Of a stretch of DNA of 64,000 nt, positions 1 through 64,000 are shown piece after piece. A program made the translations under genes and the position numbers. The notes under the pieces are model-generated. The model was not told where the DNA came from and ran no database searches. It was given only the letters and a program-made list of their open reading frames with translations. The stretch comes from Octopus sinensis (Eukaryota): assembly GCF_006345805.1 (NCBI RefSeq), contig NW_021824954.1, positions 62,001-126,000 of the forward strand, written 5' to 3'. Every line of letters begins with the position of its first letter. Position 1 is the first letter of the stretch.

Positions 1-467
1 TGACCTTCAAACGTTGGGTCTCACAGAGGCAATGACGAAAGACCGAGACCTCTGGAGATATGCTATGACTGCAAAAACCTGACAAATAACGTGAGTTCAT
101 GGCTGTTTCCTGCACCAGCTTCACATAGAAGCCCCAGCCCATCCAAAGTGCCTTGGATTGCTGGACGGCCTACTGTGCTTACCTTGGATCGTAGGGCGAC
201 CTGCTGTGCTTGAAGAGACCTATTGAATCAAGTACATCAACATCAAAAAATCAAATGGAAATTGTAGTTGTGATACCTGTGCAGGTGGCACGTAAAAAGC
301 ACTCACTACACTCACGGAGTGGTTGGCGTTAGGAAGGGCATCCAGCTGTAGAAATACTGCCAGATCAGACTGGAGCCTGGTGCAGCCTCCTGGCTTCCCA
401 GACCCCAGTCAGACCGTCCAACCCATGCTAGCATGGAAAACGGACGTTAAACGATGATGATGATGAT
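1..467 (+). mobile_element. 3' end of RTE-clade LINE (ORF2 C-terminus, 3' UTR, (GAT)n tail)
   Basis: Frame 2 reads DLQTLGLTEAMTKDRDLWRYAMTAKT* (2-82), a typical RTE C-terminus. The UTR block at 320-460 matches 56600-56750, the end of the RTE at 53.8-56.7 kb. Ends in gatgatgatgat. Confidence 0.8.
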
Positions 468-561
468 ATATATATATATATATATATACCGGAGTAAACA
501 CATAAATGTGAAACAAGGTGGAAAAAAGAGTACTCAAATACCAGTGGTAGAGTAATATGCT

Positions 562-659
562 TTATTTTAAGCAGCAGATTAAGTTTAATCTGCTTAATTA
601 AGATTAAACTTAATCTGCTGCTTAAAATAAGATTAAACTTAATCTGCTGCTTAAAATAA
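562..659. repeat. Perfect ~30-bp inverted repeat with one arm tandemly duplicated, between (TA)n tracts
   Basis: ttattttaagcagcagattaagtttaatct (~561-590) is the reverse complement of agattaaacttaatctgctgcttaaaataa (601-630 and again 630-659). Confidence 0.9.
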
Positions 660-660
660 A

Positions 661-1010
<350 letters not shown>

Positions 1011-3689
1011 CGATTGAAAAATGCAGAAAAGTTTTTTTAGAAAAATCCGCGTAAAACACCTTTTTTCCTGGTTTCTCGCTTTATGCGGGAGCTCAGGGCA
1101 AAATGTTATAGTTGATTACCATCCTTGGCACATAAGTAATGTGTGTACAAAGTTTGGTGAAAATTGGTTGAAAACTGTAGAAATGCATATGTACTATACA
1201 CACACAGACACATCCTTTGTTTTATATATAGAGATATTTCTCTCATCATTTATAACTTGATATATGTGCACACACAATCAACAGTTAAGCTTTACGTACA
1301 CACGTGCATACATATATACATACACATAAACACACAAATATATATATATGCATGCATGTGTGTGTAACAATTTATGTAACATTTCATTTTGTAACAGAGA
1401 GAGGGAAAGCAGAAACAATGACAGCCCAACAACGATTGCAAATACACCGATACACTGATGTGGTTGCGTGCGCGCACACAGAAAAATGCAAGTACTTCTC
1501 AATTTATAAATGTACATATTGGTTGACGGATAGAAGCACGCGTCAACATTCATCTAAAGATTGCACTCTTGCAAATGTTAATAGCATAATTATACAGATG
1601 AGAAAAAAAATTGTGTTCAGGTGACTCAAAAATTATTCAGATATAAATAAGAATAGAGAGAAGAAATGAGGAACGAAGAAGGGAGATACACAAGGAAAAG
1701 CGAACAAATAGAAAGGGTTAGAAGTATACGCTCTCGCAGATGCAGGTAGCGATAAAGATCGATAAAGATGAGTGAGACATGAACAAAAGTAAGCATGAAT
1801 GAGGAGACAGAGAAATTCAGAGTGAAAGAGTTTGGGCGGTAGAGAGGTAAAAAATTGGAATGTAAAGGAGAAAATGAGGGAGATCGTATTAAACATTCTA
1901 ATGGAAGAAATCTTTCTCCATTTTTAAGGAAAATAAATAATGTACAGAGACCAAGTCAGCTCTGACCGAGTAGATCTATGAACGAATACGTTACAGATTG
2001 TGGCTATTTCAGCTTATTTATCTAGCACTGCATTATCTAATGTTCCTTTCCTGATTTCAAAAGATGTTATAGGACTTGAAGATTTGGCTACTATTCCTAA
2101 TAAAGTAAACGATAATAATTTTAATCATGAAAAGTACGATAAAGAGAAGAGAGTGAAGAATGATTTTTTTCAAAATGCGAATTATAAATGCTTCGGAATG
2201 TGGAATACTATAAAATGTCGAAAAAAATGAAAAAGAAAAAAAAATTTAATCGTGACGCGATGAATGGAGGTTGAGACGTTTGAAAAACATGGACTAAAAT
2301 ATTTTAAATGAATATCCTCTCCCCACTTAGTGTTTTAAGACGTGAGATACTATAAAATATGGAAAATTCCGAAACTAATTCCGGTTGCTGTGTGACAGCT
2401 ATTCTGAAAGTTCGTATAAGAACGGATTGTTGGAAAGAGAAAAGGTTACAAGAGGAGAAGGGGGAAAGATCGATAGGAAACTAGGTTTGGGCAGGAAATA
2501 TGTGGAGTTAAGTTACTATTCTAGAAAGACTGAAACTCTAATTTCTCAAATGCTGCTATGAAGTAGAATCTGAACATTCGATCCTTGTCGTTTTTCTCAA
2601 ATTCTCTCATTCATTTTCACTATTTTCTCTCTCCATTCCTCTTTCTCTCATATTACCTCATGTCTTTTTCTAATTCCCTATTCCTTTTTCATCTCTTTCT
2701 TTTTCCTGTTTATATCTCCCCGTCTTAGTTTTTCCTTTCTTTCAATCTAACTTTTATGTACAGGTGTAAATAAACTTTCTTTGACCTTTGACCCCCAATC
2801 CCACTACATTTCAATAGTCCCATTGTGTGTAATTAAACCTACAACGACAAGTCACAGACCGATTTAATTTCTACCCTTGTTTGCCTATCGACTCCAATCT
2901 TTATCTATCGCCCATTCCTACCATCATATTGTTACCGCCATTTCCCCACTACCCACGCAAAAAAATATGGAGTCTCGTTGGTGTAGAAATAATAACTGAA
3001 TCCCCTTTAAATTACGCCCAGTCAATTTAAAGATACACTGGACAATGTTATGCCAGTCTGATGTTAAAAAAGGCCAATTGTCATGGGTGGGACTAAACAA
3101 CTACAACAGCTTTCCGATTCTCTCCGTCTACCTTCTACATCATATACACTACTCCTTACCCTATCAAAAGTAACTGTTTTGGCGATCTTAAGCAATATAA
3201 AATGGTTGACTACAAAGTGATAGGAAGTGAGTGAGAAGCTCATTATATATATCCTGTATGTGTGTAGATGAAATATTCTCATACACTCATAATTTCCTGT
3301 TTTCAAGATCAGAAATAGTGACAAGAGTTTTAAACAGTTATTAGTTTTACCTTAAGTTATACATATATAGGTATCATGTAAACCAATGAAAACCAACGAC
3401 CAATCCTACTTGGAGAAGAGGTAGGCATCACTAGGTTGACTGCCACTGAAATATACTGCTGTACACATATGGCCTCCTTGACTACGGATTTGGGATTGAC
3501 TAATAGCAATCTGAAAAACTTAATTAAGTATCGTTTATTAATTTGGTATGGAATGGTAGAGCATTAACCCCCCCCCCCCCCGAAAAAAAAACAAACCTTG
3601 CAGTATTTATCTACGAGCCCTATATGCTCTAAGTTCAAATTCCGCTGAAGCCAATTTCATCTTTCATCCTTTTTTACTCAATAAAGGGA

Positions 3690-4840
3690 CAAGAATTGGC
3701 GAATGTAAAGCGCGTGCACTTCGGTTTTTTTTCCTCAAAAAATTTCTTCGGATTTCTAGGTTTTCGATATAGGAGAATACGATTTTGCCCAAAATCACGT
3801 TTGCAAAATTTTAATTACCCCCTCCCCATCCCTTTTTCTTAATTTTTAACTTTTTCGAATTTTGTTTTTTAATCCATGTAGAAAAATACAGAGATTATGA
3901 ATCTGGGAATTTTTTTTAATTTAAAATTTTCTTAAAGAAACACGCAATGCCCCTTCCCTTACCTCGCCTACCCATCACCTCTCCACTTTCAAAAAGCTAA
4001 AAACTCTGTTTTACTTTCGTTTGATATTAGTTTTACCTTGCGTAGAATTCTATTGAAATAGCAGATGTCAAAAATATCAGACCACCACCAGAAAACCCAA
4101 CATGCTAGAAACAACAGCTAAAGGACATTATTTCTGAAAAAAAAACTTCCCTACTTTCAAAAAAGCTAAAAGTGAAATATTCGGAGTTTTTAGCTTTTTG
4201 AAAGGTAGGGGGGGGGGGGAAGTTGGGGTAGGGGATTTGAGTGTTTCTTTAAGAAAAATAAATTAAAAAATTCTCAAAGATTAATAATCTCTGTATTTTT
4301 CTATGTGGATCACTAAAAAAAATTTGAAAAAAGCTAAAAATTTAAAAATTGGGGTGGGGAGGGGGAAATGAAAAATTTGAAAACATGTTTTTGGGGCAAA
4401 CATAGAAATCCAAAGAAATTTTGGAAAAAAAAAGGATGGGGGTGCAAATGTCACACCCAACATGTTAGAAACAACAGCTAAATGACACAATTTCTGAAAA
4501 AACTTCCTTTTAAGTTTATATCGAAGATCAGGTTTTAAATATGCTCATCACAAACACGAATTACAAAATAAAGAAATGGTCATTTCAATTGAGCTGTAAT
4601 TTTATCTCTTTCTCTCACTTTTTCATTAGAATGTATCATGGCACTATGTTGTCACCAAAATGTTAAAACTGACTGAAGCACGTACTAAAACTCCTCATAA
4701 CTTTATTTTTAAGAATTTTCAGAAATTTCTTTTCGATTCTGTCTACTGCATAATGGAATTAATACAATTATCTAATAACATTTTTTAAGTATTTCCCCAC
4801 CCTACCCCACTAATTCAAAAACTTACCACTGTTCTTCGAT
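3690..4840 (+). repeat. Left copy of a ~1.1-1.5 kb unclassified repeat with internal inverted symmetry
   Basis: Blocks 3730-3910, 4040-4140, 4520-4670 and 4670-4830 match the reverse complement of 11000-11150, 10750-10860, 10245-10400 and 9760-9930. Confidence 0.75.
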
Positions 4841-4861
4841 TCTTAAAAATATTTTTGGTTT

Positions 4862-7800
4862 TAAATAATAATAATAATAATAATGAAATTATTGTATACA
4901 GTGCTCAGGTGCACCACAACTTGTCAAAAGTGCATATAAAGCATATGTAGTAATGTACAAATGTCTGGAAAATGAACAGCGTATGAGTCAGATACATGCT
5001 TGCATGTGTATGGAGGGGAGAAAATCAGGTGTAGTGTTGGCGAATCTCAGGAAGCATGGAAGTTTTGAAGGATGCAGCGCTCCGACAACTAACAACTGAT
5101 GCAGGCAGGTTGTTCCAATACTTTAGCAACTCTTAGCGTGAAAAAAAGTTTCCAAAAGTCATGGGAGGTGGAGTTTGAAAAGGTGCTCAGAGTTATTGTT
5201 TGTAAGATGGTTGATAATTTTACGGGTGTCTGCCAAGTCAGCTGCCAGACGTCGGAGCTTCAATGTATCCATGCCCAGGGAAGAAAGGCGTTCAGAATAT
5301 GGCAGATGCCTGATGGAGGGTATTCTCTTGGTTGCACGTCGCTGAACGGCTTCCAGACAATTAATATCCTGTGCAAGATAGGGGTTCCAGACCGGTGATG
5401 CAAATTCCAGGTGAAGTCGCACCATAGCTATATAAAGCCGCAGTTAGATAGCCGGAGGGCGGCTCGCAAAGGACTTGGTGAGTGATATCAAGACACCCTC
5501 AGCCTTCTTGGCAATTTTAGCAACGTGTTTTGTCCAACGCAAATCACTTTCGACAATAATGCCCAGGTCACGTTCACAAGAAGACTTTTTGAGATTAGTG
5601 TTGTGGAGGGAGTAAGTAGATGCTGGGTTTTTCCTCACCAAATGCATGCTGGTACATTTGTCCACAGCCAGCTTGAGTTGCCAGTCCATGATCCACTGCT
5701 GCATTGTGTCCAGGTCTGATTGCAATAAAGATCTATAGTGTATAGGTATACTCTTTATTTCGAAGTACAGCTTGATGTGATCTGCATATTTCAGCACTGT
5801 GGCATTCTTTAAGTTGACATCTATGTCATTAACATATGCAACAAATAAAAGGAGGCCAAGAACAGATCCTTGTGGTACACCAGATGTCATCTCATAGGGT
5901 GAGAGTGCTGTCCTAGAACTGTGAGAACCTCTTTTCAGCCAATAATGAAGGACTTCAACTAGTTATAGCGATCATCTCTTACACCCATTGCAGAGAGTTT
6001 CACCGTAAGTCTTTTGTGTGGCACAGAATTAAAAGCCTTAGCAAAGTCCAGGTGAACAACTTCCACCCAGAATCCGCGATTAGTGATTCGGGTAATGTCC
6101 TCAAGAAACTCAAGTTGATTACAGCAGCTGGAATAAAACCAAATTGTGACGGCTGGATGAGGCTGTGAGACTTCCAGAAGTTCCAGAGGGTCTCTCTGAT
6201 ACAGGATTCCATCAGTTTGGCAATGCAGCTAGTAAGACTAACGGGACGATAGTTGACAGGCGATGTGCGGTCACCTTTTTTGAACAGAGGGATAACACTG
6301 GCAGTTTTCCACTGCTCTGGAGTAACACCATTGTCAAGACAGAATTGAAAGAATAGTGAAAGTTGGTTTAGAAGAAAGTACCCACCACGTTTGAGAAGTA
6401 GGTATGTAACACCATCGAGACCAGGAGAGGCATAGTTACGTTTATTCTTAAGGTGGCGTTGTAGCATTGCTGGTGTAAATTTCATAGTAGTTATAGAGTC
6501 CGGTGACAGAGGTGATGGGGATGGAACATTTTGATCTTCGACAGTAAAGATGCCTGCATAGCATCCAGCAATGATTTCTGCACATTCTTTGGGATTGCCA
6601 GTAATCTGCCCTGTGTGGGGATTGCGAAGGAGACCAACGGGAGAGTGAGGTCTCTGCTTTGAATGTATATACTTCCAGAACACTTTGCTGTCAGGGTTGG
6701 CTGCTATGCATTGTTCGAATTCAAGCACTGCCTTTTTTGTCACCTGCTTGAGATGGTTGGCTGATCTATTGCGCTTTTTCCTGTTGATCTCTGATGTGTG
6801 CAATTTGTATTCCTGTTCAGCATTACGGCGTTCTTTCCCGGCAAGTCGGACTGCTGCAGTTTCCCAAATTGCACTATTGGGTGGATTTTGTGCTTGCGTG
6901 GCACCGATGCTGCACATGTCATCCATATTGAATTCAGAATGTTCTGAAGTATAGTGTTTACATCTCCAGACATAAAATTCGAGCCAGTTTGGGCGTCGCA
7001 GCTTGGTACAATAAGAGCTCCAGTCTGCTTTATTCCAGTCAAAACGGGCAGTTTGAATATGGTTGTGGTTTTTGTTACAACCAATCAGAGACAAGTCGGC
7101 CATGATCATGGAATGATCAGAGTCACCTAAAGGTTCTTCAGTAGTGACACTAACAGTTGTTTTAGGAGACGTGGTAAATAGCAGATCCAAAGTGTTGTTA
7201 CCCCTTGTGGAGGAGGTAACGACTTGGGACCAATTTGAATACCAGTTCAAGGAATTCGTCTGCACTTTGCGGCCCACGGAAGGCCTCCCAGTCAATCTCA
7301 GGGAAATTGAATTCCCCTGCAATATAAACATAAGTGGCTGTTTTCCTGGCAGCAGCTCTGAGGATAATTTTGTTTGGGTGGGGGGCGGTAAACAACTCCA
7401 AGTAGAAGTGTTGACATGGTCATGTGTATATTGCAGAAAAATACTTCCTGTTGAGATTGAGTGCAGAATGTGCCCATGTTTCCATGACTGTGATGAAATC
7501 TGGGTCAATACTTTTGATGTAAGAGTCAAAAAGATGTACCTTGTTGCATAAACTACGGGCATTTACGGGCAACAGTTTGTATCTGGATTTTAGATGGCGA
7601 TGATATACAGGGGATGGCTGATTGTTCTTGTTCAGTTTCCCATGATTTTTGTATTGCCAGTTATTGTGGGTGCAGTTTGCTCAGACCAACTGATATCCCT
7701 TATCCACGACTCACCAGGCTTGATGAATTTCCATATTTGCCCATCGTCACGTAGGCTAAAGCTTTCCTGTGGCACAGAGTTGCAATTTAGGGAAGCTACA

Positions 7801-8320
7801 GATTTTAGCTTTGGGCATACATCAGGTGGTAGGCCAGGACGTGTCCTAAAGGTAATTCTGTTTACGCACCAAGCCCTATCAGCAGCTAGATGGTATGCCC
7901 GCGCCTCGGTAGAGTTCGAAAACAACAGCCTAATCAATCTGGGTTTGGATCCTGGTCAGCCAAGGCGGAAAGCACTTTTTGGAGGAACACAGCTTAGGTC
8001 CTTAGATGTGTTGCTAGTAAATGCCTGTAGATCTACCACATCTTCCGATACTCCGATGGCAATTACCTCATGAGTGGTTGATTCAGTAACTTCCTCGATG
8101 CGTTGAGGTTCCATAAGAGCTATGGTTAAATTGCTGAGCAAGGCACTCCGATACGATCCCTCATTGTGAGGTTTTGCACACTAGTTTTGATTCCTGCTAT
8201 TTTGTGGCTTAAAGCAGAAATCCTTTGTCGAATTTCCGCAACTTCTGTACTGATGGCCGATTTTTGTTGATGTTGAGAAGTATCGGGAGACAGACAGTTT
8301 AATTCTGCCATTTGTTTCTC
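4862..8320 (-). mobile_element. Near-full-length CR1-group LINE, frameshifted (ORF1 plus APE-RT ORF2)
   Basis: ORF2 pieces: APE (TRGNNTLDLL, GDSDH), RT (PLFKKGDRTSPVNYRPVSLTS, SGVPQGSVLG, KYADHIKL) and CR1-type C-terminus (HLEFASPVWNPY..LEAVQRRATK). ORF1 pieces at 8311-7630 (coiled coil, AFRLG, RLIRLLF). (TTA)n tail at 4862-4883. Confidence 0.88.
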
Positions 8321-8732
8321 TTTATAATTTTCAAATAATTTTTTAAATACTTTGAAATCAAAATTGTTGCAAGTTTGTTTAAGAAAAAATCATTTACTAA
8401 CAGAAAATTATGTTATTAAAATAAATTATCTCTAACATACCTTTAAATTGTTGTGAGAAAAACATTTACTTACAGAATTATGTTATGAAAATAGATTATC
8501 TGTAACATACCTTTAAATTATTGCGGATAAAGTACTAAAACTCAAAAACTTGCCCATGAAGTGTACAATCCAAATTTCAATGTGATTGTGACCTTCTTGC
8601 TAGGGGTTACTCTTATCTCGAAAAAACGACAGGGGTCTTTTTTGTAAGAAATAAAGAGAGAGTACGTATTGTGTCATTCTTTCAATTTTCCCGGCAAAGG
8701 AAGTTTTGCATACTTGCAGTATATGACAACAC

Positions 8733-9506
8733 AAAAGGCGGTGAGCTGGCAGAATCGTTAGCATGCCGGGTGAAATGCTTAGCAGTATTTTGTCTGCTGC
8801 TACGTTCTGAGTTCAAATTCTGCAGCGGTTGACTTTGCCTTTCATCCTTTCGGGGTCGATTAAATAAATACCAGTTACGCACTGGAGTCGATGTAATCGA
8901 CTTAATACCTTTGTCTGTCCTCGTTTGTCCTCTCTGTGTTTAGCCCCTTGTGGGTAGTAAAAAAATAGGTATTTCGTCTGCCGCTACGTTCTGAGTTCGA
9001 ATTCCGCCAAGGTCGACTTTGCCTTTCATCCTTTCGGGGTTGATAAATTAAGTACGCACTGGGATCAATATAATCGACTTAGTCCGTCTGTCTGTCCTTG
9101 TTTGTCTCTTCTGAGTTTAGCCCCTTGTGGGTAGTGAAGAAATAGGTATTTCGTCTGCCGCTACGTTCTGAGTTCAAATTCTGCCGAGGTTGACTTTGCC
9201 TTTCATCCTTTCGGGGTCGATGAAATGAGTACCAGTTACGCACTGGGGTCAATATAATCGACTTAATCCGTTTGTCTGTCCTTGTTTGTTCTCTCTGTGT
9301 TTAGCCCCTTGTGGGTAGTAAAGAAATAGAAATAGGTATTTCATCTGTCTTTAGGTTCTGAGTTCAAATTCCGCTGAGGTCGACTTTGCCTTTCTTCTTT
9401 TTGGGGTTGATAAATTAAGTACCAGTTGTGTGCTGAGATCATTGTAATCGACTGGCTCCCACCATCAAAATTTCGGGCCTTGTGCCTAGAGTAGAAAAGA
9501 AAAGAA
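8733..9506 (+). mobile_element. Tandem tetramer of tRNA-derived SINE (family A) with 13-bp TSD
   Basis: A-box-like tggcagaatcgttag, B-box gagttcaaattcc and core ctttgcctttcatccttTCggggtcgataaa, with core repeated 4 times at ~180-bp period. tatatgacaacac at 8720-8732 and 9507-9519. Confidence 0.88.
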
Positions 9507-9639
9507 TATATGACAACACGACAAAGAATGGTCTCATCAAAAACCAGAAACGCTGGAAGTGGTAATAATTTAAAGGTATTTTAGAGATAATTTATCTTAA
9601 TGACATAATTTTCTGTTACACAAACACACAAGACTCGAT

Positions 9640-11205
9640 AGTGGAAAGTTTGGGAATTAGTGGCGGGGTGGAGGTGTAAAATATTAAAAAAAAAATTCTT
9701 TTTATTGGATAATCATATTAATTCCATTGAGAAAACCAAGAATAAAAACAATAAAAAAGACAGTGGAAAGTTTTGGAATTAGGGTGTTAGGGCATAGAGA
9801 ATATTTTTAAAAAATGGTGGGAGGGGGATAATCATATTAATTCCGTTATGCAGAAGACAGAATCGAAAAAATTTTGTGAAAATTCTTAAAAATAAAACAG
9901 TTATGAGGGGTTTTACATGCTTCGATCAGAACTCCACCAAAAGGTCCTTTCAATTGAAGTTGAGCTGTAATTTTGCATGTGCACACAGTAAGAAATAACA
10001 TAATTCATACTGAAATTTTACCTAGAGTATGTGTGGGGCGTGCAAAAGAAGTTATTTTTACATACTGTTCTTAATTTCAAAAGAAGAAAAAATTGAACAA
10101 TACTTTCAAAATATGTATACATAAATATTGTATTAAAATAAGTCATCTTTGCAGACCATGTTTGAAATTATCTATATAATTGAAAGCAAAGTGTGTATAA
10201 AATGAAATTAAATCCAGGTTTAGTCACAGATCAATCAAGTTAGTAAAGTTTTAACATTTTTGTGACAACATTGTGTGTCAATACATTTTGATGAAAAAGT
10301 GAAAGAAAGAGATAAAATTACAGCTCAACTTCAATTGAAATGCCCTATTTTGATTTTGTAATTTGTGTTTGTGATGAGTGTACTTAAAAACCTCATCTGC
10401 GATATAAACTAAAGAAATCATGTCGTTTAGCTCTTGTTTCTAACATGTCAGAGGTGACATTTGTGCCCCATCTTTTTTTTGTCCAAAATTTCTTCGAATT
10501 TCTAAGTTTTTGATTTAGGAGATAATATTTGCCAAAAAAACATGTTTTCAAAATTTTAATTTCCTCCCTCTCTACCCCAATTTTTTGTAATCCATGTAGA
10601 AAAATACAGAGATTACAAATCTTTAAGAATTTTTTTTTTTTTTGTAAAGAAACACTCAAATCCCCTTCCCCAATTTCCACCAATCACCTCTCCACTTTCA
10701 AAAAGCTAAAAACTCCAAATATTTCACTTTTAGCTTTTTTGAAAGTGAGGAAGTTTTTTTCAGAAATAAAGTTCTTTAGTTGTTGTTTCTAGCATGTTGG
10801 GTTTTCTAGTGGTGGTCTGATATTTTTGACATCTGCTATTTCAGTAGAATTCTACGTGTGCGTGAAACATCAGACAAAAGTGAAATATTCAGAGTTTTTT
10901 TGTGTTTTGAAAGTGAGGTGATGGGTGGGAGATAATTGCATGGAAAATTCAAATTATGAAAAAAATTTCCAGATTCGTAATCTCTGTATTTTTCTACATG
11001 GATTAAAAAACAAAATTGAAAAATAGTTTAAAATTAAGGAATTGGGATGGGAAAGGGGAAACGAAAATTTTGTAAACGTGATTTTTGGGCAAAATTGTAA
11101 TCTCCAATATAGAAAACATAAAAATCTGACAAAAATTTGGAAAAAAAAAATAAATAAGCGATAGTAGGTGGTGTGCATGAGCTTTACTTTTGCCAAAGAA
11201 TTTAC
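9640..11205 (-). repeat. Right, inverted copy of the unclassified repeat at 3690-4840
   Basis: Block-wise reverse-complement similarity to 3690-4840. Confidence 0.75.
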
Positions 11206-11704
11206 CATGATTCATTTTCAAATACTTAGATGTGATTGCAATTGAAACTGACTTGTTTGGTAATCTCCATAAATATTCATACATTAAATGTCAATAAATT
11301 AATGAAATGGGAGTTTGAATGTTACTTGATTTGTCTGTATAAGGATAGTTTGAATAGATTTTCTATTGATCATAGGTCTGTTGAATTAGAACTCTTCTAT
11401 CTTGTTACACTCAATGGCTTAGCATAACTTTGACCTCTATGGGCCAATGATGCCTGCTAGGAGTAGCAGCCAAATTTTCCTTCAAATCACACTCCATCGT
11501 CTTGAAATGGAGCAGACATTGAACAGTGTAGTAAATATACAAAAAGACAGGCAGGTCATGGATGAAACACCTTTGCAGAGACAAAGAACATCAACTTTGA
11601 CAAGGTAACCCATACTTGAAAGTGTTGAGTATTCATTTTGAAAATGTGTTGCCGAATTAGTTTTCCTCTCTCTTGTTTTTAATCTGAAAATATGTATAGG
11701 TTGA

Positions 11705-11927
11705 AGGTGGCCAGCAGACAGAATTGTTAGCACGCCAGGCAAAATGCTTAGTGGCTTTTCATCTGTTTTTATGTTCTGTATTCAAATTCCGAATTCCGCT
11801 AAGGTTGACTTTGCCTCTCATCCTTTCAGAGTTGATAAAATAAGTACCAGTCAAGTGCTGGGATTCATGTAATTGACCAGCCCCATCTTCTGAAATTGCT
11901 GGACTTGTACCAAAATTTGAAACCAAT
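11705..11927 (+). mobile_element. tRNA-derived SINE family A, alternative 3' tail
   Basis: Head aggtggccagcagacagaattgttagc, B-box gtattcaaattcc, core gactttgcctctcatcctttcagagttgataaaataagtaccag. Confidence 0.8.
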
Positions 11928-11931
11928 ATAC

Positions 11932-14900
11932 GGGTAATTCTGTATGAAATCAATGCAATTTTAAAAAAAAATCAAAGGTGACTGAAACTGATTTCTTTCA
12001 AACTTTGCATGTTAAATGATGTTCATATAAAACCCTTAAATATGAAATATTTTTTTACCTGATTAATATTTATTGAGTTACAGCCATTTGAAATTTTCAA
12101 AAAAGTGATATTTTTTTTGGTTACTCAATAACTTTCAGAAGTCATATCTCACTATTTGAGTTAGAAAGCCCAATTTTTTTCATTTTAAAGCATTCAAATA
12201 GATATACAACTTTTGTTTTGTGCATTTTTCCATACAATAACAATAAAAAATTTTATCTAAAATTTGATCTTTGAGTTTTCATAGGTCAAAAGACGCGGTC
12301 ATAGATTTTTTGGAAATTTTGTCCAAATATTGCCCTACTTAGTCATTACTCACATAAAATAATTCATACTGAGATCTCAATGGGAAGTATTTATAATGAA
12401 TATAATTATAGTGAAAAATAATGACAAATTATCAAGACTAAGCAAAACAATTTGAGCTTGGGGGAGAAAACAAAGAGCTGATAATCGAAATAAGCATTTT
12501 TATTATTTCAGTAATAATGTCTACTTTAATTGTAACTACTTTTCAGATCTGCTATGGTCAATGGTGGAAATGCCACTGCCAACACTTAGAATCTTCAAAC
12601 AAATTGTTGGCATCCCCATCACCTAAGAGGCCACTCCTGATAGCTTAGCAGATGAAGCTACATGTCCCAACCTCCCACTTTTACCCTGCTTTAAATGATT
12701 AAGTACTTGTTAGATGAAATTCTGAAATCTTCAAAATTTAATGAGACAATTTTCTTGAAATTAATAATTGTGATGCATTTTACATGTCTTTTTCTGTCAA
12801 AGTATAAGTTCTTCCTGTAGCAGTTCTGGGGACAAATTTACAAAAGATGTCTAAATAACACATTGTTAAAACATCTGATTTTCTAGGATACTGAAATGAT
12901 GTAGGTCCTTTGGGTTGAAGAAAGGTGAGTTTTACTTGCATAGTTTCTAGGTATGTTTCTAGAACACAGGCTAACCACCAGTCACCATCATAAATTGCTG
13001 CTACAAACCCTTTTATATCCTCAAATTGGATAGCATCTTGCATGGAGATTCTAATTTTAGTATAATTATCTATCATAGATATCATTTTTACCATAATTTC
13101 TGAAGATTAGTTTGGGATAAAGCAATGTAACTTTTGTGGACTTGGAATTGTCCTTGAATTTCTAAATCTCTCTCTCAATAGATTTTCCTCATTTTGCATT
13201 TCATCATTTGAGGAGTAAATAAAATTAATTCCAGGAATATTTTGCTGACCAGAATCATAAAGTTGTCTTGGAGTCATGATTTGTTCATTGAAAGGGCATT
13301 ATAAACTTGCTCGAGATGCCATTTGTTTAATTGTACCTCCTAAGCCATGAGAAATAGTAAAGAAATGCCACTCTGCATCAGTTTGGAAATCTATAGAATG
13401 GTACCATAAGTTCATAAAATTCTTACAATTTTTATATTGTGAAGCAGCACCATCTGAAAAATAGATAATTTTGTTGATATTAATGGCTTTGCTCCAAAGA
13501 AAATCTGTCAGCTTTTTTGGAAGAGACGGACTGCTACTGTACCATGTTTCATAAAGTTGGATACAATAACAATATTGATGTTAGTCACATCATTGTTTTG
13601 TTTATGAAAACAGACAAATGGATGGATAGTGGCTTCAGCATTGTTCCAATGAAATCCTTGTACAGTATCATGCAAGATGAATGAATAATTGTCTGAAAAA
13701 TCTGCTATGACTAATATTTCTCCGTCACTTAAGGATTTTTTTCTTGAAGTGCAAAATTTAGATTGTTCCTTTGCAAGGAAATCATGTACCTTAAGTGCTT
13801 TAGGCTTTTGACAGAAAATTTCAACAAAGTCATCTGTTGATTTTGATATATTTTCTAGGATTGTTCTGTCTGTCGTTAGCCATTGCTTATATTGTACTTC
13901 ATCAATCATATTCACATTAAACATTTCATATAAGAATTTTTCAAGCTCTTCTAACAGAATTACAATTTGAACAGGTTGCTCATGTAGCAGTTGTTTGTTG
14001 TTGGGTTGCAAGTAATTGATTCCAAACATTGTTTATGATCAATCAAGTGAAACTTCATATCCTTGGTTAAATCAGATAGTTTCATGCCAGAAATCATTTG
14101 TTTGGCATTCCGATAAATGGTGCATACACATACATTATGTGTACCAGAACTACCTGCAAGTATGCATTCTTTTGGCCTTAGCTCAGCAAATTTTGAGAAA
14201 CTAATTTTGATTTCAGGATTTTTTGATTTAAAGAATTGGAAGGCTTCCTTTAAGTTACAAAGTATGAGGTACTTTTTCTCATGGACTCTTTTGCCATCAA
14301 TTTTTCCTGATTTGTAATCCCTTATCCATGGCATAACTCTGCTTACTTCATTTTTATAAAACTGAGAAACACAATTGGCAGTTTCTTGAGGAAATGTGGT
14401 TTTTCTATGGTTAGGATGTGATAAAATCCCTTGCTCATTGACCAACCTTTTAGCTTGTCTAGCTATGTAATCAGGTACATTGAACTCCTTTTTGAATTTT
14501 CTTAGAGACCAGCCTTTTTGTCAGAATTGTTAAAATTTGCAGTTTTTCTGATATTTTTTCTGTTGTGAATTTTTCTTTTAACTGTTTGATTATTTCTCTT
14601 TCAGGGTGATGATCTTTTGATGATTAACTGACTTCTCTTCTAGGTGAAATGATTTGCATCTTTTGAGCAAAAGCATTTTCCATTTATTTTCTTTTTTTCT
14701 CAGCATACATGATGATTGTATCTATCTTTTATTTTTTATTGGAGATTCTCCAATTTCAGACAAAGCATTGGTGTTGATCTCTAATTCTGCATTTTCTTCT
14801 ACGAAGACATTTATTGATGATGCAGTCACTTCAGTGGTAGTTGATGTATCATCTCTTGTATCTTCTAATACTGGTTCAATTTCAAGTTTGGGCAAAGTTT

Positions 14901-15536
14901 TTCTGCAAGAGTCACATATTTTTTATCCAGGAATTAGGTTTCCTTTTGTGGCAAAATCTGCAGTTATTGTCCTTAAACCCTTTTTCACAGGTACTTTTTG
15001 CTTTTCAAATGGCTCACAACACTTTTCTTGCTTAGCTAAAAATCTTTCTTTTACATCCATCTCTAACCAGAAATGAACTAATCTGCTCGTATATATCTAA
15101 TCTGAAAAAAAAAAAAGAATTAAGTTATTTAATTTGGCTGTATAACATGAACCATAGTTAAAAGAGATACCAGTGTGAATTTTGACTAAATATTTGGACA
15201 AAATTTCAAAAACGTTGATGATGATGTCTTTTGACCTATGATAGGTCAAAAGTCAAATTTTAGGTCAACTTTTTTTTTATTGTAATGAAAGAATACTCTA
15301 AACTAAAGTTGTATATCTATTTAAGTGCTTTAAAATGAAAAAAAAACCCAAAACAATTGAGCTTTCTAGCTCAAATAGTAGGTGAGACGTCTCAAAGTTA
15401 TTAAATAACTGAAAAAATGTCACTTTTTTGAAAAAATATTTTATATTTAAAGGCTTCATATGAAGGCCATTTAGCATGCAAAGTTTGAAAGAAACCGGTT
15501 TTGGTCACCTTGTGTTGATTTTGCATGGAATGATAC
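11932..15536 (-). mobile_element. Sola2-like DNA transposon with ~400-bp TIRs and decayed transposase
   Basis: TIRs 11932-~12375 (gggtaattctgtatgaaatcaa...) and ~15160-15536; 4-bp flanks atac/atat. Transposase pieces: CCEPF..LR..IPG.KICDSC, FSKFAELRPKEC, HNVCVC, DFSDNYS..QGFHWN..ATIHP, SDGAASQYKN, HFFTISHG..GGTIK. The Sola2 assignment comes from recalled family features (GRG termini, long TIRs, 4-bp TSD). Confidence 0.75.
12780..15060 (-). pseudogene. Sola2-like DDE transposase pseudogene
   Basis: ORF fragments 13960-14445, 13508-14029 and 12780-13094, plus an N-terminal Cys-rich segment from the ATG at 15060. Multiple stops and frameshifts. Confidence 0.75.
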
Positions 15537-17024
15537 ATATACAGGTTGAAAAATAATGCAATGTTTTCTGAAGTCTTGTTCTCACATGTGACACTCTAAT
15601 GCTCTCTATCTTCTTCTTAACAAAGAAGATGATGATCTATTATGATGATCTTTTCAAAATCTTCTACTCAGTATAATTTCACAAATTGAAAACTTTGTGA
15701 TAAGTTACTCCACCACAACGAATATTTTGATAGAACCATCACTTCTGTCTAATTATTTCACATTTCAATTATTTCACTGATCCTCTTCCATACTAATGTT
15801 CAACTCACTATTTCCTACACTCATCCTTCGTTGTTGATGACACAGTCCATTCTTTTTCTTTGTAAAACCTCTACTGGTACAGGCCAGCTAGAAAAATGGA
15901 TATACCATTATAACCATGGCTAAATCAATGTAGGGCACTTGCTATTTACCTGAACTTTCCATGGTATAGAAAAATCATGAGTCAAGTGGAAAACACGTAG
16001 ATCAGCATTCCTTTTTGATGGGACAATGGGCCGTATGGCTTGGGAGAATTTCTAGATTTGGTTTTGAATCTCAACTACATAGAGAAATTCTATTTCCACA
16101 TAACAAGCCAAGGTATAGTCTGCTTTAGTTAACCAAAAGCTACAGATATATTGGTTTCTGTTTCCATAGTTACAAGTCATGGTATAGTCTGCAATAAAAA
16201 GATTGTTGAGATAAATGAAACAGTCTTCTCAAGATGTAAATACAACCAAGGAAGGGTGCTACCTGAGCAATGAGTTTTCGAAGGAGTGTATTGCTTTTCT
16301 TTATGCGATTCTATGTCACAATCGTGACATACAGGAGAAATGGATGTGTCTGTCGATTTTTCCAGGAACCACAATTTTCAGTGGCTTGTAGAGAACTTAC
16401 TCTCATGTTCCTGAAATTGGTGGTTATAATTTTTGACATATAACAATGAACCACAGCGTCGAGTTTATTGACTTGAAAGATTTTATTCACATGCAACAAG
16501 TGAAAAGCACACGAGCCTCTGTAAAACGAAGTAACAGTTTTGGGGTTGATTCATATCTCTGCAAGTTTATGAGGTGCAGGAGATATGAAAATTGTAATAT
16601 TTTTGACAAACTCCCAGAGTGTATCGCAAACTTTTGTTTTTGTATTTTTGCTACAAATTTCGCTTACATGAACTGACCTATAGTTTTTTTTGTGTAATTT
16701 AATGTTCACTTTGCTTTTTTTCTGTAATTTTTCTCAAAAAAAAAACAAAACAAAAATAACTTCCATTAAACTATTCAAAACTTCTGTCATTAATATCAAT
16801 GTAATGTTTTGTCTAATGTTGTCATAGACAGCTATCATGCAGAAAATGCCAGATCCCAAATCCTGTTTTCTGATTGGGTACAGTTTACAAAAATTTTTCT
16901 GGCACAATTGAATAATAACAGCAGATTCAACGTGAAAAATTATATCAATATACAAAATTTTAAAATTTCAAAAACTGTGAACCAAACAGAAAAGATCCAT
17001 TGAAACTTGATCTAGTGAGCAAAT

Positions 17025-18025
17025 TTAAACAAAAATGGGTTCTAAACATATGAATGCCCTGGCATTTGTGTTCGGGTAAATGATGTTAAGTCAAAAACTT
17101 TCAATGTGAGTACTGGACTTCAGCAAGGTTATATGTCGTCACCTTGCCTTTTCATAATTTTCATGAACTGGATTGACATGCATAGCTGGTATGGAAATGG
17201 TATCCCAATCGGTGGGTGTAGGATCAGTCTGCTCATATTTGCAGATGACATGGTGCTCCTTGGCTCACCAGAAGATTATCTTCTGGCTGCACTGAATTGG
17301 TTCACTACTGAGTGCAGCAAAGCAGGGATGAGAAAGCTGTTGCAAAACGAGACATTGGTCCACTTAAGAAATTTGTTCCAGTGCACTTTGCATGTAAGTG
17401 GAACATTACTGAGACAAGGGGACAAGTTTAAGTATCCCAGGACCATATTCATGTGTGATGGAGAGTAGGAGGTTGAACTGGATGCTAGAATTGCAGGTGC
17501 TGGCACAGTAATGTGTCAGCTCCAGCATTCGATCCACAGAAAAATGCCAAACTTGATGTCTTCAATTCAGTTTCCATGACCATAGGTGAGGGATCACCTA
17601 TGGTCATAAAAGTTGGGCAATAACTGAGAGAGTACGATCATGAATACAAGCAGCCGAAATGGAGTTCCTCCAAAGGATCTTTCAAGTAATGTAATTTGTA
17701 AGAGTATGTTGCTTGGAGATCAGGGGTCTCTTGAGGTCAAGTCACTACTTCTCCGTTTTGAGAGGTCACAGCTCCGGTACTATGGGCATGTGGTTATAAT
17801 GTTGCATGACAGAACTGCAAAACAGATTCTTCAAACCAAAGTAATCAGTAAGAGACCTAGGGGTAGACAAAGAACAAGACGATTGGATAATAGCCATAGT
17901 CTCATTTGGTCACGCTTAGAAATCCAGCCGGAAAGTCTAATGACAATCTGATAGGACTCTATGGAGGACTCTGCTTCCATGACTCTTCCAGGAATAGTAA
18001 GGTGGTGAGGATGGATGGATGGATG
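17025..18025 (+). mobile_element. 5'-truncated RTE-clade LINE (Expander/Rex3-like) with (GGAT)n tail
   Basis: TGLQQGYMSSPCLF, LIFADDMVLL, DKFKYP, ERSQLRYYGHV, KRPRGRQRTR; ggatggatggatggatgg at 18009-18026. Confidence 0.85.
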
Positions 18026-20228
18026 GTTCTAAACAATGAAAAGATTTTGAAAAGACACGTCAGAGAGTAACGTAAATGCAGTGAATTGAATTGTCAATGA
18101 GATTTTATAAATATTGGCTCATGTAGCAGAACACATACTTACTCTTTTGAAATTATCAATGTCCAAATGTGTCAAAGTATATTTACATTAAAAAAAGCTG
18201 TCATTTCCATGTTTTCAAGTGGGTTGGAAATACCTGGGTGGATATGGGTGCATGAGTCACATCCACACAGGTATTCCCAACCCACTCATCTCTTCTCTTC
18301 TCATTAGGCTTGTTGTGTCCAACCTTTCAGGTCTCGAACTATTGAACTAATCACAATGTTCAATCCTTCTTTCTAACATGTCAGTGTTTTGGAATTCTCT
18401 CCTTGCTCATACCTTTCCTGTTGGTGTTCACGAGGAGCATAAATGACATAAGTCTCACTAGTCTAGTAAAGACCTGACAAATCCATGGACACTGCCCCAT
18501 TCTTTAGTCTCAGCAAGTTGAAAAAATGATGAAAAAGTGTAGTTAATCTTTCATTCTATGATTAACTTACTTTTATAATCTCATTGTTTTATTTAAATAG
18601 GTAGGGTTTTATGGATACCCTGTATTTAATTGTATATCTCTAATCAATGGAGGTTGTCTTGAGCATCAATGACGATGCTCCTTTGTACTTATGCTAATCA
18701 CGTAAACCTGTACAATACTTGACACATCTTGTCTGTCTGTGACTTACAGTCCAGATTAAACAGTTCAAAGCTATTCTTATTCCTCAAGACTGTCACTCTT
18801 TCGGAAATAGATCCACTGTCCATTCTGCTGTTCATTTATTGGTTTCATTCATTGGACTGTGGCCACACTGGGGTATCACCTTCAAACATTCTAGTGGTCA
18901 AGAGAAGTAACAAGTATGGAAGAAATACCAAAAAGGATATATCAATGCAGATATACTTGTGTACACCTCACACACACATGTATGTAGACAATGAACTTAC
19001 ACATAGTTTTCCTCAAACAAATTTCCTTTACAATGTATTTATCAGCCTATGGATATAGTAGAAAAATACCCAACATACTGTGCAAGAGGATTGAATCCAG
19101 AATCATTTACTTACAAAACTAACTTCTATACCACACAGTCTTACCTGCGACTGTGCTGCTTTTAATTTTTATTATAATTTCATCATTAATTCTGTTAACG
19201 GTTCTGTTTACCATAAATTAACTTCAGATAGGTAGGTTGTTGTTTAATCTCAAATAGGTCCTGATCGAGGTTGTTGACTATGATAAATGACATTCCATTT
19301 GTGACCATCCCATTTTTTCAATCAGTGTATCCTAGACTACATTAGCCAGTATGCCCTCAAACTGTCTCTCTGGAGAAGTGTTATTTGAGGGAAATTTGAG
19401 TTTAATTTCTAGTAGGTCAAACATTCTTATAGATTGTTGTCTTACTGACTTGTAGCATGAATGAAATCCTGAGTTTTGCCACATACAAATTTTAAATCAC
19501 TATTTAATCACAGTTTGATCATGTGCACAATCAAGATTTTACCCAATTAATGGTTGTTGTTCATGTGATAGTTCTGTAGTCTGTCTGTAACTTTCTGTGA
19601 CTAAAGCCTATAAAATACAGTCAATGAAAGCATCAAATTCAGAGAGTCATGGACTGAGCTTTGAATTACACTCTCTCTATTGCTGTTTTAATGGCTGCAT
19701 ATACAATCGAGGACATTGAAAAAGACATGACATGGTATCTGAATATTTGCTTACTATGTTAAGAACCAGCCCAAGTGTTAACATTCAAACAGGCATTTTC
19801 TTTGCATGCCATACTATGCTATTTCTACTTTACTGCTTCCACATATATTGATTGTAATGCATTGTAGTGAAAATATTCAGCAATCAACCGATATCATGAT
19901 TCCCTGGAATGTTGCCCATGTGATCAGCGAATCTGACCAATCGTGACTTTGCCTGGAGAGAATATTACCCAAATAATTAACAAAATCTGGCCAATCACAA
20001 CTTCATAGCTCTAGTAACCATACCAACTTTTGATGTGCTCCTTTCAGAGCCACTCAATCAATATAAAATGACACATGGATATGACCATGGCCCAGAGAGC
20101 TTTGTCATGTAGCCCAAGGCAGAACAGACACTGACTGTGAATAGACATGGGCAGCGACATAATGAATTATTAACAGCAACCCAAGGGGCAATCTTTCGTT
20201 TTAACTCGAAGGTGTGTGCACTGTCTTA

Positions 20229-20386
20229 CGGCGTTCGGTAAATTCCGAATAAAATTTTTTTGTCTATTTTTGTGGGTGGAAATGTACCTTTTGTTCGAAG
20301 TCAGCATAAAGTGAAAGAGAGGCAAAATGGACATGGTGTATATGTGTTGATGGGGTGTGATATGTGTGTGTGTGTGTGTGTGTGTG

Positions 20387-20451
<65 letters not shown>

Positions 20452-22415
20452 CTTTATTCACCATAAAGTTGAGAAAAAGAGGGGACAATACGGAGATAGA
20501 CAAAACAAACGTTGGGGTCTGGATATCGAATGAGACGAAACGTATGAATAAACAAACAATTAAAATATATACAATTAAATGAGAATGAGTGATTAACAAA
20601 ATAGAAAGTGGAGGACGCGGTTGACCCCACAAACCACATACTCACACTGAAGACTTTGCTTTCTCCTTTTTTACATTCTCGATTAAACAGGTTCTTTCAC
20701 TCGCAACATACTTGCTATATACTTCCATCTTTTACGAAACACACTTTGCGACAGTCATTTCTTCTCCAGCCTTATTTTCCGTTTCATGTGGAAAACGAAA
20801 AAGTCGATTAGCTCAAGACTGGAGATAAACATGCCTGTTGCAATTCCTTTCACTCTCGTCTTCCATACTACTTCTTTCGCCACAGCAACTACCGAGAGAA
20901 AACAGGCTCGCTCCTCCCTAATCAGGGAGGTCGGCGGAACTATCTTAATTACAGATTTGCTCGACAGTTGTACTCTTCTCGAATGCGACTGCAGGTGTTC
21001 GACATAAGCCCAGAGTTCAGTCACCTTGGGGCATTGCACAATCGCGTGCAGGACAGTTTCACTGTCCCTCTCACATCTTGCACAAACAGGCGAAGGTGCA
21101 CACCCATGTCTAAAGAGCTTATCTCGAACCGGTAAAGCTCTTCTGTAACATTGCCAGGCCAGGGACTTTTGGTAATTATCCATAGGCCCCGGACCGAATG
21201 TTCTTCGGAACAGGCTGGCCAGTTGATTTTCGTCGAAGCCCAGGGTTTCTCCCAGGACGTCGTCACACTTAAACTCTACTAACCCTCTATAGAAGAACGA
21301 GGTTGTACCCCCGCCACCGGCGTTGCCCGACTGGGAGAGAAGCACGAGTGCCTGATGGCACTCTACATACCACACGCCCAACCTCGGTCTACACTTGATC
21401 CATGGGTTCAGTTTGGTAAACGATGTGAACTGTGGAAATAACAGCCTGACGAACGGAGACCACACCTGCTCACCGTCCAGGTAAAGCCAGAGGTGCCTAA
21501 GTCTGAGCGCATGTCTGCGCATTTTTAGCCACGGCAACCCTAACCCACCTTTCCGCGGCTTTTGGCAGCAAATAGAGCGCCTTACAAGCGCCCCTCTGCT
21601 GCCCCTCCACAAAAAGCGAAAGAGCAGAGAGAGAGAGAGTCACACAGAGTGACAGCATACATTCCTTATTTATTTTTTCTTGCATCTTTCTGTCAGAGAA
21701 TGTGCGTGATTGACTGAGAGAGAAAGAAAGAGGTGTGTGTGTGTGTGTGAGAGAGAGAGTGAGAGAAAGGGTGTGTTGCTGTGTGTATGTGACAGAGAGA
21801 GAGAGAGAGGGAGAGTGATAGCATAGATTTTATTTACTTTTTCTCGCGTCTTTTTTTCAGTGAGTGTGATTGACTGAGAGAATGTGTCTTGCTCTGTATG
21901 CGTGAGAGAGAGGGAGAGATTGATAGCGTAATTGTTTTTATTTATTTAGTTTTTCTCGCATCTTTTTTAGTGATGTATGAGTAATTGACTGAGAGAGAGA
22001 GGCATTGTCATATGTGTAACACCTCTCTCAGTCAATCACTCACACACTCGCTAAAGAAAAACAGATGCGAGAGAAACTAAAATAAATTTACGCTATCATT
22101 CTTTCTCTCTCTCTCTCTCACACACACATACACACACACAGCAACCCATCCTTTCTCTCTGACAACACCCCCCTCTCTCTCTCAGTCAATCACTCACACA
22201 CAAAAAAGATGCGAGATAAAATAAATAAATAAAATGTACGCGGTCTCTCTCTCTCACACACACACACAACATATACTTTCTGTCTCGCACTCCCCAGCAA
22301 CACGTCCCTGTCCATTTCGTCTCTCTTTCACTTTATGCTAACTTGAAACAAAATGTATATTTCCACCCACAAAAAAAAACTGAAAAACATTTTTTACGGA
22401 TTTTACCGAACGCTG
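20229..22415. mobile_element. Non-autonomous TIR element (Tc1/mariner-type TA TSD) hosting a LINE insertion
   Basis: ta|cggcgttcggtaaattccg ... cggattttaccgaacgctg|ta. TIRs of ~110 bp (20229-20340 vs 22310-22415). Internal inverted sub-repeats 21640-21995 vs 22020-22260. Confidence 0.8.
20447..21620 (-). mobile_element. 5'-truncated Tx1/L1-clade LINE inserted in a (TC)n microsatellite
   Basis: ORF 20755-21612: KGGLGLP, LAWQCYRRALPV, zinc finger CARC..ETVLHAIVQC. 3' end ttatggtgaataaagaaata runs directly into (TC)n; a short (TC)n also lies at the 5' junction. Confidence 0.85.
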
Positions 22416-23199
22416 TACCTTAACAGCTGATTGATCAGCTGTTCAGTTTGACATTTCTGCGAGTCATATCGAAAGATCGCCACTCAAGGACTGACAGTAA
22501 CTTTTCGAATACTATTTCAATGACATCTAAACTCTCTCAACATTTGTCGTAATGCTATTTCAATAACACCCAAACTCTCTCAGTAAGAACAAAAGTTTGT
22601 TTGAAAAAAAAAAAAAAAAGACCACAACAGATTTCGTCGTTTTTTATGTACAACTATTGACCTCCGACGCTAGAAATAGCAGCCAACATCCAACAACCAA
22701 GAGTCAGCTCCCCACATCAGCGAACATATTCACCTCCTAGCACTTTGCTGTGTTGTGAAATTACAAGAAATTTTCTATTAACTTGGTTTTATATGGGAAC
22801 ACGTAGCCTAAACAATATTCAATTACCCATCAAAACCAACGTTGTAGGCTCAATATAGACATATTGAGTAAAAAAATAAGGTTGTGACCAGCTTGTTAGA
22901 AAGAGAGAGAGAACGACGAGGATGTCTTTGAATGTGTGAAAAAATGCCATCACAGTCACACATCTTGGTTTGCTGTTAAATATTTTCTATTTATTGTGAT
23001 ATCAAAAAATAAATTATCTATATCTAGTTATCTTTTAAAATTTCCCTCCGTAATTTCTCATTTTCATTGTCAAGGTATTTTAAATAGCATTCATTTATAG
23101 GGAAAGTAAAAAGAAAAAGCAGGAGACTTCTTTTTTTCTTTACGTCTTTCAGTTTCACGTATTTAAAAAAAAAGTATTTACTTCCCAACACCTTTCCTT

Positions 23200-24110
23200 T
23201 CTGTCTTCGCAAGTCACCTTTCCATATCCCTTATTTACTCCGTAAAATCCTTTCACTTGTCGTAGTCTCTTTCATCTTCATCCATTTACTTTCGCTTCTT
23301 TTATTCATCCTATTCTCTTTTATCGCCATCTATTTTTTTTTTTCATCTGAACCATTTTCGTTACCGACCTCTTTCTTTAATTCTTTCCTACTTACACTTT
23401 AATATCACTTATATTCCTTCTTTCTCTCCCCACCTCTTTACTATTATCTCTGCACTTTTTCTCGCTCACATTTTCCCAATTCAGTCTTTCCTCTTTTTCT
23501 TTTGATTTTTGTGATTTCTTTTTCCTATTAACAATCTCCTTTTCCATTTCATATATTCATTTTTTTTATATAGTTTTATTTTATTACGTTCCTTTTACAT
23601 CTGATACCTTTCTTTATTCATTTTCTTAAAAGAGAGCCTCCATTTCTTCCTTGTCTCCTCCTACCCATCTCTCTTTATTCTTTAAATATCTCTGCTTTCT
23701 CCTATCATTTATCCCTCTTTTCACATGACTGACTTGCCTTATCTTCTGCTTCTTCCTCCATAGTATTTTCTTCGAAACTCCCCTTCACTCTTTGCTCGCT
23801 CTATATTTCGAACTTGTCTCTTTTCACATCAACTTTTGATATAAAAAAAGACAATCGTTAATTTCCTCTCAAATCTCATTTTACGTCGTTAGTGTCACTC
23901 CTCCTTTCTCCTTCTCTTCTACATTAACTCAATTTGTCATTGCACTTCCACCGACATCATCTTCACTTTAAATTATTCCTCCCTCCACTTCACATTACTT
24001 CTTCCTCCTCACCAACATCACCTCAATTTCTTCTTCCATCTCTTTGTCTTTTCTGTTTCTCATACATTTCCACTCCCCTTGATTTACTTCTTTCTCTGCT
24101 TCGTTGCTTC
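23200..24110. repeat. Pyrimidine-rich low-complexity tract
   Basis: Strong C/T skew with no coding signal. Confidence 0.7.
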
Positions 24111-24526
24111 AACATATGCAGAACATCACACTATTGCTATTATACATGTATATCTAAACAGAGAGAGAGGGAGCGAGATCAGTGTCGTGTAGTAGTAATC
24201 CTTAGAGGTGTGTACACAGTGCTACCATATTTACTCAAATAAAAATGCAAATTTTAGATTATTTCTATAGATAATACGATTTCGACTTGACTTTGATTTT
24301 GAGTGTGTTGTATATTAGAAAACAGATTACGACGAAGGAAATCAGTTCATGAAATTTCAATTTCTCACCATGAAAACGAATAAGATGTCGCTCACCCTTC
24401 GGTACTTATTTTTATCTAGCTAACTCCCATTATCACTATTCGCAGTGCCACATATCGATAAAACATACAGTATATTGTTATATCTACTTAATGTTGAGAT
24501 AGCGTGTGCTTATAAAAGTGTAGGTC

Positions 24527-26460
24527 AGTGTTGCTAACTTAAAATCAGAATTTTATGCTAAATTTCAATGGAAAAAATACAAAAAAAAAAAAAATGCTAA
24601 ATATGACAAAAAGAATGCTGAAGACTAATTGTATGAAAAAGCTTAATTTTTATTTACTTTCTTCAATTTTATTCAGCAATAATTTTTTGAACTTCACTGA
24701 TTTGATTACTTTCAGCTGCAGTGCCTGGGTCTTGACTTCTGTATACATTCAAAGTCCCAATCTTGTTAATATGTGTTTTGGAATATCGAAGTTTTTGCAA
24801 CATTTGCCATACCTTTTCAGGCCATATTATATAGACAGTATTGATCTAAGCATAGGAAGATGCATTTTCCTTTTCAATTTTGATTTGATTACACCCATAC
24901 TACTGAACAACCGTTCAACGTCTGCATTTGAGTTTAGCAATGTCAATAGATTAATGGCAAAATTTGCAACATCTCCAAAAGGATTTCCTCCAGTAGCATC
25001 TTTATATTCCAAGACTTCCAGCTAGAATCCCTCAGTATTAGACGTATTTGTCCATTTAACTAAACAAATGTTATTAAACTGAATTTCAATTGAAGCAATT
25101 TTTTCTTCATTTAAATGCATTGCTTCTAAGATAGGTAAAATTAGCTCTTTGAAATGCTGCAAAATATTCTCTACTGAAAAACATTTGATATTCCTCAGTA
25201 TATTATTTCCTGGCAAACGGTGCTTGAGCTCTTCATAAAGGCAGAGTAAAAAATTTTGTGCTCTTTTGCAAATATTATTTTCTTTGGTGGCTGTTACAGT
25301 CTTCTTGATAATCATTTCTGCTATCTTTCTCTTGAACCTGTAGCCTAAATTTGGTTTAGGATCCAGAAAGTTTTCAATAGAAGCATCTGGATCAAGAGGA
25401 TCAATTCTACATGTTGGCAATACTATCATATTAGCAACAGATTTGATCAAATTTGAAAGATCTTCAAGTAATTTTATTCAAGCATTTTATTCAATTCCTG
25501 AACATGTTTTAGAATTGGATGCAAAAAATAAAAGGTAAAGTTCACTCCTAGAATCACAAAACATTTCATGTAACGTTTGTGCTGTAAAGCATTTTTCTTT
25601 TGTAGTTGTAGTTTGGAAGTGAGTTTGCAATTCAAACTATTGGCTTAAAATTCTATTTACTGTTGGTTCTATTGACAGCCACCTAGTTGTACAAGAATTC
25701 ATGATCTTCAAAGGCTCTTTATCATTGATAGTAAGGTGAAGTTGTTTGTAGGCATTTTGTCTTGTTGAAGAGGACCATTTATAGGTTTCAGATACTAAAA
25801 ATTCTAAATTTATGGGCAAACATTCAGCACAAGTGTGGGATACTGCCAATTGTAAAGAATGACATACACATCTAAATAGAAGTAATGATGGAACTTCTTT
25901 TAATTTCTGGAAAACACCATTGTTAACTCCTATCATTACTCTAGTATTGTCAGTTCCTATAGCCAGTAAATTTTTTATATCTAATTTCTTTGTCACTAAT
26001 TCAATTTTTAATGCATCTGCAATGCCATCTGCATCATATGTTTCTAAAGATACCATACTGAGATATGTACCACTTTTTTGTGAGTGTCACTATAATATAT
26101 GATAACAATTCCTAACAACTTGTTTATCCATATATCATTGGATTCATCTAAAAACAAGCTAAATTTTCTATCTCCTATATCAGAAATCAAATCTCCATCA
26201 AAATATGGAGCTAGAACATTTCTCACAATATTTGCACGTTTTGTACAATGCAACTTCACTTTGGATATAATATCACTATCAGACATATAATTCTTACATA
26301 ACTCTATTAAGTGATCACAGCTATTAAATGATTAGTGGCAACAAATAAACATTGCTAAATTTGCTTCAAGCATAAATGTCTTATCATTTTTGGTTTTAAT
26401 AAAATTGGTAAGAGGAATCATTTGCTTTGGAATTGATGCCTTATGTTTCTTTGCTTCACA
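24527..26460 (-). mobile_element. hAT-superfamily transposon relic (transposase pseudogene)
   Basis: Motifs in order: KFSLFLDESNDI, IGTDNTRVMIG, RCVCHSLQL (CxxH), TTRWLS, SNADVERLFS (dimerisation domain). Terminus cagtgttgctaac at 24527; the other end was not found. Confidence 0.85.
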
Positions 26461-26514
26461 GTGGCTTACTAAAAGAGACTATTTTGCCAACATTCCTTGT
26501 TTCTTTCTGTGTTG

Positions 26515-26550
26515 CTTTCTGTGGAAAAGCGTAGGCTCGAAACGTTAAAG
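26515..26550 (+). ncRNA. Minimal type-I hammerhead-ribozyme-like motif, degenerate core
   Basis: cttt CTGTGGA A aagc-gtag-gctc GAAA CG TTA aag. Same family as 63627-63664. Non-canonical position 6. Confidence 0.45.
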
Positions 26551-26554
26551 TGAC

Positions 26555-28305
26555 TGCAATGGACATGTTGGACAACATACAGGGGGCTTCCATGACATAC
26601 ATGGAGGCTATGGTTTTGGTTCCTACAATAAGGAGGGAACCAGGCTGCTGGAGTTCTGCGATGCAAATGATCTTATGGTTCGCAATACTAGTCACCTAGT
26701 CACCTACTGCACTGGCAAACACACTAGCCAAATTGACAACATCCTTGCCAGAAAAAGGGAAAGATGGCTGCTTATAAATGCCAAAACCTTCCCAGGTGAA
26801 GAATGTACCTTCAACATAGACTGGTAGTTAGCACTTCAGGATCAGGGCTAAATGGATGCCCAGAAGATGACCAGCATGGAGGAGATGGGTCTGGAAGCTT
26901 AAAGATCCTGCAAATGGACAAAGATTTAGAGACATATTACTTGAAGTCTTTAATGAAATAGAAGGGGATATAGCTTCATACAATGTAGAAGACAACTGGA
27001 GGTTTCTACAGGACAGCCTGCTGAGGGTCACTGACCAGATCTGTGGATGGTGCGAAGTCCCCTCTCGACCCAAAATAACGTGGTGGTGGAACAATGTTGT
27101 TGACAGGGCTATTACAGAAAAGAAACAGGCTTGGAAGGACTGGAAGAACAGTGGTAGCAAGGAATTGTATCAGACTGCCAGAAGGGAAGCTAGGAGACAG
27201 GTTTATTTAGCCAGAGGGAGAGCAGATAAGAAAAAATTTACCAATGTTCTGTGCCGTGAGGACCAAAGACTTGAGGTGTTTCATGATGTAGGAGAGAAAT
27301 GTGTCCACGTGGATGGTGGTTCACTTGCACTAAACGAGGCTGCAAAGAGAGGTTTGGAGACGCCACTATGAAAGGTTGCACAATAAAGAAAATAAACGGG
27401 AGTAAGAGAGTCTGCTGAATGTCGACTCAAAAGAGGGACCAGCTATCTGAATTGACAGTACCTTGGTAGATAAAGCAATTAAGAGTATGAAGACAGGGAA
27501 AGCTTCCAGCCCATCAGGAATCACTGCAGAGATGCTCAAAATATTTGGCGGTGTTGGCTGTAGCCTAGTCACCCGTATAGTTAACCAGGTGATACACGAA
27601 GGAGTCATACCCAATTACTGGTGTAGCAGCACTATAGTCAACTGCTACAAAGGTAAAGGTGACGCTTTAGATACAAATAATTACAGAAGTATTAAGTCGT
27701 TGGATCAGGTAATGAAGGTCATGGAGAGGGTCATAGCCCAACGAATTAGGGAGAGAGTCAGTTTAGATGAGATGCAGCTTGGGTTCGTGCCAGGGAAAAG
27801 CACCACTGATGCTATATTTCTGGTAAGACAACTGCAGGAGAAATACCTAGCCAAAGATAAACCTCTGTACCTAGCTTTTGTTGACATAGAAAAAGCCTTT
27901 GACAGGGTCCCCCAATCCCTTATCTAGTGGTCAATGAGGAAACTAGGGATAGATGAATGGTTAGTGAGAGCTGTGCAAGCTATGTACAAGGACACTGTCA
28001 GTAAGGTGAGGGTTGGCAACAAGTACAGTGAAGAATTCCGGGTAGAGGTAGGGGCCCACCAAGGTTCAGTCCTCACCCCCACCTATTTATCATAGTCCTC
28101 CTGGCAATAACAGAGGAATTGAAGACAGTATGCCCCTGGGAGCTGGTCTATGCTGATGACCTTGCTCTAATTGCTGAGTCACTATCAGAACTAGAAGAGA
28201 AGTTTCAGGTGTAGAAACAAGGATTAGAATCGAAGGGCCTTGGAGTCAACCTAGCTAAAACCAAAGTCCTAATAAGTAGGAAGGCAGACAAACCACAAAC
28301 GCCTT
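26555..28305 (+). mobile_element. RTE-clade LINE fragment (APE-RT) interrupting the hAT element
   Basis: HGGYGFGSYNKEGTRLLEFC, YKGKGDALDTNNYR, QLGFVPGKSTTDAIF, FVDIEKAFDRVP, HQGSVL, VYADDL. Confidence 0.88.
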
Positions 28306-29059
28306 ATCTATAATACATTAAAAGTCAGTTTGAATCTTGCTTGCTGACGCTTAATGGGAAAATACTATGAATTAAGTTTACCCTGAAATGTTAATACAAA
28401 CAGAATAAAAGAAGTTACATGCAAATCAGACAAGTGGTTTCAGAGATATTAGAGGTTTCCGGGAATAAATACTCAAAACAGTGCATAATGGGAAAATATT
28501 CTGAAAATAATCTTAAATCCTTTTTATTTAGAAATCTATAATGAACAGGTCAGATGCTAAACTGAAAAAATTCACAGGGTTACAACCTTAAAGTTGACAC
28601 CGCTCTGCTAAATGCAAAAAAATTCTGTCACACTATTGGCTAAAAATACCCAGTTTTTTCGATTTTTAATCCTCTGTAACATTTTTCTCCAATTTTTTTT
28701 CTCCACAATATGTTACTTTCAAATCAATGAGATTGGAAGGCTACATTATTATAGCCAGTTTTCAGATGTTTTAATGCATATTTTGCAAATGCAAAAAAAA
28801 CTAGATCCTGATTTCAAAATTGTAAGTTATTTTGTACAGTAAGTATTTATATCTTAGCCTTCATTTTTAATGTTTTTTTAAAAATTATTTTGAAGTGAAT
28901 ACCATTACCATATTTTTTTTGGCATATTTAAAAAATATTTTAAAGTGAAAATGACTTTAAAAATACAGTAAATATTTTGTAAAAGACCCATTTGTAATCT
29001 CAGTGTGAAATAGTTTTTTCCATAGGTTTTTTGAGTGCATTCAATGTATTTCACCTCCA

Positions 29060-29178
29060 AAGATTTGGCCGCTATTTCTAGCACACCCTGCTACCACGTA
29101 ACAGCTATTTACAATAAAGAACCTGAAATACCTGTTACGTGGTAACAGGGCGTGCAAGAAATAGCAGCCAAATCTTTC
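29060..29178. repeat. Imperfect hairpin with ~50-bp arms
   Basis: aaagatttggccgctatttctagcacaccctgctaccacgtaacag pairs with ctgttacgtggtaacagggcgtgcaagaaatagcagccaaatcttt. Confidence 0.8.
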
Positions 29179-29564
29179 CATTTCTGGGGAAAGGAGCTGC
29201 GTCTACATGTGATTTCAATGTCACATTCATTGAAAGCATGCAAAATAGCCTGGAAAAGAAAAAAATCCACAAAACAAAACTCCATTGCTGGGAAACTCAG
29301 AGTTTCCTGGTGACCCAACAGGTCACAGGTAGTCTAGTTGTTGCATATTTATGAATTTATAAAATTAAATATTCATTATTTTCCTCAGCACAAAGTTACA
29401 AACTGTAATTTGACTCGGATCTTGTTAAATTTCTTCTGATCATGAGTATTTCAAATTTTCACTAGATTATTTTCAAAAGATGTACTTGATTGGAATTATA
29501 CTTTATTGCCCTTCCTCCTCTGTTGAAGGCTGAAAGTAAAAGTCCGCTTCGATTTCTGGCAATG

Positions 29565-29750
29565 ATTTTTTCTAATTTTGGCACAAGGCCAGCAATTTTG
29601 AGGGGAGGGGGAAGTCAGTTACATCAATACCAGTGTTTGATTGATACTTATTTTACCAATACTGAAAGTATGAAAGACAAAGTTGACTTCAACGGTACTT
29701 GAACTCAGAACGTAAAAAGCCAGAACAAATGCTGCCCACTTGCTGCCTTT
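29565..29750 (-). mobile_element. SINE family A, degenerate
   Basis: Reverse complement of core and B box (gaaagacaaagttgacttcaacggtacttgaactcagaacg). Confidence 0.65.
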
Positions 29751-30394
29751 AGATATCTAATAATAATGGCTGGTAATTACTTCCAAGCATGGTTCTGGCT
29801 GTAGTTAATAAATTCACTCAGAGACACCAACTGCATAAAATACAAAAGAATGGGTGTTTCTATGCGAGTAATTCTTGGGGTATTTAAAATTACCACGGAC
29901 TAAAGAAAAATATATAACTGAAGTCTTTAGAAAATTTATAGTAATGGTTGAATTCCTTGAAAATGTGTTATTCATTTATTTTGTTATATTTTGTGTGGTT
30001 CAGAAGCTTGCTTTGCAATCATGTGGTTTAGGGCTCAGACCCACTGTTATAACCTCGGATTGACCAATCCTTTGTGAATTAATTTAGTTGTAAGAAACTT
30101 TTCCATGCTTGCATAGGTCAGGCAGAATTTGTCAAAGCAGATTTTTAACAGCAGGGTGCCCTTCCTGCTTCAACAAATTCCATCTGACCCATGCAAGCAT
30201 GGAAAGGTTTCTGTCAACCAAATTCATTCACTAGACATGTTCATGGAAGATTGGAAACAAACATCCTTGCTTGTATGGCAAGTTTTATTTATAACCATCA
30301 CCTGATCTCTAGGCAAAGGTATGCCCATATGTACATACATACATGCATACATACACACACATACATACATCATCAAGATTTATCAACTGATGCA

Positions 30395-32030
30395 GACAGT
30401 CATTGGAGTGTCACTCTAAATGCTTTCATAGTTGTCACCACTGGTATTTGTTCTCTGTCATGTGTTGTAGGTTTGCTGTGATGTGACCTGTCCAGTCCTT
30501 GATGTTGCCAAACCAAGATTTTCCCTATCTGCCTCTCTTTCACCCTCCCTCAATTGTACTCCGAAAAATGGTTTGGGGCAGTGGGGTTGTGTATGTACAT
30601 GACTGTACTAGGTAAGCTTTCATCTTTTTAGCTGCACAAGGAGTGGTTCTTGTCTGCCAGCTTATTTATTGACTTGCTACTTGGCAAAGCTATTTGCTTT
30701 GTGCTCTATGTATAGGATGTGCCATCTGAAGCACTTGTGCTCAAATGCCTGTGTTCTTTGCTCCATGTCAGCTGTAAGAGTCCAGCTCTCACACACATAC
30801 AGAAGGATCAAAGTCAGCAGGGCCTTGTACACTCTGAGTCTTGCTGGAAAACTAATGGAATTACTTTTCCCTGTGTTGTTCAGCTTCATCATAGCAGCAG
30901 AGGCTAAATTGAGTCTCGTTGTTATCTCCTTTTGAGATCTGCCATCCTTGGTCAGAGTGGATCCTAGCATGATGTTGGTTGCTGTGTTTTGGTTATTACT
31001 ATTAACCAGGATCATTCACTTTGGGTGGGTGGGTGTTTGGGTGTAGTGTGGGAGGGGTGATCTCTATCCCATATACTCCTGATTACATTTTCCAGTCTAG
31101 TGGTGAGCTCCTGTAGTTCTGCTTCACTGCTTTGTAACAGGTCAATATCATCAGCAAAGTGCAGGTCAGAAATGGGCCATCCTCTAATGGAAATGGAGGA
31201 GTGAAAGTCTTCTAGTATCTCCTGCATGATGTTCTCCAGGAAGAGGTTGAAAAGCACTGGAGTGAGGATACATCCTTAACCAACACTCACTATTGTCTTC
31301 AAGATTTCCCAGATGTTGCTCAGGAGAACTGCATTGCTTGAGTTTTTATACAATGCTTGGATTACTTTGATGAGGTTGTTGTCAAAGTTGTAATTCTTAA
31401 TCACCTTCCACAACCCATCGTGCCAAAAACAGTCAAAGGCTTCTTTGAAGTCAGTGAAGTTTTGGTAGAAGTCATACTGGTGTTGAAGATATTTCTCAGT
31501 GAGAAGTCTAATGTTAAAAATCTGCTCCACAGTACTTCTTTGTGGTTTAAATCCTGTCTGTTCTTCTGCAAGGATTTCTTCTCTCCTTCCCTTTAAGTCT
31601 GTTTAGCAGAATTCTTAACAATACTTTGCTGCAGTAGCTAATTAGGCTGCTTTTTTTTTATATTTCTGGTAGAATCTTAAGTTACCTTTCTTGGGAATGG
31701 GTATCATCAGTAATTGGGTCCACTCCTTTGGCCATTGCTTCATCTCCCATATCTTCTGACAGGTAACTGTTAGTGCCTTGATAAGCATTGGCCATCCATG
31801 TTTTAACATAAAGAAATTAAGAATATGAAGACAGCATTCCATTGTCCCAGTCGATTGGTCATATGCATTTGGGCCTACTTTGACATTCCAGTCTCCTAGG
31901 ATAATGTGGGCATCTTTTTAGGAGTCACCTTGGTGATTTTCTCCAGGTCCTCATAGACTTCCTATATGACATCATCATCATATTCAAGCATTGGTGCATA
32001 GACTTGTAGGATGATAATATTCTGTGGTCT
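30395..32030 (-). mobile_element. Degenerate RTE-clade LINE
   Basis: WPKEWTQLLMIPIPKKGNL, EQIFNIRLLTEKY, DFKEAFD, LHFADDIDL, LLYVCESWTL; APE remnants near 31850-32030. Confidence 0.85.
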
Positions 32031-32678
32031 TGTGGCCTTTACCTCCTGTGGTCTTGTGGCCTTTACCTCCTTTATCGCTTCTTAGGTAGTGTGTGTATTT
32101 TGTGGCCATGCGGGAGCACAACATTCTAGGTTTTAGTTGAATAAATTGACCTCAGTGCTTATTTTTTAAAGTCTGGTGGATGAAATCTGAAAGAATCCCT
32201 GTTTCAGAATCCTGACCTTTGATCAAGGATAATGGCAGTGGTCATTCTTCAGCAAAAGCAATATTTCCCTTGGAAACATTTCAACTCCTTTTAAAAATGG
32301 TCTTAGTTTCCCTGAAATGCATTTTGCGAGAAAAATCAATAACTCTCAGAAATACTGTTGCTATAGAGATTCTGCATCTCATCGATCAATATTGCATGTT
32401 CTGTTGCTATGGCTACCCTTAAATACAAAATGTGATAAATCATTGTCATCATCATCATCATCGTTATTATTATTTAATATCCGTATTCCATGCTGGGATG
32501 GAATATAGATATTATTTATTATTAGCAGATGAGGTGATTTTGGTATTTTACCTCTTTCAGAATTTGAGATTACTAAGTATCTGTATCATGGTGGTATTAG
32601 TGGTGGGGTGCAATGGCATTGCGTTGTGTATTGTTTTGTTGTGTGTATATATGTGTATGTATGTATGTGAGTGTGTAA

Positions 32679-32772
32679 TCTCTATATATAAAACTGAGAA
32701 TGTGTGTCTGTCTGTGTGAATCCCTAAAACTTGAGAAATACACAACCAATTTCATTCAAATTTTACACATGC
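32679..32772 (+). mobile_element. 5' end of non-autonomous Helitron
   Basis: a|tctctatatataaaactgagaatgtgtgtctg matches the 5' end of the complete copy at 40334. Confidence 0.7.
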
Positions 32773-35700
32773 GCGGATTGTGACACAGATCATTCACTAA
32801 TAAGAAGTAGGGTGAGGATTCTGCCTAAAAAAGTTCATCACTCCAAGAAAATGGGCTGACCACGCATTAACACTGCCAGCACCTCAGACCCTACACTGCG
32901 ACAATGTTTTGCTGTTTCTATTAAGGTTGCCCTCAGTAGCTGCCCAACCTCCTCTGCTGAAAGTAGGTGGAATTATATCAGGGAAGCTTGGTATACCACA
33001 TCAATAGATACTTTCGGCATGAGAGAAAGGCAAAACCCAGATTGGTTCAGTGCTGGGCTCTCAGAACTGGAAACAGTTATCGAAGTGAAGCATGCAGCTC
33101 TGATGCAACACAAGAGTGATTCTTCTACAAAGTCACTCGAAGAACTCAGAAAGGCTAGAAATAAAACCCAACTGACTGCCAGACGCTGTGCAAATAGGTA
33201 TTGGCAGGAAATCTGTCAGAGTATCCAGTCAGCTGCTGACAGTGGCGACACCCGTGGGATGTATGCCAGTTTGAAGAAGACCCTTGGTCCATCCGCAACC
33301 AAGTCAGCCCCATCTCAAATCAACTACTGGAGATCTAATCAAGGACCAAAGCAAGCAAATGGATGGAGTACTACCAGGATCTTTACTCACAGGAGACCAC
33401 AGTAGCTGAGGCTGCAATCGAGGGTGTCAAGATCTTGCCAGTCATGTGCGAACTTGACAGGCTGCCATCTATAGCAGAGCTCACCAAGGCTATTGACTCC
33501 CTAGCAAGTAACAAGGCTCCGGGAAAAGACGGCATCCCCTTAGAGATCATCAAAACCGGCAAAAACACCATCCTGCTTCGGCACCTTCATGAGCTTCTGT
33601 GTCAGCACTGGGAAGAGGATACAGTCCCTCAGGATATACGGGATACTAACATCATTACGCTTTACAAAAACAAAGGTGACCGTGGTGATTGTAACAATTA
33701 CCGTGGAATATCTCTTCTAAGCACTGTTGGAAAGGCCTTTGCTCGCATTATCCTGTCCAGGTTACAACTGCTTGCTTCTTGAATTTATCCAGAATCGCAG
33801 TGTGGCTTTAGAAGAAGCAGATCAACTATTGACATGATATTCTCCATACGCCAACTTCAGGAGAAGTCCAGAAAGCAGAAAATGCCATTATATATGGCCT
33901 TCATTGATCTGACAAAGGCCTTTGACTTGGTAAGTAGAAAAGGCCTCTTCATCCTGCTCCAAAAAATCAGATGTCACCAAAGCTGCTGAGGATCATCAAA
34001 TTTTCCCATGATGGTATGCAAAGCACCATACAGCACAATGGTTCAACATCAGTTGCCTTCCAAATGAAAAGTGGGTTAAAGCAAGGTTGTGTCCTTGCTC
34101 CTACATTATTTGGCATCTTGTTCTCGCTGCTGTTGTCACATGCCTTTGAGACATCAGATGATGGAGTGTTTCTGCACAGTAGAAGTGATGGGAAACTGTT
34201 CAATCTCTCGTGTCTGCATGCCAAGACCAAAATCAGAAGCGTCCTGATCAAGGAGATACTATTTTCTGATAATGCCACTCTGGTATCACACAGAAGAAGC
34301 CCTACAAAGGCTCATCAACTGTTTTGAGCAAGCATGTAGTGACTTTGGCTTAGTTATCAGCCCCAAGAAGACCAACATCATGGGTCAGGCTACATCGGAC
34401 ATCCCAAACATACATATTGGAGACCACAGACTACAGGAGGTGGAGAAGTTTACCTACGAGGGATGTTCAATAAGTAATGCCTCTGACCCACTTGCAGTTG
34501 TTTGATCTAGCTGAAATTTTGCATGTGCAATTATTTATATCTCTATAGAGTAAGTGGCAAATTACAGCTCTGAATTAATTGTGGTTTTTGATTTACAGGT
34601 GTTTGAACCGAGTCAAGTGTGAAATGGAGCCTGTTGAGTGTCGAGCAGTGATCCAGTTTTTGTATTTGAAAGGACGCACACCACGGGAGACTTTTGATGA
34701 AATGAAAGTAACTTATGGTGATGATTCCCCATCATATGACCTTGTAAAACGCTGGCATCATGAATTCAAACATGGTCGGAACTCTGTGGAAACAGCTCCC
34801 AGATCTGGTCGCTCCCATTGATGAGGCATCTGTCCGTCAAGTTGAGGCTGCCATTTTGGAAGATCAACGCATAATTATTCGCCAAATAGCCCATGAGGTC
34901 AAGATTAGTACCGGGTCTGTGGAAACTATCATTCATGACTATTTGCATATGCAAAAGGTGTCTGCCAGATGGATTCCCAGGTTGCTCACGCCTTTCCAGA
35001 AGCAAGAACGCGTCGAGTGCTCGAGGGTGAATTTGGATATGTGCCAAGAAGATGAGTCAACATTTTTCAAAAGACTGATTACACAGGATGAAACCTGAGT
35101 CCATTACGATGATCCAGAGACCAAAGCCCAGTCAATGCAGTGGAAGCATCGTGACTCACCCCCTCCAAAGAAGGCAAGGGTGCAGCCCTCCGCTGGCATG
35201 GTCATGCTCACAGTCTTCTGGGACCAGGACGGAGTAGTGATGACAGATTTCCTGACAAAGGGTACCACAATTGCAGGAGCCTATTATACTTCACTTTTGA
35301 GGAAATTAAGAGAAGTTATCAAAATCAAGAGGCAGGACAAGATCAGCAAATGCATCCTCCTCCTGCAGGACAACTCTCCGGTCCACAACTCGTGTGTCGC
35401 CAGATCAGAAGCACAGGCGTATGGCTATGAACTCCTCCCCATCCCCCCTACTTTCCTGACCTTGCACCCTCTGATTTTCACCTCTTCCCAATCATGAAGT
35501 TGTTTTTGAAAGGAAAGCGTTTCCCAGATGATGCAGCCTTGATTTCTGAAGTCACGTTGAGGTTGGAGGACCAAGCTGGGTTCTTCTACAAAAATGGTCT
35601 CCAGAGCCGCATCAAACGATGGGAGAAATGCGTAACTCTGGGTGGTTTCTATGTAGAAAAAGACTAATAACTGTGCCAAGTTTTGTTGCTCTACTGCTAT

Positions 35701-36482
35701 GGGAAGTGGGTCAGGGGCATTACTTATTGAACGCCCCTCGTATCTTGGCTCTACCGTCACCTACAACCTATCCCTTGATGCTGAGCTCAATATATGCATT
35801 GGCAAGGCAGCTGCTGTGATGGCCCAACTCTCCAAACGGGCATGGGACAACAATAAGCTGACCAAGACCACAAAAATGAAGATTTACCAGGCATGTGTAC
35901 TTAGCACTCTACTGTATGGAAGTGAGACTTGGACACTGTACACACGCCAAGAGCGTCGCCTAAATATCTTTCACATGCGCTGCCTCCAGAAGATCCTTCG
36001 CATCAAATAGCAGAATCATGTCCCCAACAAAGATTTCCTCAAGCAAGCAGGAATACTAAGCATGTTTGCACTCCTCACACAAAGACGTATGCGATGGCTT
36101 GGATATGTTAGCTGTATGGAAGATGGCAGAATCCCCAAGGACATACTCAACGGAGAGCTTGCTAGGGGCACTAGGTCTGTGGGAAGACCGGTCTTATGAT
36201 ACAAGGATGTTTGCAAAAGGGACATGAATGCCTGCAACATCAATATTACCAACTGGGAAGCAGTTGCCAGCAACCGTGGAGATTGGCAACGTACTGTAAA
36301 AGAGGAAACACAAAGGAGTGACATAGAGAGGGAGAGGAGAAATGGAAAGACAAGAAAAGACGTCAACAAGAAACTATGACATTACAACCAGCCAGGCAAA
36401 GTCTTCACTACATTTGTAGCACCTGCCAGAGGGAGTGTTTGTCCAGGATAGGACTACACAGCCACAGTAGGAGATGTATTAG
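32773..36482 (+). mobile_element. RTE/BovB-like LINE split by a mariner
   Basis: DCDTDHSL, KAPGKDGIP, YKNKGDRGDCNNYRGISLLS, GLKQGCVLAPTLF, LFSDNA, EVEKFTY|LGSTV across the mariner, LLYGSETWT, C-terminal zinc finger CSTCQRECLSRIGLHSH. Confidence 0.9.
34457..35740 (+). mobile_element. Full-length mariner (irritans/Hsmar2-like), transposase frameshifted
   Basis: TIRs cgagggatgttcaataagtaatgcc / ggcattacttattgaacgcccctcg with TA on both sides. MEPVECRAVIQFLYLKG, WIPRLLT, TQDET, LLQDNSPVH and a frameshifted PP.FPDLAPSDF (D,D34D). Confidence 0.93.
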
Positions 36483-36486
36483 GACT

Positions 36487-36745
36487 TCTTATTTTGTTCA
36501 TGTGTTTACATCCACTTATTATTATCATTACATATGCTTGTATGTATGTATGTATAACAACAATACTAGTAATAATAAGAATAAATCGAATTTTTTTTTT
36601 ATAATTTAAAAAAATATATTTAAAAATTTTTTTTTTTTTCGATTCGATTTATTCTTATTATTACTAGTATTGTTGTTATACATACATACAAGCATATGTA
36701 ATGATAATAATAAGTGGATGTAAACACATGAACAAAATAAGAATA
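36487..36745. repeat. Near-perfect ~105-bp inverted repeat with AT spacer
   Basis: 36487-36590 is the reverse complement of ~36645-36743, differing only in (TATG)n count. Confidence 0.9.
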
Positions 36746-36960
36746 AACAAAAACAACAACAACAAAAACAAAATACAAATTACATGAACGTATATAAACA
36801 GAAGATACAAATATTACAAGCATCCCCCACATACACACACTAAATAAACATAGACGCACATAGAGATATAAGCATGCGCAAATGAAGACATACAATAGAA
36901 ATACAAAATGGCTGACGGTTAGTAAGGAGAGACACAAATAAGAAAGAAGAAAACAAAGAA

Positions 36961-37000
36961 CCACTGATGCAGTCACAGGAGTGTGACGAAAGAACTCTGG
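36961..37000 (+). ncRNA. Minimal type-I hammerhead-ribozyme-like motif
   Basis: CCA CTGATGCA GTCACA-ggag-TGTGAC GAAA GAAC TC TGG: stem I CCA/TGG, 6-bp stem II, tiny stem III, NUH=CUC. One extra or altered core base. Confidence 0.6.
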
Positions 37001-38464
37001 CCGAAATAAGATTAAGATTAATGTAAAAAATAAATAACACTGAAGCAAAGTAACACCAAATATATAGTGCATGTGTTTTTATTGGCTAAACTGGCAAAAT
37101 GACCATTCCGAAATATAACAATATCTGTTTCAACACACGACTTCACATAAAAAATCTTGCACAACAAATATTTAAACGTATATATATGTATATATATATA
37201 TATATATATAACACCCTAATGGGAGCCTTAACTCCCAAATTTTAGTCATTTCTTTTATGATCCAAAACTAGGTCAAAAGTACTGAATGGATCTTTATGAA
37301 ATTTGGATATTATATGCATAAGGACCACAACTCCCATGACAATTCATATATTTTTGCTGTTAATGAAATTTTAACCATAGATATTAGACACAAATGAAGT
37401 AATTTTTATAAAATTTCATCTTCTTACAAGTTAGAAAGACCTCTCTAAGGGGACTTAACACCCACAATTTTGTCATTTTATCTAAGCTAAAACGAATACA
37501 GTTGTGCTCTTGGAAGCTGTAGGGTTACCCGAGCATAAAAGTTGGGCATTATTTCTAATTCAATGGTACAACAGTGTAACAGTTTGCTTTGACATACACT
37601 TACATTGTGATTTCTGCAATGTGGTGCATAAATTGTCAAGTAAATGAGAGGCATCTTTGCTTCCACTGATTCAGTTGCAAAGTGTTGAGTAAAGTTATTT
37701 GATTGCACACCTCCTTTCAGTCTTTTTATTATCACTGGGTCACACATAATCCCCAGATGGTAACATTGATTTCAAGGCCTTCCCAGATGAGTGACTGGTT
37801 ATTCAAAGACATTTATAGATTGTAAATTTATCTGTCCAGTTACGTATGAGTATAATGGTCATTTGCAAACCCCAGAGGTGACACTTTAATTTCTCCTTAG
37901 CCCTCATGTCACACAGTTGTTAATGTTGATTTCAGTTGGCTCATGCCCTTCCAATTGCTATAGATTCGTAATGCATCTTATGGCTGTGCGTGTCACCTGG
38001 ATGGTGAGGATTCCTACACTGGGAGTGGTAACGACTAGGGTAGGGTAACTGACTGCTTATAGTGATCATTTGTCTTTTGGTTTCCTGTAGCTTTGCTCTC
38101 TTTCCTATTTCAAAGAAATTCAAACAATAGATATAAGACCCAAGTTAAAAAGATTCTCAACAATTCAACTTCTCTGGTTGACATTAAGATGCCCACCCCC
38201 AACAGGGGCCTTTACTCTCACATTTTAGAGCAACATAACCTTCATTTTTCAGGAGCAAAATCTTTTTAACAGGTTCAGTAAGACTGGAATTTTGGAATAT
38301 GCGCATAAAAATCAGTAGTATGGGATACATGTAGCATGATTACAATTTTTTTAGGATGTGTAAAGAGGGAAATAACCCTCATCTGCAATTTTGATGAAAT
38401 TTGAAACATAAATATTCCACTTCATTACAGAAAATATAACAGAAAAGTCTAATTCTTCAATTGA

Positions 38465-38486
38465 ATGTAACCGGGCAACTCTGCTA

Positions 38487-38487
<1 letters not shown>
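38465..38487 (+). mobile_element. Helitron-type 3' terminus, partly deleted
   Basis: aaccgggcaact...ctag|t resembles gacctggcaacgccgggtcataatgctag|t at 41517-41543. Confidence 0.5.
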
Positions 38488-38523
<36 letters not shown>

Positions 38524-38527
<4 letters not shown>

Positions 38528-39801
38528 GTTGGCAACTAAGTTCCTGCCAATTTTTTAACTTTTGGAATTTATTGTGTTTTTAAATGTTGGAATCTATTTT
38601 ATTTGAGAATTCTATTTTTGAAACATTTTGGAATCTATTTTGTTTTTTTTCTAGTTAATTTTAGTTAATTTTTTGTTTATTTTCAGATCATTACAATGGA
38701 ATGTTAAATTTAGAAAAACGATCATTTTCGACATCTCCTTCTTTTCACTTTTAATCAAGGTTCTTAGGTAGCAAAAGCTGCTCGCAACGTTTGTGCTGTG
38801 TATGGAGAGGGTGCCATAACTGAAAGAACCACTCGTGATTGGTATGCCAATTTCAAAAATGGAAATTTTGACCTCAAAGACGCACCTCATTCTGGCCGCC
38901 CAGTTGAGTTCGATGAAGAGCGATTAAACCGACTTTTTCAAACAAGTAGGGAACTGGTAGAGAAAATGGAATGCTCCCACACTGCTATAGAGAAGCATCT
39001 TCACTCGATAGGAAAGGTTCAGAAGTATGGAGCATGGGTTCTGCATGCTTTAAGTGACAACAACAAAAATCAACGAGTCACGATCTCTACTGGTTTGCTT
39101 GCTCGTCACCACTCAACTCCTGGACACAAGCAATGATTTCTTTACAGAATCGTTACTGGTGACGAAAAATGGTTCCTGTATATCAATATGAAGCAGTGTA
39201 GGGAAGGGCTTAGCCTCGGTAAACAAGCAACAACGCGCGTGAAACAAGATCTTCATCCGCATAAAATGATGTTGTGCATATGGTGGGACTGGGAAAGGAT
39301 TATCCATTATGAATTGCTTGGACAGAACCAAACAGTCAACATGGAACTCTATGGTCAACAGATGGAATGACTCGACACAGCTGTTCAAGAGAGAAGACCT
39401 AATCGGTAGCATGGAGTTCTGCTGCACGACAACACCTGCCCTCATATCACCAATATGACCAAGGAAGACATTCAAATACATGGCTGCGAAATGCTGCCAC
39501 ACCCGCTGTACTCTCCTGATTTGGCACCAATGGATTTCCTCTTCTTTCGATTACTTTCAAATGCTATGCGTAGAGTTTCATTCAATACTGATGCAGAATT
39601 GAGAGCTTGGTTGGATCAATTTTTCAAGTCGAGATCGGGCGATTTCTAGCAATGAGGTATTGAAAATTTTGTTGAACATTGGGAAGAAGTTGTAAGCAAC
39701 AGGGGGGGAATACATTATTGAATAATTAGTTGTTATTTTTTATTAAACCTTTTAAAAAATATAAATTTAAAAACACAGCGGGAACTTAGTTGCCAACCCA
39801 A
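38524..39801 (+). mobile_element. Full-length mariner (mellifera/Hsmar1-like) inserted in (TA)n
   Basis: TIRs ttgggttggcaactaagttcc / ggaacttagttgccaacccaa. GAWVLHAL, VTGDEKW, LLHDNTCPH, HPLYSPDLAPMDF, with stops and frameshifts. Confidence 0.93.
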
Positions 39802-39815
39802 TATATATATATATA

Positions 39816-39983
39816 GGCACAGGAGTGGCTGTGTGGTAAGTAGCTTGCCTACCAACCACATAGTTCCAGGTTCAGTCCCACTGCATAGCACCTTGGGCAA
39901 GTGTCTTCTACTATAGCCTCGGGCCAACCAAAAACCTTGTGAGTGGATTTGGTAGACGGAAACTGAAAGAAGCCTGTCGCATT

Positions 39984-40036
<53 letters not shown>

Positions 40037-40268
40037 TTATGTATGTGTGTGTATATGTTTGTGTGTCTGTGTTTGTCCTCCCAACATCGCTTGACAACCG
40101 ATGCTGGTGTGTTTACGTCCCCGTAACTTAGCGGTTTGGCAAAAGAAACTGATAGAATAAGTACTAGGCTTACAAAGAATAAGTCCTGCAGTCGACTTGC
40201 TTGACTAAAGGCGGTACTCCAGCATGGCTGCAGTCAAATGACTGAAACAAGGAAAAGAGTAAGGAGTA
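39816..40268 (+). mobile_element. tRNA-derived SINE family B (CORE-like) with internal microsatellite
   Basis: A box tggctgtgtggtaag, B box ggttcagtccc, CORE-like gcaccttgggcaagtgtcttct, internal (TA)n/(TG)n, 3' part ending gaaacaaggaaaagagtaa. Confidence 0.85.
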
Positions 40269-40333
40269 ATATATATAAAGACTTACTTGGAAATGGATGT
40301 GTAGCATTCAGTTAAATGATAATATAAATAATA

Positions 40334-41543
40334 TCTCTATATATAAAACTGAGAATGTGTGTCTGTCTGTCTGTGTGTTTCCCCTAAACTTGAGAACTAC
40401 ACAACCAATTTCATTCAAATTTTACACATGCCTTACTTAGGGTCCATGTAGTGTCATGGGCAAAAAAAATGTTTAACTTCTTGCCTAGAGCGAGCCCACA
40501 GCAATATCATATCTTCTCCACTATTTCAGTATTACGTGTTAAAAGTGAAACAAAAACATCTCTTTATTGTATGTATATATATATATATATATTATAAAAT
40601 ATAAAGTTATATCTTGAGATCGTTAGTGACAATAACATTCAAAATATATAACAGACTGGAATAGTAGTGCTCAAATGAGCTGTATACACTTTTTAATCTG
40701 AGCAACTACAAGAGCACTACAAAATCCACAGAAAGATCAAACACATACATATATTCATATATTCATTTATATCTAGAGAACAGACATAAAGCCCGATGTT
40801 TAGAAATATATAGTAATATATAAATATATAAACATCATATAAAAATATATTGTACGCATAAGATCCACTTGACGTTCCATAAGAAATTTAGAAATAAAAA
40901 TTGCAATAAAAGTTAGAGGTAATAATAACAATTGAATTAAATATAGTAAATATAGTAAGTAGTAATTAAAATAAAACTATAGTATGGTAATTAAATCATA
41001 ATATAACAATTAAAAGAAAAAATAGCAATTAGTATAAAATGTATCAAGGACTTGAACTGGAATATGTGGCTTTGCATGAATGGGAGAAATTAAAAGATGA
41101 AAAATTTAATTGAGTGCAGAAGTGAATTAGTCCAGATGGAGCTGTGTGCATACCATTTACTATAGCTGCTAGATTGAATTATATGCTTATAAAGTAGCAT
41201 TCAGTATCTATGAGAATTCTTGGGAGTACATAATGTCTGGTCTTTTGCATGTAGCAGGTATGTAATTGTGCATTTGTTTCCATGTACTATGTGTTGCGTG
41301 TAAAAAACATCCTGACAAGGGGAGTGCCAATTTTAAATATGTGATGTGTTTCATATTAATCTCCGAAACGGCCCGTAGATGAACTTTTATGTATTTTTGT
41401 AAATTTGTATATTTATCTTCTATGTATTTTTCTCTGGAATTTTAATTCGCCTTTTTCATATGTTTTATTACCCCAAATTTTTAATTTAACAAATTTATAC
41501 CAAACGAGCACTATGACCTGGCAACGCCGGGTCATAATGCTAG
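40334..41543 (+). mobile_element. Complete non-autonomous Helitron
   Basis: A|TC 5' end, subterminal hairpin tatgacctggc-aac-gccgggtcata, CTAG|T 3' end, no TSD. The body matches 57392-57945. Confidence 0.82.
41308..41381 (+). ncRNA. Type-I hammerhead-ribozyme-like motif inside the Helitron
   Basis: CATC CTGACAA gg GGAG [~36-nt loop] CTCC GAAA CG-gcc-CG TA GATG. All three stems form and NUH=GUA. Core G8 is A, consistent with CpG decay of CTGACGA. Confidence 0.62.
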
Positions 41544-41547
41544 TATA

Positions 41548-41586
<39 letters not shown>

Positions 41587-41797
41587 TATATATGTGCATA
41601 AATATTAATATTTCTAAGTCTCTCTAAAGGAGACTATGGCAGCGGTACTGGATATTAATAGTTAGCGCAAAGCTAACATAGCAGTTTAAAAAAATAGGAT
41701 GAATGCTGCTGTTGATTAGCTCCAAGGGGCCATTGCTTGTGTCCATTATAACCTTCGAACAGGGGAGGTCAGCTCCTTCTCCTTGCTGGTCTGGCAT

Positions 41798-41838
41798 CTA
41801 CAGACTAGTTTCAGGGTATTTGCCCCTTATCAGTGTAG
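41798..41838 (-). ncRNA. Minimal hammerhead-like motif, copy 1
   Basis: Minus strand: CTACA CTGATAA GGGG-caaata-CCCT GAAA CTAG TC TGTAG. Palindromic stem III (ACTAGT), NUH=GUC, core G8 is A. Confidence 0.62.
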
Positions 41839-41950
41839 AGCAGCCGAACCAGACAGGTTCATATGTTTTATTACCCCAAATTTTTAATTTAACAAATTTA
41901 TACCAAACGAGCACTATGACCTGGCAACGCCGGGTCATAATGCTAGTATA

Positions 41951-41992
<42 letters not shown>

Positions 41993-42205
41993 CATATATA
42001 TGTGCATAAATATTAATATTTCTAAGTCTCTCTAAAGGAGACTATGGCAGCGGTACTGGATATTAATAGTTAGCGCAAAGCTAACATAGCAGTTTAAAAA
42101 AATAGGATGAATGCTGCTGTTGATTAGCTCCAAGGGGCCATTGCTTGTGTCCATTATAACCTTCGAACAGGGGAGGTCAGCTCCTTCTCCTTGCTGGTCT
42201 GGCAT

Positions 42206-42246
42206 CTACAGACTAGTTTCAGGGTATTTGCCCCTTATCAGTGTAG
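42206..42246 (-). ncRNA. Minimal hammerhead-like motif, copy 2
   Basis: Identical to 41798-41838, 408 nt away. Confidence 0.62.
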
Positions 42247-42299
42247 AGCAGCCGAACCAGACAGGCGTCGCTACTGACTGTCTGCCTGGTTTGGCTGCT

Positions 42300-42340
42300 C
42301 TACATTGATAAGGGGCAAATACCCTGAAGCTAGTCTGAGA
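42300..42340 (+). ncRNA. Minimal hammerhead-like motif, copy 3 (inverted, mutated)
   Basis: CTACA TTGATAA GGGG-caaata-CCCT GAAG CTAG TC TGAGA. U3:A8 can pair, but GAAA is GAAG and stem I is weakened. Confidence 0.45.
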
Positions 42341-42522
42341 TGTCAGACCTGCAAGGGGAAGTGACTGACCTCCCCTGTTCGAAGGTTATAATGGACACAG
42401 GTTCATGTGTCATGTAGCTAGCTAGAGGCAATGGCCTCTTGGAGCTAATCAACGACAGCATTCGTCCTATTTTTCTGGACTGCCATGTTAGCTTTGCGTA
42501 ACTATTAATATATATATATATT

Positions 42523-42868
42523 ATATATATGCATATATGGGTATAGGATGTCACCAACAGTAAACAACACGTAATACAAAAACAAATGAGTTAAATACGC
42601 AAATAACAAGAGAAAAAAATGGAAAACAGGATACAAAGGATACAAAGAACAACCCTTCATCAGTTGTTGGCTGTCTATCTACTCCCCTACTCGAAATGGA
42701 GAGTAGATAGACAGCTGACAACTGATGAAGGGTCGTTCTTTGTATCCTTTGTATTACTTGTCCTGTTTTCCATTTTTTCTCCTCGTTATTTGCATATTTA
42801 ACTCATTTGTTTTGTATTTCATGTTGTTTACTGTTGGTGATGTCTTGTACCCATATATGCATATATAT
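42523..42868. repeat. ~345-bp imperfect palindrome
   Basis: gcatatatgggtataggatgtcaccaacagtaaacaac... is mirrored by ...gttgtttactgttggtgatgtcttgtacccatatatgc; centre near 42690. Confidence 0.88.
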
Positions 42869-42929
42869 ATATACATACACATATATATATATATACATAT
42901 ATATATTATTTATATTTTATATATATATA

Positions 42930-43075
42930 TTGTGGTTAGGGAGCTTGCTTCCTAGCTACATGGTTTCGGGTTCAGTCCCACTGCATGGCACTTTGGGTAG
43001 GTGTCTTCCACTATAGCCCCGAGCCGACCGGAGCTTTGTGATTGAATTCGGTAGGTGGAAGTTACTGCCGTGTGT
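42930..43075 (+). mobile_element. SINE family B, 5' half
   Basis: gggttcagtcccactgcatggcactttgggtaggtgtcttccactatagcccc matches 39816-39980. Confidence 0.75.
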
Positions 43076-43119
43076 GTATGTGTGCGTATAGCTGCTCAGT
43101 GCCTCTCCGAAAGAGAGAG

Positions 43120-43160
<41 letters not shown>

Positions 43161-43282
43161 GAAAATTTTATAAAAGGTGTGTTATGAGTATTTATAGAAC
43201 ATGTATCGTATATAAACTCAACAAACAATTAAAGATGGAGAAGAGAAGATGTTAAAAGTTTTATAAAATTTTAATCCATGCA

Positions 43283-43390
43283 TGCGATTGTTTCGAATGG
43301 TAGCACCATGTAAGAAACATGGAAAAAATTAAATTAATTATAATTATAATTAAATTAATTTAATTACATATTACCATTCTTCTCAGGGCA
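43283..43390 (-). ncRNA. Degenerate hammerhead-like motif with long AT-rich loop II
   Basis: Minus strand: TGCc CTGAGAA GAATGGTA [~70 nt] TACCATTC GAAA CAA TC GCA. Perfect 8-bp stem II; weak stems I and III. Confidence 0.4.
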
Positions 43391-43712
43391 AAAAGAAGAA
43401 TACATAAGAAAGGTAGTGTCAGAAGAATATTACAGAAGCCTATATGGAGTCTGTGTCACATAACTTGTTCGGATATTCATAAAATGATTATAAAAGATGA
43501 AATATAATAACATGCTTAGGTAGTGTTGAGTATAAGAACTAAAACTGTTTTGAAATATAAGTGAAAAAGTTTTAAGAAACATTCTCTCTATATGAGGATA
43601 ATTAATATAGTGAAATACTTACCATATAAAGCATTTATCATAAGGAATAATTAATATTATATTTATATATATATATATATATACACACACAAACATACAC
43701 ATACTCAGACAC

Positions 43713-43757
<45 letters not shown>

Positions 43758-43859
43758 CATACATATATACAATAAATATATACATACACATACATATACA
43801 CATACATGCAGGTACCCACACAATACATACATACATAAGCACATATACATATGTGCTTA

Positions 43860-45590
43860 TGGATATCTCACTGATTCATTAGGAAACAGAATTACCAAAA
43901 TTACACACTGCTCCTTTGTGGATGACTTAAAACTTTATGCAAAGAATATGCATGAGATGAAAAAGAGCCTTGGCCTAGTTACAACATCCTCAAAGGATGT
44001 AGGGTTAGAGTTTGGTCAGGATGTTCTATCAATGATTTGACTGTTTCCCCTGTATCTGATGAGCAATGTTACAGGTATCTATGGGTGGATGAAAATATAT
44101 CTTACAGTGGCACCTGCAACAAAATACATGTCACTAAAGAATATTATAGCCAAATAAAGAAAATTTGGATCTCAGAACTCTCTGCATTCAATAAAACAGT
44201 GGCCCACAATGTGTTTGCAGTGCCAGTACTCATACCAACATTTGGGCTGCTTCATTGGACGCTTGATGAGATCCAAGCCATTCATGTGAAAATCCACAAA
44301 ATATTAACAAGCCCACATAATTTCTGCATAAACAGTGACATAGACTGCCTCTACCTAAAACATAAACACGGCAGCAGAGGCCTAACATCAATCCAAAATA
44401 CCTTTGAATGTTGCATCATATCCCTTTGGCAACATCTTTTAACCACCAAGCATTGAAGTGAATCCCTTGAGCAAGTTTGTATACATGAGGCTGATAACAT
44501 CATAAGACTTGGAAGGCAGCTCCTTGAGCAACACTCTTTGTCTGATAACCTAGAATACTTGCTCAAAGAAATCACACTACTGCAACGTATCATCAGAGGA
44601 AAGGATGAGCCTATATGAACAGAAGACTATGCATGCTCCGTGGTGATAGTAACATTGATCATCAAAGTAGTTTATCATAGATGAATAGCCGGATTACTAT
44701 CTCCCACTTTGAAGGGTATGCGTTTGCAATCCAGGAACAGGAAATATCAACCAAGTACTTGATGCACAAAAGGGATAGAGATGCAAAAAAAGCAGTAAAA
44801 TGTGACAACCGAGGCAGACTTTGTGGAGTTCACACTGAAGACATCACCCACATCATAAGCAGTTGTCCGAAAATGTCATCATGGTATTATCTACCGATGA
44901 GACATAATGTTGTAGCTAGGACACTCTATAATGAAATCAGTCGGAAGGATAATCCCAAGGACAAAGAAATAAAGACCCACAATATGGTAGAAGCCATAGC
45001 TACTCATAATGAAATGGAATACTGGTGGATTGTACCAGTGAAGACCTCAATAAAATGTAAGCACTACAGACCTGATATAATGATTTGGGATAGAGAAGAG
45101 AAACTGTGCACAGTTGTGGAAATTAGCTGCCCAGTGCATGTTAATATAAAGTGAAAAAGAGAACACCTATCCTGAACTATTGAGAAACCTGTAGTCACTC
45201 TATCCAGATTATGAGTTCAGGCTTATGCCTGTAAATATCGGGGTCTTGGGATAGGTGACACACTACCTAAATACCAATCTTGAGAAATTAGGCTTCTCAA
45301 AACCTGAAGGGAGAAAGGTAATTCGAAGACTATAGATCCAATCCATCACTGGAACTCTAAATATCTTTAAAGCTTTCCAGAAGTTTATCATTTAAATATA
45401 TATGAGCATGTCTAGATATGTAACTATATGCATGAGAATACATACATAATACATACAAATTTGCACATACATACATACAAAAATACCCTGTTGTTGATGT
45501 TGAAATTCCAATGAAGGAACTTTGGATCTTGGTTAGAAACTGGTCCTTTCTCTATTGGCAAGAAATCTTGAAATAAACTGAATAATGACA
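43860..45590 (+). mobile_element. R4/Dong-like (RLE-type) LINE, 5'-truncated
   Basis: FVDDLKLYAK, LSAFNKTVAHNVFAVPVL, AIQEQEIST, zinc knuckle RLCGVHTEDITHIISSC, RHNVVAR, RPDIMIWD..VVEISCP (PD-(D/E)xK endonuclease). Confidence 0.85.
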
Positions 45591-45792
45591 TATATACATA
45601 CAGGCATACAGACAAACAGACATTGATATATTTCATACTAAGCTAAGAAGTGATGTATGGTACCAGATGGATGTATTTCTTATTATGTATTACACAAACC
45701 TGGAACATAGGTGTTAAATGATGTAAAAATATCACTCTTTGGTTTGACTTCATTATTACAAATATGTGTGTGTGTGTGTGTGTATAAATATA

Positions 45793-46999
45793 CAGGGATT
45801 GGACAAAATAATGGAAACAACTTAAAATTTCAAACAAATTAATTTTAATATGGGTTAGGACTGCCTTGGCAGTAATTATAGCTTGAATTTTATAAGGTAT
45901 GGATTCATACAAAGTTTAAATTGTTTCCAAAGGAATTTTTGTCCATTCTTCAACTAAAACAGTCTCTAGTTCTTGTAGTGATGATGGTGGAGGATATCAA
46001 CTCCTTACTTGTTTTTCTAAAATGCACCATAAATGTTCAATAATATTGAGATCTAGGGACTGTGGTGGCAAGATAAGATGTTTAACTTCAATAGAATGTT
46101 CCTCATGCCATTCAGTAACAACTTTAGCTGTGTGAATTGCTGCATTATCATCCTGAAAGATTGCGTTTCCCGCCAGAAACAGTTCCACAACCATAGGAAG
46201 AATTTGATCAAATAAAATACTTAACTAGTCTTGACTATTAATTCTGCCATGAAGGGAAACCATTAGGCCGGCAGATTTCCAAGATAAACCCCCCACCCCG
46301 ATCATTACAGATGCTCCTCCATGTTTAACGGTTGAAAGAAGGTGCTGGTGGTTGGAAATAAGGTAAAGGATGACTCATCCAAGAAAATAACATTCTTCCA
46401 CTGCTCTACGGATCAATTTTTACTCCACTCTCAACGCTTTGCAACATTTGTTTTTGAAAGTAGTGGTTTTCTGATTGCAGCCCTTCCATGAAATTTGGCT
46501 TTGTGCTGCTCCTGGCGGACAGTTTTTGTGAAAACTGGGTTCTCAAGGTGGTCATTAAGCTCTGCAGTAATTTTGGGAGCTGTACATTTGTATCCTTTCT
46601 AACAATTCACGTAAGACTCCAATAGCCCCTATCTGAAAGTTTTGGTTTTCTTCTGGAGTTTTGTTTTGACATGGAGGTTTTTCCTCTTTCTTAAAGGCTG
46701 TCATTACTTTTGTGACAGTACTTCTTGATACACCTAACATTTCAGCTGTCTTCATTACGCTAGCACCTGCTATATGAGCACCAACAATTTGATCTCTTTG
46801 AAAGTCTGATAAATTTGTCATTTTAATGAATTTTAGTTACCTTTTTCTGATGATATCTGAAAAGAAACAGTAATTTTAGCAAAACATATTTAGCAACACT
46901 AATAATAAATTAAAAAGCATAAAAATAAATAAGCTTTTGATGGTTTTATAGATATATCAAAATTATGATGCTAGGTGTTTCCATTATTTTGTCCAACCC

Positions 47000-47002
<3 letters not shown>
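45793..47002 (-). mobile_element. Tc1-family transposon, transposase decayed
   Basis: TIRs ta|cagggattggacaaaataatggaaaca and tgtttccattattttgtccaacccctg|ta. MTNLSDFQRDQIVGA, FQDDNAAIH, PPQSLDLNIIEHLW (DD34E). Confidence 0.92.
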
Positions 47003-47032
<30 letters not shown>

Positions 47033-47038
<6 letters not shown>

Positions 47039-47117
47039 CAGGTCATTCAGCAAAAGCTTAATACTCATATGGCATCTTTGATAGTAGAGTCAATCATATA
47101 TATATACATATATATAT

Positions 47118-47185
<68 letters not shown>

Positions 47186-47245
47186 GATTGACTCTACTAT
47201 CAAAGATGCCATATGAGTATTAAGCTTTTGCTGAATGACCTGCTC

Positions 47246-47278
<33 letters not shown>

Positions 47279-47432
47279 ATATATATATGGTTGGACAAAA
47301 TAATGGAAACACCTAGCATCATAATTGAGAGAATGAGCAGGTCATTCAGCAAAAGCTTAATACTCATATGGCATCTTTGATAGTAGAGTCAATCATATAT
47401 ATATACATATATATATACATACATACATACAT

Positions 47433-47465
<33 letters not shown>

Positions 47466-47470
47466 GTATG

Positions 47471-47501
<31 letters not shown>

Positions 47502-47570
47502 GATTGACTCTACTATCAAAGATGCCATATGAGTATTAAGCTTTTGCTGAATGACCTGCTCATTCTCTCA
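47033..47570. repeat. Four alternating-orientation copies of a ~65-bp unit separated by (TA)n
   Basis: atgagcaggtcattcagc...gagtcaatcat is forward at 47034 and ~47333, and reverse at ~47183 and ~47500. An inverted copy of the Tc1 end lies at 47289-47326. Confidence 0.9.
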
Positions 47571-48269
47571 AACAAATCAACATTGCCTGAGCAGGTGCAC
47601 AGTCTATCACACATCAGGTGTTGAAGTGATCGCAGAGCAATGTGAGATAAAGTGTTTTGCTCAAGAACATAATGTGCCACATGGTCTAGGAATTGAAAGC
47701 ATGACTTTGTGATTGTGAGAGCAACACCCTAACCACTAGACACTCAAAAAGAGTGTTAGAATTTATGAAGAAATCAGCTATTTCATTGCAATGAAGTCTT
47801 CATATAAACTCATCAGATTTTGTAACTTTGCAAGACAGGGAACTGGAATACACCCCCAGTATGCAATGGAAAAAAAATCATATTGGAAAACTTACTGTAA
47901 ATTCGAACATATTATTGTATAACTTATAATTTGCTCTGCATTACTTTTCTGTCAATGTGTGTGTGTGTGTGTGTACCATGGAAACAACAGATGAGACTGA
48001 AAGATCTGAACGTTGCTGATGACATTGTCCTGCTGCCTGAAGATAATAAAATGCTCCAACAACTCACATTCAGAGGTAGAACAAAATGCTGGAAAGATTG
48101 CTCTGAGAATTAGGTGCAGAAGACCAAAACACTGAACATTACAAACGATGACAGTTAAACAACAAGAATCATAAAGATCAATCAAAAATAAACTGCATTA
48201 ATAGACTGCATTATATTTTTGTTTAGATATTTATTTATTTTAATAATTTGTGTGATAGACGCAAATTAT

Positions 48270-48800
48270 TAAAATAAATTAAATAGCCTTTGCAGGCCCT
48301 TTATGATAGATGGAATTCACTGACATATTTGAAAGTTGTTGACTGCAGGGAAAAGTGTGTGCAGGCAAGGAACTCCAGTGGACTAACATTCTGGGAATGA
48401 AAGACTAGACATTGTAGTTAGATGTGGGGCCTGAAGAGTGGGGTATGTGAACAAAATGTGGATGACCAGAAGAGAGAAACAAGTCTGGCATTCTTGAGAG
48501 GAGGTGGTGCAAAGCCAGCCATAAAGCAATGAGACCAGATCATTGATGTAGCAGTCGAAAGGGGAGAGAGAGAGAGAGGAGATTGCACATGTGTGACCCA
48601 GAGCTAGAAGTTAAAGTGTGTTTGTAAGATACTTTATGCCAACCAATCAGATGGCCTTTCTGTGGATGCAGTATGTGTGTGGCAGCAGCACTGTCTTACA
48701 AGTGAACTTTATAGAAGTTAATAGTTGATTTGGAAAGGGTTAGTCTTTGAGATTCAGTCTTACCTATGCTGGAGATGTTCACCAGGAGAGATATTCCCCA
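48270..48800 (-). mobile_element. Very degenerate LINE 3' fragment (CR1/Jockey group)
   Basis: Minus strand resembles LINE C-terminal SFIPR..WNSLP..F coding remnants. No intact ORF. Confidence 0.35.
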
Positions 48801-48949
48801 GTGAATTATTTTTTCTCTGTTTGCCTAGTCTCCATTATAAGGTATTTCAGTTCAAAACCATGTGAACATGTTGAGCAATGTGAAAATCACTAGTGATGTG
48901 ATAAGGCCATTATAAATGAGTGAAGAAGACTAGCTATATGCAGGAAGAA

Positions 48950-50880
48950 TATAAGTCAGGTTGAAGGAAGTTTTAGGGAAGGAGTGTTTGTCCTATGGCA
49001 GGATGTGAAGAGCAAGATGGACTGGTGGTAAGGTGGCTGTGTTTGCCAACAAGCTCAGAAGATTGGTAGGGTTAGCTGGACATGCTGCAGGAGAGCAGCA
49101 TGTGTTTAGAAGAGGAAAGAGAATGAATGCAACCTTTCAAGGGGCAGTGCTACAGATATTGTATGTGGGATATGGTCACAGGCTGCAAAAACTCAAAGCT
49201 GAAATTGACCTGTTACTAGTGTGACCAGGCTGGTCATAAAGCAATCCACAGCAGTCAGGGAAATGGTGGACGTTGGGGTGGCTACTGTGCCCAATAGAGA
49301 CATTCCTTTATTCCTGCTAGGAGAAATCTGGTTGAAACAGGCTGCACAACCACTCCAGTGACTTGTTGGATGATTGGGGTGGTTGAATAGTATAAGAGCA
49401 GTCGATGGGAGGGGAGTTCATTGGAGGGTACCTGTATTGGGAAGTTGACAGTACATTGAATGTAGATGAAGGTCAAGGTGATTGTGATAGACCATTTTGT
49501 TGGAGGGACTGATGTAGTGATGGGGATGGATGTAATTGGCAGGTTTGTTAGTGATGGAAGAGTAGAAATTGGAGTAGAAATGATGTGCTGTGTGTATGCA
49601 GTCAAAGTGAACCAGTGAGAGGTAGATATTCTTTGTAAGACTGAGGACAAAATTTTCTCTGCAGAATTTGACAGCAAGTGATGGGTGATGAAATGTTTCC
49701 AGAAGGGTGAGCCTTCAGTGCTGAAGAATAAAGTGAGCAGCTATAAGGCTGTTTGAAAGTAGGGGTGAGAACCGAATTTGAGATGGAGAGGTAGATTGAG
49801 GAAGCTATTTTAATGCTTTGAGGGGAAGAGGTGGATAGTGAGGTGCTACCACTGATAACAATAAAAAAATAAAGTCCAGTCAGTGTTAGATTTCTGGGAG
49901 CTGAATGACCATGTGGCATGTCAAAATGGTAGAGAGGCCATGGATGTATGTAGGGAAACCTTGAGAGAGTGGAAACAGATGATGGAGGAGGGGGAAGTTC
50001 TTTGAAAGTATATTCAAATCAGCCTATATACAGTTTCACATGACCAAAAAGTTGTGGAAATATCAGCTGTTGAAGATGTACTGCTTGACTAGGTTGGGAT
50101 TTGGACTGAACTCTGTTAAAGATCATGGCAAGCATCCTCAAGACAATACTGAGAAATGTGGACAGAGTGAAAGGGGCCACTAACTCTTACATAGATGACA
50201 TCTTAGTGGATGAACCAGTGGTGATAGCAGCATAGGTCATGGGTCATTTGAAGAGGTTTGGGATAGCTGTAACACTACCTGAATCCATGGTAGAAGGTTT
50301 TAGTGTAGGGAATGAGGCTGAGGAAAGGTAGGTCAGAGAGGAAATGATATTTTGGTTTTAAAGTACAATCTGAGTCGACCAGAGCTGTTTTCTATATGCA
50401 AGTGACTGATGGGTCACTATTCTATGTTGGGTGGGATCTGAATTGCATGTAGCTATGTGAAGAGAGCAGATGGTGTGAGCTGGGGAGAGAAAATTGGAAA
50501 GAGGACAGATGTTGTGATGATGGATATCTTAAAAAGAGTGAGAGATGCTGGACAAGGGGGAGGTCAGGCACTACTTTAGAGTCACATACATGTTAAGAGG
50601 AAATGGAATCAGGGAGAGACATCATCAAACAATCAACACCATAGCCGAAAGAGAGCCTTAACTCCCAGATAGAAGCAGTGTTCTGGTGCAACATATCATC
50701 TAGGTCAGGCAAGGCAGAGGAGTTGGTGCTCCAGAAAGCTATGTTCTGGCATAAGTGGAGACATCTAAGTACAGTCCTAGCGGCTATTGTAGGAGAACTA
50801 GTAAAAGTTGAGTTCAATAAAAGATATAGACCTGATCTGCCAATAAGCTCTGCCACAAGAAGCTACTAGTAATCACTTTG
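48950..50880 (+). mobile_element. Degenerate Ty3/Gypsy LTR-retrotransposon internal region
   Basis: DVVMGMDVI (protease end), PVLDFWELNDHVAC, KSAYIQ..KLWKYQ, YCLTRLGFGLNS, SYIDDILV (RT). No LTRs identified. Confidence 0.7.
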
Positions 50881-51084
50881 GGACATCTGTATTTCATATC
50901 ATTTGCATATTGCTTTAGTTATTTGTATTTTGTGCTTTACATTTTTTGATACAGTACTCCAACCTTATTTGAACATATAATGAATGAATAAAAGAATGGA
51001 TAAATGTATGTGTTCTCTTTCTCTTTTTAATTTAGAATAAATTCTGACTGGCCATGTCCTTGGTAGCAAGGTTATGAAGGAAAG

Positions 51085-51755
51085 CATCAGGTTTTGTTCA
51101 TCTTTGAAATCTGAAGAAAGTCTTGCAGATTTTTATAGTCCCAGATATTATTATTTGTAGCATATGATTTAAGGATTTGCATTCTCTCCCCAAGAACCCA
51201 AGAACTGATAGTGCATCTTGGGTACTGGGTTTTCGAACTTCTTATCAATGATTCATAGATGTTCTCTTTCTCTTGTATTTTTCTAATCACAATGGTGTTG
51301 AGAGGACAGCTGATTTGCACAAAAAAAAAAACATATCTTTTCCTTGTGGTCCCACATAACAATATCTGGTTGGTTGTTTTTAACTTGGTGGCTATTTTAA
51401 TTTTGAAGCATCACCAGTATTCTTTTGATCCATTAGTATCAATATAGTCAACTTTGTAGATATTTTCTTTTTTGTTATCCTGTTCTAGCTACTGCATCAT
51501 GCCTCTTGGGAAGATATGACATATGACATCAATACAGATTTGAGGTCACAGCTACTACCCTTATAGCTTTTTTACATCTCTATTGATGTTGAAGTTTCCT
51601 GTAACACTAAACAGCTTGTGAGTTTGAGCATCAATTTCATTGAGTTCTTGTAGTGACCAATTCAGAAGGCCAAATGGAGGTGTGAAGTCAGGCACTGCAA
51701 AGATGTGGGCAATATTTTTGTTGTAAGCTGAGAGTTCTGATGACCATGTTCTCTT
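51085..51755 (-). mobile_element. R4/Dong-like LINE fragment
   Basis: Minus strand agaactctcagcttacaacaaaaatattgcccacatctttgcagtgcc..ccatttggccttctgaattgg is homologous to 44170-44350. Confidence 0.65.
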
Positions 51756-52451
51756 AAGGTCCTGGTCCTGTCTTTATACATATGGGTCCATCAGATCTGA
51801 CTCTGTGTATGTGTGCGTGTGTGTGTCTTATATGTGTGTGTGTGTGTGTATATGTGCGTGCACATGCATATGTATGTATGTATGTTACTTTGGGGCTATA
51901 TTTGAATTTTTTTACCTTTGCAGAATTCCAGTCAGTCACAAAGTATCAAGAGTCTTTTAAGTTGAGATAACTTCTTGGGTGTTGATGTATTTATATAACA
52001 TTTGAATAAATATATTTCTTATTTAATAAATATGTTTATTTCTCACTTTTGTCTTATATTTGTGTTGTATGTGTATGAGTGTGTGTGTGTGTGTGTGTGT
52101 GTGTTTGTAGAGGAAAAAAGATAACTTGTAAGATATGATTTATTTTTTGCACGAAATACGTATTTCAATGTATTTGCTACAGTTATATTTGGAAAGCAAT
52201 CGATTGTAGCCAGATGCCTTCATGCACAAAGTTACATTTGCAGTCTCAATTTTGGCATATATATTAGATAACCACTCAAACATGCACATAATCATACATT
52301 CATACACATCAGAAGAGATATGCAGGAATAAACCCAGCCATCACAAACCACACACAATGAATTACATGTTCATGCCTTTGTGTGTGTGTGTACACATACA
52401 TACGTTTTAGTGTGGATCTTTGGGCATGTATGTAGGGAAGGGTAAGAATAT

Positions 52452-53420
52452 ATCTTAATATATAAAGCAAAGTTTGTGTGAGTGCATGTGTGTGTGTGCA
52501 TATGTTCCTTATGTATTCGAAAACTTAGTTATCAATTTTGACATATGAGGTATCAAAAGATTCAGTAATCTTTGCATTGTAAAAATTTAACATTATAATC
52601 TTTCTATAAGTCAACTATTGCAAATGACATTTTATACCACCTCTACTACCACCACCACATCACATTTTCTATATGAATGTGTATGTGTCTGTGAGTGTGT
52701 GTGTGTTTGTGCATTTGTTACTTACTTTAGACTGACTGAAAAGTACATGTGTGTGAGTGAATATGATGATGTATGTGTGTGTGAATATACATACATTTTG
52801 TGATGACTAACACACACACATCTAAAGAGAGAGATGCACACACAAAGGGACAGAGATATGCCTGAGGTATGCGTGAATGTATGTCTTTCTGTATCTGTCT
52901 TAGTATATGTATGTGTCATATGGGGTATCAAAAGATCCAGTAATCTTTCAGGTACCAAATAAACTTTATTTTCATTTACATACTTGCATTATAAAAATTT
53001 AGCTGTAAACGGCACTTTATACCATGACAACGACAATGATGATGAAGTCACATTTTCTATATGAGTGTGTATGTGTCTGTGAGTGTGTGTGTGTGTGCTT
53101 GCATGTTCGTTACGTACTTAAGGCCGATGACTGAGACGTATATGTGGGTGAGTGTATGTGATGGTGTATGTGTGTGTGAATATACATACATTTTTGTGAT
53201 GATTGACACACACAGAGGGACAGAGATACACCTGAGGTATGTGTGAATGTATGTCTCTTTGTGCCTGTCTTAGTATATGTATGTGAGTGTATGTCACTGT
53301 ATGTGTGATAATTTTTATACGTTAGGCCTCAGACAATTAAACACACACACACATACATATACTTGTGTGTATGAGTGTGTATGTGTCTGGGAGTGTGTGT
53401 GTGCATTTCTGCGTTTGTTA
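52452..53420 (+). repeat. Microsatellite-rich element with internal ~390-bp tandem duplication (Helitron-like 5' end)
   Basis: 52545-52920 is similar to 52920-53290 (ggtatcaaaaga..cagtaatcttt, cacattttctatatga, cctgaggtatg), with a partial third unit. Starts a|tcttaatatataaagc. Confidence 0.6.
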
Positions 53421-53789
53421 CATCTATAATAAACTATAGTAAGGGACATTTTTCACCATTTTAATGAGCCTGCATCAGATGAAGTAGCCATCCTTATGGT
53501 TGGTGATTCCCATGAAAATCGTGATATTCCCATTCATGCTTGAGATAACACCCTTAAACGTGTTTCAGACACTCATCTCTCTTATGATGCTCTTCACCTC
53601 CTCAAAGGTGATTCAAGCGCATGCACACACACTGCTTTGTATATGTCTTTTTCAGATTCATGAGCATGTACGCAAAATTATGGACGTATACCTCTGCACA
53701 TAATTGTAATGTATGTACATACTCCTGAAGGCTTTCTGGGACTGAAGGAAATTAAAACTGCAATTGTAACATTATTTTACACACAAAGC

Positions 53790-56751
53790 ATAAGGACCTG
53801 CAGCCTCCAAGCATGCAACCCCAAATATGTTTTTCTTTTTAGAAGCTGAAAACATCCCTCCAACTTCCTTCTTAGCTCTACAAGCCCAGAGCTGCCACAA
53901 TCAATGTTAGTACAATGGAAGGTAGATCTGGAGAGATAGTTGAGATGCTTGAGTAGAGACATGTAGATGTACCCTGTGTCCAATAGGTATGATAGAGGGG
54001 AACCTCAGCTAGACTGCTTACAACAAAGAGAATAGACAGAATTTTTTTCTGGATAGGCAACCATGATGGTTTAGGTGGTGTGGGTATTCTACTAGCAAAG
54101 AAATGGGTAGATAAGGTGATCAAGGTAGTCAGGGTATGTGATAGAATTCTTAATCTAAGAATAGCCTTGTTTGATGTAACTGTGTCAGTTGCCGCTGCAT
54201 GCCTGATTTGCAGGTACTTGAAAAAAATCGCTATGAATTCCTTCTGAGGACTGCTTTGATGACAAAAGACGACTACATTCTCATCACGATGGGATTTCAA
54301 TGGACATGTTGGAAAACACTGATGGATTTCAGGGTGTGCATAGAGGCTATGACTTTGGTTCCAGAAATGACGAGGGGGGAAAGGCTGCTGGAGTTTTATG
54401 TTGCTAATGGTCTGCAACACCAACTTCAGAAAACGTGTCAACCATCTGATCATGAAGCAATCTGGGGAAGCATACCAGCCAGATTGATTATATATATCCT
54501 CACCAACACAGGGCAGATATATGCTCATAAAAGCAAAATCTTTCCCAGGTGAAGTATGTATAACCCAACATAAGCTAGTGATTAGTGACTTCAGGCTTAG
54601 GGCCAGAAAGATCCAGAGATACAAGCTAATTGTCAAAATTCAAGGATCTTTCAAGTGGGCAGAGATTTAAAGATGTCCTTAATGAGGCCTTTAATGAGAA
54701 GGAGGAAATGATAGAGACATATGATATAAAGGGCAACTGGAAGTTCCTATGAGACAATCTACCAAGGGCAACAAACCAAATTTGTGGCTGGAGCAAAACC
54801 TCTGTTAGACCAAGGTCGAGGTGGTGGTGGAACAGTGATGTTGACAGGGCCATAAAAGAGAAGAGACAGATCTGGACTAGATGATGAAAATTATAGAGCG
54901 ACATATATATTTCTTTATTGCCCACAAGGGGCTAAACATAGAAGGGACAAACAAGGACAGACAAAGTGATTAAGTCGATTATATCGACTTCAGTGCGAAA
55001 CTGGTACTTTATTTATCGACCCTGAAAGGATGAAAGGCAAAGTCGATCTCGGCAGAATTTGAACTCAGAAGGTAACGACAGATGAAATACCGCTAAGCAT
55101 TTCGCCCGGCATGCTAACGTGTCTGCTAGCTTGCCACCTTTTATAGAGAGACTTATAGCCCAATTAATTAGGAGCAGAGTTAGGCTAGATGAAATGCAGT
55201 TCAATTTCATCTAGGGAAGAAGCAGTATTGATACTATTTTCATAATAACGCAATGGCAAGAAAAGTAATTACTTAAGAATAAACCATTATACTTGGCAGT
55301 TGTTGATCTCAAGAGAATGCTTTTAATAGAGTACCCTGCTTTGTGATATGGTGGGCTCTGAAGAAGCTAGGGATCGAAGAATGGCTTGTGAAAGCTGTAC
55401 AGGTCATGAGACCGTCAGTAAGGTGAGAGTTAACCATGAGTACAGCGGAGAATTTGGTGTACAAGTGGGTGTTCATCAAGGCTCAGTTCTCAATCCCCTG
55501 CTTTTCTTCATTATCCTCCAGGCCATAACAGGGTAGCCACTTGGAACTACTATATGCTTATGATCTTCCTCTCATAGCAGATTCCATATCAGAGCTAGAA
55601 GAGAAATTCCTGGTGTGGAAGCAAAACCTAGAATCTAAGGGCTTTAAAGTTACATTAGTAAATGTTAAGGTATTTTTAAGCAAGAAAATGCACAAGATCC
55701 TACTCTCTTCAGGTAGGTCGCCTTGTTCAATTTGTAGGAAAAATGTAGGCGGGAACTCCACTTGGTGTACACAGTGTAAGCTATGGTCACACAAGAGGTG
55801 CAGTGGATTAATAGGAAGATTATCAGAGAAAGTAGTGTTTGTATGTGGAAGGTGCACAAGATCCATAAAAACTACAGACTTGGGAAATTGATTCCCTCAA
55901 ATGGCCAGGTGGCTCATTAGAGGTAGCAGATAATTTCTGCCACCTAGTAGACCAAATTAGTAGTGGGGAGGATATACAGAGTATGTAATAGCTAAAATAA
56001 GAATAGGATGGAAGAAATTCAGAGAGTTGTTACCACAGTTGGCTATGAAAGGAAGATTGTATGATGCATGTGTATGGATAGCAATTCTACATGGTAGTGA
56101 ACATGGGCCATGAATGCAGAGGACATGTGAAGGCTGGAGAGGAATGGGGCTAGTATGTTCTGCTGGATTTGTAATGTATGTATACATGTTTGACAGAGTG
56201 CTAGTGTATTGAGACAGAAGTTAAGCATAAGAGGAATTAGATGTAGTGTGCAAGAGAGCAGACTGTGCTGGTTGGGTCATATGACGCAGATGGGTGCCAA
56301 CAGCTCTAGAGAAGTGCCAATCTCTCAAAATAGATGGAACACATGGAAGTGGGTGACCCAGGAAGACATGGGACAAAGTACTGAAGGATGACCTCAGGGT
56401 GCTGAACCTTTCAAACAAGACTACAGAGGATCGAGATACTTGGCACCTTGCTGTACTCAATAAGACCTGTACCCAACAGCAAAAGTGTTAAGGTCACTCT
56501 CCTTGATGAAGAGGATTGGCCTGCAAAAGTCCTTGGATAGGCAATGTAAAAAGCACTTGTGCCTGTGCCATGTAAAAGAACCCAGCTCACTCTGTATATT
56601 GGTTGACATTAGGAAGGGCATCCAGCCATAGAAACCATGCCAAATCAGACTGGAGCCTGGTATAGCTCCCCAGCTTGTGAGCTTGGGTTCAACCGTCCAG
56701 CATGGACAAACATGCCAGCAGTCAACAGATGTCAAATGATGATGCTGACGA

Positions 56752-56752
<1 letters not shown>
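53790..56752 (+). mobile_element. RTE-clade LINE (APE-RT with PHD-finger insert) interrupted by a SINE
   Basis: GGVGILLAKKWVDKV, GDFNGHVG-like, VGVHQGSVLNPLLF, ELLYAYDL, PHD-like CSIC..CTQC..WSHKRC..CGRC. 3' UTR matches 320-467. Confidence 0.88.
54903..55140 (-). mobile_element. Full-length SINE family A with Tx1-like tail and 12-bp TSD
   Basis: ttatagagcgac (54891-54902) / ttatagagagac (55141-55152). Head, B box and core as at 8733; tail ...ttagccccttgtgggcaataaagaaata. Confidence 0.88.
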
Positions 56753-56818
<66 letters not shown>

Positions 56819-57391
56819 ACATATAATTAATTTTTAGTGTAATATATGGATTCACAGAATCATGTGGCTATCACAGAAAGCTCCTCTAGCAGACTCTGTT
56901 AACAGTCCACATAGTAACTGAATGCAATGACGTATAATGCAGAGTTCTATGCAGCTGAAATCCAGAAGATCCAATTGATGAAAATATTTCATGAAGCGTA
57001 TACGAACCATAAAACGTTTGAGATATGAGAGGTGAATATATTTATTTAATCACTTGTTATCTTTAGTATTATGGCTGCTTCACAGCCTTCAACATATAAT
57101 TTCATTGCATAGTAAATGATTTTACATGTCTGTACTAATATGCATGCTATGTATTGTACAGTTCAATTGTACATTTACAAATCAATGCAGGTAAAGAAGG
57201 GTAGTGCATCAGATCACCAGAATATCTTGGTTACAACAACACTGGTCTGATGATAACAAGTAGTTAAAATAGATAGTCCCAACATTTTATGGTTCACATA
57301 CACGCACACACACACACACATGCATGCACGCACGCACACAAACACACACACACACATTATAGATGCATATAATTGTATATGTAAATGTATA

Positions 57392-57945
57392 TCTGTATAT
57401 ATAAAACTGAGAATGTGTGTCTGTCTGTCTGTGTGTTTCCCTAAAACTTGAGAACTACACAACCAATTTCATTCAAATTTTACACATGCCTTACTTAGGG
57501 TACATGTAGTGTCACGGGCAAAAAAGTGTTCAACTTCTTGCCTAGGGCGAGCCCATAGCAATATCATATCTTCTCCACTATTTCAGTCTTATGTGTTAAA
57601 AGTGAAACAAAAACATCTCTCTATTTTATGTCAGATACTTTCACTTTAACAATAAAAATTAGAGATAATAATAATGATTGAATTATATGTAGTAAGTAAT
57701 AATTAAAATCGAACTAAAGCATATAATAATTAAATCGTAACATAACAATTAAAAGTAAAAATAGCAATTGGTATAAAATTGCATCAATGACTTGAACTTG
57801 AATAAGTGGTTTCACATGAATGGGAATAAATTAAAAATAAAATTAAAGTGCAGAAATGGAATAGTCCAGATGGAGCTGTGCACATACCCTTTACCAGAGC
57901 TTTTACGTTAGATTATCTGCTAATTAGCTAGCATTAAGTATCTAT
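57392..57945 (+). mobile_element. Non-autonomous Helitron, 5' part, interrupted
   Basis: Colinear with 40334-41210. Confidence 0.8.
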
Positions 57946-57949
57946 ATGA

Positions 57950-59613
57950 AGTTTGGCTGTAGTCGTTTTTTGGAACCTGTGTGTTTTGCCTGTTTTGTTA
58001 AACGGTATTGTTGAATTTTGTCTGTCTGTATTGAGACAGACAAGGAAAAAACGGTTTGCCCCTCCCTAAGGGAGAAAATGGCAAAGAAAAATGTTTTTAC
58101 AAGCCTCAGTGAGTCGGACCTGTCGATCTCTGAGGAGGAACTGGAAAAGGCAGTGAGGAAATTGGACAGAGCACTTGGAGAAAAAACAACATACGCGCAA
58201 GCGACAAAGTCAATGGAAAAAGAGATAGACCTGGCTAAGTTGCCAGGTTATCAAGAATTTGTTATGAAGGTCGGTGGTGAAGTTGAATTGTCACCGCCAA
58301 GGAAAAGAAGAGACTGGTATGAGAAGAGGACCATTACGCATAGAGTATTTGCCAACGAAAAAAGGAGAATAGAGTTGGTCGGCATGGAAATGGTAGAGGA
58401 AGCTCTGAGAATGACAGAAGAGGAGGTAGCGTTTCTCGCAAGAGGCGTTGGGTTCGGCACCGTGGTTGTACAATTTAAAACCGAAAAAGTGGCAAGGCGA
58501 ATGGCGGCGAAAACAATAAAGTCGGAGAAGATATTCCTTCTTCCCTCGTATCTGGGAAGGAGGACGACCTGGATCAGGGTGGAGGGAATACCACCAGACA
58601 TAGACGGAGAGTGGATTGTGGAAGCCATCATCAGTGCTAATGAAGATAAGGTGGACATTCTTCATGCCATGGTGAAGGACGAGGGAGGTTGGAGAGGAGC
58701 AGTACTGGAGATGAATGTCTTGTCGGAATCGGAGGTGTTGGAACAACTGGCCGAGAATATAACAATGGGAAACATCATTATGAGAGTATGGGTGGAGGGC
58801 AGAGCTCCTCGTTGTTACAAATGCGGCTTGAAGGGCCACATAAAAGCTAACTGTCCTCCCCCAACAAAAAAAACAAAGAAAAGAACCAGCAAGAGAGGTA
58901 GAGGAGCCCCAGGAGGAGCAGAATACAATGGAAGAGAAGCAAGTGGACGAGGAGGAATTACCAGCAGAATGGGAATCTATGGGAAGAAGGAGGAAGAGAA
59001 GGAGAAAAAAGGCAAACTGTTCTGAACCCCAACCCACCCCATCACCACCTGCACCCTTTGTGGCCCAGGTGTCTGCAGGGGAAGCCCTGCAGACACTGAA
59101 TCCACCCGTTCCCCACCAACAAGAAAACAAAAAAAAAAAAAGATAACACAGACACACAGGATAACTTTAAAAATTCTCGTCCCCATATATTAGGTGTAAT
59201 AAATAAGGAAGAAATACGTGAAATATTGAGGGACTGGGGAAAGGTGGAATTGCAAGACAGCTGGGATATGGCGGGGTTGATGTATGTAGTAATATCAGAG
59301 GACCAAGAAAAAGAACTCAAGGAAAAACTTTAAAAAAGTTATAAATTGATTACGAAAACAATTGAACCGGATAAGTGATATGAAGTGGAAGAAATATATG
59401 GGATGAAACTGAAGGACTACATGTTTTTTATACCGATATAGGGAAGAAGGACAGGTAAGTGATGTTATCGGATGGGGCCGTTAACATCGCTCTCATTTCT
59501 CATTTTCACAATTTTTCATCTTTCATACGTTTCTGTATTTTTGTGATGTTTTGTGTCCCCAATGTTTGTAATGTCCCCCTCTATGTAAGCCCTTTATGGG
59601 TAATAAAATATAA
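57950..59613 (+). mobile_element. ORF1(gag)-only non-LTR retroelement (HAL1-like) with Tx1-type 3' UTR
   Basis: Short 5' UTR, ORF1 with CCHC knuckle, no APE or RT, and a 3' UTR ending gtccccctctatgtaagccctttatgggtaataaaata that is homologous to the Tx1-like tail at 20447-20600. Confidence 0.7.
58078..59025 (+). CDS. L1/Tx1-type ORF1 nucleic-acid chaperone (RRM-like region plus CCHC zinc knuckle)
   Basis: Open from the ATG at 58078. TYAQA motif, VVVQFKT..IRVEGIPPDI (RRM-like), RCYKCGLKGHIKANCP. Probable frameshift in the A-run near 58865, with the acidic/basic tail continuing in 58928-59146. Confidence 0.7.
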   Translation: MAKKNVFTSLSESDLSISEEELEKAVRKLDRALGEKTTYAQATKSMEKEIDLAKLPGYQEFVMKVGGEVELSPPRKRRDWYEKRTITHRVFANEKRRIELVGMEMVEEALRMTEEEVAFLARGVGFGTVVVQFKTEKVARRMAAKTIKSEKIFLLPSYLGRRTTWIRVEGIPPDIDGEWIVEAIISANEDKVDILHAMVKDEGGWRGAVLEMNVLSESEVLEQLAENITMGNIIMRVWVEGRAPRCYKCGLKGHIKANCPPPTKKTKKRTSKRGRGAPGGAEYNGREASGRGGITSRMGIYGKKEEEKEKKGKLF

Positions 59614-59616
59614 GTA

Positions 59617-60470
59617 ATGTCTGTTTTCTCGAACATACGCTTCTACTGAGTACAGCTTTTGGTTTATTTCTTATCCATAAAGGACTATAGCTTCTACTGC
59701 GTACTGCTTTTTGATTCACCGTAAGGTTTGTTGTTATTATTATTACTGTTTAACTATTGTTATCACGTTTGTTGGTTCCTCGTAAGGGAAGCATTTGTTA
59801 AATAATTGTAAACCGTAACCCTTCCCCTTTGGGAGAAGGAGCTTTGGTTATTGTTTAAAAATTGAGTTGTGTCCCTGTTTGGGGAAATTGACAATATTTT
59901 CACCGTTTATACGGAAGCATTTTTGTTAAAATGTCTCGATAGAAGAAAGTCCAAAAATGAATTTCACTACAGCCGTCAGCAGGCGCTAACTCATTAAAAT
60001 TAAAGTGGAAGAAATACAAACCTATTTCGGAATGATCACCGACAAAGACGGTGAATCTAGGATAACATCACCAAACGAAATAAAAAATAAGATTAAAGAA
60101 AAGACTATTGTCTATAAAGTATACAATGTAGAGAAAAAAAAAAGATTTGAACACCTGGAGGAAAGCACCATCGAAAAGTGTCTTGGTGAGACTATGAAAG
60201 ACATCTAACCAGAGGCGGTAAATTCGCCACAATAGAAGCAAGGTTCGGGTCAACGGAGCGTGCAAGGGAATACTCGACTCGAACCTTGCAAAGTGGAATT
60301 ATTTTAATTTTACCTTTAAATCTGGGACGTAGAACGTCCCAGATAAAAATTAAAAATGTCCCCTCAGAAGTAGAGGTAGGCTGGATTGTAGCCACACTTC
60401 TATACAAGAGGGAGGACAAGATACAATTGATTGAAATTGCAAGAGATGGGCCTACAATTCCAGTCTGTTA
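59617..60470 (+). pseudogene. Second, divergent ORF1 paralog (5' UTR plus truncated, frameshifted ORF1)
   Basis: EKTIVYKVYNVEKKKR..RGGKFATIEARF..LILPLNLGRRTSQIKIKNVPSEVEVGWIVATLL aligns with KRTITHRVFANEKRR..RGVGFGTVVVQF..FLLPSYLGRRTTWIRVEGIPPDIDGEWIVEAII. Confidence 0.7.
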
Positions 60471-60643
60471 TATATTTTGAGTATTGTTATCACTAGCGAT
60501 ATCAAGATATAACTTTGTATTTTGTACTTTATGTGTAGATGTATATATATAGATGTACATGTAATATTTACACATATATATACACATATATACATGCATA
60601 ATATATCCACCCATACACACATACGCACACACACACATAAATA

Positions 60644-60775
60644 GGGGCAGGTGTGGCTGTGTGGTAACAAACTATGTTCCAAACACATGGTCCTGGGTTC
60701 AGTCTTACTGTGTGGTGACTTGGCATGTGTCTTCTACTATAGCCTCAGACCAACCAAAGCCTTCTCAGTGGATTT
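60644..60775 (+). mobile_element. SINE family B, 5' half
   Basis: ggggcaggtgtggctgtgtggtaac..gggttcagtc..gacttggcatgtgtcttctactatagcctc. Confidence 0.75.
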
Positions 60776-61223
60776 TATACATATATACTGGCATAAATAC
60801 ATATATATACATGCATACGTACATATTCGGTATAAACACTCTACCACTACTACTAATAACTGTTGGGAACACTTTCAAACCTGCCTTACATTCGAACTGG
60901 AATCTCAAAAACATTGTCCCCTTACATTTCATTCTCATTTCATTCCCAACACAGGGAAATAAAACTTACTTCTCACTACGGGACGATGGAAGATGGTAAC
61001 AGATACTTACCACATGCTACCTTATCAAGTGAAGTATATTGTCATCCACTTCACCTCTAACCTTCATAGCGTACGGACAATTCAAATGACCCCACACCAC
61101 TATACCACCACTGATGCCTTCATCCTTCTAGCTGTGTGAATATGACAGAATTCATTTCCAGCCAAATAATATTCGCAACACGATTCATAATCACTCCGTC
61201 CTTTCCTATTACTATTTCTCTCG

Positions 61224-61450
61224 TCTATATATACAAAAGTGAGAATGTGTGTCTGTCTGTCTGTGTGAATCCCTAAAACTTGAGAACTACACAACCAAAT
61301 TCATTCAAATATTACACATGCCTTACTTAGGGTCCATGTAGTGTCATAGGCAAAAAAACCCAAAACTTTTTGCCTAGGGCGAGCCACAGCAATATCATAT
61401 CTTCTCCACTATTTCAGTCTTACGTGTTAAAAGTAAAAAAAAAACATTCC
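61224..61450 (+). mobile_element. Non-autonomous Helitron 5' part
   Basis: Matches 40334-40560. Confidence 0.78.
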
Positions 61451-62118
61451 ATGGGTGTTGCCACTTTCAGCAGCTGACTGGATACTCTGAGAGATTTCCT
61501 GCCAATACCTATTTGCACAGCGTCTGGCAGTCAGTTGGGTTTTATTTCTTGCTTTCTGAGTTCTTCGAGTGACTTTGTAGAAGAATTACTCTTGTATAGC
61601 ATCAGAGCTGCACGCTTCGATAACTGTTTCCAGCTCTGAGAGCCCAGCACTGAACCAATCTGGGTTTTGCCTTTCTCTCATGCCGAAAGTATCTATTGAT
61701 ATAGTATACAAAGCTTCCCTGATATAATTCCACCTACTTACAGCAGAGGAGGTTGGGCAGCTACTGAGGGCAACCTTAATAGAAACAGCAAAACATTGTC
61801 GCAGTGTAGGGTCCGAGGTGCTGGCAGTGTTAATGCATAGTCAGCCCATTTTCTTGGAGTGATGGACTTTTTTAGGCAGAATCCTCACCCTGCTTCATAT
61901 TAGTGAATGATCTGTGTCACAATCTGCGCTGTGGTTACTACAGGTCAGTTGAACATAATTCAGAAAGGATCTTCGTGTAATGTTGAGATTTTGGATGTCT
62001 CCAAGATGCCTTGTGGGATGTATTGTTGGCAAAGAATGTGTTAGTGATGTACAGGTTATGGTATGTGCAAAATTCAAGTAATCTCTGACCATTGTCATTC
62101 ATGTTGCCAATGCCAAAA
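61451..62118 (-). mobile_element. RTE/BovB-like fragment closely matching 32773-33260
   Basis: Reverse complement is colinear with 32773-33258 and extends upstream into APE (GIGNMNDNGQRLLEFC). Confidence 0.88.
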
Positions 62119-62254
62119 CACATATATACATATATATACGATTGATTTGTTTCAGTTCCTGTCTATGAAATCCATATATATATGCATACACACACACACA
62201 CACACACACAAAGATAAATTGATAGATACAACTGAGTGGGCAAACAAAAATATG

Positions 62255-62575
62255 AGACACTGCGTAGTGATTTTTTATATTTTGATAAGCCTGGTACTTA
62301 TTCTATCCGTTTCTTCTTGTGAAACCAGTAAGTTATGGGGATGTAAATAAACAAACACCAGTTGTGAAGCAGTGATAAGGGAGAAACACAAACACACACA
62401 CATAGACTTACATATATACATACATATACATACAATTGATTTCTTTCAGTTTCTGTCTACAAAATCCACTGAGGCTATAGCAGAAGACACATGCCAAGTT
62501 ACCACACAGTGGGACTGAACTGAGGACCATGTGTTTTGGAACCAAGTTTGTTACCACACAGCCACACCTGCACCT
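62255..62575 (-). mobile_element. SINE family B
   Basis: Reverse complement of the head (ttaccacacagccacacctgcacc), B box and 3' part (gtacttattctatc, aaacaccagttgt). Confidence 0.75.
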
Positions 62576-62785
62576 ATGTGTGTGTGTGTGTATGTGTGTA
62601 TGGGTGTATATATTATGCATATATATATACTTGTATATATATATGTGTACATATTACATGTACAGCTATATATATATATACATCTAGACATACATGTATA
62701 CACATACATGTATATCTATAGAAATACATCTATACATATGCATGTATACATATACAGCTATATATATATATATACATCCATATAT

Positions 62786-62837
<52 letters not shown>

Positions 62838-63457
62838 CATATATATATATACAAATTGAGATAGGGGTTGTAAATGCAACCCTCCATAGGATAACATATA
62901 TCCAATATACTGCTAGTGAAGTACCCAACAAAGTTAATACATAAATGTTAAGGATTGCGATGCAATCAATTCATTTACTGTATTATATGGGCAAAGGTAA
63001 AATGATTTACCACAAATTACTAATACAAGATAAGAAAATGGAGAAATACATCTAAATCAAATATCAATTACCAGATAATACTCAATCACATACTTTATTA
63101 AACCACCACATAAGAGACTGTAGGGTTAAACATAAAAAAGTAGAACAAATCAGTGTACTTAAAGGAATGTACATAAAAAAGTGTACATAAAAGAGTGATG
63201 TTGTATAATAAGTAGAATATATATAAAAAAGAGAATATACATATAAGTAAATATAAATATAAGTATAGATTACATCTTACAGCTGTTTCGGCCATGTAGA
63301 TAAGTATGTCTCGTTTTACCAATATTGGCCTTTTATGGTAGGTCAATATATATATATATATAAATGAGACATTTACAAAAATAGGTTTACCTTTGTGATC
63401 TTCTTAATTTGTATTCCATTTTATTTATCTATTTATCTATACATGGATATATATGTA

Positions 63458-63489
<32 letters not shown>

Positions 63490-63498
<9 letters not shown>

Positions 63499-63830
63499 CG
63501 GGAAGCTTTATGAAAATAGACAAAAGACGAAGGCAGGTTTACGGAAATAAACAAAAGACGAAGGCAGGTGGAATACAAACAAACAATTGTATTAGTATGC
63601 CGCTCAGGAAATATAAATAAAACAAGTCTTTAACGTTTCGAGCCTACGCTCTTCAACAGAAAGATACACAGAGAAAAAATACACAGAAAGAAGGAGAGAA
63701 AAAAAATGCGTGCAGAGGCTAGCGAATCAACATGGCGATCTGATTTCGGCCAGAAGTCAAAGGTCAAACGTGAGACGCAAGAGCGAAATTAGGGGAGATA
63801 ATAGGGTTAAATGACATCGCTCCAACATAA
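63490..63830 (-). repeat. Penelope-like terminal repeat fragment carrying a hammerhead-like motif
   Basis: Contains the motif at 63627-63664 and an internal ~30-bp duplication (acaaaagacgaaggcaggt). The Penelope link is inferred from the ribozyme type. Confidence 0.45.
63627..63664 (-). ncRNA. Minimal type-I hammerhead-like motif
   Basis: Minus strand: TCTTT CTGTTGA A GAGC-gtag-GCTC GAAA CG TTA AAGA. Palindromic AACGTT stem III; position 6 is U instead of A. Confidence 0.52.
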
Positions 63831-64000
63831 GAGTGTGTGTGTGTGTGTATGAGAAGAGTGTGTGTGTGTGTGTGTATGAGAGAGTATTAGTGCGTATGAG
63901 AGGTCTGGACGTGTGTATGTATATATGATGTGATGTGTAAAGTTGTATGGTGTAGTGTAGAGAGAGGAGATGAGGGAAGAGGGGAGGTAAGGGGTGAGGG

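What the first reader, a model, noticed from the sequence alone, without database searches (positions are those of the whole stretch)
57950..59613. ORF1-only half-LINE sharing its 3' tail with a Tx1 LINE and a tRNA-SINE: a three-tier system
Seen: 5' UTR, ~1-kb gag-like ORF1 with CCHC knuckle, no endonuclease or RT, then a 3' UTR with ctcatttctcattt, ttcatacgtttc, ccccaatgtttgt and gtccccctctatgtaagccctttatgggtaataaaata. The same motifs occur in the same order in the Tx1-like 3' UTR (minus 20447-20600: ctcattctcattt, ttcatacgtttc, ccccaacgtttgt, gtcccctctttttctcaactttatggtgaataaagaaata). SINE A ends tttgtcccttctatgtttagccccttgtgggcaataaagaaata (54905-54965; also 8915-9328). Established: SINEs borrow LINE 3' tails for recognition, HAL1 and HeT-A are ORF1-only elements, and mammalian L1 needs only poly-A. 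Inference: a stringent Tx1-clade RT mobilises both a protein-coding half-LINE that supplies its own RNA chaperone and a SINE. I do not know of this trio being described.
Basis: partly seen in the sequence, partly recalled or inferred. Interest (0 to 1): 0.8.

Follow-up and report, generated by a model that had tools for sequence, protein, structure and literature searches.

The report
Octopus half-LINE lineage borrowing Tx1 enzymes
This is a broken copy from an old, many-branched family of jumping genes that keep only their RNA-packaging gene and likely borrow the copying enzyme of related full-length elements, whose tail sequence they share with a very common short repeat.

Summary
Real, but not quite as first read. 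The 1.65-kb element (57962-59613) belongs to a multi-copy ORF1-only (half-LINE) lineage of Tx1 type. None of 47 sampled ORF1 copies and none of 30 copies found by the 3' motif had ORF2 in place. Its ORF1s form one clade apart from 20 autonomous Tx1 ORF1s, under strong purifying selection (dN/dS 0.05-0.26 between subfamilies), with target-site duplications, 5' truncations and a young intact subfamily. Corrections: the coding region runs about 1.38 kb and is broken in this copy, so the 3' UTR is only about 155 nt. This copy spread as a passenger in a non-autonomous Helitron. The Tx1 in the window targets (TC)n repeats and is probably not the partner: other Tx1 families match the last 36 nt better for 62 of 62 half-LINE and 28 of 28 SINE tails. 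Trans-mobilisation is inferred, not assayed. New variant of the HAL1/HeT-A kind.

The parts
57385..57961 (+). 5' part of a high-copy non-autonomous Helitron-like element that carries the half-LINE
   Evidence: Same 5' end in 12 of 12 empty-site loci; a terminal hairpin plus CTAG is visible in 9 of the 12 printed 3' regions; shared at 91-93% by 7 other filled places
57962..59613 (+). ORF1-only half-LINE (lineage called HAL-I here), full length, coding region broken
   Evidence: Empty-site joint 57961/59614 in contigs of 4 of 4 runs and in 12 of 12 genomic loci; family search
57962..58077 (+). T/G-rich 5' UTR
   Evidence: Sequence; homologous 5' ends in other copies
58078..59458 (+). ORF1 coding region: predicted two RRM-like domains, one CCHC knuckle (58810-58857), charged linker, C-terminal domain; frame breaks near 58866, 59066-59085 and 59130, two stops in the last frame
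   Evidence: model pLDDT 87.6; top PDB matches are tandem-RRM proteins, best E 9e-5, TM about 0.3
59457..59492 (+). Predicted 15-bp hairpin with ATGGGG loop opening the 3' UTR, overlapped by a conserved CAG/GTAAGT word
   Evidence: 96.5% of 255 cells paired, 2 pairs with change on both sides; left arm fixed by the search pattern
59557..59561 (+). CCCCA word complementary to the hairpin loop (possible pseudoknot)
   Evidence: 5 bp here (38 of 500 shuffles as long); 7-9 bp in 7 of 7 autonomous Tx1 families
59563..59613 (+). Terminal tail shared with Tx1 families and the SINE: small GCCC/GGGT hairpin, AATAAA, no poly(A)
59614..60600 (+). 3' part of the Helitron, holding a relic Tx1-type 5' end and ORF1 fragment (60205-60432); the stretch equal to 60118-60170 is a recurrent insertion spot in other copies
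20447..21626 (-). 5'-truncated copy of an autonomous (TC)n-targeting Tx1-type LINE (Tx1A); related tail, probably not the partner
54905..55138 (-). SINE A, single copy
   Evidence: head word has 55,299 exact matches in G000
8737..9455 (+). SINE A, one head followed by tandem 3' parts

Best explanation
The element is a broken, Helitron-carried copy of an old ORF1-only retrotransposon lineage of Tx1 type, which is likely copied in trans by the endonuclease and reverse transcriptase of co-resident Tx1 families that do not target (TC)n and that likely also move SINE A. Shown: many copies have ORF1 followed about 150 nt later by the tail and no ORF2; the ORF1s form their own clade, under purifying selection; copies end at a fixed non-poly(A) 3' end, many have 11-25 bp target-site duplications and variable 5' truncation; the last 36-45 nt match autonomous Tx1 families and the SINE; half-LINEs and Tx1s sit head to tail behind the same duplicated target. 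Inferred mechanism: the RNA is translated to an RRM-RRM-CCHC protein that would coat its own RNA; a Tx1 ORF2 protein made from another RNA would recognise the 3' end (terminal small hairpin, perhaps also the G-loop hairpin and its CCCCA partner), nick a preferred site and prime reverse transcription there. Because an insertion leaves the upstream nick site intact, later copies would land in front of earlier ones and build arrays; some array units were also duplicated at DNA level. The window copy itself was spread by the Helitron and is likely inactive.
For: No ORF2: 0 of 47 ORF1 hits in 40 regions I picked across the 150 listed (40 with hairpin and tail, 7 unresolved); 0 of the first 30 of 151 motif hits have same-strand ORF2 upstream, 21 have ORF1. 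Clade: SH-aLRT 100 for 29 rows apart from 12 autonomous rows and for 22 rows apart from 20 (HAL-I thinned to 20 of 40). Selection: window vs 15 other-subfamily copies with estimable dS gives dN/dS 0.05-0.26, all bootstrap upper limits 0.42 or less; 8 more are saturated. Recent activity: 5 places at 100% amino-acid identity over 239 aa with open frames of 444-505 aa. Duplications of 11 bp or more at 24 of 35 half-LINE ends tested, against 12 of 188 mismatched controls. Tails: best match among other Tx1 families median 0.84 (half-LINE) and 0.88 (SINE) vs 0.70 and 0.68 for Tx1A; window tail vs L177 z 18. Shared sites: target-half-LINE-target-Tx1-target at L093, L188, L195; half-LINE L221 and Tx1 L196 end at the same base of one repeat; 37 exact tail-to-SINE-head junctions, control 0, of several tail types, with the SINE head and a duplication upstream in L240, L260, L274, L290 and one ORF2-bearing Tx1 3' end at that base (L287).
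Against: No activity assay and no expression evidence. Sampling was partial (150 of 13,322 candidate hits scored, 47 inspected), so a rare autonomous element with this ORF1 is not excluded. No single partner is identified; only one ORF2-bearing copy was seen at the SINE-head site and it lacks a clean upstream duplication. 10 of 35 ends had no duplication, the window copy among further such cases. Some counts are inflated by DNA-level copying (Helitron passengers, repeated array units such as L211, L289). Within the Helitron-carried group dN/dS is 0.67 (58 synonymous, 107 non-synonymous), a little under neutral expectation and unexplained. The loop-CCCCA pairing is weak in ORF1-only elements (4-6 bp) and its permutation tests (7 of 10,000 Watson-Crick only; p 0.04 with G-U) ignore relatedness. 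One locus (L166) joins a half-LINE ORF1 and cut 3' UTR to a Tx1 RT fragment.
Confidence: 0.82

Rival explanations
1. The (TC)n-targeting Tx1 family seen in the window (Tx1A) is the mobilising partner.
For: Its 3' UTR is homologous to the half-LINE's (z 5.7-6.4), it shares the quoted 12-mer and the G-loop hairpin, it is abundant (5,287 candidates) and one copy has an open 1,138-aa ORF2.
Against: 6 of 6 full-length copies lie in (TC)n at both ends and 6 of 9 truncated tails are followed by a TC run, but 0 of 62 half-LINE and 0 of 28 SINE tails are; 62 of 62 and 28 of 28 tails match other Tx1 families better (pools of 26 vs 9). Target choice follows the endonuclease (PMC4494074, passage).
Confidence: 0.06
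2. The copies are repeated or recent internal deletions of an autonomous LINE with the same ORF1 that I did not sample, and the selection signal comes from that parent.
For: Only 47 plus 30 loci were inspected; L166 has RT sequence after a half-LINE ORF1.
Against: All resolved copies across 58-100% identity share one 3' UTR module at the same distance from ORF1; the module is never preceded by ORF2; the 20 autonomous ORF1s fall outside the clade. Each subfamily would need its own hidden parent and the same deletion.
Confidence: 0.07
3. The family spreads mainly as DNA, inside Helitrons and by tandem duplication, and reverse transcription is incidental or long past.
For: True for the window copy and 7 other places, probably for the L021 group and the group at the Helitron hot spot, and for repeated units in L211 and L289.
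Against: Unique flanks with 11-25 bp duplications, 5' truncations with a fixed 3' end, mixed-subfamily arrays, and identical young copies on different contigs.
Confidence: 0.04

Closest known systems
HAL1 (half-L1) of mammals
   Same: Non-autonomous, encodes only ORF1p, L1-group origin, arose several times (PMC5753468 passage); lives beside autonomous L1 and SINEs, so a LINE/half-LINE/SINE trio is not new in itself.
   Different: Here the parent is Tx1-type, the 3' end is a specific non-poly(A) tail shared with a SINE, and copies show site preference and arrays. The primary HAL1 paper (Bao and Jurka 2010) was not held, so its details are unchecked.
HeT-A and other ORF1-only telomeric Jockey elements of Drosophila
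   Same: ORF1-only families in head-to-tail arrays with autonomous relatives; about 40% of telomeric families are ORF1-only (PMC13534243 passages).
   Different: Jockey clade and chromosome ends there; here interstitial arrays on many contigs, often separated by a duplicated target, with no sign of a host function.
Ag-Sponge (CR1-derived, mosquito)
   Same: Listed with HeT-A and HAL1 as ORF1-present non-autonomous LINEs (PMC5786205 passage).
   Different: CR1 clade; that passage names Jockey, L1 and CR1 sources and the paper has no mention of Tx1.
Crocodilian Tx1-Mar with SINEU
   Same: Tx1 and a SINE share preferred sites inside an abundant DNA transposon; tandem insertions sandwich a target duplication and are read as sequential (PMC4494074 passages and section 16).
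   Different: SINEU has snRNA heads and poly(A) tails, and the paper never mentions ORF1 (0 occurrences), so no coding half-LINE tier.
Kibi (Tx1 clade, (TC)n-specific)
   Same: The window's Tx1A family sits in (TC)n; Kibi's target is from PMC4494074.
   Different: Kibi is described from teleosts; kinship of Tx1A to Kibi was not tested by phylogeny.

Membership tests
ORF1-present non-autonomous LINE (HAL1/HeT-A/Ag-Sponge kind) | Encodes a LINE ORF1 protein | tested here: met
   About 37% identity to ORF1 of full-length Tx1A, 28-45% to other Tx1 families; RRM-like folds and CCHC
ORF1-present non-autonomous LINE (HAL1/HeT-A/Ag-Sponge kind) | No ORF2 in family members | tested here: met
   0 of 47 and 0 of 30; sample, not census
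ORF1-present non-autonomous LINE (HAL1/HeT-A/Ag-Sponge kind) | Amplified as a family by retrotransposition (duplications, 5' truncation, fixed 3' end) | tested here: met
   24 of 35 ends with duplications of 11 bp or more vs 12 of 188 controls; the window copy itself has none
ORF1-present non-autonomous LINE (HAL1/HeT-A/Ag-Sponge kind) | ORF1 kept under purifying selection | tested here: met
   dN/dS 0.05-0.26 between subfamilies
ORF1-present non-autonomous LINE (HAL1/HeT-A/Ag-Sponge kind) | Mobilised in trans by a partner ORF2 | not testable with these tools
   Inferred from shared tails and shared insertion sites
Mammalian HAL1 proper | Derived from mammalian L1, poly(A) 3' end (recalled) | tested here: not met
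   No poly(A) after AATAAA in the catalogued tails; relatives are Tx1-type LINEs of this genome
HeT-A proper | Jockey clade, confined to chromosome ends | tested here: not met
   Arrays lie deep inside long contigs, e.g. G000:C3 at 58 Mb of 174 Mb
Tx1 clade (autonomous partners) | ORF1 plus ORF2 with AP endonuclease, RT and C-terminal zinc domain | tested here: met
   Pfam Exo_endo_phos, RVT_1, zf-RVT in L055; ORF2 homology over residues 3-1135 in L189, L192
Tx1 clade (autonomous partners) | Placement in Tx1 by RT phylogeny against reference elements | not tested
   No reference set on hand; the label rests on architecture, target preference and recalled motif likeness
Tx1 clade (autonomous partners) | Target-sequence preference | tested here: met
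   Tx1A in (TC)n 6 of 6; recurrent sites for other families
Non-autonomous Helitron (carrier) | 5' TC-type start, subterminal hairpin and CTAG 3' end, no terminal inverted repeats (features recalled) | tested here: met
   Empty copies; the window copy lacks the 3' end
tRNA-derived SINE (SINE A) | tRNA-derived head with Pol III boxes | tested here: inconclusive
   ARAGORN 0, Rfam 0; box-like words by eye only
tRNA-derived SINE (SINE A) | 3' tail shared with a LINE | tested here: met
   z 7.7-14.6 against Tx1B, C and D tails, 0 of 1000 shuffles

The most novel reading that the evidence does not exclude
This genome holds a layered retrotransposon community: at least three ORF1-only lineages have lived without their own reverse transcriptase long enough to saturate synonymous sites, survive by renewing their last 45 nt to fit whichever Tx1 enzyme is active, and are steered by those enzymes into the head of the SINE that competes for the same enzyme and into the front of earlier Tx1 copies, building HeT-A-like arrays away from telomeres. 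All tiers but the SINE would be recognised through one 3' fold, a G-loop hairpin pairing with a downstream CCCCA.
Probability: 0.35. Interest if true: 0.7.

Novelty: new variant of a known kind. Interest (0 to 1): 0.5.

Why it matters
ORF1-only LINEs are on record from Jockey, L1 and CR1 sources; a deep, recently active Tx1-type example with a sequence-specific tail makes two open questions testable with natural sequences: what a self-made ORF1p buys an RNA that must take ORF2p from another element whose ORF1 is only about 35% alike, and which RNA feature a Tx1 enzyme reads at the 3' end. It also points to the likely mobiliser of a SINE with over 55,000 exact head matches here. It is transposon biology with no shown effect on the host, and repeat libraries may already hold these families unnamed.

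Tried and rejected
Expression: no RNA holder listed; contigs of two runs only guessed to be RNA cover parts of the element and were not used as evidence on expression. Protein database search with a relative's ORF1 gave 1 hit, an uncharacterised protein named by its source as Octopus sinensis, 57% identity; this is the only basis, with the repeat types, for 'octopus'. ESM Atlas gave CCHC and ZCCHC3-like clusters at 0.89-0.92, leads only. Rfam found nothing over the element, so no known ribozyme. My first guess of a 6-bp duplication around the window copy fell with the empty site. Whole-tail folding was not better than shuffles for the half-LINE (z -1.6 and -0.7) and mixed for the SINE (z 0.5 and -2.6). 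A splice role for the CAG/GTAAGT word got no support: the joints ending at 59447-59449 have unknown sequence between. The pattern for the Helitron hot spot gave only 2 exact hits, so that spot rests on the loci, several of which may descend from one insertion. Earlier scan notes for this genome: none. Literature searches that found no description of this system; Repbase and Dfam could not be searched, no supplements were read, and Bao and Jurka 2010 was not held.

Full report
Observation. The window holds a T-rich leader, an ATG at 58078 and a 315-aa open frame with one CCHC knuckle and no endonuclease or RT match. The quoted tail motifs are present in order in this element and in the minus-strand LINE fragment at 20447-21626, which carries a zf-RVT match. 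SINE tails are at the stated places.

Boundaries and state of this copy. Contigs of 4 of 4 public runs join 57961 to 59614 with one base between. A pattern across the 3' junction gave 232 exact hits; of the 100 listed, 98 read as the empty form, 1 as filled, 1 as ambiguous, and 12 of 12 fetched empty loci align on both sides. The element is therefore 57962-59613, inserted without a visible duplication in a high-copy element whose empty copies share a 5' end and mostly show a terminal hairpin and CTAG, as non-autonomous Helitrons do (features recalled). Seven other places share both or one of these flanks at 91-93%, so these are passengers of one insertion. The insertion point is the 5' end of a relic Tx1-type element already in the Helitron, whose ORF1 fragment lies at 60205-60432. 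The 315-aa frame leaves homology after about residue 263; the rest of the protein lies in other frames up to a stop at 59458. Intact relatives are 437-471 aa. Among the passengers dN/dS is 0.67 against 1.22 and 1.05 in the shifted frames: close to neutral, slightly low, unexplained.

The family. A DNA search gave 56 matches from 40 scored of 891 candidates, many full length at 69-93%. A 30-nt motif opening the 3' UTR has 151 exact hits, control 0. Of the first 30, 21 have this ORF1 upstream, 9 are truncated, none has same-strand ORF2 upstream; L170 sits antisense in a Tx1 ORF2 and L166 has an RT fragment after a cut UTR. A protein search scored 150 of 13,322 candidates at 58-100% identity, including five places identical over 239 aa with open frames of 444-505 aa. 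I fetched 40 regions spread over that list: of 47 ORF1 hits, 40 have hairpin and tail about 700 nt after the core, 7 are unresolved, 0 have ORF2, and 19 of the 40 are followed by another Tx1-lineage element. Duplications of 11 bp or more flank 24 of 35 ends tested, 1 has 9 bp and 10 have none; mismatched controls reach 11 bp in 12 of 188 (a few positives are weak or repeat the same site). ORF1 cores form one clade, SH-aLRT 100, apart from autonomous ORF1s (quick trees, midpoint root, so no order of events). Between subfamilies dN/dS is 0.05-0.26 and dS often above 2; 156 of 406 pairs are saturated. The core is modelled with pLDDT 87.6 and its best solved matches are tandem-RRM proteins, so 'gag-like' means RRM-RRM-CCHC.

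The partner. The window's LINE is a truncated member of a 5.6-kb family (Tx1A) with ORF1 about 37% identical to the half-LINE's and an APE-RT-zinc ORF2. All 6 full-length copies lie in (TC)n at both ends, the target published for Kibi (PMC4494074, passages). No half-LINE (0 of 62) or SINE (0 of 28) tail is followed by a TC run. Searches with tail patterns and one ORF2 end revealed several more autonomous families. Their last 36 nt match better than Tx1A for every half-LINE and SINE tail; the window tail scores z 18 against L177. The Tx1A similarity is real but more distant (z 1.5-6.4 by copy and scoring).

Shared sites and arrays. At L093, L188 and L195 one target sequence precedes a half-LINE, lies between it and a full Tx1, and follows the Tx1 (upstream copy seen in L093 only). 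Half-LINE L221 and Tx1 L196, on different contigs, end at the same base of one repeat. Arrays of 3 to about 10 units mix subfamilies, other ORF1-only lineages and full Tx1s, all in one orientation (L203, L208-L212, L206-L207). A pattern joining a tail to one base in the SINE head gave 37 hits, control 0, 35 with half-LINE-type and 2 with Tx1-type words; L240, L260, L274 and L290 show the SINE head and a duplication upstream; L287 is an ORF2 end joined at that base without a clean upstream duplication; L288 is an ORF1-only element with a Tx1-type tail. In the sample 7 of 40 tails, at 5 loci, run into that word, while the exact head occurs 55,299 times in 2.7 Gb, about 1 in 100,000 oriented positions. 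Tandem insertions around a duplicated target are described for SINEU and read as sequential (PMC4494074). Some units here are plain DNA duplicates (L211, L289) and some junctions lack a duplication (L209, L212), which could be template jumps.

3' fold. The half-LINE UTR opens with a 15-bp hairpin, 96.5% of cells paired, 2 pairs changed on both sides, with the left arm fixed by my pattern. Seven Tx1 families and the other ORF1-only lineages have different stems with a G-run in or beside the loop. The loop complements a downstream word, 7-9 bp in the Tx1s and 4-6 bp in ORF1-only elements; own pairs beat swapped pairs in all but 7 of 10,000 permutations, relatedness uncontrolled. This is a prediction. 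The SINE lacks the CCCCA partner and shares only the last 40 or so bases.

Mechanism. Inferred: own ORF1p coats the RNA; a borrowed Tx1 ORF2p reads the 3' end, nicks a preferred site and primes there; the intact upstream nick site invites later insertions in front. Established background: SINEs use the tail of a partner LINE under stringent recognition (PMC3747384, passages).

Comparison and novelty. ORF1-present non-autonomous LINEs are known from Jockey (HeT-A), L1 (HAL1) and CR1 (Ag-Sponge) (PMC5786205, passages; PMC5753468, passages; PMC13534243, passages). Octopus repeat papers list L1-Tx1 and SINE counts without this system (PMC13282606, PMC8967140, PMC4758252, PMC12988792; passages). 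Nine searches found no description, but repeat libraries, supplements and the primary HAL1 paper were out of reach. Verdict: a real new variant of a known kind; interest 0.5.

Noticed in passing
L203:3502-5529, L210:2096-6081, L097:4100-7350, L205 (minus) 5803-7817, L095 (minus) second element, L214 (minus) 5520-6722: Further ORF1-only elements with ORF1 about 30-36% identical to HAL-I and their own 3' hairpins; one intact 486-aa frame in L210. At least two fall outside the HAL-I clade, so ORF1-only forms may have arisen more than once.
   Followed up: partly
window 59452-59460: A perfect 5' splice-site-like word (CAG/GTAAGT) overlaps the hairpin start and is kept in subfamilies where it is not in the coding frame; could bind U1 snRNP. 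It was part of my search pattern, so its conservation is partly built in.
   Followed up: partly
window 59614-60440: The high-copy Helitron has captured a Tx1-type 5' end and ORF1 fragment, and that captured piece now serves as an insertion spot for half-LINEs and Tx1s.
   Followed up: partly
window 60590-61115: The window's Helitron lacks the normal 3' end; L003, L005 and L010 share the same downstream sequence, as in end-bypass capture.
   Followed up: no
window 8737-9455: SINE A forms tandem runs of 3' parts that restart at the same internal word; the same junction recurs at many other loci.
   Followed up: no
L243, L265, L266: Half-LINE tails run into what look like heads of other tRNA-like SINEs, just after the A-box-like word (by eye).
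   Followed up: no
L095 (G000:C10 near 3.51 Mb): A half-LINE of another subfamily is inserted, with a 22-bp duplication, in the 5' UTR of a window-type copy, followed by a third ORF1 element.
   Followed up: partly
G000:C2:169361000-169398000 (L206, L188, L207, L278, L279): A chain of over 30 kb made of Tx1 families and ORF1-only elements head to tail.
   Followed up: partly
window 59066-59085: A short inverted duplication specific to this copy; a contig of run X15 covers 59064-59220 with no mismatches, so it is probably not an assembly error.
   Followed up: partly
window 5444-7955, 26871-27927, 30677-31602, 32860-36010, 34748-35497, 38768-39550, 43956-45154: Other decayed mobile elements by translated motifs (CR1/RTE-like RT pieces, mariner-like transposases, an R4/Dong-like end); names recalled, not tested.
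   Followed up: no
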